A stretch of 64,000 nucleotides of DNA from Mobula hypostoma (Eukaryota). Every line of letters starts with the position of its first letter. Positions within the stretch are counted from its first letter, which is position 1. Shown one piece after another: positions 1-64,000 of the stretch. The DNA is taken from NCBI RefSeq assembly GCF_963921235.1, contig NC_086097.1:85066001-85130000 (forward strand), read 5' to 3'. Below the pieces are notes generated by a model. That model ran no database searches, was not told the origin of the DNA, and saw only the letters and a list, made by a program, of their open reading frames with translations. The translations under genes and the position numbers were made by a program.

Positions 1-1409
1 TGTCTATGATCCATGATACTTGCCTACAATCTCCACATTGCCAAAAATATTTAAGCTTTTGCTTGTGTTTTATATTCTAACATCCATGCAAGTCATATTG
101 CTTGGAAAATTATAGTGCCTGTTTCAAAAGTCTGTGTCATGTACGAGTTTTGAAGTGAATTATCACCATGAGCAATATGACTGTTCATTTTGCCGTGCTC
201 TGACTTTTGAAGCGTGAAATACCTGATCGGGATTGCACAGGCATCCACACCCTGGAGATAACAAACACCCACAAGGTGGTTCTGGATGAGGAAAGCCTTA
301 CACTTCTTTCATTCATCTATCCAGTGTGCTGCTAAACTCAAACCATTGCTGCCCAAGATTTTTGTCTCCTCTGTGACTTCAGTGTTTACCCCATACATTG
401 ATGCTCCTTTGTCACCTTGTATCTCTCATTGAACTTCTACATTTGAGTATTAATGTCATTACTGAGCCAGTAGTACAGGCAGGTTCTGGACCTCCTTAAG
501 GCAGGCAGTTCAACAAGGTAGCTTAAAGTTATAACAAGTTTGATTAACAAGGAGAAATTTTGTTAATAACATTGTATATAGAGAGGCAAGCCAGATGTCA
601 CATAACATACAGTTGCTGAGTTATTATCAGACCAAATAAAGTGTGTTAGGTAAAGTTACTACACCAGTGTAATAAAGCACATCAGTGCCTCAGGTTCACA
701 TGGAGATTTAAGACCAGCCATTCAAATACCACAAGCTCAAGTAACGCAAATTGGGTTAAATAAAATGCTAAAGCAATGATTCACACAAAGGCCTACACCC
801 TCCTTCCCTTATGGACTAGACACTAGCCCAAGCACATGTGGGCAGCACACTTTTAAGGCCACCTGAGGAGGAAGGTCCCATGCTATTTTTCCTCCAGCTG
901 GAAACAACAGGCACAATTCTCTGTTCCACCTGGTTGCTATAAGTAACATAAGCATAAAGCACACGAAATCAACTTTCTAGGTTGAAGAACATTCTGCCTC
1001 CAGTCTTGCTACAGAACCTGGGCCCGGTTACTGGTGATCAGCCTTTTTGGTGTTCTCTATACTGTACTATTCTAGACCTTCTCTCCTATTCTCAATGGTC
1101 AGGACTGGATGCAGTGTCCTAGGTTTCGACTGACAACTTGATCCATATTTCCACTATCTTGAGCCCTTACTTCAGTGATGTAAGCATCTGTTGCACTCCA
1201 GTGTTTACATTGCCATGCTGAATATTTAGATCCCCTCTATTATGATTTTATACGTCTTTCTTGAGCCTGCTGCTGGAGGTTTTTGCTTCTTAAATAAGAA
1301 GATGTGTACTTTCCATACAAGATTCACCAGCAACACATGAAATGTTGGAGGAACTTGTCAGGCCTGGCAGCACCTGTACAGACGACGTTTCAGGCTGAGA
1401 CCCTTCATG

Positions 1410-1750
1410 AAGATTCACCAGACTTGTTTCAGGGATGGCAAGTTTGTATACGAGGAGAGATTAAGTAGATTGGGCTGTATTTATTAGAGTTTGGTAAAGT
1501 GAGAGGGGATTTTATCAAACTTACAACATTCAGCAGTAAGCATGCTTGCCCTGGTTGAGGGATCTTGAACCAGAGGGCACAGTTTCTGAAGAAGGGGTAG
1601 AGGGCATTTAAGTCTGAGTGAGAAATTTATTTGCTCAGAGGCTGGTGAACCTTTGGATTTCTATACCCAGGAGATCTGTGAAGGTACAATCATTCAACTC
1701 ATCCAAAAGAGAAATTGATGGATGTCCAAATATTAAGAAGATGAAGGAAT
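1410..1750 (+). mobile_element. CR1-type LINE 3' fragment (decayed)
   Basis: Degenerate RFTRL.PG / LGLYSLE / RGDFI motifs typical of the CR1 ORF2 C-terminus; similar to the CR1 3' ends at 40300-40700 and 17117-17470. Confidence 0.7.
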
Positions 1751-1759
1751 ATATTTATT

Positions 1760-2020
1760 TAGGAATACAGCGTGGAATGGCCTCTTCCGGCCTTTGAGCC
1801 ATGCCGCCCAGAAACCTCCGACTTAGCCCCAGCCTAATCACAGGACAATTTACAATGACCAATTAACCTACTGATCGGTAAGTCTTTGGACTGTGGGAGG
1901 AAACTGGAGCACCTGGAGGAAACCCACACGCTCACAGGAAGAACGTACAAAGCTTTCTAATAGAGGACGCCAGAATTCAGCTCTGAACTCCAGCACCCTG
2001 AGGTATAATAGCATGGCTGC
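1760..2020 (-). mobile_element. SINE (V-SINE/HE1-like)
   Basis: Contains caatttacaatgaccaattaacc...ggagcacctggaggaaacccacacgctcacaggaagaacgtacaaa, the same core seen at 6060-6290, 16260-16475 and, inverted, at 20133-20395. Confidence 0.7.
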
Positions 2021-2029
2021 AGAGGGTTG

Positions 2030-2990
2030 TGGAGCTCAGCATTCAACACAATCATACCCTCGGTTCTAATCAACAAGCTCCAAAACTTGGGCCTCTGTAC
2101 TTCCCTCTGCAACTGGATCCCTGACTTCCTTACTGGGCGACCACTGTCAGTGTGAATCACAAATGATATCTCCTCCTTGCTGACAGTCAACACTGGCACA
2201 CCTCAAGGATGCATACTTAGGCCACTGATCTACTCTCTCTACACCCATAATTGTGTGGCTAGGCCCACACCTATAAATTTGCTGAAGACACAACTATTAT
2301 TGGCAGAGTTTCAGATGATGGTGGGGAGGCATGCAGGAGTGAGATCAGCTGGTTGAGTGGTGTCACAGTAACAACAATCTTGCACTCAACATCAGTTAGA
2401 CCAAGGAATTGACTGTGGATGTCAGGAAAGGGAAGTCGAGGGTACACATGCCAATCCTCATCGAGGGAAAGGGTGAGCAGTTTCAAGTTTCTGGGTGTCA
2501 ACATCCCTGAAGATCTATCCTGAGCCACACATACCGATGCAATTACCAAAAAAAAGGCATGACAGTGGCTATATTTCACTCGGGAGTTTGAGGAAACTTG
2601 GTGTGTCACCAAAGACACTTGCAAATCTCTACAGATGTGCTGTGGGGAGCATTCTAACTGGTACAGAGGGGCCAGTGCGCAGGATCAGAAAAAGCTGCAG
2701 AAAGATGTAAACTCACTTGGCTCCATCATGGGCACTAGCCTCCCCAGCATCGAGGATACCTTCAAAAGGTGATGTTTCAAAAAGGCGACGCCCATCATTA
2801 AGGGCCCCCAGGACACGCCCACTTCTCATTGCTACTATTAAACAGAAGGTACAGGAGTTTGAAGACATACTGAATGTTTCAGGAAGAGCTCCTTCTCCTC
2901 TGCCATTAGATTTCTGAATGGACAATGAATGCATGAGCACTCTCTCAGTTTTTTTTTGGCTCAGTTTTTGCACTACGTACTTACTTAATT
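2030..2990 (+). mobile_element. Rex1/Babar- or L2-type LINE RT 3' fragment (decayed)
   Basis: Broken frames read FNTIIP..LINKL..LG...LCNWI.DFLTGRP, GTPQG and YKFAEDTTI; homologous to 38318-39458 and 46160-49715. Confidence 0.75.
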
Positions 2991-2994
2991 GTGC

Positions 2995-3715
2995 CATTCA
3001 CCTCCTCCTTCACCTCCATTAGGATCCCCAGGATGTCCTTTCGGGTGATTCTGCGAATCTGCTGCGGCCATTTATTGTGTCTGGTGCTCCCGTTGCAGGC
3101 TCCTGTGTGTTGGTGAGAGCTGTTGTAAATTGGGGGAACCACTTCGTCAAGTACCTCCACCCCATCTGCCACATGCAGGACTTCCCATTGGCCAAACATT
3201 TTAATTCCCATTCCAACAATGTCGATCCATAGCCTCCTCTTGCGGCAAGATGAGGATGGACACAGGGTTGAGAAGCAACACCTTATATTCCGCAGCCTCC
3301 AGAATGATGGCACAAATATTATCTCTCCCTCCGGTAAACAAATTCCCACCCCACCTACCTCTAGTCCCCACTCTGACCTTTTACCTCTTCTCACATGCCT
3401 ATTAGTTCTCCCGGGTCCCCTCCTCCTTCCCTTTCTCTTATGGACCACTTTCCCCTCCCTTCACATTCTTTCTTTTCCAGCCCTTGACCTTTGCCACCCA
3501 CCCGCCTTCACCTATCACTTTCCAGCTAGCCTCCTTCATCCCCCCCCCCATTTATTCTGGCATCTTCCCCCTTTCTTCTCAGTCCTGAAGAAGGGTCTCG
3601 ACCGAAACATCGACTATCGATTCATTTCCATGGATGCTGCCTGACCTGCTGAGTTCCTCCAGCATTTTATGTGTGTTGCTTTGTATTTCCAGCATCTGCA
3701 GTTCTTCTCACGTTT
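2995..3715 (+). mobile_element. Penelope-like element 3' fragment (GIY-YIG end + terminal repeat), older subfamily
   Basis: ORF 3219..3644 begins MSIHSLL...EKQHLIFRSLQNDGTNI, matching the C-terminus of ORF 22595..23719; a pyrimidine-rich tail and hammerhead motif follow. Confidence 0.85.
3581..3615 (+). ncRNA. minimal type I hammerhead ribozyme motif (PLE terminal repeat)
   Basis: AGTC-CTGAAGA-agggtctcgacc-GAAA-C-ATC-GACT: CUGANGA and GAAA cores, stem I AGTC/GACT, NUH triplet AUC. Confidence 0.6.
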
Positions 3716-4192
3716 ATTGTAATTTGTAGGTTTTTTAAAAAAAAAATTGTTATTTATTGCAAAGTACTGCTGCGGCAAAATAGCAAATTTCACAACATGT
3801 GCCAGAGATGTTAAGGCTGAGTCTGATTCTGCCACTCCATCATGGGCAACCCTTCCGATCGTTGAGGACATCTTCCTAAAGTGGTGCTTCAGTAAGTTGG
3901 TATTCACCACCGAGGATCTTCACTGTCCAAGACATGACCCTTTCTCATTACTAACATCAGAAAGGAACTACTGGCACTTGAAGACTCAGTCTCAATGATC
4001 TAAGAACAATTTTTTTTCTCCTCCACCTTCAGATTTCTAAATGGCCCATGAACCCATGAGCACCACCTTGTTATTCTTGTTCTGCACGATTTAATTATTC
4101 TTGTAATTTATAGATGTTTTTGCCTGTACTGCTGCAATAAAACAAAAAAATTCACATCATATCTCAGTGATAATAGATCTGATTCTGATTCG

Positions 4193-4765
4193 AGAGGACT
4201 AAGATATAAAAGCAAGGATGTAACGCTGAGGTTTTATAAGGCACTGGTCAGGCTGCACTTGGAGTAATGGGAGCAGTTTTGGGTTCCTTATCTAAGAAAG
4301 GATGCACTAGCTTTGGAGAGGGTGGAGAGGAGGTTCACAAGAATGATCCTTAGAATGAAAGGGCCATTTGATGGCTCTGGGCCTGTACTTGCTGGAGATT
4401 AGAAGAACGAAGAAGGATCTAATTGAAACCTGTCGAGTATTAAAAGACCTATATACAGTGGATATGCAGAGGATGCTACCCATAGCAGGGGAGTCTAAGG
4501 CCGGAGGACACAGCCTCAGAATACAAAGACAGACCTTAAAACAGAGTTGAGAAGGAATTTCTTGAGCCAGAGGGTGGTGAGTCTATAGATGGCTGTGGAG
4601 GCCTGGTCATTGGGTATACTGTATTTAAAGCTGAGGTTGGTAGGTTTTTGTTTAGTAAGGGTGTCAAAGGTTATAGGATGAAGGCAGGAGAATGGGGCTG
4701 AGAGGGATAATGAATCAGCCATGATAGAATGGCCTAATTCTGCTCCTGTGTCTTACGGTCTTATC
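4193..4765 (+). mobile_element. CR1 LINE 3' fragment
   Basis: YKSKDV.LRFYKALVR.HLE, LERVERRFTRMI motifs and a tcttacggtctta-type tail. Confidence 0.8.
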
Positions 4766-5261
4766 CCACTATCTCAGAATGGGACAGTCCAGCATCATTC
4801 TCTATTACCCATGTGAAGATTTTCCCAGAGGCAGTTTTACACCACCAACAAAAATGTTTTATTTAAGACATTAAAAAAAATAAACTTCAATGTCAAGTAT
4901 ATTGTCATGTACACAAGCTCGTATATGTGCAGGTTCAATGAAAAACTTACTTCATCTGCAATTCAGGCACATAAGACCGTAAGATATAGGAGCAGAATTA
5001 GGACATTTGTCCCGTTGAGTCTGCTGTGCTGTTTCATCATGGCTGATGCATTCCTCTCTCAGCCCCAATCTCCTGCCTTCTCCCCGCAGCCCTTCATGCA
5101 CTGACTAATCAAGAATCTATCAACATCTGTCTTAAAAATACCGTGACCTGACATAGCATAATATAAATGGCATTCTTAAAAAAGTTAAACATAAACATTA
5201 ATAAAGAACACAATTAAAATAAAAATAAGGCCATTGTAGTGCAAAGTGATCAAAGTGGTGC

Positions 5262-5469
5262 AATACACACAAAATGCTGGAGGAACTCAGCAGGTCAGGC
5301 AGCATCCATGGAAATGAATAAACAGTCGACATTTCAGCCTGAGACCTTTCATCAGGACAAGGCCTGAAATCTTGACTGTTCAATCATTTCCATAGATGCT
5401 GCTTGAGTTCTTCCAGCATTTTGTGTGCATTGCTTTAGATTTCCAGCATCTGCAGAATTTTCCGTGTTT
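5262..5469. mobile_element. Short fold-back insertion of two inverted PLE terminal-repeat ends
   Basis: cacacaaaatgctggaggaactcagcagg... followed by its inverted counterpart ...ccagcattttgtgtg...; flanked by GTGGTGC at 5255-5261 and 5470-5476 (7 bp TSD). Confidence 0.7.
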
Positions 5470-6059
5470 GTGGTGCTGCTACACTGATTGAAAGGAAGTA
5501 GCTGTTCTTGAACGTGGTGGAGTGGAACTTTGGGCTTCCGTACCTCCTTTCTGATGGCAACACAAGAAGGCAAAGTTCTGTTACAGGGCATTTTTGATGA
5601 TGGATATTGCCTTCTTGAGTTAGCACCTCATGTAGATACTACCATATACTTGATCTGCAGATTTGGTGGTTAGACTTTGTTTTGGTCTCTTTAATCGTGA
5701 GAGTTGCCCATAGTGATCTTCAGGTGGGTCTGTATCTGTGTGAGTTAATGGACAGCAATATACTATTGGTGGCTGATATGTTCCTGCCAGTTTCTGGCTC
5801 AACAAATTGGCTTAAAGTAACTCACTCCTCTCCCAAATTTAGGAACCCCTGACCGTTTGATTGAACTCTTGGAGACAGAGCCCCCTGCTCCCCAGTTTAT
5901 CGATTTCCACATACCTGGCTTTCCTATGGCAGGCATTGGAGACATTTCCTAAAATGAGGTATAATGGTGCATGCTATGGAAGAGATTACATTGCTGGGCT
6001 AATCCGGAGGCACCAGTTCAAATACAGCATGGCAGATTTACAACCATCCAGTTGACACC

Positions 6060-6290
6060 AGTTCACGAAGTGATCCGTTGTCCCCGTAACCAATTCTCTT
6101 ACTTTCCCACACACTAAGGGCATTTTATAATGGCCAATTAACCTAGCAATCTGCTTTGTGAAATGAGAGGAAACTGAAGCTCCTGGAGAAAACCCAACCA
6201 TTCCCAGGGAGAACATGCAAACTCCACACAGACAGCACCCCAGCTCAGGATTTATCAAATGTCTTTGGCGTTCTGAAGCAGGAGCTTTAC
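6060..6290 (-). mobile_element. SINE (V-SINE/HE1-like), decayed
   Basis: ggccaattaacct...ggagaaaaccca...ggagaacatgcaaactccacacagacagcac core. Confidence 0.6.
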
Positions 6291-7744
6291 TGGCTGAATA
6301 TAATGTAAAGTCACTGAATAAATTTGGAATTAAATGTAGTCTCAAATAACCATGCAGCAGCCAGACTGCTGTCAAACCCACCTCTTTCTCTTTCAGGAAA
6401 GTAATCTAGTATCTCTACTTTATTTAGCTTATCTGGAGTTACTTACCCATCATTGTGGATGACTCTGAATTGCCTCCACACATCGGGGAAAATTAGGGAT
6501 GGGAAATGAATTCTGGCAAGTCAGCGACAGCTGCACTCCATGTATAAGTAAAGAAATGACAAAGCAATTGTGAATAATAAACAGTAATAGTTTGGTATAT
6601 TAACTGCAGAAACTTGTAGAGTGAAAAAAATGTCCAAGACATTAACCACCCAATATACTGCCTCCATCAGCATTTGTGATTTTGCAAGCTTCATGTTAAA
6701 TTCCTTGCACTGTTCCTCTCACAATCCTTTAAATTATATTGCAACTTTTTTAAAAAAGTCTATCACTCTGCATCCCCTGTGTAGAAGGTTAGTATTACCA
6801 GAACATCTGACGCATAGTGTATGAGTGCAGAGTTCAGTTAAATGAGTTATAGCTTTCTGGAGCTTGATAAAATTAGTCGGTACTTAAAACATAGGCTTCA
6901 AATGAATTGGATTGAGATTTCCCTTGAGTCTCAAGTGCTTTGAGTCTCTGTACCAGGGAACATTAAATTATATGTAATATGTATTGTGACTTGTTTTTTC
7001 CAGCACGTATACTTATTAAACTTATGGAGATTGTGTTGCCTTAATGAATGTGTGCAAAGATGGTTGCCATAGATACAGGACAGGATTATGGGTTCCAAAT
7101 CTAGAATCTGATGAGGTGGTAGGCCATCAGTGTAGTTCCTCAGTAGAAGTGCCTAGAGCAGGGTAAACAGCACACTAGCAGCAAATAATTGCCATATTAT
7201 TATTTAAATATTATTCTAAATGGAAGACTTTCTTAGTTTTGTCTGTGCTGTATTAAAATGTTTCAACACTGATAACCCTGACAAGAGTGTTAGGATGTCT
7301 GCAAACGCTCAGTGTGCGGGGGCAATTTAATGGGTATTCCATGTCAATATATCTTTCCTGTGCAATTATGTTTAATTAAAATGAGTTGCAAGATCCTCTG
7401 ATTGCCACTGAGTATTAAACTACTCTTCCAACAGCCCTGCTACTCCCTCTACCAGTAATTGCTGGTGCATCTGAAACATTATAAACTTTGATTGTCATGG
7501 TGGCAAGCTATCTCATTTGTTTTGCTCAAGTTAGTGGCCTGTCAAGCCCCGGAAGGGTATCTTGTTCTTTTTCAATTGTCATTAAATTAATTTATGAAGG
7601 AAAAATTATATTTTGCTATCAGCTTTTAGTAGCTGAACTAAAAATAGACGATACTGTTCTGTCTGAACGATGCGTCATTACGAAAGAACGATGTGCCATT
7701 TTCGAATTTGAACCCGTTACAAGTATAGATGAATACTTTATAAG

Positions 7745-8170
7745 AGAACACACAAAATGCTGGAAAAACTGGGTGAGGCAGCATCAGTGGAGGGAAATAG
7801 ACAGTCAGTGTGTAAGCCATCAGCTCTTGTTCCCCCCAAAAATATTTTTTATACTGGCTCTGATGGGAAAAAAGAAGGGAGAAAGCATAAAGTGTTGGGG
7901 GAAAGGGTAGAGCAGGAGTTGCAGGGTGAGAGATGGATCCAGGTGAAGTGGGAAGGGGATTGATAGGCAGGTGAGGGAAGGGAAGAGTGAGAACGATGTA
8001 CAAAGCTGGGAGGTGATAGGTGGAAGTACAATGGGCTGAAGAAAATAGAATCTGATAGGAGAAGATCGTGGACCATGGAATACAGGGAAGGAGGTGAAGA
8101 GAGGAACCAGGAGTAGGAATGTTGTGAGAGTTGAGTTGATTGAGAGAGTGGGAGGGGGAAGGAGATAGGG
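7745..8170 (-). mobile_element. Old Penelope-like terminal repeat fragment
   Basis: acacacaaaatgctgg...ggcagcatc start and a purine-rich body homologous to the PLE tails. Confidence 0.65.
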
Positions 8171-9414
8171 TAATTGGGCCAGTGGATTACGAGAAAAATG
8201 GGGACAGAGCGGTTAACGTTGTGAAGATCTCCCTGCTCCACTCCAATACCTTAATTACTGCAGCAGAAAGTAGGATGTGCAATCATAGAGGGACTGGATC
8301 CAAAAGGGGACTTATCCTTTGAGATTTCAATGAGAAATATTGATATTATAAATGTAGCACCATGGGATCATAAAAGCTCAAAACTTGACGTATAAATAGT
8401 GGATTGTTTGTAGGACAAAGTACAGAGTTGGATTACATTGTTCTGTTTAGGTTGATAGTTGGTGGGGTGCCACAGAGCATATTACTCAGTCCTCATTGTT
8501 ATTCTTTGGATTTCCTGGTCAGCTACTTGCATATATTCAGCACAAGATAAAAAAAAAAGATTGAAGAACGTTCTTGAGGAATCACAACATCCCCACTGAG
8601 TCCTCTGAATTTATGTCTCAAAGTGGAGAAGAAGCATTTGTGATGTCATTGAAAACCTAGGGCCAGGTTTTGTGATGGTAGTGGGTTTGCTGACCATAAA
8701 GTTCTAAACCCAAATGAAGATCTTAAGCTCTATCGGACATAAATAGCTACAAGTACTCTCTCTAAAGGGAGATTATACTGTAGTTACCCAATCTTCAAAG
8801 CCTAGCTCACTTCCTTGTTTTTTCTCCAAAGCAAGTTTAGCTGTCAATGCCCTCTATTCAAGTGGCGGTTCCCCTCTACTTCCCAGTGATAGATATTTGA
8901 ATCCAAACAACACTCTTAAAACACGTTTAAAACTCACAGAGAATTTCTAGCTTAAGCATTTCCAAATTACAAACCATTTTGAAAACACACATACAATTCT
9001 TATAAGCTAAAGAGACATAAAAATGATGTAGATGAACAAATCGTCCATTGCAGAAACTGAAGCCGAGAAATGGACTCCAGTTCACTGCGTGTTTCTTCCG
9101 TGCTTTTTTTTAAACTCCGCTCCTAATAAGCCTGAACTGCTCTAGATATTTATATCCTTTTTCTACCATTTTAGTTCCTCAGATAACCTTCTAACAAAAA
9201 TGGTCCAAAGACCTAGACATACAGTAGATCTTAGCTAATGCTGTACATAAAACTCCCAATGTTAATAGACCAGTTATTTGAAATGCTAAATGATTGCTTC
9301 CATCTGGTCTGTCAGCTTCCTTGAACTAAACAACTTAGTCAGCTTTATTTGTTTAGAAACAAGCCAAATTAAACAACCCACTGTCTTATACTGCACTCTT
9401 GAGTAGCAAGACAG

Positions 9415-9818
9415 TGTAATAAGCTCTTCAGGCCTGTTTGGGGAGCCAGAGAGCATTGGGCTCCGAGGTTTTTCGAGCATCTGAATAGGTTACATGTTGT
9501 TTAATGAGAGTTGTTAATTGTGAAGAGTTCCTTGAGTTTTTTCACGAGTCTCTCCCTTTTTGTAATGCAGTCTCCTGGTACTTTCTGTTTAAATAAACTT
9601 GATAAGTTTATTTTGTTACTTGTATTATTTAAGTGGCGCCCGATTAGCGCTAATCATGGGGTCCTAGTTTTGAAAATGTTACATCTTGTGGTGTTGTTCG
9701 GTCGAGGCACTAATGTTCTGTTGGAATTTTTCTGAATAAGCTCTGGTCACCGTCTCTACAGTGGAGCCTGTCTTTCCTCTGCACTTAGGTTCCGACATTG
9801 CCAGTGTACATCGCGACA
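9415..9818 (+). mobile_element. Putative solo LTR (copy 1)
   Basis: About 400 bp, TGTAAT...GACA termini, internal AATAAA; aligns end to end with the reverse complement of 54945-55355. Confidence 0.65.
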
Positions 9819-10399
9819 GATGGGGGCTATGTTTTTAACTTCAAGCTGATTACTGCTTTCCATTTACGTTTTAAGAACTGGAGACTGACTACCATTTACG
9901 ACTAGAAGTCAAGCAAAATATTTTGTTCAATTTTTACTTCAGTCTGTTTGTGATCTAACCAGTGGCAGCTGCTGTGTTTAGAAAGCGAGCTTTCTAAATA
10001 ACCATCACAGCCTTGCATGTATAGCATCCCTGGGGTGCACAACTTTACAAACTACATGGCCACCCTATCAGCCACCTCCTGCTCCATCTGTGGATGAGTT
10101 TGTGGCTTCTACATGGGCTTCATTAACTCACGTACAAAACTGGAGTGGAAGTTACATCTTTGATTCTGGGGCACTTGCTTAGAAGAAGGTTTCAAAACTA
10201 GTCTTTTGGAAGCTAACAGCACCAGCATCAGCAAAGGCAGGGGTTTGGCCCAGAGCATCACCGGGCACTCTTAAGGATTTATGTTTGTTGGATTTATGAT
10301 CTATATTATATATTTTTTTAAAAGGTTCCCCAGAAGAGGTCAAATTTAATTTCCTCCACCTGCACTTAACAGAAAATAACCCTCTATAACATGTTAATA

Positions 10400-11130
10400 G
10401 ATTGGTAGTTTTTGTATCTAGGAAGCTGAAATACATTAGGATTGGAGTACTGCTATAACTGTACAAATTCCTGCTGAGACCACCTGAAGTAGAAAGAGAA
10501 ATTGGGCACCATACCTTAGAAATGGTATATTGTCCTTGAAGGAGGTGCGGTCCAAGTGTATTAGAATACAATCTGGACTTCATAAGGTGACTTCTGCAGA
10601 GAGACTGTGGGACCCAAGCTTTTCTCCTTGAAATTTAGAAAGAAAATTCTATTGAAGGTGTTAAGATGTTAAGGGGAATGACAAACGATCTGCTGAAGGA
10701 ACTCAGCAGGTCGAGCCAAATAGGAATTGTTCTGGGTGGAAACCCTGCATCAGCACTGTTCATTACTCCATATTCCAGCTTCTGCAGTCTCTCATGTCCT
10801 TGTAAAGAGGATCTTATGGGGTAAAGAGAAAGTATTTTTGGTGGTTGGGGTGTTTGGGCCAGAGATCTTGGACTAAATACTAGAGTCAGACTTTGTCAGG
10901 AGTGAAGTTAGACAAGCACATGGTAGAAATTAGTACTTTCTTCTGCAATTATGATTACCGCTCAGTTAATTTTTAACATTATATATAAGATTGTTCTAAC
11001 TTGATTTGAGAACTGTGAAGAAGGGGTAGGTTAATGGAGTTGGATCATATACATTTCAGCCCATATCTAATAAAATAGAAAAAAAATCTAATAATCTCAA
11101 GGAGCAATATGGCCAACATTTCTATTTTAT
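10400..11130 (+). mobile_element. Ancient CR1 3' remnant with a small PLE-end insert (~10680-10800)
   Basis: Degenerate LLYKFLLRP.LE and W.PYLR-like motifs plus a CR1-like tail; highly eroded. Confidence 0.45.
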
Positions 11131-11143
11131 GGTATATATTTAG

Positions 11144-11434
11144 TTAATGGCACTTGTGGGAATATTCTAGAGATACAGGTAGAGAAAAGTGGTCAGAGTA
11201 ATATAATTGTAGTACAGAAAGCCAGAATAGAATTAATGAGCTGAACATTTTTTTTCTGTGTGGCAGTATTCTGCAGCCCTCTGAATCCGATGTTCTTGGC
11301 AAGTTTGATGGGACAATTATCTCCTTTGTAATGCTGGTGGCATTACCACAGGGTATGGATAGGGTCACATCAGAAAATGGAACCACTACAGTTAAATTTC
11401 TCCTCACTTCCTCCCTTATCAATTCATATTTTCT
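11144..11434 (-). CDS. Putative terminal coding exon of Ig-like membrane/GPI glycoprotein gene (RKYELIREEV...YSHKCH*)
   Basis: Strong acceptor ttttaccttccttttcaacag|AGA; 291 nt = 96 codons + TAA, phase 0; two N-glyc sequons (NLT, NAT); hydrophobic MFSSLILFWLSVLQLYY near the end; non-repetitive sequence. Confidence 0.65.
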   Translation of the reverse strand, partial: RKYELIREEVRRNLTVVVPFSDVTLSIPCGNATSITKEIIVPSNLPRTSDSEGCRILPHRKKMFSSLILFWLSVLQLYYSDHFSLPVSLEYSHKCH

Positions 11435-11844
11435 CTGTTGAAAAGGAAGGTAAAATATGTAATCATATCACAATTTATAAAAATGATGAGAAGCAAATGA
11501 AATTATCATTATAAACCTCAAACTTTGTTCCCATCTCTGATCCCACTGGTAATTTTGCATGCAACAGACTTTAAATGCAGGAGGAACTCAGTAGGCCAGG
11601 CAGTGTCTATGTAAAAGAGTTGACATTTCGGGCCAAGACCCTGCACCAGGCCTGCCTTTTTGCATAAATGGTTAAGAGTGCTATAATGGATTTATGGGGT
11701 ATGCCCACAATAAAATGTATCTCAGGGTTGAGTATGGTGACATATATGTATTTGATAAGAAATTTACTTTTTACTTTGAACCGAGGATATTATGCACTTC
11801 TGAAAAAGTTTACCTTTTCCCAGAGTGTTTTGATCTCCCATTTG

Positions 11845-12527
11845 GGAGAGTAACTTGCAGAGCTTGCAGTGGCCATTCCGGTGGTGATGTCTGTTATTTA
11901 TCAAGTAGGGTGCCGTGCGCAATCCTGATTTGATGGAGACGGACGTGAGAGCATGGAGGAACATCTAGTGAAACTTCTGGAATGCCTGCTTTGCTGCTGT
12001 TGCTACTGTGTGGTCCAGAATCTCCAGAGGAGAAGGCCCCGAGTCCTCGGCTTTGCTTGTTGCTCAGTGGCCGGGGGGTGTGGGGGTGCGGGGTCAAAGC
12101 GCTTGGCAGAGGATGGTGCTCAGAGAGGCTGTGTCGGAGGGGCTGGTCGGAGGCTCGAAGTTGTCGGACAGACTCAGAGTCCGCTGCGGTGGGGTTCTTC
12201 CAATGGTGCTGCATCAGCAAGTTGGCGGCGTTTGGAGGTTCATGGCAGGGAGAGTTTCTCCGTTCTGCCGCCTGCGTGAGATGATGAGTCTGTCGGGACT
12301 TTGAGACTTTTTTTTACCGTGCCCATGGTCTGCTCTTTATCAAATTATGGTATTGCTTTGCACTGTTGTAACTATATGTTATAATTATGTGGTTTTGTCA
12401 GTTTTAGTCTTGGTTTGTCCTGTGTTTTTCTTGTGATATCATTCTGGAGGAGCGCTGTATCATTTTTTAATGCATGCATTTCTAAATGACAATAAACGAG
12501 GACTGAGTGTCCTCATAATCTAATCTA
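11845..12527 (+). mobile_element. ~650 bp non-autonomous retroposon family, copy 1
   Basis: Homologous to 50876-51508 (+) and 57040-57685 (-); ends aatgacAATAAA...(taatc)n. Confidence 0.8.
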
Positions 12528-12758
12528 ACTCTGGTGGATTTAATCCTCCAGAGCTGTGAGATAGTTCTTAAAGTACTGTCCAATGCTTTGGAATAATGTT
12601 CTAGTCATATTTTTAAACTCACTTGAGTTCCTTTAAAACCAAATATCATTGTGTGGTCTGGTCTTTTTACAAATACTATGCCTCCAGTTAAAATTGGGAT
12701 AATTTTGATGCAGTCTTTTGGAATTCAATTGGAATTTTAACTGAAGTTATACAAAATA

Positions 12759-13239
12759 GTAAACAACAGGAATTCTGCAGATGCTGGAAATTCAAGCAAC
12801 ACACATAAAAGTTGCTGGTGAACGCAGCAGGCCAGGCAGCATCACTAGGAAGAGGTGCAGTCGACGTTTCAGGCCGAGACCCTTCGTCAGGACTAACTGA
12901 AGGAAGAGTGAGTAAGGGATTTGAAAGTGGGAGGGGGAGGGGGAGATCCAAAATGATAGGAGAAGACAGGAGGGGGAGGGATGGAGCCAAGAGATGGACA
13001 GGTGATAGGCAAAAGGGGATACGAGAGGATCATGGGACAGGAGGTCCGGGAAGAAAGACAAGGAGGGGGGGGTGACCCAGAGGATGGGCAAGGGGTATAT
13101 TCAGAGGGACAGAGGAAGAAAAAGGAGAGTGAGAGAAAGAATGTGTGTATAAAAATAAGTAACAGATGGGGTATGAGGGGGAGGTGGGGCATTAGCGGAA
13201 GTTAGAGAAGTCAATGTTCATGCCATCAGGTTGGAGGCT
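12759..13239 (-). mobile_element. Young Penelope-like terminal repeat (solo), same subfamily as 22571-24111
   Basis: Near-identical to the reverse complement of 28410-28890 and 23670-24110. Confidence 0.9.
12859..12894 (-). ncRNA. minimal type I hammerhead ribozyme motif
   Basis: Minus strand reads AGTC-CTGACGA-AGGgtctcggCCT-GAAA-C-GTC-GACT; intact core, GUC cleavage triplet. Confidence 0.75.
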
Positions 13240-14698
13240 GGCCGCCCTGACTTCCCTCCCGAAATCTCAATGACACTCTCCCCCCTGCCCACACCTTCTG
13301 GAAGATGCCTTCTTAAAGTCTACTCCTTTAACCAAACTTCATAAGCACAAAGTATTTCCTTATATGCTGCAAATGTGGCAAATTTTGTTTGATAATACTG
13401 TTGGGAAGTATATTGCCTGTTACTTGTATCTCATTGCGAGCTGCATGTATTATTTAATTGTGAATATCTCCTCCTGTTGTCTTTTAAGTTTCTGTAACCT
13501 GAAGTTTAAGTTGGATGAGCAACATGCTGTTGCAAGTTTTGTAGCTGCTCAGGGTATTCGATGGCAAACAGCAGTGCTCAGCGGTGTAGCGACTGGTTGG
13601 AGCAGGTTACAGTTAGTCTATACCAGTCATAATCTGTGGTACAAGTTTATTGTGGACGATGCAGCAATAGGGTCACATTGTAGACCCAAAAACGCACTGT
13701 GTCTTCAGGACATGTTCCCATCAAAGATTAAATTCGAAGGGCGGAGAGGTGCATTGGATAGATTAACACTCACATAAGGCATCAATAACCAATTGCTTTA
13801 CGCCATTAAAGTTCTTTCAGCCGCTTAGATATATTCGGCTGTAAAGGTTTTTCCCGTTGCACCAACAATGTCTGCTTAGATGGTTGCCTTGTCTGGCAGC
13901 CAGCTCATGTAAATATTCAGAGAGAAAAGACCAACAGGAGCCCATGGATAGCTGGTTGGAATATAAACAGGGGATGTAAGAAGGATATCAGGGCTTGCAG
14001 TTACAAATTGTCGAGAAAGGGGAAAAATTCCACAAAAATTAGTTGGCTATCACAGGTGCATGGCATTTATATCACATTGAAGTAAGACTGAATGAAGGAA
14101 ATGGGATTTGTTTTGACTGATCCTCTTTGTGTTCACTTGCTGTTGACTGAATAAGGAAGCTCAACGACGCATGTTGTTCTCTACCTCACTAAAGTGTTAC
14201 TTCGTTCCTCTCTCTGAAAGACTGAGGAAATCCTGCACAAACTCATGGTCAAAAGGCACATATCAGGGTTCCCTGTGAGTTTCTACTCTTACACTCCTGA
14301 GTCATGCCGTAAAACAGTATGAAATTCGCACAAGTGACCCAGTCCGAAGTTTAAGTTACTCGGATCTGTTAATGGAGTGCTGGCTGCAGTGTGGGTGGGC
14401 AGTGTGAGAGAAGCTCAGCTAGGGAGTGAATAGACTCACAAATTTTCCCTGAAGCAGTGTCCTGAGAGGAAATCAAATCAATTAGCAAGGTACAAGAATT
14501 GATGAGAATAGCTGGAAGTGACTATTTCAGGGCAAACTAAAGCTAACCAAATGTGAGAAACAAACTTCATAATGTCAGTGGTGTGTTGAATAAGTAGTAC
14601 TGAGATTGAGCAAGTTGTCATTTCTATCTGTGTAGATGCCGACCCCAGGCTTATGAATGCGGCCTAGGTCCAGGCCTCGGACAATTTTATTTTAATTA

Positions 14699-16258
14699 CA
14701 GGTGTCCCCCGCTTTTCGAACGTTCGCTTTACGAAACTTCACTGTTACGAAAGACCTACATTAGTACCCTATTTTCGCTTTCAGAAGGTGTTTTCACTGT
14801 TACGAAAAAAAAATTCAGCGCGCGATAAAAGGCAGCGCACCCCGAGCAGCCGCTCTCCCCCAGATTCTTGCTGGCATTGCTTAAACACGAGCCTGTGAGC
14901 AGCCGTTTGCAAGATGAGTTTTATGGTATCAGAAAAGCCTGAAAGAGCTCATAAGGGTGTTACATTTAAGGTAAAACGAAACATAATTAAGCGTTTTGAT
15001 CATGGTGAACGAAGTAAGGACAACGTGAGTTTGGCTTGTGGAAGTTGACGAAGATGATGTTGAAGAGGTTTTGGCATCCCATCACCAAGAACTGACAGAT
15101 GAAGAGCTGATGCAATTGTAAGAAAAAAGGATAACAATCGAAACTGAATGAGTAATGATAAAGTACAACTTTAGTTTTGAAGGGGTACGTCGGTTTAGGG
15201 GATATTTGCAGGATGGTTTGAGTCCTTACAAAGAACTGTGTGATAGAAAAATGCGCGAGGCTCAGCAGTCAAGCAAGCCTTCCACATCAGCCACAGCAGA
15301 CGACGAACCTCGACCTTTGACATCGAGGCGGGAAGAGATAGAAGAAGATAAGCTGCCTGCTCTAATGGAAACAGACGACGAGATGACACCCCAGTGTCCC
15401 ACCACCCCAACCCCCAGGCCACGGACAGATACCGATTCGCAGAGAATGCAAAGGTAGCCGGGAGGCACACAGCACATCTTTAAGAAAAAAGCCGAAATAA
15501 ACATGCTAATTAATTAGGTGCCGCCGACACGTAGTTGTCAGCCCAGATCAGAGACGACGCAATCAGAAATCGGCACTGATCTGGGCCGACAATTACAGGC
15601 GGCACCTAATTAATCAGCATGTTTGTTTTGGCTTTTTTCTTAAAGATGTGCTGTGTACCTCCCGGCTACCACTGGACCCCTGCGTTCTTCGCGGCAATGT
15701 ATTGCTCAGCGGCTTGGAGGGTGAGGGGCCACTGCACCACCCAAACTCCGACGACTCAGTCTAACACACCATCATCAGTGTGCTCTGCGCTGTCCCGATT
15801 CCGGTAAGTGATACTACACTGTACATACATTATTTCTACTTTATATTGGCTGTGTATTTTTACGTGTTATTTGGTATGATTTGGCAGCTTCATAGCTTAA
15901 AGGTTACTGGAGAGCGCTTGCGCGTGTTTTTGCTAACAGCGCTTGTGTGAGATTTTCTGCCGACGGCGCTTGCATGAGATTTTCGCTCCGGAGAACAGTT
16001 CAGTAATGATTGTGGAAAAGTATTTCTACTTCTTATAGGCTGTGTATTTATCATACCATTCCTGCTTTTACTATATGTTACTGTTATTTTAGGTTTTATG
16101 TGTTATTTGGCATGATTTGGTAGGTTATTTTTGGGTCTGCGAACACTCACAAAATTTTCCCATATAAGCAAATGGTAATTGCTTCTTCGCTTTATGACAT
16201 TTCGGCTTATGAACCGTTTTATAGGAACGCTCTACCTGCGGATGGCGGGGGAAACCTG
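14699..16258 (+). mobile_element. Internally deleted Tigger/pogo DNA transposon
   Basis: TA|CAGGTGTCCCCCGC ... GCGGGGGAAACCTG|TC TIRs; remnant N-terminal CENP-B-type HTH (KGVTFKVKRNIIKRFDHGE) joined directly to the acidic C-terminus (EVDEDDVEEVLASHHQELTDEELMQL); no DDE core seen. Confidence 0.85.
15453..15670. repeat. Long imperfect inverted repeat (hairpin) inside the Tigger element
   Basis: ggtagccgggaggcacacagcacatctttaagaaaaaagcc... pairs with ...ggcttttttcttaaagatgtgctgtgtacctcccggctacc; arms ~95 bp. Confidence 0.9.
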
Positions 16259-16259
16259 T

Positions 16260-16475
16260 CTTGACCTACAGCACAAGAAGGCCCTTCCAGCCCTTCAAGC
16301 CGCACTGCCCAGAAGTCTCCCAATTTAATCTTAGCCTAATTACGGGACAATTTACAATGACTAACTAACTTAGCAACTGGTATGTCCTTGGAGCATGGGC
16401 GGAAACCAGAGCACCCTGGAGGAAACACATGCAGTCACGGGGAGAACATAGAAACTCCTAACAGACAGTGGTAGG
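16260..16475 (-). mobile_element. SINE (V-SINE/HE1-like)
   Basis: Same core as 1760-2020. Confidence 0.65.
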
Positions 16476-16789
16476 AAAAGTTATGTAAAGAAAAAGAGCA
16501 ACTAAAATGTTTCCTTGGAGACTTCAGAGTTGATGATATGGAGCAGGAGAGACCATTGCTGGAGTTGCGGTGGAGAGGTAAGAATGAACCTAATCAAGAA
16601 CAGTCCCCAAAGGTGAATAAGGTTGCATAGTCACCAGACGGCTACAACACTGGAGATGAGAGGAACAACGTACCATGGTCACATGGAGGTTGCAGATGGG
16701 AAAACAGTTCCCCAGGACAGGATAGTCGATAGTGTTTTTCCTCTGGGAGCTGTGAAGCATAGCTTTATCACTGGCTGAGGTTCAGGTAG

Positions 16790-17715
16790 AATGCATAAGA
16801 CCATAAGACATGGGAGCAGCATCAGGCCATCATGTCTACTCCACCATTCAATCATGGCTGATCCTTTTACCTCTCTCCAGCTCCACTCCCCAGCCCTTCC
16901 CATGACCTGTGATGTGGTGTCCAGTAAAGAATTTATCACTCTACGGCCTGGTCTCCACAGCTGCCTGTGGTAATAAATTCCACAAATTCACCACCCTCTG
17001 GCTAAAGATATTTCTCTGCATCTCTGTTTTAAATGGACGCCTCTCTATCCTGAGGCTATGCCCTCTGGTCCTAGACTTCCCCACCATGGGAAACATTCTT
17101 TCCACATCTACACTGTCTAGACTTTCAACATTTGAAAGGTTTCAATAAGATCTCCCCTCATCCTTCCAAATTCCAGAGAGTACAGACCCAGAGCTATCAA
17201 AAGTTCCGTGTATGATAACCCTTTCATTCCCGCAATCATCCTTGTGAACCTACTCTGAACCCTCTCCAATACCAGCACATCTTTTCTTAGATGAGGTGCC
17301 CAAAACCATTCACAATACTCAAGGCAAGGCCTTACTAGTGCCTTATAAAGCCTCAGCATCACATCTGTGCTCTTGTATTCTAGACCTCTTGAAATGAATG
17401 CTAACATTGCATTTGCTTTCCTCACCACAGACTCTACCTGCAATTTTAATCTTGAGGGAATCCTGCACAAAGACCCCTAGTCCCTTTGCATCTCAGATTT
17501 TTGGGATTTTCTCCCTGTTTAGAAAATAGTCTGCACATTTATTTCTTCTACCAAAGTGCATGACCATGCATTTTCCAGCATTGTATTTCATTTGGCACTC
17601 TCTTGCCCATTCTCCTAATCTGTCTAAGTCCTTCTGCAGTCTACCTGTTTCCTCAACACTACCTGCCCCTCCACCAGTCTTCATATCATCTGAAAATATG
17701 GCAACAAAGCCATCT
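16790..17715 (-). mobile_element. CR1 LINE 3' fragment
   Basis: ORFs 17493..17750 (FSDDMK...LQKDLDRLGEWA...CMVMHFG) and 17117..17470 (KANAMLAFISRGLEYK...MRGDLIETF) are the CR1 RT C-terminus; cataagaccataaga tail. Confidence 0.9.
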
Positions 17716-18054
17716 AACATGGTCAAGGAAACATACTGTAAAGACATCAAATTCAGACATCGGGAAACCTAGGATGCTTTTGAGGTGGAGGTATTATTTG
17801 GCTTAGAAACCAAATAATTCCTCCTCAGAGCTGGATCATAGGAAAGATGTTACTGAGTGAGACTTGAAGGCAGAGCAGACAATGAGGAAGTTAAAGACAA
17901 GACATCCAGGTGATGCCACTGAAAGAAAAGAAATTAAGGGACAAATTATGCCTCAGCTGATAACTGTCACCTGAGTGAACAGTGACCCAGGGAGGGTAAA
18001 CTATTATTTATTCTCATTGTACGATGTTGCTTCTGTCTGGATTTTACTCTAGAT

Positions 18055-18134
18055 CAGGGGTGCTCAATTTAGGGTCCATGGACCCCTTGTTTAATGATAT
18101 TGGTCTGTGGCATAAAAAGGGTTGGGAGACCCTG
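18055..18134. mobile_element. Small hAT/Charlie-like MITE
   Basis: CAGGGGTGCTCAA ... TTGGGAGACCCTG imperfect TIRs; flanks CTCTAGAT / ATGCAGAT resemble a decayed 8 bp NTCTAGAN TSD. Confidence 0.55.
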
Positions 18135-18623
18135 ATGCAGATGAACTTCAATAATTTGTCACTAGGAAGAAAGCCACTAAACTAAAATTCTTTGGTCCCA
18201 GACTGCTCATATCAAAGAGGCATGACAAGGAGAACCCATGCCGGCTTTGACTGAGATCTTCAGGGGTTCTTCTTCGAGTGCACACAGCTTCAAGAGGCTG
18301 TGTGTAACATATCTGACAAGTACCACTCTGCATGAGCATTCAAGCACATCTCAAGCACTAGAACTTGTCTTTGTGATCTCCTGGTACAGTTGAGAGAGAG
18401 GATTGAGTTGATGGTAAGTGAAGACCAGGTATAAGAAGGAGAATAAAATATTGTGGAGGAGATGGGCGGGGTGGGTGGGAATAACAGGGCGCCCAGGGAG
18501 GAGATCAGATGAGGGATGAGTAACAATACTTGGAGAGGACGGGGGGATAAGAAAGAGGTCATAGAGAGGGAGGGAGTATGTAAAAGATTGCTGGGATGAA
18601 CAGGAAGAGATCTAACAACATAC

Positions 18624-18773
18624 CTCATCGATTTTGCCTTCATTGAACATTAATAAACAAGAAACGGCATTACACGCTACTTTTTGACGGTAAAATTTGG
18701 GCACATTGATATTGCCACTAACAGCATATGCTGCCTTGAAACCCATTTGTTTTGTTAGTATTCCGTGTATATT
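18624..18773 (-). CDS. Putative internal coding exon (NIHGILTKQMGF...NEGKIDE) of Ig-like glycoprotein gene
   Basis: ttcccttccccatcacag|AAT...GAG|gtatgt; exactly 150 nt, open, phase 0-0, compatible with both neighbours. Confidence 0.7.
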
Positions 18774-19267
18774 CTGTGATGGGGAAGGGAAGACTGGAAC
18801 CAAGCATCTGTGATTCTTAGGTACTGGAGATTGATGAGAACAGATATTAGATGGATAGGCCTGTGCAAAAACTGGCCTTAGAGGTTAGTTTATATGTTAA
18901 GATAGAGCCTAGCATTTATACAGCAATTCAGGCTGATTGCAAGGATTTTTTTTTTTTTGGTGCTTGTGGTAATTGTTAGGTCTACATGCCAGGAAGTTGA
19001 TATTGATTAAGCTGGAACTGAAGTTACACAGAATGTGTTTAGACCTACCCTTTTGCCAGCTCGGGTGGAAAAATGCCAGTCATTTGGCAAGGGGACAGTG
19101 GCAGGATATCTGTGTGATTGAGACGGTAACTGTTCAGGCGTGGGGAGGTGGTGCTGATGTGGGGGGATATCTTTGTCCAGGTGTTGATTCCTTCCGGCAC
19201 GCCGCGGGATGGGTTCCGCAGTACGCTGCTTTCAAAGCTTGGCTCATCACTAATGGAGATCGTTTAC

Positions 19268-19338
19268 ATTCTGCACAGTACGGTGGCCTTTGGCACACAG
19301 CAAGCCTATAGTGGATAGGTTTCTCTTACAGCCAATCG
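19268..19338 (-). CDS. Putative internal coding exon ((A)IGCKRNLSTIGLLCAKGHRTVQN)
   Basis: tttcctttttctag|CG...AAT|gtaaac; 71 nt, phase 1-0, bridging the signal-peptide exon and the 150 nt exon; the donor is only moderate. Confidence 0.55.
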
Positions 19339-19594
19339 CTAGAAAAAGGAAATACTGTAGATTCAGTTAGGTCTAGGTGGCACTATGGAGTGAGATATTC
19401 TTACACACAATTTATTTTTCCTTCATCTTTCTAACAATACCTTTCTATTGCTGGCAGAGGTGGTCAAAATCAAGGTAGAATTCACAAAATAAAATGCCTT
19501 AAGAAACTAATTTCAAAAATAAAATGCTGTCTGAGCTTCCCTGACATAATCTTCACAACCAGAACTTCACTTGAAGAAAACTGTCTTTGTCGGT

Positions 19595-20500
19595 TGCAAC
19601 ACACACAGAACACTGGAGAAACTCAGCAAGTCGGGCAGTATGTGTGGAGGAGAATAAACAGTGCTTGTTTCGGGCCGGGAGCCTTCATCAGGACTGGAAA
19701 GGAAGGAGTTAGGAGACAGAGCAAGAGGGTGGAGGGTGGAGGGGGAGGATTACATGCTATCATGTAATAGGTGACACCAGGTGAGAGGGAAAGTGAGTGC
19801 GTGGGGAAAGGGGGGGGGATGAAGTAAGAAGCTGGGAAGGGAGGGGATAGGTGGAAGAAGTAAAAGACTGAAGAGGAAGGAATCTAATAAGAAAGGACAG
19901 TGGACCATGGAAGGAAGGGAAGGAGGAGGGGCACCAGAGAGAGGTGATGGGCAGGTGAGGAGAAGAGATGAGAAGGGAACAAGAATGACTAAAGGAAAAA
20001 GAGAGAAAGCGGAGTAAGAGAAGAAAACGCCAGAAGTTGGAGAAATCGATGTTCGTGCCATCAGGTTGGAGGCTACCCAGGCAGAATGATTTTTTGCTCT
20101 GCCAGTCAGAGTTTGGCCTCATCAGGGCAGCACAGTAGTATAGCAGCTGGCGTAACACTTCTAGGTGCCAGCGATGGTGGTTCAGTTCCTGCCACCGTCT
20201 GTAAAGAGTTTGTATGTTCCTCCTGTGATCGCATGGGTTTCCTCCCATATTCCAAAGGTGTACAGTTAGTAAGGGTCAGTAAGTTGTGGGCAAACTGTGC
20301 TGGTGCCGGAAGCATGTTCTGGGACTGTGTCGGTCACGACGCATTTCACTGTCCTCTACGCTTCGATATAAATGTGAAAAATAAAGCTGTTTTCTCTGAA
20401 CTCATGGTGGTAGAGCAGGCTCTGGACAGGCATGTCAGAACGGGTATGGAGTCGAATTGAAATGGGTGGCCACCGGAAGATTTTGCCTGTGGCGGTGGAC
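19595..20500 (-). mobile_element. Older Penelope-like 3' fragment interrupted by a SINE
   Basis: LGSLQPDGTNIDFSNF in ORF 19760..20248; PLE sequence resumes after 20400 (ATH-FNS-like region). Confidence 0.8.
20133..20395 (+). mobile_element. SINE (V-SINE/HE1-like) nested in a PLE fragment
   Basis: tRNA-like head (ggttcagttcc B-box-like), gagtttgtatgttc...gggtttcctcc core, AATAAA near the tail; ctcat repeated at both junctions. Confidence 0.65.
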
Positions 20501-20798
20501 AGAGTGGTCAACCGCCTTTGTCGGTTGGCCTGAAACTCGAAGTGTGACTCTTTTCGATCGTGGGTATTTGCAGTTTGTCGCTGAGCAGCTGTCAATCAGA
20601 TTTTTTTTGTCTGATGGTCTATGTTTGTTCAGTGATAGTACTGGCTGGGTATTTCCACCCCTGCGTTTGCAAACCTTATGATTATTCTCTCCATTAACAT
20701 AACTGAGCTAACACTTCGGCCTGACAATTGTGTAAACAGAAAATGCCAACCTTCCAATCCTACAGGGGTATTAAATATTCCACAGCTTGGATCCTTGC

Positions 20799-20847
20799 CT
20801 GGATCGTATACTATCAGAAATATCCAGATGGTGAAAAATATCCACAT
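20799..20847 (-). CDS. Putative first coding exon, signal peptide MWIFFTIWIFLIVYDP (exon starts at acceptor 20872; alternative GT donor extends it to 20751)
   Basis: Acceptor gttattttctttccag at 20873, ATG at 20847, hydrophobic N-terminus; both candidate donors (CAG|gcaagg at 20799, AAG|gttggc at 20751) are phase 1, matching the next exon. Confidence 0.55.
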
Positions 20848-21824
20848 ATGCAAAGTACATCAAGTGATTTAACTGGAAAGAAAATAACACATCTCCAACA
20901 GTGGAATAAACAAAACCTTGTGAATTGGTTAATTAAAGCAATAAACAAAAGTTATTACTGATGCAAAATACACTGAATAACTTAGAAAACTGTGCTAGTA
21001 ATCAAGCAGCATGTGCCTCACAATCAGCCAGAGGTTTTAAAGGGTATTTAAGTTATTTTCCCACTAAATAATTGGATAAGCAGTCAACAAGCTCTATTGT
21101 CCTGGAAAGAGAGGTTATGAGATTGTTAATTCAGAGAAATTAAATGAACAGTGGTTAATAACATTGCAATATACATTATCCTCCTTGCACGACTATTAAG
21201 AATATTAATATTCAGAAATTGTATCAAATAAAGAAACACATCTAGAAATGTGGTGACACTGCAATCAAACAAAAACTTACAGATGCTGGAAATCTGAAAT
21301 AATAACAGAAATTGCTGGAAATACTCAGCCAGTTAGGCAGCATTTGTGTAGAGAAAAGCAGAGTTAACGTTTTAAGTTGAAGATCCTTCTTTAGAATTGA
21401 GAAAGGTCCGACCTGAAATGTAAATATTTTTCTTTTTCTACCCCTATTGCCTGAGCCACTGAATGTTTGCAGTATTTTCTGTTGCTTAAAACATATTAGC
21501 ATTATCAGGATAAAGGCAGACCCAAGCTGTGCTAACTGTGACCAACAGCACCAGATACAAAAACTGTTCTTCACCCTATCCTCCAAGCGTGGCAGTCTAA
21601 TGCGGAGCTGCCACAAGTCTGTGGCACACTGATGCACAGAAGCTGCCAGACTTCACACGTTTGGGGACTCCACCTGTGTTGGTGTTTCTCAGCATTACGT
21701 GGGTTCCTCTGGGTGCTCTGGTTTCCTTCCACGAGTTTAATTTGTCACATGGGTGGAGCAGGCTCATTGGGCCAGAAGGGCCTGTTACCAAGGTGGATTT
21801 CTAAATAAAATAAAAAAAAGAGTT

Positions 21825-22450
21825 TAGACCATAAGGTATAGGAGCAGAATTAGGCCATTTGGCCCATCAAGTCTGCTCCACTATTTTATCATAGCTGATC
21901 CAATTTTCCTCTCAGCCCCAATCTCCTGCCTTCCCCCCCATATCCCTTCAGACCCTGACCAGTCAAAGATCTACCAAGCTCTGCCACAAATATGCATAAA
22001 GACTTGGCCGCCACAACTGCCTGTGGAAAAGAATTCCACAGATTCACCACTTTCTGACAGAAGAAATCCCTCCTCATCTCCATTCTATTCTGAGGCTGTG
22101 TCCCCTAGTCTTAGACTCTCCCACCATAGAAAACATCCTCTTCACATCCACCCTATCAACGCCTTTCACCATTCGATAGATTTTTAATGAGATCATCCCT
22201 CATTCTTCTAAATTCTCATGAATACAGGCCAGAACCATCAACACTCTTCATAATACAAGCCATTCAATCTTGCAATCATTTTCCTGAACCTCTTTTGAAC
22301 CCTCTCCAGTTTCAGCATATCCTTTCTAAGATACGGGGCCCAAACCTGCTCACAATACTCCAAGAGAGGCCTCACCAGTTCTATATAAAGCCTCAACATT
22401 ACATCCTTGCTTTTATATTCTAGACTTCTTAAAATGAATGCTAACATTGC
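21825..22450 (-). mobile_element. CR1 LINE 3' fragment
   Basis: ORFs 22238..22483 (YKSKDVMLRLY..LVRPLLEYC.QVWAPY) and 21889..22083 (FF.QKVVNLWNS.P). Confidence 0.9.
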
Positions 22451-22594
22451 CCCAAGATACCTTTTAAATCTTTCACCCCTCATCTTAAACCTATGACGTC
22501 TAGTTCTCTTTCCTGGGAAATAGAATGTGTGTATTCAGCCTATCCAAACCCCTCATGATTTTCTCATGATTATGCCTGCCTTTTTGTTGGGTTT

Positions 22595-23719
22595 GTGGAA
22601 CAATCTATGTTCCGTGCCTATTCTGGTATCTGTCCCCCACTTTTCCTTCGCTACATCGACGACTGCATTGGCGCTGCTTCCTGCACGCATGCAGAACTCG
22701 TTGACTTTATTAACTTTGCCTCCAACTTTCACCCTGCCCTCAAGTTTACCTGGTCCATTTCCGACACCTCCCTCCCCTTTCTAGATCTTTCTGTCTCTGT
22801 CTCTGGAGACAGCTTATCCACTGATGTCTACTATAAGCCTACTGACTCTCACAGCTATCTGGACTATTCCTCTTCTCACCCTGTCTCTTGCAAAAACGCC
22901 ATCCCCTTCTCGCAATTCCTCCGTCTCCGCCGCATCTGCTCTCAGGATGAGGCTTTTCATTCTAGGACGAGGAAGATGTCTTCCTTTTTTAAAGAAAGGG
23001 GCTTCCCTTCCTCCACTATCAACTCTGCTCTTAAACGCATCTCCCCCATTTCACGTACATCTGCTCTCACTCCATCCTCCCGCCACCCCACTAGGAATAG
23101 GGTTCCCCTGGTCCTCACCTACCACCCCACCAGCCTCCAGGTCCAACATATTATTCTCCGTAACTTCCGCCACCTCCAACGGGATCCCACCACTAAGCAC
23201 ATCTTTCCCTCCCCCACTCTCTCTGCATTCCGCAGGGATCGCTCCCTACACAACTCCCTTGTCCATTCGTCCCCCCCATCCCTCCCCACTGATCTCCCTC
23301 CTGGCACTTATCCGTGTAAGCAGAACAAGTGCTACACATGCCCTTACACTTCCTCCCTTACCACCATTCAGGGCCCCAAACAGTCCTTCCAGGTGAGGCA
23401 TCACTTCACCTGTGAGTCGACTGGGGTGATATACTGCATCCGGTGCTCCCGATGTGGCCTTTTATATATTGGTGAGACCCGACGCAGTCTGGGAGACCGC
23501 TTTGCTGAACATCTACGCTCTGTCCACCAGAGAAAGCAGGATCTCCCAGTGGCCACACATTTTAATTCCACATCCCATTCCCATTCTGACATGTCTATCC
23601 ACGGCCTCCTCTACTGTAAAGATGAAGCCACACTCAGGTTGGAGGAACAACACCTTATATTCCGTCTGGGTAGCCTCCAACCTGATGGCATGAACATCGA
23701 CTTCTCTAACTTCCGCTAA
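22595..23719 (+). CDS. Penelope-like RT C-half + GIY-YIG endonuclease ORF (5'-truncated, uninterrupted 374 aa)
   Basis: RYIDD catalytic motif, LPFLDL, YYKPTDSHSYL, C/H-rich linker, GVIYCIRC..C.LLYIGET (GIY-YIG), R..EH, EQHLIFRLGSLQPDGMN. Confidence 0.9.
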   Translation: MEQSMFRAYSGICPPLFLRYIDDCIGAASCTHAELVDFINFASNFHPALKFTWSISDTSLPFLDLSVSVSGDSLSTDVYYKPTDSHSYLDYSSSHPVSCKNAIPFSQFLRLRRICSQDEAFHSRTRKMSSFFKERGFPSSTINSALKRISPISRTSALTPSSRHPTRNRVPLVLTYHPTSLQVQHIILRNFRHLQRDPTTKHIFPSPTLSAFRRDRSLHNSLVHSSPPSLPTDLPPGTYPCKQNKCYTCPYTSSLTTIQGPKQSFQVRHHFTCESTGVIYCIRCSRCGLLYIGETRRSLGDRFAEHLRSVHQRKQDLPVATHFNSTSHSHSDMSIHGLLYCKDEATLRLEEQHLIFRLGSLQPDGMNIDFSNFR

Positions 23720-24014
23720 GGCCCCACCTCCCCCTCATACCCCATCTGTTACTCATTTTTATGCACACATTCTTTCTCTCACTCTCCTTTTTCTCCCTCT
23801 GTCCCTCTGAATATACCTCTTGCCCATCCTCTGGGTCACCCCCCCCCTTGTCTTTCTTCCCGGACCTCCTGTCCCATGATCCTCTCGTATCCCCTTTTGC
23901 CTATCACCTGACCAGCTCTCGGCTCTATCCCTCCCCCTCCTGTCTTCTCCTATCATTTTGCATCTCCCCCTCCCCCTCCAGCTTTCAAATCCCTTACTCA
24001 CTCTTCCTTCAGTT

Positions 24015-24050
24015 AGTCCTGACGAAGGGTCTCAGCCTGAAACGTCGACT
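24015..24050 (+). ncRNA. minimal type I hammerhead ribozyme motif
   Basis: AGTC-CTGACGA-AGGgtctcagCCT-GAAA-C-GTC-GACT; intact core. Confidence 0.75.
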
Positions 24051-26606
24051 GCACCTCTTCCTATAGATGCTGCTTGGCCTGCTGCGTTCACCAGCAACTT
24101 TCATGTATGTTCCCTCATGATTTTATACAGCTTTACAAGATTACCCCTCAGTCTGCTATGTTCCAGGGAATAAAGTCCTAGCCTGCCCAACCTCTCCCTG
24201 TAATTCAGGCCTTTGGATCCTTGCAGCATTCACATAATTTGTTTCTGCTTTTTTTTTCAGTTTAACGATGCCTTTGCTCTAAAAGAGTGACCAAAATTGT
24301 GCACAATTCTCCAAATGCCTTGTACAATTTCAACAGAACATCGCAACTCCTATACTCAATGACTTTGAAGGCCAGCATGCCTTCTTTACCACCCTATCCA
24401 TCTGTGATACCACTTTCAGAGAATTATGTACTTGTGTTCCTAAGTCCCACTGTTCCATAACAACAGGTGCATAGCTATTCACAATATACCAATGAGAGTC
24501 ACTCACATAATAGATATGTTGTTGATGAGCTTGAAGGTTAAACATCCCATATTTGCAGAACAAATTCTGAAGCAAGGTGACTTGCAGCACAGAGTGGGTT
24601 TCCACCTTTCCTTCCATGAATGAGTCATGGGTGAATGATGTCAGTATGTGTTCACTGCTTAAGTGTCTGCCTTAGAGTGCATCACACCTGAAGGGCAAAA
24701 GCCCAGAATTTACTGGATAAGGTATTAATAACAATCTCAGTTCACTGCACTCATGCTCCAACAGAATATTTTGAATAATGCTTGAATACGATTGGTCATC
24801 TCTCCGATAGAGAATTCAAAATGCAAGGACCTCGCTGGCTGATTGGGAGAAGCCTTCAGAAAGTGATTAATCCGATGGTCATGTCTGCAGTTGGGAACAG
24901 ATTATTGTATTAAATTAATAACTTTGTTGCTGCATATAATCCCAGTAGGACTTTATGAGTACTGAGAAGAACAAGGGAAATAATGGATTATAGTTGAAGA
25001 TGTCACTGCTGCTGACTGACATACTAATTTGTAGTGTACACCTACACAAGGTTAATTAAAAAACTATGCTATAAAGAATGCCCCAATATTTACTAGAACT
25101 CAGGCAAGAATGAGAAGTTCTGGTCTGGACTCTGGTACCAGAGTTAATTCTTTGGCTAAACCTTTGACCATGTACCTCAATCTCTCCATATGTGGCTTAG
25201 TCCCATCTTGACTGTGTATCTGTGTACCCCATTGCAGCAACAAAGGTTTTGTTTAAACTAGTGGGTTTCTTTTTGTCGGTATCCAGGGATGATATGAAGG
25301 GAAAAACTTAGTTCTGTTTGGACCGAGTCTGATTCTGCAGGCAGTTCTAGCCTTGAAGAATTATCACAAGCAAAGCAGTGTGGCCTCTGTCAGATCTGTT
25401 GTTGAATTTTGCAAGAGCAGCTGACCTCATTAACTGCAGGTCCCCTGCGAAGAGATTTTGTGTGGATTTTGCGTGCAGTTTTATATGTCATTTAATGTCC
25501 CACGGTGGCAAGGCTAGGGACTTTTAACGAATAGAATTTTATGGAATGTAAACACCCTGCACAGATACTCAATTAAAGCTAAGTAACTTCTTTGAGACTA
25601 TTGAAGTTAAAACTCTAAAATCCTAATGTTGGAAATATTTTGAAACTTGAATCAGGAAGCCTTCAGCTAGTGTCAGCAGGTAATTTCTTCAAGAGCAGGA
25701 AAAAATTGTTCTGAGCTTCAAGCTCGAGAGAGGTACACACTTGATATGAAAATCCTGAGCCAGTCAACCTGTTTCATTATTCTTTCTAATTTTATAGAAT
25801 TATCATTTGGGAGCTGCTCATTTGCCACCAAAGCATGAAAATAAAAAAAAAACTGCAGATGTTGGAAATCTGAAATAAAAGCAGAAAATGCTGGAAGCAC
25901 AAAGCAGGTCAGGCAGTATCTGTGGAAAATTAACATTTCCAGCCTGGGACCCTTCGACAAAACAGGGAAGGAAAGAAAGAAGGTTGATTAGACAGCAGGG
26001 AAAGTTGGGGGAGGATGAGCAAAGGAATGGAGGGAATTTCTCTGAAAGGGTGAAATAATGTGGCATTTAATGGGTAATTAAGTTCCTTTGTCTGTATGAT
26101 GTGCTGCTAGTGTTCAAAGAACATTTATTATCAAAGTATGTATAATTGTATAACCTTGAGATTTGTCTGCTTACGGGCAGCCACAAAACCTGAAAGAACC
26201 TGTTGTGCTGTGTATAGTCTGTGCAACCTGGACATGGCCAGCAGGCTAAAATACTGAAGTGAAGAATTTTTTTTTTGTAAATGGTGGGAGGGGAGGAGGC
26301 AAAAATGACCAGTCCTAATACATTTAGAAAGGAAGAATTAATTTATTTCAAGTTGGCGAATTCTTTATTGAGCCCCGTTCACCATACCTAGGCTGCTGAA
26401 TGTTTTGGGAACTGTAGACTTCACCCTGCCTTACTTTCATGAGGTTATTAGTTCACCAAACTTTTCCACAGTAAATCGAGTGGCGGGTGAATTTAGAGAG
26501 ACTGCCTCCTCTTTCCATTAAGCCCCTGGGGAAGATCCTGTGCTGATGTACAGTATCAGAATTGATGATGAGGCAAGCAGACATAAACTAACCCCCAAGG
26601 ATTAAT

Positions 26607-28893
26607 GCAACACACATCAAAGTTGCTGGTGAACGCAGCAGGCCAGGCAGCATCTCTAGGAAGAGGTACAGTCGACATTTCAGGCCGAGACCCTTCGGCA
26701 GGACTAACTGAAGGAAGAGTTAGTAAGAGATTTGAAAGTTGGAGGGGGAGGGGGAGATCCAAAATGATAGGAGAAGACAGGAGGGGGAGGGATGGAGCCA
26801 AGAGCTGGACAGGTGATTGGCAAAAGGGATACGAGTGGATCATGGGACAGGAGGTCCGGGAAGAAAGACAAGAGGGGGGAACCCAGAGGATGGGCAAGGG
26901 GTATATTCAGAGGGACAGAGGGAGAAAAAGGAGAGTGAGAGAAAGAATGTGTATATAAAAATAAAAAACAGATGGGGTACGAGGGGGAGGTGGGGCATTA
27001 GCGGAAGTTAGAGAAGTCGATGTTCATGCCATCAGGTTGGAGGCTACCCAGACGGAATATAAGGTGTTGTTCCTCCAACCTGAGTGTGGCTTCATCTTTA
27101 CAGTAGAGGAGGCCGTGGATAGACATGTTAGAATGGGAATGGGATGTGGAATTAAAATGTGTGGCCACTGGGAGATCCTGCTTTCTCTGGCGGACAGAGC
27201 GTAGGTGTTCAGCAAAGCCGTCTCCAAGTCTGCGTCGGGTCTCGCCAATATATAAAAGGCCACATTGGGAGCACCAGACGCAGTATATCACCCCAGCCGA
27301 CTCACAGGTGAAGTGTCGCCTCAGCTGGAAGGACTGTCTGGGGCCCTGAATGGTGGTAAGGGAGGAAGTGTAAGGGCATGTGTAGCACTTGTTCCGCTTA
27401 CAAGGATAAGTGCCAGGAGGGAGATTGGTGGGGAGTGATGGGGGGGGGGACGAATGGACAAGGGAGTCGCGTAAGGAGCGATCCCTGCGGAAAGCGGGGG
27501 GGGGAGGGAAAGATGTGCTTAGTGGTGGGATCCCGTTGGAGGTGGCGGAAGTTACGGAGAATAATATGTTGGACCCGGAGGCTGGTGGGGTGGTAAGTGA
27601 GGACCAGGGGAACCCTATTCCTAGTGGAGTGGCGGGAGGATGGAGTGAGAGCTGATGTACGTGAAATGGGGGAGATGCGTTTAAGAGCAGAGTTGATAGT
27701 GGAAGAAGGGAAGCCTCTTTCTTTAAAAAAGGAGGACATCTCCCTCGTCCTAGAATGAAAAGCCTCATCCTGAGAGCAGATGCGGCAGAGACGGAGGAAT
27801 TGCGAGAAGGGGATGGCGTTTTTGCAAGAGACAGGGTGAGAAGAGGAATAGTCCAGGTAGCTGTGAGAGTCAGTAGGCTTATAGTAGACATCAGTAGATA
27901 AGCTGTCTCCAGAGATGGAGACAGAAAGATCTAGAAAGGGGAGGGAGGTGTCGGAAATGGACCAGGTAAACTTGAGGGCAGGGTGAAAGTTGGAGGCAAA
28001 GTTAATAAAGTCAACGAGCTCAGCATGCGTGCAGGAAGCAGCGCCAATGCAGTCGTCGATGTAGCGAAGGAAAAGTGGGGGACAGATACCAGAATAGGTA
28101 CGGAACATAGATTGTTCCACAAACCCAACAAAAAGGCAGGCATAGCTAGGACCCATACGGGTGCCCATAGCTACACCTTTAATTTGGAGGAAGTGGGAGG
28201 AGCCAAAGGAGAAATTATTAAGAGTAAGGACTAATTCCGCTAGACGGAGCAGAGTGGTGGTAGAGGGGAACTGATTAGGTCTGGAATCCAAAAAGAAGCG
28301 TACAGCTTCTTTTCCCATTCCCATTCTGACATGTCTATCCACAGCCTCCTCTACTGTAAAGATGAAGCCACACTCAGGTTGGAGGAACAACACCTTATAT
28401 TCCGTCTGGGTAGCCTCCAACCTGATGGCATGAACATCGACTTCTCTAACTTCCGCTAAGGCCCCACCTCCCCCTCGTACCCCATCTGTTACTTATTTTT
28501 ATACACACATTCTTTCTCTCACTCTCCTTTTTCTCCCTCTGTCCCTCTGAATATACCCCTTGCCCATCCTCTGGGTCCCCCCCCCCTTGTCTTTCTTCCC
28601 GGACCTCCTGTCCCATGATCCTCTCGTATCCCTTTTGTGAATCACTTGTCCAGCTCTTGGCTCTATCCCTCCCCCTCCTGTCTTCTCCTATCATTTTGGA
28701 TCTCCCCCTCCCCCTCCAACTTTCAAATCTCTTACTAACTCTTCCTTCAGTTAGTCCTGACGAAGGGTCTCGACCTGAAACGTCGACTGTACCTCTTCCT
28801 AGAGATGCTGCCTGGCCTGCTGCATTCACCAGCAACTTTGATGTGTGTTGCTTGAATTTCCAGCATCTGCAGAATTCCTGTTGTTTGCATTGT
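26607..28893 (-). mobile_element. Young Penelope-like element with inverted 5' segment
   Basis: Minus-strand body 26607-~28308 (GVAMGTRMGPSYA, RYIDD, GIY-YIG; one frameshift at the G-run ~27496-27504) fused to a plus-strand copy of the 3' end ~28312-28890; flanked by CCCCAAGGATTAAT (26593-26606) / CCCTAAGGATTAAT (28894-28907). Confidence 0.95.
28753..28788 (+). ncRNA. minimal type I hammerhead ribozyme motif
   Basis: AGTC-CTGACGA-AGGgtctcgaCCT-GAAA-C-GTC-GACT; intact core. Confidence 0.75.
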
Positions 28894-29672
28894 CCCTAAG
28901 GATTAATACCCAGCCAGTTCCCAGTGTTTCCAGATGAACTGGCAGCTGGCGCCTGCCGTATCTCCACAGCCGCCACAGTGGATTCCAGCTTCCTGCCTGA
29001 CAGGTAGCTCTCAGGAGCTGACGGTTCCAGGGCAGTTCAGTTTTGAGTTGCGAAGAGCTGGGTGTCAAAGTGCAGGTTGTGTTTAGCTGAACCACTGAAG
29101 GAAGCTGATAAAAGATGGCCAGGTGACATCTCCTCTGTCATTGCTGACATTTTTTTTCTGGGGAGGTCCTTCAAAAGCTTCCAATTAAGAGTATTCATTG
29201 ATTGTACCCTCATAACTGCAGGATTTGTGGCTTTAGTCACAGTGGTTTCCCAGAGTGATTGATCACATTATGTTCAATTAGTTTTTTTGTGTTTTTACAT
29301 CTTGTGATGTCACTTCCTGGTAGTCCAGTGGCACCACTTCTTCACGTGCATGTGGTAGACTGATTCTTCATTGAGTAGAGACCCAATTCACGGAAAGGAA
29401 TTTAGCATTGCATATTATAGCTAAGGGAACTATAACGTTTGGTAAATGTGGGGGGTCACATGGAGTACAGCCAGCTGCAAGATGGAGTAACATCCTTGTT
29501 GATCCAGTTTAGCAGATCCATGAAATGTTATTGGTGGACATTGGTCCTTGGTCCTCCTCTGCATCAAAGAGGGCAGCAGTGCCTCCTCTTGTGTTGCTGT
29601 ATTGTTATGTTAATGTTGTATTATATTATTATATTTCATTTTGCAAGCATCTCTTTAAGGGTACTGCACATA

Positions 29673-29738
29673 CAGTACTGTTAAAAGTCCTAGGCATATA
29701 TATGTAGCTAGGGTGCCTAAGACTTTTGCACAGTACTG
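29673..29738. mobile_element. 66 bp Tc1/mariner-type mini-MITE
   Basis: TA|CAGTACTGTTAAAAGTCCTAGGCA ... TGCCTAAGACTTTTGCACAGTACTG|TA: TIRs with TA on both sides. Confidence 0.75.
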
Positions 29739-30561
29739 TATTTGTTAAAGTGGAGCAGAGAGTGAGTTTGTAAATCTGGCGGGATCAAAGGATGTTGGGA
29801 ATGACAGGAGTGGAGCGCTCTGGGATTGGCAGAGGAGGAGCACCAGGGGCAGAGGATGGTGCTGGTAATGACACACTCAGCCCTGAGACACCAGGCAAGG
29901 TCATTTGATTCCAAACAAATGTTTCTTTGATCATTACAGAATGTCTCTCCGATGCATCCCACTCCCTCCCCTGTCCCTGCCCCCTTCCCACTCTCAGTCC
30001 ATAACAGAGACCCACATCAGAATCAGGTTTATTATCACTCACAGATGTCATGAAATTTGTTTTTCTTGCGACAGTAATACAGTACAAAACATAAAATTAC
30101 GACGGTACTGGACATGCCCAGTATTATGGAAATGGCAATAAAGAAAGCAGTTATGTTTCTACCCTGCTCAGCGCTGTGCTATCAATTCCCTGCATGGCGT
30201 ATATCAAATGGTCTTATTTGGTGCGAATTGCTGAAAGATTCACCAAAAGAAGTTTGGCATTGCTTGTGATGCCCTTGTAGACCAGTGTATAATCAGGATC
30301 AGTAGGAGGCCACGTGGAGCATGGCCTACTGTGAAACACTAGAGCTTTTGAACAGGTGAGTCTTTGTAGCTCTAACACTAAAATAAAAACAGATGTACCT
30401 GTCTCACCTTGACAGTGCCTTTTAACCAGGAAGGGTGGCTGGCACTGGGGAGGTTACAGACGTGATTGTCAGACCTGGACACCCACTTGGAAGAAAGGAT
30501 TCTGGGGAAATTTCTTTGTATGGAAAGTTGTGAAAGGCTTAGATAGGTTAAACAGGAAGGA

Positions 30562-30663
30562 GCAACACACACAAAATGCTGGTGGAACGCAGGAGGCCAG
30601 GCAGCATCCATAGGAAGAAGCACAGTCGACGTTTCAGGCCGAGACCCTTCGTCAGGACTTGGT
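30562..30663 (-). mobile_element. ~100 bp PLE terminal fragment carrying only the hammerhead module
   Basis: Flanked by the 9 bp TSD CAGGAAGGA (30553-30561, 30664-30672); intact hammerhead motif at 30624-30659 (-). Confidence 0.8.
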
Positions 30664-32379
30664 CAGGAAGGATCTATTTCCCTTAGGAGTGTGGTTGTTA
30701 ACTAGTTTGCATAGATGTCAGTTAATTGGTAAAAAAGATTGGAGGAGGTTTGAAAAAAAAACAATGATTTAATTCAATAAGTGGTAGGTGTCTGCCTGAA
30801 AAACTGTTGGAAGGAGAAATCCTCACCTCATGTGAAGAACTCGAATTGCCAGAACCTGTAGGGTCGTGGATTCAAGTCAGTAGGCCAAGTTAACCCAATG
30901 TTTATTTTTGGCTAGCTTGGATATGAAGGGCAGAATGGCCTCCCTTAATGTTTTAAACTTCTCTGCTTTCTACATTTATGTAGGCACCATCTATGCTTAT
31001 TGTTAACCTATCTACAATGAAAATAAGCCACTTCTGTTCCTGGATTATGGTTTGTAGCTTTCTCAGATCATTATCATGACACTCCCCGACACTTCTGAGT
31101 CCAAAAGACATTGTCTTTTGTTGCATGATACTGTTCACATTTGGTATCTTCTCACTCTCTAATTTCCAAGCACATGATAAAAGTTGGCAATGAACAATAG
31201 GGAACAAATTCTGCTCCACCATTCCATCATGGCTGATTTTATTATCCCTCTCAACCTCACGGGAAAAAAAATGCTAAAGCCGGGAGTTAATGGAAAGGGT
31301 GAAAAGTGAAACTGCCAACCAATGGGTTTAAGGGAGATGTAATCAAGATATGATAATGGTGTTAAGGTACACATCGACCACCGATGTGTTTAAACACAGG
31401 GTTGATGGTCTGAATGGCCCAGTCCTGTTCCTGTGTTTGTAAGAGACAAAGGAATGTCAGGAAGTAAGATGATATGAAAGGGCAGTAATGAAATGCCACC
31501 GTTGATACTGTTCTGGCTATTAGGTGTTGGCGGAGCTGCTGGTACTAGCTGAGGAGATCCCCTGAGCGTCATGTGCATCTATTAATAGTGACAGGGGATT
31601 AAGGAGATGCTTGATAACATGTTGCAGCTGAAAGGAAAACTCCCAGTGGAATATTGCAATTTGGTAGAATGAGTTCTGCACAGGCAACCACTGCTCTTTC
31701 CTTAAGTGCACCGTGCTTTTATAGGCTGGTCTTATTTAACTACTTTTATACCAAGTATTGAATCCAGACTGTGGTGTCAAAGAGACAACAATTTCAGTCT
31801 CTTGGATTAACTACTTACTATAAACTTAACCATTTCCTCACCAGCTCTCACAATGCTCGGTTGAATTTTTGGTATCATGGGAGTACAAGGGACGGTTCAT
31901 ATTGCATGTGGAGGATATCGAGCTCAGTGGGAGCAGCCATCAAGAGAAATCTGCCTACATGCACATCAAACACATTCATGACTTGGAACAGGTTTCTTCA
32001 ATAGCTTCACCCATGCTGGCAGCTCCCAGTCTCCATCATGTTGTGCTGAAGGATGTTATGTTTGTCTAGCTGCAGCAGCCAGAGGAGGCGGCAGCTTCTC
32101 TGCAGGTTATTTTTCAGTCGAGAGCTTGCTCGTTCAGTTTTATTTTCTGTACGTATAAAAAGGAAGCAGGTTGTTTTTTTTTCTGTAGGAATGAAAAGGA
32201 AGCAGGCTGTAGTGGAGACCATTTTGGATTGACCATTTTTGGGAGTGGCCCTGTTTGAGCTTTAAGTGCCGTGGTTCAGAATGAGTGCTGAGGTTTTGGT
32301 TCAGGAGGCTGCAGAGAGAGGGGCTGAGTAAGTAGGTGCAGGTGAGGTTTTCCTTACTGTTACTGCTCCTATTTGCAAG

Positions 32380-33450
32380 CTCAGACTATCTAAGAATGAC
32401 TTTGAATTCAATGATTAATTTTACCTATAAGTCAGAGGCATGACGATGAGAAAGGAATTTGCCCCAGCCTATGCTAACACATACATGGCAAAGTGGGAAG
32501 AGACAGCGTTCCCTAAGTGCCCCAGGAAACCTATGTGGCTCTCTACAAGTACCTGGATTACATCTGGGGGGTGTGGACGCACTCTGAGATAGACTCTAAA
32601 TTCTGAATCCTCATCACCTCGCCATAGAAGTTAAGGCCACAACAAGAAGGGAGAAAATTGTATTGAAATTAGCACCAGAAAATGGGAGTCAGAAGCTAAA
32701 GTGTTTTTCAAAACTATAGACACTCAGGGAGGAGGACTGCAAACAGGCCATTACAATCCTCTTCAATGCACTTAGACGGAGAGGCTACAACAGATGGAAG
32801 TTCAGGCCCATCAAATCAGACTTCTTGAAAGGCCTCACAAATCCCATACCACAGACCAGGGCAGCACCTAGGTTACAGTTGATAACGGGATACAGTGGGA
32901 TGGCAGTCAGTATCCGTGCAGAAATCAAAACCTGCTTTGAGCAATTTACTGAGGTAGACTCACTGAGTCAGTACATTATAGTGTCAGCTTTTAAGAGTGA
33001 AAAACTTGAGAGGCATACTAGGCAGTACCAAATTAAAAATAGCCCCAAACTGTTGGGGGTGGTGGTGGTGGTGGTGGAAGAAAGAGTAGGGCATGTGAAT
33101 GCTTAAGAGTGTCAAAAACCATACACAACATTGGTACTGGTATGTGGGCCCAGTTAAAGCAGAGGATAACTTGTGAATATCAGAGCTTAGTGTACACAAT
33201 TCAGTGCAAACAATGCCATAATTACTTTAAATAGGGGAGACAGATGACAGCTTTAGACTCAGGCTCACAGGTCACCTTAGTAACACTACAAGAGAAGACC
33301 AGAATATTTCCAGCAGCATGGGATCCAAACTTTGGAGATCGTTGGCCTGGAAACGAATGTGAACTGATCAAACCTTCAAAGAAAAAGAGCAGAGAGGAAA
33401 TGGATTGAAACATTACAAACCTCTTCCCAACTAAGCCTAATAACTAGGTC
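32380..33450 (+). mobile_element. Decayed Penelope-like element of a second, divergent family
   Basis: Broken frames read NDFEFN..FYL.VRG..M..EFAPAYAN.YMAKWEE, YLDYIWGVW, FFKT.DT and ERKWIETLQT, i.e. PLE RT and GIY-YIG motifs unlike the young family. Confidence 0.7.
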
Positions 33451-34289
33451 TAAAAACTACTGATTGCATCTGTAAAATTCGAGCATTAAGAATAGGGCCA
33501 TATGTTCCTTGTTAATATAACCCAGACTGGGAACGCTCCCACATACCCAGGTACAAGATAGACCCCAGAAAAACTACACAAGGCAGGGGAGGTATGTCCG
33601 CTTTGAACTCACATGCACCCCTTTACATCCCTCACTACAGATCATCTAATACAGACCAAATCACATCACAGCCCACTCCATCCCGCAGGTAGATGTTTGG
33701 TAATATGGTGCTCCAGGGCACTTGCTCCCCAAGCAGGCCAGGCAAAAACCCTCTCTGCCAGCTCCCTCTCTTCTTTCAGTAGCCCCCCTCCTCTGCCAGC
33801 CCCGTCCCTCCACCAAACTCTTCTCCTGTGCAAACCCCTCTCCCCACCAAACTCTCTCTTTCAGCCCCCTCTCTCCAACATGCCCTCACCTCCATTGCCT
33901 GACTGTACCCCGAATCCTAACTACATCCCGCAGTGCAGAGCACACCCATTCACCCTGACCAACACTGAGCATCCAAGCACCTCCTGTCCCACTGCTTTCC
34001 CACAAACGCACAATTAAAGACAACCCCTCCCCCGCAGCCCTAATCCTCTGGCCCACTTGACCTCCAACTAGCACACATAAGCATACAGCAATACCTGGGA
34101 CCCCCTCCCACTCCTGGTAAGATATACGATTCATAAAGATGGATTCCAAGTAAAGACAAGTGGAGTGGAATGAGGTTAATGAAGGGGTGGACCACTCCAA
34201 AGTGGCAGGGTCCATTGACCTTGAATCTCCAGTAACGAGAGCAACAGATGCAGGGGGGCAGCTGTGATGTCAGTTAGAGCTGTGATAAT

Positions 34290-34835
34290 TATCCCTGGAT
34301 TACTCCCAGTGCCATACGCTAGTTAGCTCAGGAATAGAAAGATGAAACAGATGAACATGTGGCTGAGGAGAGGGTGTGTGGGTGGCAGAGTTTCTGGCTA
34401 TTGAATCTTTGCAACTTCCTCTGGGCTAGGAGTAGGCCAGGGATGGGCTGCACTTTAACTGGAGGGAAGCCAATATCCTGTCTGGGAGGTTTGCTAGTGC
34501 TACTTGGGAGGGTTTAAACTACTTTGGCAGGAGGTGTGAACCAAGGCACCAGGTCAGAAAGTGGAGAGACTGAGAGAAAGTTAGATATCATGTCAAGTAA
34601 GAACGGACAGGAGCAAGGTAATAACACAATGGGCTAGATGGGTTGAAATGTGTTTAATTTACTGCTAGGAGTATTATGGGTAAGAGTGATAAACATAGAT
34701 CATGGATCAGTACATTGAACTATGGTGTTGCGGTCACAATGAAGACGTGGTTGATGGAGGGACAGGAATGGATGCTCACTGGTGTTGCGGTCACAATGAA
34801 GACGTGGTTGATGGAGGGACAGGAATGGATGCTCA
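34290..34835 (+). mobile_element. Older CR1 ORF1-end/ORF2-start fragment
   Basis: Homologous to 36410-36915 (GLLPVP, MNMWLRR, DGLHFN, LSGRFA...GLN*, ARSIMGK, WISTLNY). Confidence 0.75.
34723..34835 (+). repeat. Perfect 56-57 bp tandem duplication
   Basis: tggtgttgcggtcacaatgaagacgtggttgatggagggacaggaatggatgctca occurs twice head-to-tail (34723, 34780). Confidence 0.95.
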
Positions 34836-35509
34836 ATTCAATTCAATTCAAGTTTAATTGTCGTTCAACCATACAGGGATCCTCACAAATACAGCTGAAC
34901 AAAACAGCTTTACTCTGGGGTCAAGATGCAAAACACAGTACCCACAGTCATACACAGCACAAAGCACGCACAAGATAGCAAGCACAAGTGGTATCGCAAC
35001 CACACAATAAGAGAGACCCAAAAACTCACACCATCAATCCACAGTTGCCCCCAGTAGAGCCCCACTGGGGGTGGCAGCACCGACTCCAGGGTAGAGTGAT
35101 GGGTGCCCGGAATGAACAGAGGTGGTGATGGAGAAAAATATGTTAGTGGTGTTCAAGAGGCTCTTACATGAACATGGAGGAAATGGAAAGATATGCGCAT
35201 TGTGTGGATAGAAGGGCATTTGATTATTAATTTAATTAGCTTGGCACTACATCATGGGGTGAAGGGGTTATTCCTGCGCTGTACTTTGTCCTTTGTGCTT
35301 TGTTCCATGGGAGTGAAAGATTTACAAGACCTTGTGGATTTTACCGAGCTTGGAATGCATGACTTGTTTGAAATCCATGACCTAGGAGTTGGCATTGGCT
35401 GAGTCAGGATATGAGCTAGCACATGATTAGTGAACACATAACCCAACGAGTTTACCATCAAATTGATACATAGTACTGAGTCATTTATTCCATAGACAGC
35501 CAGTCAGCC

Positions 35510-38500
35510 CGGGGAAGTACAGGGGCATAACTGCACAAGCGCATGGAGATCGGCCAGTGAGAACAGCGAGAAGAGTTTAAAAAGAAGACGGATTTATACA
35601 GCGGGCGTCAGAGTAGAGGGAGACAGAGTAGGAAGGCTTTGGCTGGACGGGGCTTCAGCGATAAAGGGTCAAGGCGAGGCAGGTTATCAGTGTAGAATAC
35701 AGACAGAAAGTATGTGTGTGAGGCTGGTTTTCTGTGCTCGGTGTCAGATGTGGGAGGTCCTGGAGACTCCCAGCCTCCTGGACGACCACATCTGCACCAG
35801 GTGTGTCGAGCTGCAGCTCCTTAGGGACCACGTTAGGGAACTGGAGATGCAGCTTGATGACCTTCGTCTGGTCAGGCAGAGTGAGGAGGTGATAAAGAGG
35901 AGCTATGCGCAGGTCGTCATTCCAGGGCCTGGGGAGACAGGGAAGTGGGTAACAGTCAGGAGAGGGAAGGGCAGCAGTCAGAGGCTAGAGAGTACCCCAG
36001 TGGCTGCCCCTTAACAATAAGTACCCCTGTTTGAGTACTGTTTGGGGGGGGGGGCGTGGATGGCCTACCTGGGGGAAGCAACAGTGGTTGCACCTCTAGC
36101 ACAGAGTCTGGCCCTGTGGCTTAAAAGGGTGGGGAAAGGAAGAGGACAGCAGCAGTGATAGGGGACTCTATAGTTTGGGGGGTCAGACAGTCAATTCTGT
36201 GGATGCAGGAAAGAAACGCAGATGGTAGTTTGCCTCTCAGGTGCCAGGGTCTGAGGTGTTTCCGATCGCGTCCATGATATCTTGAAGTAGGAAGGAAAAC
36301 AACCAGAGGTCGCGGTACATATTGGTACCAACGACATAGGCAGGAAAAGGGAGGAGGTCCTGAAAACAGACTACAGGGAGTTAGGAAGTTGAGAAGCAGG
36401 ACCTCAAAGGTAGTAATCTCGGGATTACTGCCAGTGCCATGTGACAGTGATTATAGGAATATAATGAGGTGGAGGATAAATGCGTGGCTGAGGGATCGGA
36501 GCAGGGGGCAGGTATTCAGATTTCTGGATCATTGGTACCTCTTTTGGGGCAGTTGTGACCTGTACAAAAAGGACAGGTTGCACTTGAATCCCAGGGGGAC
36601 CAATATCCTGGCAGGGAGGTTTGCTAAGGCTATTGGGGAAAGTTTAAACTAGGATTGTTGGGGGGTGGGAACCGAACTGAAGTGACGGAGGAAAGGCAGG
36701 TTGGCTCACAACTAGAGAAAGCTTGGAGACAGTGCGAAAGGGAGGATAGGCAGGCAATAGAGAAGGGATGTGCTCAGTCTGATGGTTTGAGATGTGTCTA
36801 TTTTAATGTGAGGAGTATTATGAACAAAGCGGATGAGCTTAGAGCATGGATCAGTACTTGGGACTATGATGTTGTGGCCATTACAGAGACTTGGATAGTG
36901 CAGGGGCAGGAATGACTACTTCAAGTGCCATGCTTTAGATATTAAAGAAAGGACAGGGAGGGAGGCAAAAGAGGTGGGGGCGTGGCACTGTTGATCAGAG
37001 ATAGTGTCATGGCTGCAGAAAAGGGAGAGGTCATGGAGGTGTTGTCTACGGAGTCCCTGTGGGTGGAAGTTAGGAATAGGAAGGTGTTAATAACTCTACT
37101 GAGTGTTTTTTATAGACCACCCAATAGTAACAGGGACATCGAGGAGCAGATAGGGAAACAGATTCTGCAAAGGTGTAATAACAACAGGGTTGTTGTGGTG
37201 AGAGATTTTAATTTCCCATATATTGATTGGTATCTCCCTAGACTGAGGGGTTTAGATGGGGTGGAGTTTGCTAGGTGTGTTCAGGAAGGTTTTTTGACGC
37301 AATATGTAGATAAACCTACAAGAGGAGAGGCTGTACTTGATCAGGTATTGGGAAATGATTGTGGTCAGGTGTCAGGTCTCTCATTGGGAGAGCATTTTGG
37401 AGATAGTGATCACAATTCTATCTCCTTTACCATGGCATTGGAGAGGGATTGGAACAGGCAAGTTAGGGAAACATTTAATTGAAATAATGGGAAATATGAG
37501 GCTATCAGGTAGGAACTTGGAAGCATAAATTGGAAACAGATGTTCTCAGGGAAATGTACAAAAGAAATGTGGCAAATGCTCAGGGAATACTTATGTGGGG
37601 TTCTGCATAGGTACGTTCCAATGAGACAGGGAAAGGATGATAGGGTACAGAAACTGTGGCGCACAAAGGCTGTTGTAAATCTAGTCAAGAAGCAAAAGAG
37701 CTTACGAAAGGTTCAAAAAACTAGGTAATGATAGAGATCCAGAAGATTATAAGGCAAGCAGAAAGGAGCTTAAGAATGAAATTAGGAGAGCCAGAAGGGG
37801 CCATGAGAAGGCCTTGGCGGACAGGATTAAGGAAAACCCCAAGGCATTCTGCAATATCTGAAGAGCAAGAGGATAAGATGTGAGAGAATAGGACCAACCA
37901 AGTGTTACAGAGGAGAAGTGTGTATGGAACCGGAGGAGATAGCAGACGTACTTAATGAATACTTTGCTTCAGTATTCACTATGGAAAAGGATTTTAGAGA
38001 TTGTAGGAATGACTTGCAGCAGACTTGCTTGAGCATGCAGATATTAAGGAAGAGGATGTGCTGGAGCTTTTGGAAAGCATCAAGTTGGATAAGTCAGCGG
38101 AACCGAACGGGATGAATCCCAAGCTACTGTGGTTAGCAAGGGAGGAGATTGCTGAGCCTCTGGCAATGATCTTTGCATCATCAATGAGGACGGGAGAGGT
38201 TCCGGAGGATTGGAGGGTTGCGGATGTTGTTCCCTTATTCAAGAAAGGGAGTAGAGATAGCCCAGGAAATTATAGACCAGTGAGTCTTACTTCAGGGAGG
38301 ATCCTGAGAAGCAGGATCACAGAAGCACTGTGAGGGTCATGTTTTTTGACTTCTCCAGTGTGTTCAATACCATCCGCCCTGCTCTGCTGGGGGAGAAGCT
38401 GACAGCGATGCAGGTGGATGCTTTCCTGGTGTCATGGATTCTTGATTACCTGACTGGCAGACCACGGTACGTGTGCTTGCAACACTGTGTATCCGACAGA

Positions 38501-40775
38501 GTGATCAGCAGCACTGGGGCTCCACAGGGGTCTGTCTTGTCTCCCTTTTTCTTCACCATTTACACCTCGGACTTCAACTACTGCACAGAGTCTTGTCATC
38601 TTCAGAAGTGTTCTGATGACTCTGCCATAGTTGGATGCATTAGCAAGGGAGATGAGGCTGAGTACAGGGCTACGGTAGGAAACTTTGTCACATGGTGCAG
38701 AATTATCTGCAGCTTAATGTGAAAAAGACTAAGGAGCTGGTGGTAGACCTGAGGAGAGCTAAGGTACCGGTGACCCCTGTTTCCATCCAGGGGAGTCAGT
38801 GTGGACATGGTGGAGGATTACAAATACCTGGGGATACAAATTGACAATAAACTGGACTGGTCAAAGAACACTGAGGCTGTCTACAAGAAGGGTCAGAGCC
38901 GTCTCCATTTCCTGAGGAGACTGAGGTCCTTTAACATCTGCCGGACGATGCTGAGGGTGTTCTACGAGTCTGTGGTGGCCAGTGCTATCATGTTTGCTGT
39001 TGTGTGCTGGGACAGCAGGCTGAGGGTAGCAGACATCAACAGAATCAACAAACTCATTCGTAAGGCCAGTGATGTTGTGGGGATGGAACTTGACTCTCTC
39101 ACGGTGGTGTCAAGTTGCACGCCATCTTGGACAATGTCTCCCATCCACTACATAATGTACTGGGAGGGCACAGGAGTACATTCAGCCAGAGACTCATTCC
39201 ACTGAGATGCAACACAGAGCATCATAGGAAGTCATTCCTGCCTGTGGCTATCAAACTTTACAACTCCTCCCTTGGAGGGTCAGACACCCTGAGCCAATAG
39301 GCTGGTCCTGGACTTATTTCATAATTTCCTGGCATAATTTACATATCACTATTTAACTAGTTATGGTTTTATTACTACTTATTATTTATGGTGCAACTGT
39401 AATGAAAACCAATTTCCCCCGGGATCAATAAAGTATGACTATGACTATGACTATGACTAGAATTTATGAATATTTGGAGAGGCATAATATGATTAGGAAT
39501 AGTCAGCATGGCTTTGTCAAAGGAAGGTTGTGCCTTATGAGCCTGATTGAATTTTTTGAGGATGTGACTAAACACATTGATGAAGGTAGAGCAGTAGATG
39601 TAGTGTATATGGATTTCAGCAAGGCATTTGATAAGGTACCCCATGCAAGGCTTATTGCGAAAGTAAGGAGGCATAGGATCCAAGGAGACATTGCTTTGTG
39701 GATCCAGAACTGGCTTGCCCACAGAAGGCAAAGAGTGGTTGTAGATGGGTCATATTCTTCATGGAGGTCGGTCACCAGTGTTGTGCCTTAGGGATCTGTT
39801 CTGCGACCCCTACTCTTCCTGATTTTTATAAATGACCTGGATGAGGAAGTGGAATGATGGGTTAGTAAATTTGCTGATGACACAAAGTTTGGGGGTGTTG
39901 TGGATAGTGTGGAGGGCTGTCAGAGGTTACAGCGGGACATTGGTAGGATACAAAACAGGGCTGAGAAGTGGCAGATGGAGTTCAACCCAAATAAGTGTGA
40001 GGTGGTTCATTTAGTAGGTCAAATATGATGGCAGAATATAGCATCAATGGTGAGACTCTTGGCAGTGTGGAAGATCAGAGGGATCTTGGGGTCCGAGTCC
40101 ATAGGATGCTTAAAGCAGCTACACAGGTTGACTCTGTGGTTAAGAAGGCATACGGTGCATTGGCCTTCATTAATCGTGGGATTGAGTTTAAGAGCCGAGA
40201 GGTAATGTTGCAGCTATATAGGACTCTGGTCAGACCCCACTTGCAATACTGTTCTCAGTTTTGGTCGCCTCACTACAGGAAGGATGTGGAAACCATAGAA
40301 AGGGTGCAGAGGACATTTTCAAGGATGTTGCCTGGATTGGGGAGTGTTCCTTATGAGAACAGTTTGAGTGAACTCAGCCTTTTCTCCTTGGAGCGATGGA
40401 AGATGAGAGGTGACCTGATAGATGTGTACAAGATAATGAGAGGCATTGATGTGTGGATAGTCAGAGGCTTTTTCCCAGGGCTGAAATGCCTAGCATGAGA
40501 GGGCATAGTATTAAGGTGCTTGGAAGTGGGTACAGGGGAGATGTCAGGGGTAAGTTTTTTCACGCAGAGAGTGGTGGGTGCGTGGAATGGGCTGCCAGCA
40601 GCTGTGGTGGAGGAAGAACGATATGGTCTTTGAAGAGACTCCAGGATAGGTACATGGAGCTTATAAAAATAGAGGGCTATGGGTAAGCCTAGGTAGTTCT
40701 AAGGTATTGATATGTTCGGCACAGCTTTGTGGGCTGAAGGGCCTGTATTATGCGGTAGGTTTTCTATGTTTCTAT
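35510..40775 (+). mobile_element. Near full-length CR1 LINE (ORF1 zinc finger/leucine zipper + SGNH esterase; ORF2 APE-RT), inactivated
   Basis: ORF1: C..C...H.C..C plus leucine zipper (35712), VIGDS, VHIGTND, DRLHLN; ORF2: YFNVRSI, ITETW, YRPPN, GDSDH, GNYRPVSLTS, SQHGF, MDFSKAFDKVPH, FADD, RGDLI; many stops/frameshifts; ttctatgtttctat tail. The 5' boundary is approximate. Confidence 0.92.
38318..39458 (+). mobile_element. Rex1/Babar-type LINE 3' portion nested in CR1 ORF2
   Basis: VMFFDFSSVFNTI, GAPQGSVLSPF, SDDSAIVG, YKYLG..DNKLDW, SRLHFLRRLRSF; ends AATAAAG(TATGAC)n; CR1 resumes after it (aggat / agaat junction). Confidence 0.9.
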
Positions 40776-41479
40776 CTTTCTTTCCTGGATTAGTCCATTT
40801 TCAGTCAATGAAATAAACAGAACTAAACAATCACGTCTAGTTCAGGCAACAGTATTCACCGCCAAAACTTGCCTCTTAATCAGAAGCAACATCTGACAAC
40901 AGTTTCCAATCTAGATGGATGTGGAGTCCCTCTTGGGTTATTAACCATATATTACCATTGCACACTTCCTTTGGGATCAGTACAGTGTGATTGACTACTC
41001 TCAGCCCCACAGATCTTCCTTCTCAAACGTATTGATCTTTGCCTTTTAAATTTATCAGTACACCCTGGCTTTGGAGATGTTGTTAACATAATGAAGACTT
41101 GTGGGGTAAGCTGCAATCCTTAAAGCAAAACGTGCCCATTATTTTATTGGAAAGTTACAGTGTAGTATTTACGTTTGTGCTATTTAATACTTGAATCAAG
41201 TCCACAATGTTGATATGCTAGTAATCCTGTTAGAAATTGTACAAGCAATGGTGTCACGTAATCATCTATTTTAAACCTAACAAGAACTTTGAATGTCATG
41301 GAGGTCATTTTCTCAGGTGTCAAACAGGAAGCCTTTGAGCGGCTGTAATTCTGTATTAGAATGAAAAGCCCAGTTGCTCGTGGTCAGATTGTGTTACTGA
41401 AGTTTTAGCTGTGTTAACACCAGCTGCAAATTAAACCAGTGAAACTGTTCTTGCGCATCTGCCAGTATCCTTTGCTTCC

Positions 41480-43000
41480 TTTTACTGAGCTGATACTCCA
41501 TAAATCCAAGAGCTTCCACCTTTTCAATGTGTCTCTGTGGTAGGACTTTGTGAAATGCCTCGTAAAATTCTCCGCTGGCATCAACTGTGGTACTTTGATC
41601 GACTCTCTGTGAAGTGGCATTAAGAAGGTACAGTCTAATTAATTTGACTGAATATACACTGGTTCTTATTTTTAACTCACACCTTCTGAATATAAGCTTA
41701 TCTTGCTCCTATTGATGATTTGCAGTGACAATTGTTCCACCAATGTTTGATCGGTAAACCTGTGGTTTCTTGATTATTGCCCTCTCTGAGAACAGCTTAA
41801 CGTTAGCAACCCTCCCCTGCTCTGCAATCCAGTTTTGAGATCAGAAATTTAGTCCTGTGCCTCTATTACTTCAACCCCTGCTCCTTTAGCAGGCTTGCCT
41901 GTTGACCCTCCCTACCAATGATCCTTTTAACGTTTTCCCTTTTACAATTCTGTCTATAAACGTGTAGAGCAAAAAAAAAGCAGGTACTGAAAGTCTAAAA
42001 TAAAATTAGAAAAGTGTGGGGTAACACATCAGGTCAAGCCAATGAGATTTCACCTTCTGCATGAAAGGTCATCAACTTGAAACAGTAACTGTTTATCTTT
42101 CACAGCTACATCCTGGCCTGCTGCATATGTCCTACATTTAGTGTCCATAAATTTATTCTCTTTCTTTGTAACCCTCACATCATCCGGATCCTCTCTGAAG
42201 ACTCATGCTCAGTTTTGCCTTCTATCTTTGCAGGAACATTTTCTTTAAGAACTTTAATAATAGCCCATTTTTCTCCCATTATTCTCTTCTATTTTGTTTT
42301 GTATATAAATTGTTTCAAAGTTCAACATTGCCTTTTCATCCTTTCTCATATTTTTTTTGCCTTCTGCACTTGGATTAAACTTCTTGGTTTTAACTTACTC
42401 TTACTGCTGATATTTGCCACAAGGCTGCATTTTTTTTACTATAATGTTTAAATTTTTATTTCCAGGGCAGATTAACTTTGGGTAATCTTCCTTCCGCTTT
42501 GAAAATAATATGCCAAGTTGTATCCAAACTCTCTCTTCCCCGAATGTCTCTTAGCTCTTACCCTGCATTCACCTTTTCTTCACTATCACTCCGCATACAT
42601 GCTTGTCACTGATATGTTCCGACCTAATTAACACAAACTGTAAAATGCTGTGTTCACCATTCGCTTGAAAGCTGAAGGGCTGCATCAGGGCATACTGTGA
42701 TTTTTCCAGTCTGCACTGAGATAATTAAAGCCTCCTAATCATGCAACTTAATTTTTATTACACTTCTTTGTAATGTGCCAACCGATTTGCTCAACCATCT
42801 CACTGTTTGGAACTCTAATAAATAAAAACAACCTTCCTCTCTATTCATCATATCCAGCCAGATATTTTCAATCCTCTTTCAATACATGTATCCCTTTTAT
42901 TGATAACAGAAACATCATTCTTAACATCCTGTCAATACTCCCTCTGCTTCCTTCTTGGAAACAGGATTATGAAGAAACTATTCCTGACCTTGTTTGAGAA
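41480..43000 (-). mobile_element. Ancient CR1 ORF2 remnant
   Basis: Scattered reverse-complement CR1 RT motifs (e.g. ggactttgtgaaatgcc reads AF.KV); heavily eroded. Confidence 0.45.
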
Positions 43001-43114
43001 ATTTATGCTGCAGCTCTGATAATCTGTGTAATTTAATACCTCCTTTACTGAATTAGATGTTTTCTCATTCTGATCTTCGTACTCTGTAGGAGGTTATTAA
43101 TTTTTCCACAAACC

Positions 43115-43495
43115 TGATGGCAGGAATATTGATTTCTCCTTCTGGTGAACAAATGTCTTCGCCTACCCCTCCATCTATTTCCCACTTTGACCTTTCACTT
43201 CCTCTCACCTGCATATTATTTCCCCTGGGTCCCTTCTGCTTCCCTTTCTCCTATTGTCCACTCTTCTCTCCTGTCACGTGCTTTCTTCTCCAGCCCTTGA
43301 CCTTGCCCACCCACCTGACTTCACATATCACCCTCTGGCTATCATCTCTCCCCTCCCCCCCAGCTTTTTATTCTGACATCTTCCCCCTTCCTTCTCAGTC
43401 CTGAAGAAGGGTTTTGGTCTGAAATGTCAACTGTTTATTATTTTCCATAGATGCTGCCTGACCTGCTGAGTTCCTCCAGCATTTTGTGTGTGTTG
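43115..43495 (+). mobile_element. Older PLE terminal repeat with hammerhead-like motif (~43397-43432)
   Basis: cctgatggcaggaatattgatttctc (PDG.NIDFS), pyrimidine tract, agtcCTGAAGA...GAAAtgtc. Confidence 0.75.
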
Positions 43496-43687
43496 ATTCT
43501 AATTTTTCTCCTGCTTCTATAATACCTGAAGTTAGGATCACAGAATCAAAAAGCATAAAAAAAAAACTTTCAACCACTCAGTCTGCACCATCAAACATTC
43601 ATTTATCCTGTTCCGGTCCCATTTTATTCTTTCCAAATTTCCCATCAGTTCTCCTATATTCACTACTTACTTCTATACATTGGTGGC

Positions 43688-44288
43688 ACTGAGGCTGTCT
43701 ACAAGAAGTGTCAGAGCCGTCTCTATTTCCTGAGGAGACTGAGGTCCTTTAACATCTGCCGGACAATGCTGAGGATGTTCTACGAGTCTATGGAGGCCAG
43801 TGCTATCATGTTTGCTGTTGTGTGCTGGGGCAGCAGGCTGAGGGTAGCAGACACCAACAGAATCAACAAACTCATTCGTAAGGCCAATGATGTTGTGGGG
43901 ATGGAACTGGACTTTCTCACGGTGGTGTCTGAAAAGAGGATGCTGTCCAAGTTGCATGCCATCTTGGTCAATGTCTCCCATCCACTACATAATGTACTGG
44001 GTGGGCACAGGAGTACATTCAGCCAGAGACTCATTCCACCGAGATGCAAAACAGAGCGTCATAGGAAGTCATTCCTGCCTGTGGCCATCAAACTTTACAA
44101 CTCCTCCCTTGGAGGGTCAGACACCCTGAGCCAATAGGCTGGTCCTGGACTTATTTCATAATTTCCTGGCATAATTTACATGTTACTATTTAACTATTTA
44201 TGGTTTTATTACTATTTATTATTTATGGTGCAACTGTAACGAAAACCAATTTCCCCCGGGATCAATAAAGTATGACTATGACTATGAC
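43688..44288 (+). mobile_element. Rex1/Babar-type LINE 3' end (second copy)
   Basis: Near-identical to 38870-39458, same (TATGAC)n tail. Confidence 0.9.
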
Positions 44289-45761
44289 TTACCATGATCA
44301 ATAACCGACCAACCTGCATGAATTTGGACTGTCAGAGCACCCAAAGGAAATCAATTGTTTTAGGAATCTGATGCAGAACTATCCACTGGGCCTGAGTGTA
44401 CTTGAAGCCTTGATGCTCAGGAAGTTGCTGTGAGAAAAGATGCTGATGTTGAATTTAGAAGTTTTGGTTGTATCTCTTCAATCTTTTGACTTGTCTGATA
44501 TAGGTTCCATGGCTATCACAAACACAGGCTTATTGGGATGACAGCCCAGTAGACTGAAGTTTTGTACCATATTAGAGGACTCTGGGAGTAATCTGGGAGC
44601 ACTCTATGACAGGCATTCCCTCAGTACTCCCCACTCCCCACCCCTCCCCTCCCTGCAACCTAATATGCTTACTTCCTTGCTTTTCCTCTTCTGAAGGGGG
44701 TTCTGAGGGTGCTAGTACTGCTTTACTATTTGATTTGATGATTTAATTTGTTTTTGGTTCTCTTGATAGGCTAGTCACAATTTAGCCTTAGGGATGTTAT
44801 AAGAGTACGGCTGAATTCAAATATATTGTAAAGGTCCGGAGAGGATATTTGTTTTGCTTACCTGCAGTGGAACAGCAGATTGCTCACTCCTGAGGCACTA
44901 ATTCACTACCTGCATAATGTGAAGCTTGGTACAAAGCGTGTTCTGTTATGTGGTGAGCAAGAGTAAAGAGACAAATTGCAGCATTCGTAGCCAGCTGTCC
45001 CTCGTGTATCCAGCTCTATTACCCCACCTGACAGATCATCCCAAAGACGATTTAGAAAGGGTAAGGCTCATTGAAAACATGTGTGAAGTTATTAGTGCCC
45101 CCGTAGTTGACTGCTTTAAATTGAGTTAAAATAATCTATAAACATTACACTCAAAAAAGATTAAGCAGTTGCACTCCAAAAATGAGAAGGGTTAAAACGC
45201 AATTCATTTTAAAACCATGTGAGTGAGAGTTATTGAGAGAGAGAGAGAGAGAAAGAGAAAGAAAAAAATCTCATTTTCAGTGTCATTTTAACCTGGCTCC
45301 CCTGCGGAGAAAGCATGAAATTCAAATCCAGTGAGCTAGAACACGAGGGGAGATGCCAGGGAGTGCTATTCACAGTATCCCAGCCCAGGAAGCTCTGAAG
45401 CTCAGCAGTTTCTCTAGCTCGGATTTGATGCTCATTGTTGTAGATTGATGGAAAGTGAACAGAGAGTATGGCAGAGATTCTGCAACAGGAGGGAATCTGC
45501 AGATGCTGGAATTTCAAGCAACACACATAAAAGTTGCTGGTGAATGCAGGCCAAGCAGCATCTCTAGGAAGAGGTACAGCTGGCCTGCTGCGTTCACCAG
45601 CAACTTTTATGTGTGCTGGCAGAGATTCTGTATAATTTTCTAACTGGCATTCCTGGCAAGAACCGTTCCTTGTTCAGAACGCCCCGAAAGAAATCAGCCA
45701 TCCAAACTCAAAGTTCAAAGTAAAATTTATTATCAGAGTACATACACGTCACCACATACAA

Positions 45762-46157
45762 TTACTACTACTACTCTGTCAACTCAGGCCTAGGGGGCAG
45801 GCGTCGGGCACAATGACGGACTCTCCACCTCTCCCTCTCCCTCATCAGTGTGTTCAGTTCATCTACATTAGCCGCGCCACTGTCTTCTAGGAGCGTGTTG
45901 ACCATAGTCTTGGGAGGGGGCCCAGGGTTCATCCTCCCGTGCTTGGGCTCCCATATGATGACTAGGCTGGCAGGTAGCTCGGGCTGGCATAGACAGTGCC
46001 CCGCTAGTTGCAGTCTTCTCGCCTGATTTTAGTGGTATGCATCGGTAGGTTGTTATAGAGCTTGATGTTCATCATGTGCTGTTGTCAACTCACATCAAGA
46101 GCCATCCGGAGCATTCGTGTATAGCAACCATCCAGAGACTTTCGCATCCCCGAGACG
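45762..46157 (-). mobile_element. RTE-like LINE 3' fragment nested in a LINE tail
   Basis: LDGCYTRMLRMAL.VS, LAGHC, WEPKHG...GRP.KT motifs; (TAG)n tail; TACAA at both junctions (45757-45761, 46158-46162). Confidence 0.7.
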
Positions 46158-47047
46158 TACAACCCCAAGACACTTCCTGCAGGCATATTTAGCAGATCTA
46201 TAGAACAATAACTGTAAACAAGATGAATAAACAACCATCCGCACAAATGCAAATATAAATAAACAGCAATAAATAATGAGCATGAAATAACAAGATAAAG
46301 AGTCTTTAAAGTGAGGCCATTGGTTGTGGGAACACCAGAAGTAGAATGAGTGTACAATAGTTATCCCCTTTTGTTCAAGAACCTAATGGCTGAGGGGCAG
46401 TGACTGTTCTTGAACGTTGTGATGCAAGTCCTGAGGCTCTTGTATCTTCTACCTGATGACAACAGCAAGAAAAGAGCATGGCCTGGGTGGTGAGGATCTT
46501 TGATGATGGATGCTGTTTTTCTATGGCAGCATTTCATGTAGATGTGCTCAATGGTTGGGAGTGTTTAACCTGAAATGTACTGGGCCAAATACACTACCTT
46601 CTGTAGGATTTTCTGCTCAAAGGAAATTGGTGTTCCCATACCAGACCATAATGCAGCCAGTCAGCACACTTTACACCACACATCTGTGAAAGTTTGCCAA
46701 GGTTTCTGATGACATGCCGAAGCTCTGCACACTCCGGAGGAAGCAGGGGCACTGCCGTGCTTTCTTTGCAATTATATGAAATAATGGGTCCAGGACAGGT
46801 CCTCTGCGATAGTAACACCCGGGAATTTAAAGTTACTGACTCTCTCCACCTCCAATCCTCCGTTGATTAGTGGCTTATGGAGCTCTGGTTTTCCTCTCCT
46901 GAAGTCCACAACCAGTTCCTTGGTCTTATTGACATCGAGTGAGAGGTTGTTGTTACTACACCACTCAGCCAAACTTTGAATCTTGTATGCTGATTCATCA
47001 CCACCTTTGACACAGCCCACAACAGTGCTGTCATCAGCAAACTTGTA

Positions 47048-48658
47048 CAGTTCCTATAAAAAGTATTCACCCTCCTTGGAAGTTTTATGTTTTAAAACAT
47101 TGAATCACAATGGATTTAATTTGGCTTTGTTGACACTGATCAACAGAAAAAGACTCTTTCGTGTCAAAGTGAAAACAGATCTCTACAAAGTGATCTAAAT
47201 TAATTACAAATATAAAACAGAAAATAATTGATTTTATAAGTATTCACTCCCCTTCAATACGACTCACCAAATCATCACTGGTGCAGCCAATTGGTTTTAG
47301 AAGTCACATAATTTGTTATGTGGACATCACTGTGTGCAGCCAAGGAGTTTAAATTGATTGTAGTAAAAATACACCTGTATCTGGAGGGTCCAACTGCTGG
47401 TGAGTCAGTATCCTGGCAAAAACCACAGCATGAAGACAAAAGAACACTCCAAGCAACTCTGTGAAAAGGTCATTGAAACACTCAAGTCAGGAGATGGATA
47501 CAAGTCCCAAATCACTGAATGTCATCGGAGTACAGTTAAGTCAAATCATCAAGAAATGGAGAGAATATGGCACAGCTGTAAATCTGCCAAGAGCAGACTG
47601 TCCTCAAAAACTGAGTGACCATGCAAGTAGAGGACTAGTGAGGGAGGCCACCAAGAGACCTATGATAATTCTGCTGGAGTTACAAGTTTCAAAAGCTGAG
47701 ATGGGAGAGACTGCACATTCAAAAACTGTTGCCTGGGTACTTCACTAGTCATATTGTTATGGGAGAGTGGGAAAGAGAAAGCCAGTGTTGAAAAAAACTC
47801 ACATGAGATCTTGGCTAGAGTTTGCCAGAAGGAATGTGGGAGACTCTGAAGTCAGCTGGAAGAAATTTCTATGGTTTGATGAAACCCAAATTGAGCTTTT
47901 TGGCCACCAGACTAAATGCAATGTTTGGTGTAAGCCGAACACCACACATCATCAAAGACACACCATCCCCACCGTGAAGCATGGTGGTGGCTGCATCATG
48001 CTGTGGGGATGCTTCACTGCAGCAGGCCCTGGAAGGCTTGTGAAGATAGAAGGTAAAATGAATGCAGCAAAATACAGGGAAATCTTGAAGGAAAACTTGA
48101 TGCAGTGTGCAAGAGAACTGCAACTTGGGAGACGATTTGTTTTTTTAGCAGGATATTGACCCCAAGCATAAAGCCAAAGCTACACAGGAATGGCTTAAAA
48201 ACAACAAAGTTAATGTCCTGGAGTGGCCAAGTCAGATTTCAGACCTCAATACAATTGAGAATTTGTTGTTGGGCTTGAAAAGGACTGTTTGCTCAAGATC
48301 CCCATGCATTCTGACTGGGCTTGAACAGTTTTATAAAGAAGAATGGGGGAAAAACTACAGTATCCAGACTTGCAAAGCTGACCTATCCACACAGACTCAA
48401 GGCTATAATTGCCAAAGGTACATCTACTAAATACTGACTTGAAGGGGGTGAATACTTACACAATCAATTATTTTGTGTTTCATATTTGTGATTAATATAG
48501 ATCACTTTGTAGAAATCTGTTTTCACTTTGATATGAAAGAGTCTTTTTCTGTTGATCAGATTCAAAAAAGCCAAATTAAATCCACTGTGATTCAATGTTG
48601 TAAAACAATAAAACATGAAAACTTCTGGGGGGGGGGTGAATATTTTTTATAGGCACTG
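47048..48658 (+). mobile_element. Tc1-like DNA transposon, IR/DR type, full length (1.6 kb), inactivated
   Basis: TA|CAGTTCCTATAAAAAGTATTCACCC ... GGGTGAATATTTTTTATAGGCACTG|TA; ~210 bp TIRs with an inner AAGTATTCAC repeat; TA TSD. Confidence 0.95.
47430..48437 (+). pseudogene. Tc1 transposase pseudogene
   Basis: MKTKEHSKQL, IIKKW..YGT..NLPR, RKPVLKK.H, WFDETQIELFG, PTVKHGGGCIMLWGCF, QDIDPKH, WPSQ..DLN.IENL, KGTSTKY*; several frameshifts/stops. Confidence 0.92.
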
Positions 48659-50875
48659 TATATTATGTTGGAGCTGTACTTAGCTACACAGTCACAAGTG
48701 TACATAGGGGCTAAATACGCATCCCTGTGGCGCAGCTGTGCTGATGGAGGTTGTGGAGGAGATGTTTTTGCCAATCCGAACTGACAAGTCCAGGATCCAA
48801 TTGCACAAGGGGGTATTAAGGCCCAGGTCTTAGAGTTTACTGATTAGTTTTGAGGGTATTATGGTATTAAGTGCTGAGCTGTAATCAAGAAAGAGCATCC
48901 TGACTTATGTACCGTAGCTGTCTAGATGTTCTAGGATTGTGTAAAGAGCCAATATGATGGCATCTGCTGTAGACCTGTTGATTCAATAGGTGAAATAGAG
49001 CGGATCAAAGTCAGGACTCCGACAGGAGCTGATATATTTCAACACCAGCCTCTCAAAATACTTCATCACTGTGGATGTAAGTGCTACTGGGCAATAGTGA
49101 TTGGGACAGGTTACCACTCTCTTCTTGGACACCGGTATGTTTGAAGCCTACTTTTAGCAGGTGGGTACCACACACTACCGGAGCGAGAGGTTGAAGATAT
49201 CTGTGAATGCACCAGCCAGTTGGTCAGCACAGGTCTTTAGTACTCGGCCAGAAACTCTGTCTGGACTGAATACTTTCCTTGGTTTCACTCTCTTGAAGGC
49301 AGCCCATGTGCCATCTTCAGATACTGAGACCAAAGGATTATCAGGAGACATGGGGTGAATGATGGTTCCTCCCTGTTCTGGTGATCAAAGTGAGCGTAGG
49401 AGGCTTTGAGCTCATCTGGAAGCGAAACTCTGCTGCCCCCTATGTCGCAAGATTAGGAGGTAGGAGGTTATGATATTCAAACCCTGCGACATCTGTCAAG
49501 CATCCCTCGTTGATTTCAGTCTAGACCAGAAGATGCAGGTAGATCTCCACTTGGTGCAGAGATCACACCTGCACTTCTTGTAGCATTCTTGATCTCCGGA
49601 CTTGAATGCCTCTGATCTGGCTCTCAGCAAGTTCTGGATTTCATTGTTCATTCCGGACTTCTGAATGGCGTAAACCCTGAATGATTTTGTGGGGACACAC
49701 TCATCCACAGCTGTTTAAATAAAGTCTTAATAAACTTTTAATCTGAATGCTTCTCAGCGCTGTTTAAAATTCTTGCCTTCTCTCCCCAACCCAACACACA
49801 AACAGAAGCCCTTTGCCTCAGCAGGATTTTATGACACTTGGGACTATTTGATACCACATTGATCAGCCTGCAGGTACTAAGCCTCTAATTTGCTTTTTGG
49901 CAGTTAGGATGGTTTACTGGTGAAAGAGCAAACCTGTGTTCGTCAACAGGGAGAAACAAAGATGTTCTGGGGCAAACTAAGATGCAGGATGAGTTTCACC
50001 CTGCTGTTAATTGAAATCTGCCTTTGGAACTGCCATAATTTCATCTTGTGGTTAGCTTAACATGAAGAGCTGTTGGATATCTTATGAAAATGAGTTAACC
50101 TTTAGTGAGGCAACCAAGATTATGTTTTAATCAAACAGGAAGAGAGAAGACAAAAGTTAATTACTTCCCTCAATATATTGCATTATTAAAAACGAGCAGA
50201 TTTACTGCTAAATGCAATATATAAAATATAATTGTTACTATTTTCTTCTATCAATAGATAACCAATGGGCATTCATGTAAAGGTATGTTTCAATATTCTC
50301 AGTGAATGTGCTGTAGTTTGCAAAATTGAAAGCAGCTGGAGAAAAGTGGATCTATCCGTAGCTAACTAAGAACACAGGAGAGGATTAGATTTGAGTAAGA
50401 TGCAGTAGATAACATTTGAGGAAGCAGCAATAAGTATTCAAAAATAATAGGTTAGATTGTGAGAACAAATTATCAAAAGCTGGAACAATAGATCGACACT
50501 TGCTGATTTACTCCCACAATCTAAATTTAAGAGTTTGTACAGCTTAAAAAGGAAGATCAGCTAAAGGTACACAAAAGCCTCTTCAGATAGTTGATAACAT
50601 TAATAAAATATAAATTATATTTTCAAATTTACTGAAGAAGCTTATCAGTCTTCAAAGAGGAATGCACTTAACTATACTCAACTTCACTTGCCCTATCATT
50701 GAAATGTTCCCACAACGTATACACTCACTTTCAAGGATTCTTCATCCATGTTCTGAATATTTATTGCTCGCTTATTTATTTATTATTATTATTATTATTT
50801 GTTTACTTTTGAATTTGCATCATTTGTTGTCTTTTTTCACCAAGTTGGTGCAGTGACAATGTGAACAGCGAGGTG

Positions 50876-51508
50876 AAGATAGTGGCGCGACGCAGCGCGC
50901 GCAGCCGTTCCGAATGATATCGTATGTGTTAACTAGGGGGCCGTGCACAATCCTGATTTGATGGCGACAGCCGTGAGAAGCACGGAGGAACACCTGGAGA
51001 AACTTCTGAAATGCCTGTTTCGCTGCTGCTGCTACTATGCGATCGAGAATCTCCGGAGGGGAGGGCCCCAAATCCTCGGCTTTGCCTATTGCCTGTTGCC
51101 GGGAACGGGGTCGAATCACTTGGCAGAGATGGTGCTCAGTGTCGGAGAGCTGGTTGGAGGCTCAGAGTTTTCGGACGGACTCGGAGTCGGACTGTGGTCG
51201 AATGCTTCCAGGATGCTGCATCGGCAAGTTTACGGCGCTGGAGGTTCACCGTCTACGTGAGATGATGGGACTTTCGAGAGACTTTGAGACTTTTTACCGT
51301 GCCATGGTCTGTTCTTTATCAAATTACGGTATTGCTTTGCACTGTTGTAACTATATGTTATAATTATGTGGTTTTTGTCAGTTTTTCAGTCGGTTTGTCA
51401 TGTGTCTGTGATATTATTCTGGTGAAACATTGTATCATTTCTTAATGCATGCATTACTAAATGACAATAAAAGAGGACTGCATGTCCTCATTATCTAATC
51501 TAATCTAA
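50876..51508 (+). mobile_element. ~650 bp non-autonomous retroposon family, copy 2
   Basis: CpG-rich head gaagatagtggcgcgacgcagcgcgc, tail aatgacAATAAA...(atcta)n; homologous to 11845-12527 and 57040-57685. Confidence 0.8.
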
Positions 51509-51949
51509 ACTTTCATTCATTCTGTTATGGATTTATTGAGTATGCCCTCAAGAAAATGAATCTCAAGGTTGTGTGTATATATAGGTTTACTTTGAGCTTT
51601 GAACACCATGTTATATAAGCAACATATGATACATATATCATTAATAAACGTGGGCTGCTCTTCCTTTTCTTCTCTGGAGCCTGAAGAATGGGCTTGTGAA
51701 ACATGCCAGGCTTACTAACAGAGCATCCAAGAGCAGATCTCCCAACATAATTACTGAGGAAACTCAGCATCATCCGGCTGTGCCAATGACCTCCATGGGG
51801 AACTCAACTGGGAAATGGCTGGAGGATCTTGGCCAAAAGTGCTGAAACTATCTAGTAATTAGGATGACAAATATCAACAGTTCCACATAGGAAACACAGT
51901 TAAAAAAAAATCCTGGCCTGCGATTAGAAGTAAGTGGGCTGTATTCATA

Positions 51950-52600
51950 TTGGTGGATTCATTGGTAGGGTACCACAAGGGATTAGTTCAGGCCCATGAG
52001 GTATTCAATTTTTATTAAATTATTTAGATGAAATGGCAGATTGTATCAAGGTTGTTGATGAAAGAAAGCTGAGCTGGCTATCGAGCTGAGAGTCTGCAAA
52101 GGGATAAATGCGCATTAAGAGAGTGCAATGTGACAATAGAGTACAGAGTGGGGAAATGTGAAGTTATGCACATTGATTGGAAGATCATACAGTGAGAAAC
52201 GTGACATTGAAATGAATAAAGACACAGATACAGCAAGCAATTAGGAAAGCAAGTGATTTGTTGGTCTATACTGCAAGGGGTTGGAATAAAAGTTAAGGAA
52301 GTCCTCCTGATATTGTTGAATACTGTGCAAAATGTTTGGTGTTTTCACATAAAGAAGGATAGGCTTGCATTAGAGTCAGTGCAGTGTAGATTCATTAGAT
52401 CAATCCCTGGGTGGGATGAGGAGGTTGCCCACTCTGAGAGATAGAGTAAAGGCAGTCTACACATTAGAGTCCAGAGATGAGAGCTGAGATCAATGATAAA
52501 AGACTGCGAATAAACTTACTTACTGGGCAGGTTGTCCTGAGCAGGATGTCACTGGATCAGCTATTCATGGTTTACATTCAATGATTTAGACATGTTTCAG
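51950..52600 (+). mobile_element. Ancient CR1 RT remnant
   Basis: GVPQG, KCEVMH, LALESVQCRFIRSIPG motifs. Confidence 0.6.
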
Positions 52601-52614
52601 AGGAACCTAGACAA

Positions 52615-53455
52615 ACCTCCTGGCACTTATCCCTGCAAGCATGACAAGTGCTGCACCTGCCCCACATCTTCTCCCTCACCACTATTCAAGGCCCAAATAG
52701 TTCTTCCAGGAGAGGCAATGCTTCACTTGCGAGTCGGTTGGGTGTTCCTGGTATAACCAGTGAGTCCTGGTGCAGAGTGGGGGACCATCTTTTGCACATC
52801 TTTGCTCTGTCCACTGCAAAAGTCAAGCTCTCCCGGTGGCTACCCATTTCAATTCAACTTCCCATTCTCACACCGGCATGTCCATTCATGACCTCCTCTA
52901 CTGCCACAATGAGACAAAACTCAGGTTGGAAGAGCAATACTTCACTCCATCTGGGTAGCCTCCAACCTGATAGGATGATTTCTCTAACTTCCATTAATAA
53001 CTGCCTTCACCTCCCTTCTCTTTTTCTATTCCCCTTTCTAGTTACCCTCTTACTGTTTTTCTTCTCCTCACCTGCCCATCATCTCTCTCTGGTTTTCCTC
53101 CTCCTTTCCTTTTTTCCATGGTGCATTGTCCTTTCCTATCAGATTCCTTCTTCTTCAGCCTTTTACTTCTTCTACCTATCATCTCCCAGCTTCTTACTTC
53201 ATCCTCCCCCTTCCACCAATCACCAATCTTCTCACTCACCTGGTCTTAACTATCACCTGCTAAATTGTAATCCTTCCCCTCCCCCACCACTTTATTCTGA
53301 TTTCTAACCACGTCCTTTCCAGTCCCGACGAAGGGTCTCCACTCGAAACATTGACTGCTTATTCCCCTCCATGGATGCTCTCTACCTTGCTGACTTTTTC
53401 CAGCAGTTGTGCATGTTGTTCAAGATACCCTGCATCTGCTGGATCTCATGTCTAC
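52615..53455 (+). mobile_element. Older PLE GIY-YIG end + terminal repeat
   Basis: PGTYPCK..KC.TC, LPVATHFNSTSHSH, LRLEEQ, LGSLQPD motifs. Confidence 0.85.
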
Positions 53456-53499
53456 TGTCCTCTTCTATGCTTTGAAGTAACACTTTAGCGGCATTTGAA

Positions 53500-54920
53500 T
53501 GTAGTAATTGTTTCTGATTCCATCACCTTCTCTGACAGCTATCAATCACCCTTTTAGTAAAAAGTTTCTTCTAATATACCCTTTAAATCTCCTACACCTC
53601 ACCATAAGATGATATGTTCTTGTTTTTGACAGCTCTACCATTGTCTATTTATTATATCCATGCCTCTGAAAGTCTTTTATACTTTAATCAGATCACTCTT
53701 CAGCTTTCTTTGATCCAGGGAAATCAAACACAGCTTATCAAATCCCATCCCATAACTGAAGTCCTCCAATCCAGGAAACATTCAGGTGAATCTTCTCTTC
53801 ACTCTCTCCAGAGTTACAACATTCTTCATATAATGTGGGGACCAGAAGTGTACACAATACTCCAAGTATGTCCGAACCGGTTTTTCCCAAAATAGTAATT
53901 TAGTGTCCCAACTCTTATATTTGATGCCCCAACTTAGAAAGCCAAGTATGCGTCTTTACCATCCAATCTATCTGCATCTATCTTTCAGTGAATTACAGAT
54001 TTCGAGCCCGAAGTACATTTGCTTATCAATATTCCTTAGTGCACTACCAGTTATTGTATATGTCCTACCTCTATTTGACATCCAAAGTGCATCACCTTGA
54101 CTTGACAGGTTCAAATTCCATTTGCAAATGAAACACCCAACTTTCCAACTGATTTCTATCTGTTGTAGCCTTAGGTAACTTCCTCACTGACTATAATATC
54201 ACCAACTTACAGTGATGTGGGTTCAATTCTGCCGCTGCCTGTAAGGAAATTCTCCCTGTAACTGTGTGAGTTTCCTCAAGATACTTTGCTTTCCTCCCAC
54301 ATGCCAAAGGCAACACGTTAGCAGGTTAATTAGTCACATGGGTGTAATTGCCCCAGGCTCATTGGACCAGATAGGCTTGATACTGAGCGGTATCTCTAAC
54401 TAAATAAGCTTTCATATAATCTGCATATCTAATAATTATTCCTCCTACATTCACATCCGAAACTTTACCATGTATCACAAACACATTATTGATCCCTTTT
54501 GTATACCACTAGTCACAGACTTCCTATCAAACAAAAATATCCTTCTACAATTACCCTTTGCCTCATATCACCAAGTCAATTTAAGATACAATTAGTCAGC
54601 TTGCCTTGAATCTTATTTCTTAATCTACTGGGCCAGGTGAGATCTTCTGAAATGCCTTCATAAAGGTAATATAGACAACATTTGCTGCCTTTTTTCACAA
54701 ATCTTCTTGGTTAATTCATCAATAAACTATCAAATTAGTGAAAGAGGATATTCCCCTCACAAAGCTATGGTGCCTTCCTGATCCAAATGAATTTGAATGC
54801 TGTTCCTTAATATTTTCTACAATATTCCCTATCACAGATCTAAGTAGGGCTCACTAGTTAGTAGTTTTCTGGCGTACTGCTGTTGCCCGTCTCAAGTAAA
54901 GGAACAATTTTAGTTATCCA
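53500..54920 (-). mobile_element. Ancient CR1 RT/3' remnant with a nested SINE (~54215-54410)
   Basis: Reverse-complement LEYCV.FW.P, ERVKRRFT and AFQKI-like motifs; SINE core gtgagtttcctc...ggttaattagtcacatggg. Confidence 0.55.
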
Positions 54921-54944
54921 CCAGTTTACTTGGTGCTTTGCCTC

Positions 54945-55355
54945 CGTCACAATGTGCGCTGGCAATGTTGTTACTAAGTACGGAGGAAAGAGAGACACCA
55001 ATATAGGGATGACAACCAGAGTTTATTCATAAGAGTTCCAACAGAACATTGATGGCTTGGTTAAGTGACACGTAACATTCTTAAAACTAGGGTCCCACGA
55101 TCAGTGCTAATCAGGCATCCGCTTAAATAATACAAGTAACACAGAATCCCTAAGTTTTTCAAAATAAACTTAACAAGTTTAAGTAGACAACACCAGGAGA
55201 CCGCATTGCAAAGAGTGAATCGCTTGAGAAAAACACAAGACATTCTAAATGATTAACAACTCTCGTTAAACAACAATTAACAAATTCAGGTGCTCTAAAA
55301 ACCTCAGAGCCCAATGCTCTCCAGCTTCCCGCACAAGCCCGACAAGCTCATTACA
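54945..55355 (-). mobile_element. Putative solo LTR (copy 2)
   Basis: Inverted homologue of 9415-9818; flanks GCCTC / GCCTA form a 5 bp TSD with one mismatch. Confidence 0.65.
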
Positions 55356-57039
55356 GCCTATGGCCAACAAAAATGCAAAATCTCCATCAGGGCCCCATTT
55401 ATTTCCTATCTCGTTTCGCATAGCTTTGTAATGCTTCAAGAATTCACAAGATGAGTGGTTGTTTTCTACAGCTAAGGAATTCGGAACTAGGTTCCAATGC
55501 CACAGGATAAGTGACCAGTCACTGAGGATTGAGACAAGGAAAATTTACTTTATTCAGATTTGTTTCCCTGGATGCTCAGTCATTGAGATTGCAGAATTTC
55601 TGGATGGGGGCAGGGAGACCAGCGGGGAAGATGAGAGGGTAGGGATCAGTGAGGAGAATGGACTTGATGCACAGAATCAGCCATGATCTAAATTGAATGG
55701 CAGAATAAACTCAAGACACTGTATGACATAGCCTTGTTTGTAGTTGGTATGAGATTCTGATCGCTACCCTCCACACTTCCTCACACCCATCATCTCTTGC
55801 TATCCCTAGCTCGAGTATTCTTGCTACCTGTGCTGCCAGGGGTAGTGGTAGAGGCAGATACATCAGGGTGGTTTAAGAGACTCTTAGATAAGCTCATGGA
55901 TGAAAGAAAAATGGAGGGCCTTGTGAGAAGGAAATGTTAGATTGATCTTTGATTAGGTTAAAAGTCTGGCACAGCATTGTGGGCCGAAGGGCCTGTACTG
56001 TGCTGTGCTGTATGTTCTATGTTTTATGATATTCATTTTAGGGCACTCTTCAGCTTTCCTCGCTCATCTCCTCCACACTCCTGAGCGTTTCTAATGAAGA
56101 GCAATGTACCTTTCATGGCCTCCGACCATCCCAGAGCATTCTACAGCCAGCTGTCTTTCCGAAGTGGAGTCGGTGTTGGAGTGAGGCACACATTACAATC
56201 AATTTGTAAATGCAAAGCTCTCACAAACAGCAATGGGATAGTGGCAAATAATCTGTTCTGTGATGGAGACGGGAGAGTAAATATTGGCGGGGACATAAGG
56301 TGAATTCATCACCTCTGCATTGTGAAACTTCAATAAAGTGATACCATATACAATATTTCCTCATGACTTAAAAAGTGGCCATTTTGATAGAGACTCTGCC
56401 TGTTCACAGAAGTATCCCATTCCTCCTTTAATTTACCCTGTAGCTTTCCACCAGCTCTCTCTGCATTCTACCATTCACCTACACTATTGGCATGCCTTCA
56501 ATGTGTGGAAGGGAACCTACATAGTCTGAAAGAGAACAATGCAAATTCAGTGCATACAATGGTCAGGACTGAGCCTGGGTCACTGGAATGTGAGATAGCA
56601 ACTCTGTTAGTTGTTTCACTGATTCACCCAAATGCATTGTATGTGGGTTTTGCACTTCAAGATAGAATTTTGTCTAAAAATAATATAATTAAAAAAGGAG
56701 AAGATAAAATATACAGCCTGTGGTAGGATAGAAGTTGGGGAAGTTTAATTGACAAAAATGATGATCCTGGAAGGTGAAACAGGGTGGGGATGCATCAGGT
56801 AAGGAAACAGATGAGTTGACTGTTAAATGTGTTGACTTCAGAGTTTCTGAAACACGTGACAGAAAGGTGAGACACTTCTGCACAAGTTTCTGTTGCACTG
56901 GATTGGAGGAGTGTCAAATGCCAAACTCAAGAAGATCAGAGTGGTGGTGTGACCAGAGAATTAAAGAGATGAGTGACTATAAATTCGAGGTTGCACTGAA
57001 GGCTCATCCATTGAATACCTTGAGGAGTTGAAGGTTAAT

Positions 57040-57685
57040 TATTATTATGATTCTGAGGACATGCAGTCCCCTTTTATTGTCATTTAATAATGCATGCATT
57101 AGGAAATGATAAAAAAATGTTTTACCAGAATGATATCACGAAAACACATGATAAACTGACTTAAAAACTAACAAAAACCACATAATTATAACATATAGTC
57201 ACAACAGTGCAAAGCAATACCGTAATTTGATAAGAACAGACCATGGCACAGTAAAAGTCTCAAAATCTCTCGAAAGTCCCATCATCTCACGCAGATGGTA
57301 AACCTCCAGCACCAAGAACTTGCCGGTGCAGCATCCTGGAAGCATCCGACCACAGTCTGACCCCGAGTCCGTCCGAAAAACTCCGAGCCTCCAACCACCT
57401 ATTCAACACCGAGCACCGAGCACCATCTCTGCCGAGTGCTTCGACCCCGGCCCCGGGAACAGGCGATACGCAAAGCCAAGGATTAGGGGCCTTCATCTCC
57501 GGAGATTCTCGATCGCACAGTAGCAGCGGCAGCGAAGCAGGCATTTCAGAAGTTACTCCAGATGTTCCTCTGCGCTTCTCACGGCTGTCTCTATCAAATC
57601 CGGAGTGTGCACGGCCCCCTAGTTAACACATATCGATACTCATCCGGAACAGCCGCGCGCACTGCGTCACGCCGCCATCTTCTCC
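57040..57685 (-). mobile_element. ~650 bp non-autonomous retroposon family, copy 3
   Basis: Minus strand starts gagAAGATGGCGGcgtgacgcag and ends aatgacAATAAA...(ata)n. Confidence 0.8.
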
Positions 57686-58744
57686 TCCCTCCTTTCACAC
57701 TGTCTGATATCTCGGAGCACCAATAAGCATCATGATGATTTTCAGGTGTCACAGAGGGAACGTGTAACATGCCTTCTACTTTTAATGCATTGAGTGCTGT
57801 GCATGAAATGGATTTGAGTAAAGAAATAAGTGATAGAAAGAGAGTCAGCCATGAATGATGATGTTAAGTATAGTGGCTTGAGAAATAAACATGGGTGGGT
57901 TATGCTTTAAAACATGATCACTAAAAAGCCCATCTTTTCATGGTTTGTCATAAATTGCTCTCATGTTCACACCAATAGGTTGTTCTAATGAGATTTGGGA
58001 ATAAATTCATGGTTTAAGCTCATTTGATTGTACATTTGATAAAGGCAAAACATAATGTGTAAAGAAATGTAATTTTGAGACAGTTCTATGGAGTTTCAGA
58101 AGGTAGGTAAGTAGGTGGGCCTGATGTGTAAAGTATTAGTAAAGTCTGTTTCATTTACTCCACCATCAAGTGTTTTGTACTCAGTTTTCTCCCTTGAACC
58201 AGAAAGGCAGAGAGTTTACTGACAGTTCATTCTTAATATATAACTTCAGAGGTTAATCAAATGCACAGAGTATCTGAGCAATAGATCAATTATTGCTGAC
58301 TTCACTTTGGAATACCTATAAAATCTATGAACTTGCTGCAAGTTGAAACTGCAATTTCTATTTCTATAGATCAAGTCACTTTGAAAAACTTCCAATAAAC
58401 TAGTCAATGCTCTTGCAGTTGACTTAGGAGAAGGGACTGTCAATATTTAATGAATGTAATAAAATAGTCATAAAACAGCAAGAGCTTAGGAAAACATTAA
58501 CTGCAGAAGGTCACAGATGAATCTATGCACTTTCGGAAGGTTTTAATCCTGGGTTACAAGAAAGGAAATACGAATCAATTCCTTAACAAATTGTAAATAC
58601 AGGTCAGAGATTATTTTGAACTGAAGAATATACATGAAGGATCACAATGGAGGGCAACATTAAAAATAAAAGCGTGGAATCCAAATCAGGTCAATTGGGA
58701 TTGAGGTTTATTTCAAGTTCAAGGTTAATGGTCACGTAACCATA

Positions 58745-59370
58745 CATGAATACTAATCCTCCTTGAGGAGTCAGCAGTGGAAAGAGTGAGAAGATTCAAG
58801 TTCCTGGACGTTAACAGCTCAGAGGATCTATCCTGGGCCCAAGCCATCGATGTAGTCAGGAAGAAGGCAAGACTCTGGCTTAACTTCATTAGGAGTTTGA
58901 GGAGATTTGTCAACAGTACCTTGTACAAATGTATATAGATATACAGTCAAGAGCATTCTGACTGGTTGCATCACAAACTAGAGTGGAAGCAATGCACAGT
59001 TTCCTGAAGAGGCTCAATCAGTTCTATCACAAGCACAGCCCTCCTCAACATCAAGGATTTCTTCAAGAGGCAGTGCCTCAAGAAGGCCCTATCCATTATT
59101 TAGGACCCTTGCCATTCAGGGCATGTCTTCTTTTTATTACTACCATCAGGGAGAAGGTGTGGGAGCTCGAAGACCCACCATCACTGATTTAGGAGCACTT
59201 TTTCTCCCTTCCCCATCAGATTTCTGAACAGTTCATGAGCTCACAAATTCAACCACCTTATTCCTTTTATTTATTGATGTTTTGTAATTTCTAGATTTTT
59301 ATGTATTTGCATAGTACCACAACCAAGTTCATGTCATATGTTAGTGATAATAAATCTAATTCTGACTCTG
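58745..59370 (+). mobile_element. Rex1/L2-type LINE 3' fragment
   Basis: FKFLDVN.SEDLSW, KKARLWL.FIRSLRRF, SILTGCIT motifs; taataaatctaattctgactct tail. Confidence 0.75.
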
Positions 59371-59929
59371 AAATACCTTAAGATCTATGGTAGATAGTTG
59401 CAGTTATTGCTTCTGCTGCAGCTCCCCATTACCCTGAAAACTAATACCATTCACAATAATTTGCTTTGTAGAGGTACTGGTAGGAGTAGTGCAATGCTAT
59501 GGGGCTACCAGGAGATATGGTGTGGTGCAATGTTACTAGAAGAGTGATGTTACCAGATAATGCTACCAGTAAGAAAGAAGGTGCAGGGTGGTGACATTAG
59601 CAGGAATAAGACCATAAGACCATAAGACATGGGAGCAGAAGTAGGCCATTCGGCCTGTCGAGTCTGCTCCGCCATTCAATCCTGGGCTGATCCACTTCAT
59701 CCAATCATCCCCACTCCCCTGCTTTCATCCCATACCCGTTGATGCCCTGGCTAATCAGGAACCTATCTAACTCTGCCTTAAATACACCCAATGACTTGGC
59801 CTCCACCGCCGCTCGTGGCAACAAATTCCACAGACGATGCTATAGGGTGTTATCAGCAGGTGGAACAGCACAGCGTAATGATGCTACCAACTACACTTGC
59901 ATGCCGGGCAGCACCTACCCGTGTGCCCA

Positions 59930-60550
59930 TTAATGTGTGAGTATTAATTCTCCTGCATCAAAGCCGAGCATCTAGAGATCTTAGACCACCTTGCCACTGG
60001 ATCAGACTAGAGCTCTGTAAAGCCTGTGTGCACAGAAGCCCGTGAAAAGAAGCAATGCACAGGCAAAGGAGCAATGCACTCTTCAACATGGTTTTGGACC
60101 CAGAGTGTCAGGACCATCATAACAATTGCAGACTTGTATATCTTAAGAGCTTGATCACTTTTTTACCAATGGTGCTGTACTGAGTGATACATTTCAGGCA
60201 GGAGCTGGCCAATTTTCAAGCAGAGCAGTGGCTAAACCTTCTGGAGGACACTCTAGTGCAGGGCTGTCATCTTCATGAAGCCATCAAGAATTAGCTTGAC
60301 TGGTGTCTTAGCAACACTGCCCAGAGTCTTGGTAAACGCCTCATGAATTTTCTGCTGTGAAGCCCATGGTGGACCAGCTGTATAGCAGAAGGTTCACAGT
60401 GCCACACAGACAAATCCCTTCAGTCGTCTTCAGCCCCATCTGTTGAAGAGTCTGCAGATGCCTCATCAGCAACGCCAGAGCTCACAGAATTGGAGTGAAA
60501 CCAAGACATTCTTCATCCCGAGAGTCCGCCTGAGAAGAATGAATTTACAA
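59930..60550 (+). mobile_element. Possible very decayed Gypsy integrase 3' remnant
   Basis: Only faint motif order (HLAT, HSST, TFQAG, VDQL, RMNL) across broken frames; weak. Confidence 0.25.
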
Positions 60551-61123
60551 CCGTATTGTTGCTGTGTGGAGGTACCAGCTGGAGTGGTAGGGTGGCAGTG
60601 ACACAAGTAAGGATGGGGCTGCAGTTCAGTCACACTCTACAAGCAGAAGTAACGTTGTGATGAAATCAGCAGGAGTGGCAGTAGATCAGCCTTTATCCCT
60701 TGGGCTTCCTAGGAAGAGAAGAATAATATTTGCAGCAGAAGAGCATTTCTAGCAAGCATGACAGTTCAGTATAATGACACCAGCAGGAACAATGGTGCAT
60801 TTCAGTGATGGCGGCAGAGTTAATAGTGATCCTAGCAGGGGTGGGATGTGCTGTCTTCGCGAGTCATACACCTATGGACAGTAGCAGGATATATGGCGGG
60901 TTTTGGCGATCCTGGAAAGACTAATGATGCAATCTCAAACTACTAGGAGTAATGTTCTGGTGTAGTGAAGCTAACAGCAGTAATTGCATGGGGTAATGAT
61001 CTAGATGGATTCACAGTGTAGTATGGTGACAGTTGGTAGCTGCAGCAGTACAGTGTAATTACACCAGCTGGAGTAGTGGTTTGGTGTTGTGCTTAGTGAC
61101 TTGATCAGCCGAGAACACCTTGT

Positions 61124-61842
61124 TACACTCACAACACGCTGGAGGAACTCAGCAGGTCGGGCAGCATCTGTGGAAACGATGAGTCGACGTTTTGGGCCGG
61201 AACCTTTCGTCAGGACTGTAGAGGGAAGGGGCAGAGGCCCTATAAAGAAGGTCGGGGGAGGGTGGGAAGGAGAAGGCTGGTAGGTTCCAGGTGAAGAACC
61301 AGTAAGGGGAACGATAAAGGGGTGGGGGAGGGGAAGCAGGGAGGTGATAGGCAGGAAAGGTGAAGAAGGAATAGGGGAAAACACAATGGGTAGTAGAAGG
61401 AGGCGGAACAATGAGGGAGGTGATGGGCAGCTGGGGGAGGGGGCAGAGTGACATAGGGATAGGGGAAGGGAGGGGGAGGGAATTACCAGAAGTTGGAGAA
61501 TTCTATGTTCATACCAAGGGGCTGGAGACTACCTAGACGGTATATGAGGTGTTGCTCCTCCAACCTGAGTTTAGCCTCATCATGGCAGTAGAGGAGGCCG
61601 TGTATGGACATATCTGAATGGGAGTGGGAAGCAGAGTTGAAGTGGGTGGCTACTGGGAGATCCTGTCTGTTGTGGTGGGCAGAGCGGAGATGCTCGACAA
61701 AGCGGTCCCCCAACCCTGATAAAGGGTTCCGGCCCGAAACATCGACTCATCGTTTCCACGGATGCTGCCCGACCTGCTGAGTTCCTCCAGCGTGTTGTGA
61801 GTGTTGCTTTGACCCCAGCATCTGCAGAGTATTTTGTGTTTA
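61124..61842 (-). mobile_element. Penelope-like 3' fragment with short inverted 5' segment (third subfamily)
   Basis: ORF 61483..61713 is the GIY-YIG C-terminus; 61715-61842 is an inverted copy of the terminus; perfect 14 bp TSD CGAGAACACCTTGT (61110-61123, 61843-61856). Confidence 0.92.
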
Positions 61843-62414
61843 CGAGAACACCTTGTGATTTCAGAAGCTTTGATGTCAACAAAAATCTTCTAATCCCTGG
61901 CACACCATGCTCTGTATGTCACCTTTAACAGCTTGATGGATGTTTAGAACCATCAACCATGCATTGAACCGAAGCAACACACCCCACTACTGAGTTATTA
62001 ACGAGCCGGATAGTAATGGAAAATAGCTTTATGGAGGAACATCCTGTTGCTAAACGCCTGCTTAGCTCTTCATGATTAGCACATAGCATAGGCGATGTCT
62101 TTGACGTCCAGTTTGGTAGCATTGACATAACATTCACGTTACGTGCTGATTGTCACCAGTGCCTCTATTCCGCATGTTGTCAGCTGCTAATGTTACTGCC
62201 ACGCTCTGAATGCCTTTCCCAGCAATGCAGCTGGCGTGATCTATCCTATAAGTGATGCATGAGCTGGATATCTTGCTGAAAACCAGTCGGCGCTTATTTA
62301 ATTCAGCAAGGGAAAATGGACTTTTCCAGAAGTGAAGTGAGGTGACACCCATTTCCGGGTGGTATTACTCCAGGAATTTACCTGTTTTCCAGTGAATTCT
62401 GACTCTCATTTGAG

Positions 62415-62830
62415 CTCAGAATCAGGTTTAATATCACTGGCACATGTTGTGAATTATGTTATTTTGTGGCAGCTGTGCTTTGCAATGCATAATAAAAAAA
62501 CTATAAATGACCGTAATATATTACAAATAAATTAGATAAGTAGTGCAAAAAGAGATCAAAAAAAGAAGAAAAATCAGTGAGGTAGTATGAATGGATTCAT
62601 TATCTGTTCAGAAATGTGATGGTGGAGGGAAGAAGGTGTTCCTAAAGTGTTGAGTGTGTGTCCTGAAGCTGCTTCTCCTTGATGGAAGCAATGAGGAGAG
62701 AGCATGTCGTGGGCGATAGAGGGCCTTCACGATGGATGCTGCCTTTTTTGCGGCATTGCCTTTTGAAAGTGTCCTCGATGCCGAGGAAGCTGGTGCCCGT
62801 GATGGAGCTGGCTGAGTTTGCAGCTTTTTG
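62415..62830 (-). mobile_element. Rex1/L2-type LINE 3' fragment
   Basis: ASSITGTS...IEDTFK..C.KKAASI...HALSSLLPS motifs; agaatcaggtttaatatcact tail. Confidence 0.75.
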
Positions 62831-64000
62831 CAGCTTGCATGTCGCAGGATTTCCGCGTCGGATATGCAAAATTCTCTATGCAATTGTAATACTCCCTGAA
62901 AGGTGTGCACGTGATCAGTGAGGTCCCAGACTGCATCCGAGGAGCAGATTAACTGAGATTGTCCGAGACCTGCCTGTGGTTGTGTCATTCCTGGGGTAGC
63001 AATGTTTTCTGAATCCCACCCCAGTTAAGGCAAAATTGATTGCATCAGCACCCTAATAACCCATTGATAATATCCACATTGCTGTGCTGTTTCTCTGCAA
63101 TAATAACAAATTGCATCTCTCCATCACTCCAGTTCTATCCCTGCTCCCTAAGTGAGTTCTCCTTCCTACACAGAAAAGATGCAGGCTTGGCCACCAGTTC
63201 TAGACCCTAATCCACCCCTTGGTCTTTCCCACGGTCCCACAATCTCCGCAGCACCTCACAGACTTGACACGTTCCTTCTCATTCTCCATGGTGTTCGAAG
63301 ATCAGTGGCTCGTGCCTCAGGCTTCATGGAGGTTTGTGGCAGCAGATCAGCCAACAATATGATGGTCAGTGCACTGCGTCATCACTGAGTGGTGAGCCCT
63401 TTGGTAAACCAGTGTGTCAACTCCCTTTTCCACATTTGCTCGTTCACCAACAATGATGAGATAGCATTAGAATGGAAGTAGTTCTCAGCAGGTAATGTAC
63501 TGTCTGTGCTAGTTTGTGTGTGTGTGTACAACGTGCACGAGGCAGATGAAAGTAAGCGTTTAATAAATCTATTACTTTTTTCAAACACACAGCTTCCAGC
63601 TAGAAAAGTGCAAATAAAGTCTGTGAGCGTTATACATACAGTAACTCAGGGCTCTGGTGGTAACGTATTGCCGTCACAAGACTATGTTGAGTCATCACAG
63701 CTGTGACTAATCTACTGTAGTTCTTGCAGCTGGGAGCTGACGTGACTCCAAGTGGCGTCAGAGAAGCTTCAAGGAAGCCCAGGCTGGGTCCCGGGTGGGA
63801 AGAGGAGGAGCAGGCAGCCACTTAAGCCTCTAAGAAGGGAAGTGAGAGGGCCTGATTCAGATACACAAGGGTCTTCCGAGTTGTTGAATTTCACTCTGAG
63901 AACAACATTTATTTGATATGAAAATGCTACCCTCTGCACAATGCCTATCATTCAGTTTAGTAGCAAGACCAGGCCAATACATTGTGTAAATATTGGGGGA

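Follow-up and report, generated by a model that had tools for sequence, protein, structure and literature searches.

A candidate four-exon gene for a small Ig V-like surface glycoprotein in Mobula hypostoma

The window of the Mobula hypostoma genome analyzed here (64,000 nucleotides) is large, repeat-rich and gene-poor, and raises the question of whether four segments of its minus strand, initially annotated as a hidden gene for a Thy-1/CD2-like Ig-domain surface glycoprotein, are genuine exons and, if so, what kind of protein they specify. Our preferred reading, to which we assign a probability of about 0.4, is that they are the exons of an unannotated, fast-evolving gene for a small, GPI-tethered glycoprotein of the Ig V type; that real exons of some kind are present at the locus is probable. 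The locus should at present be regarded as a candidate gene only. If the reading is true, a rapidly evolving cell-surface protein has escaped annotation in a lineage that is pivotal for understanding how adaptive immunity arose, and small genes with GC-AG introns are overlooked among ray repeats.

Gene model and splice sites

The four segments, with lengths of 49, 71, 150 and 291 nt (Table 1), join in frame into 561 nt, i.e. 186 residues and a stop codon, with intron phases 1, 0 and 0, which reproduces the reading frame of the initial annotation. None of them overlaps a repeat in a self-BLAST of the window, a masking that catches only repeats recurring within it, and all four acceptors fall within the top 0.3-1.3% of 9121 AG sites.

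Table 1. Features of the candidate locus, in positions of the window.
Feature	Positions	Strand	Remarks
Putative 5' UTR part of first coding exon	20848..20872	-	own acceptor at 20872, top 1.1% of AG sites
Candidate coding exon 1	20799..20847	-	49 nt, phase 1; signal-peptide-like; GC donor end
Alternative exon 1 extension	20751..20798	-	to a GT donor 48 bases further; extended exon 1 has 97 nt coding, phase 1
Candidate exon 2	19268..19338	-	71 nt, phase 1 to 0; Cys20, Cys31, sequon N23; acceptor top 1.3%
Candidate exon 3	18624..18773	-	150 nt, phase 0 to 0; Cys74, Cys79; best-supported exon
Candidate terminal exon 4	11144..11434	-	96 codons and stop; N103, N121, Cys119, Ser/Thr/Pro stalk, hydrophobic tail; acceptor top 0.3%
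Hydrophobic segment, residues 153-167	11204..11248	-	after basic cluster; GPI-signal-like or short membrane helix

The acceptor ahead of coding exon 1 implies a further non-coding exon upstream, which was not found; an acceptor this good lies within 100 nt upstream of 114 of the 1740 non-repeat ATGs (6.6%). The start ATG has a weak context (C at -3, T at +4) and is preceded, 13 nt upstream within the putative UTR, by an out-of-frame ATG. Splicing of the first intron would use either a GC donor, a rare type whose context here is among the top 3 of 5716 GC sites, or the GT donor further on (rank 753 of 6906), up to which the frame stays open, giving a 202-aa form with one more cysteine; the chain scores are 26.6 for the 186-aa form and 26.3 for the 202-aa form. 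Exon 2 has a single open frame and a weak donor (rank 1009 of 6906 GT sites). The GC donor, this weak donor, the ATG context and the upstream out-of-frame ATG went unmentioned in the initial annotation. Exon 3 ranks second of 80 internal exon candidates and first among those outside repeats, has a coding log-odds of +8.8 bits, and contains 5 CpG; among 351 overlapping windows with similar GC content outside repeats, 10 have at least that many. The stop-free run of exon 4 ranks second among 18 strong non-repeat acceptors, and its coding log-odds is merely +2.7 bits.

Exon 4 also bears on a quite improbable alternative, namely that the exons are real but belong to another transcript: a longer gene that leaves exon 4 early and goes on elsewhere, a decaying copy or a THY1 orthologue that has diverged greatly. 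With the phase-1 donor located after base 11347 (score 0.98, top 8%), the domain would end at a phase-1 intron, as is usual for Ig exons; however, the frame remains open for 67 codons beyond it, hydrophobic tail included, and the only strong in-phase acceptor noted downstream, at 10483, lies in what by eye we take to be antisense LINE-like sequence. Overall size, signal length and tail resemble those of Thy-1. The ORFs scanned in the window include no neighboring gene for a synteny comparison. THY1 is conserved from fish to mammals (PMC6497726), making an orthologue that lacks the core cysteine and goes unseen in protein databases unlikely.

Chance expectation, surroundings and homologues

Splice strength alone is ordinary, given that 71 of 400 simulated windows reach the chain's splice score, as do 24 of 40 in an unmasked comparison. 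Once a coding score is added, the score of the 186-aa form (37.1) is reached in 9 of 400 simulated windows and that of the 202-aa form (39.4) in 5 of 400. If a crude V-set motif is also demanded (aliphatic-x-aliphatic-x-Cys, then D-x-x-x-Y 50-72 residues later, a pattern chosen post hoc), any such chain occurs in 8 of 400 simulated windows, and the splice score is reached in 0 of 400. The gene model is plausible and beats a simple null, though the chain exceeds chance only moderately. The sequence itself establishes the in-frame join, the splice-site quality, the hydrophobic ends, the three sequons and the places of the cysteines, whereas splicing and the Ig fold are predictions.

The view that there is no gene at all, but a chance chain of non-coding segments with good cryptic splice sites and a Thy-1 likeness seen after the fact, is in our view somewhat doubtful. 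In 356 of 400 simulated windows at least one four-exon chain arises that starts signal-like and ends in a hydrophobic tail, chains through repeats outscore the candidate when the real window is left unmasked, and other strong acceptors precede 100 and 90 open codons. Moreover, hundreds of windows of the same genome were surveyed, so that an event of 2% frequency should turn up several times. Against this, both strands together hold 7 signal-plus-tail chains outside repeats, of which this one scores best; it lies beyond the 95th percentile of the null, the motif-bearing null never attains its score, and it has further features in its favor, namely the GC donor context, the upstream acceptor and a cleavage site that spans a junction.

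Homologues, whose absence would fit a chance chain, were not found in word-index protein searches with the translations of exons 3 and 4. Single-exon searches gave no Ig match: Pfam, queried with 6 single-exon pieces, returned 0 families at E 10, partial sequences of a divided domain being weak queries, the PDB sequence search was blank at E 10, and an Atlas search yielded no usable match (recognition scores 1267 and 1571, most known families reaching 2300). Metagenome contigs had 0 of 308 and 0 of 460 stretches confirmed. A phmmer search of exon 3 against 1.84 billion proteins gave one match (E 7e-4, 24% identity) to a repetitive, unrelated-looking protein of 2010 aa, which was rejected as chance-like. 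By tblastn, a stretch at 31179-31102 resembles exon 3 (42% over 26 aa, E 0.02); it was likewise taken as chance because it contains two stops.

As to the surroundings, no Pfam family reached its curated cut-off among 113 non-repeat minus-strand ORFs below 27 kb, or among 291 of the 377 remaining non-repeat ORFs of at least 42 aa, the other 86 lying in the repeat-rich 35.6-48.2 kb part; hence a neighboring host gene was not found among the scanned ORFs. Rfam gave 0 matches over 6400-64000. The nearest poly(A) signals are unremarkable (ATTAAA at 10350, AATAAA at 9612), and the three CpG-rich stretches of the window (12001, 15251 and 57251) do not include one just upstream of exon 1. No sequencing run on record as RNA is listed for the stretch 18400-20900; in three runs guessed to be RNA, its share is 0.06 in one and 0.00 in two, which is no evidence either way since this stretch mixes candidate exons with repeat pieces.

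Predicted protein and fold

It is possible, and we tentatively hold, that the real exons encode an Ig V-like surface glycoprotein of the GPI type. The N-terminus is hydrophobic (KD11 2.98), which fits the signal peptide proposed initially, and the tail is moderately hydrophobic (KD15 1.89 from residue 153; KD19 just 1.13). The protein would enter the ER and lose a 19-residue signal peptide, a cleavage site with small residues at -3/-1 lying at residue 19 across the exon 1/2 junction. Sequons are present at residues 23, 103 and 121, as first reported, and cysteines at 20, 31, 74, 79, 119, 144 and 185 (186-aa form). Near residues 139-141 lies a small-residue site where GPI might replace the tail; a basic spacer and then the 15-residue hydrophobic segment come after it. 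The protein would then probably be tethered to the outer membrane face. Beyond the tail there are about 18 mostly polar residues, an end that exceeds the usual GPI signal length, and cleavage near residue 140 would leave the 186-aa form with five cysteines, an odd number.

The fold that we favor is a single Ig V-type domain that dispenses with the canonical B-F disulfide. Of the V-set core, the candidate has Cys31, Asp89 and Tyr93 at plausible distances, the D-x-x-x-Y motif being completed only across the exon 3/4 junction, while the tryptophan and the F-strand cysteine are absent: no Trp occurs between residues 9 and 160, so that the C-strand Trp is lacking, and, as the initial annotation had it, the F-strand position is replaced, with Leu95 two after Tyr93 and no Cys between 79 and 119. 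Both residues are likewise missing from some true V domains. Cys20-Cys119 would link both ends of the domain, much as a cysteine pair ties the two ends of the Thy-1 domain, and the extra pair noted earlier in exon 3, Cys74-Cys79, would close a hairpin. The periodicity of hydrophobic residues is mixed: moments of the beta type reach 0.5-0.7 at residues 56, 68, 84, 96 and 112, in favor of the Ig fold, and those of the helical type 0.5-0.6 at residues 32-46 and 92-106, against it.

An unlikely alternative is a real membrane-tethered secretory protein with a helical or other non-Ig fold, for instance a cytokine- or neuritin-like bundle acting as a tethered ligand. Many helical cytokines have a signal exon that ends in phase 1 and phase-0 introns after it, whereas the usual Ig exon has phases 1-1; residues 80-102 have a higher propensity for helix than for strand, and the missing core Trp and F-strand Cys would suit such a fold. 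AlphaFold, run on exon 3 alone as a single sequence, gives two helices (helix-loop-helix; low confidence, pLDDT 63) in the sole model that covers the domain core. The fragment model with exon 4 (pLDDT 49), likewise built without alignment, begins that exon with a short helix and has another from about residue 156 to about residue 172, as numbered in the 186-aa form (pLDDT about 70-77). However, single-sequence models of fragments tend toward helices, Foldseek found 0 matches to the exon 3 model at E 0.001, no neuritin or cytokine Pfam family matched any single exon, and strand propensity dominates most windows of residues 20-82 and 100-130.

Comparison with known systems

Thy-1 is a small protein with an N-terminal signal, N-glycans, a GPI tail, a V-like domain and no cytoplasmic domain, whose intradomain disulfide uses an F-strand cysteine (Cys104 in human; PMC6497726). 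The candidate would share its small size, signal, two or three N-glycans, GPI-type tail, single predicted V-like domain and want of a cytoplasmic domain, but has Leu95 in place of that cysteine. It differs further in the additional Cys74-Cys79 pair, in a Ser/Thr/Pro stalk that Thy-1 lacks, and in a predicted domain divided among three exons by phase-0 introns, where THY1 has a single V exon. By eye, there may be a likeness in two early cysteines 10-11 residues apart, in short motifs common to both in the C to D strand region, and in a G-strand sequon followed by a cysteine; the original Thy-1/CD2-like assignment draws on such motifs, and the single-exon searches and fragment models neither support nor refute it. 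Mammalian Thy-1 carries RLD integrin-binding and REKRK-type heparin-binding motifs (PMC8851320). Neither motif, as defined on mammalian Thy-1, occurs in the exon translations, and no search run with single exons returned a Thy-1 sequence. Membership in Thy-1 in the strict sense therefore fails, there being no F-strand cysteine and no RLD. Having no cytoplasmic tail, the protein would act through partners in Thy-1 fashion, as an adhesion or recognition ligand that signals via partner membrane proteins in lipid rafts, with a partner not bound via RLD.

A narrower reading, which we consider fairly unlikely, is that of a cartilaginous-fish Thy-1 paralogue: a single GPI-anchored V domain in which the B-F disulfide and the core tryptophan were lost and other cysteine pairs hold the fold, and which, with three domain exons, phase-0 introns and a GC-AG first intron, has escaped annotation. 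Neither such a paralogue nor such a gene in cartilaginous fish was found in the portions searched of a mostly open-access literature. Thy-1 is not known to have a close paralogue, so that a relative whose disulfides are rearranged and whose domain is split would inform the evolution of primordial single-V adhesion molecules.

Neuritin (NRN1) and membrane-tethered helical cytokines are small, cysteine-linked, tethered secretory proteins with a phase-1 signal exon; the candidate is likewise small, cysteine-bearing and predicted to be tethered, with a phase-1 signal exon, though its cysteine number and spacing do not match. In CD2/SLAM proteins (CD2, CD48, CD58) and CEACAM N domains, a V-type domain without the canonical disulfide has an aliphatic residue two after the F-strand tyrosine, and both properties are predicted for the candidate. 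In these families a single exon encodes the V domain, a C2 domain usually comes next, and there is a C-strand Trp but no B-strand Cys; the candidate, by contrast, would have a single domain divided among exons, with a B-strand-like Cys31 and without the Trp. No C2-type exon occurs among the scanned ORFs, and exon 4 comprises a stalk and a hydrophobic tail in place of a C2 domain. CEACAMs include GPI-anchored members, diverge rapidly and have an 'N domain exon' (PMC2832619). If the paralogue reading were true, the candidate would form a bridge between Thy-1 and the disulfide-free V domains of the CD2/CEACAM type.

Candidate gene and its splice sites

The most likely reading of the putative four-exon minus-strand gene, to which we assign a probability of about 0.4, is that it would encode a GPI-tethered glycoprotein with a single V-like domain. 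This product could serve as an adhesion or recognition ligand working via partner membrane proteins, as do Thy-1 and other GPI-anchored IgSF molecules (PMC6497726, PMC5715320). The four segments joined in the initial annotation are all present and join into 186 codons plus a stop (see table); its sequon and cysteine positions are likewise correct, and the product contains two further cysteines, Cys144 and Cys185. The donor of the first intron is a GC, with a context within the best 3 of 5716 GC sites, while an alternative GT donor at 20751 yields a 202-aa form with one extra cysteine and an equal chain score. Exon 1 has a dedicated acceptor at 20872, implying that a non-coding exon lies upstream of it; a comparable acceptor is seen at 114 of 1740 non-repeat ATGs. 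The weak context of the start ATG and the presence of an out-of-frame ATG 13 nt before it both count against this start. That the segments belong to some other or longer transcript, a diverged THY1 included, appears very unlikely.

When splice sites were scored with frequency tables, the four acceptors ranked 103, 114, 25 and 27 among 9121 AG sites, and the donors of exons 3 and 2 ranked 46 and 1009, respectively, among 6906 GT sites. Exon 3 is second of the 80 internal exon candidates above thresholds and the top one outside repeats; exon 2 falls below these thresholds. Exon 4 stays open for 96 codons, which places it second among 18 strong non-repeat acceptors and is not exceptional.

Candidate exons and other elements in the window
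Feature	Position	Strand	Remarks
Exon 1	20847-20799	-	49 nt
Exon 2	19338-19268	-	71 nt
Exon 3	18773-18624	-	150 nt
Exon 4	11434-11144	-	291 nt
Penelope-type retroelement, 3' part	22559-23719	+	Young, near-intact; GIY-YIG Pfam match
Penelope-type retroelement, 3' part	26998-28492	-	Young, near-intact; opposite orientation
Exon 3 look-alike	31102-31179	-	Weak (42% over 26 aa, E 0.02); two stops, judged chance
128-codon frame	32720-33106	+	Outside self-repeats
LINE	35496-40498	+	Decayed; ORF1 piece resembling an esterase (Lipase_GDSL_2, E 3e-4), plus endonuclease and RT
Second RT element	38276-39205		Apparently inserted in the LINE
Tc1/mariner-type transposase	47434-48427	+	Broken; HTH_Tnp_Tc3_2 and DDE_3 matches, sub-cut-off
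Exon-like cluster	53633-53865	+	Good scores (53719-53785, 53812-53865); non-repeat
GC-rich short repeat family	11900-12300, 15250-15750, 50820-51360, 57250-57630		Several copies, partly CpG-rich; long open frames on both strands

Genomic setting and chance expectation

The window is gene-poor (43.6% GC, without N), with within-window repeats comprising 27% of it. Its Pfam matches (GIY-YIG, RVT_1, endonuclease and Tc1-type transposase pieces) represent Penelope-type, LINE and DNA-transposon debris. A number of the window's strongest cryptic splice sites come from the pyrimidine-rich tail of the Penelope-type element. A Pfam scan of 404 non-repeat ORFs recognized no host gene; thus, synteny support is absent. 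Pfam also gave no match for the 128-codon frame, which on visual inspection looks like the closing part of a further retroelement ORF, or for the exon-like cluster, possibly a non-coding or unrelated exon.

Word-index searches of a 5.8-billion-protein set recovered no relative of exon 3 (protein lengths 89-2000) or exon 4 (52-2000), and Pfam, PDB, the ESM Atlas and metagenome contigs held no match for the candidate exons. An exhaustive phmmer search with exon 3 returned a single match, judged chance-like. Outside support was found in none of the protein, family, structure and metagenome searches, and a literature search found nothing on such a gene.

Four-exon chains that begin signal-like and end in a hydrophobic tail were then enumerated. 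Without repeat masking (introns up to 10 kb), repeat-crossing chains outscore the candidate; once repeats are masked and the span is set to 12 kb, it ranks first of seven. Among 400 locally simulated windows, 356 contained some qualifying chain, 71 reached its splice score of 26.6 and 9 its combined splice and coding score of 37.1. A crude V-set motif chain occurred in 8, none of them at the 26.6 splice score, a figure that overstates the case since the motif was picked post hoc and other family patterns could also have been accepted. The chain is thus moderately unusual against chance, though not decisively so, given that hundreds of windows of this genome were examined; a chance assembly with no underlying gene is a considerable possibility.

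Predicted protein features

The stretch from residue 3 to 13 is hydrophobic, and joining exons 1 and 2 completes a -3/-1 small-residue site at residue 19. An aliphatic-x-aliphatic-x pattern directly precedes Cys31; Asp89 and Tyr93, spanning the exon 3/4 junction, follow it by 58-62 residues, the F-strand motif position of a V domain. The putative V-like region lacks Trp. In the C-terminal tail, small residues occupy 139-143, followed by a basic spacer, a hydrophobic run of 15 residues and roughly 18 predominantly polar residues. This arrangement appears GPI-like but imperfect; a typical transmembrane helix is unlikely, as hydropathy (KD) over 19 residues is too low (1.13).

A genuine gene with a helical fold would better fit the intron phases 1, 0, 0, which are more typical of helical cytokines than of Ig exons. 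Periodicity is mixed, being strand-like at residues 56, 68, 84, 96 and 112 and helix-like at 32-46 and 92-106. Alignment-free AlphaFold modelling predicted two helices from exon 3 alone (pLDDT 63) and, fairly confidently, only the hydrophobic-tail helix for exon 4 alone; Foldseek found no match at E 0.001 with the exon 3 model. These fragment models carry little weight, yet do not favor an Ig fold. We regard the helical alternative as unlikely.

Comparison with known systems

As the initial annotation had noted, the F-strand cysteine is replaced, with Leu95 occupying the expected disulfide position. A cysteine-free F strand is common to the V-like domain proposed here and the N domains of CD2 and CEACAM. 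However, these families usually combine a C2 domain with a single V exon (the N domain exon of PMC2832619), and the candidate has neither. With Thy-1 it would share a predicted way of working but not membership in the strict sense, since it lacks the F-strand cysteine and the RLD and REKRK motifs described for Thy-1 in PMC6497726 and PMC8851320, respectively; that it is a Thy-1 paralogue seems rather unlikely. If real and Ig-like, it would represent a variant, itself undescribed, of an already known type of molecule.
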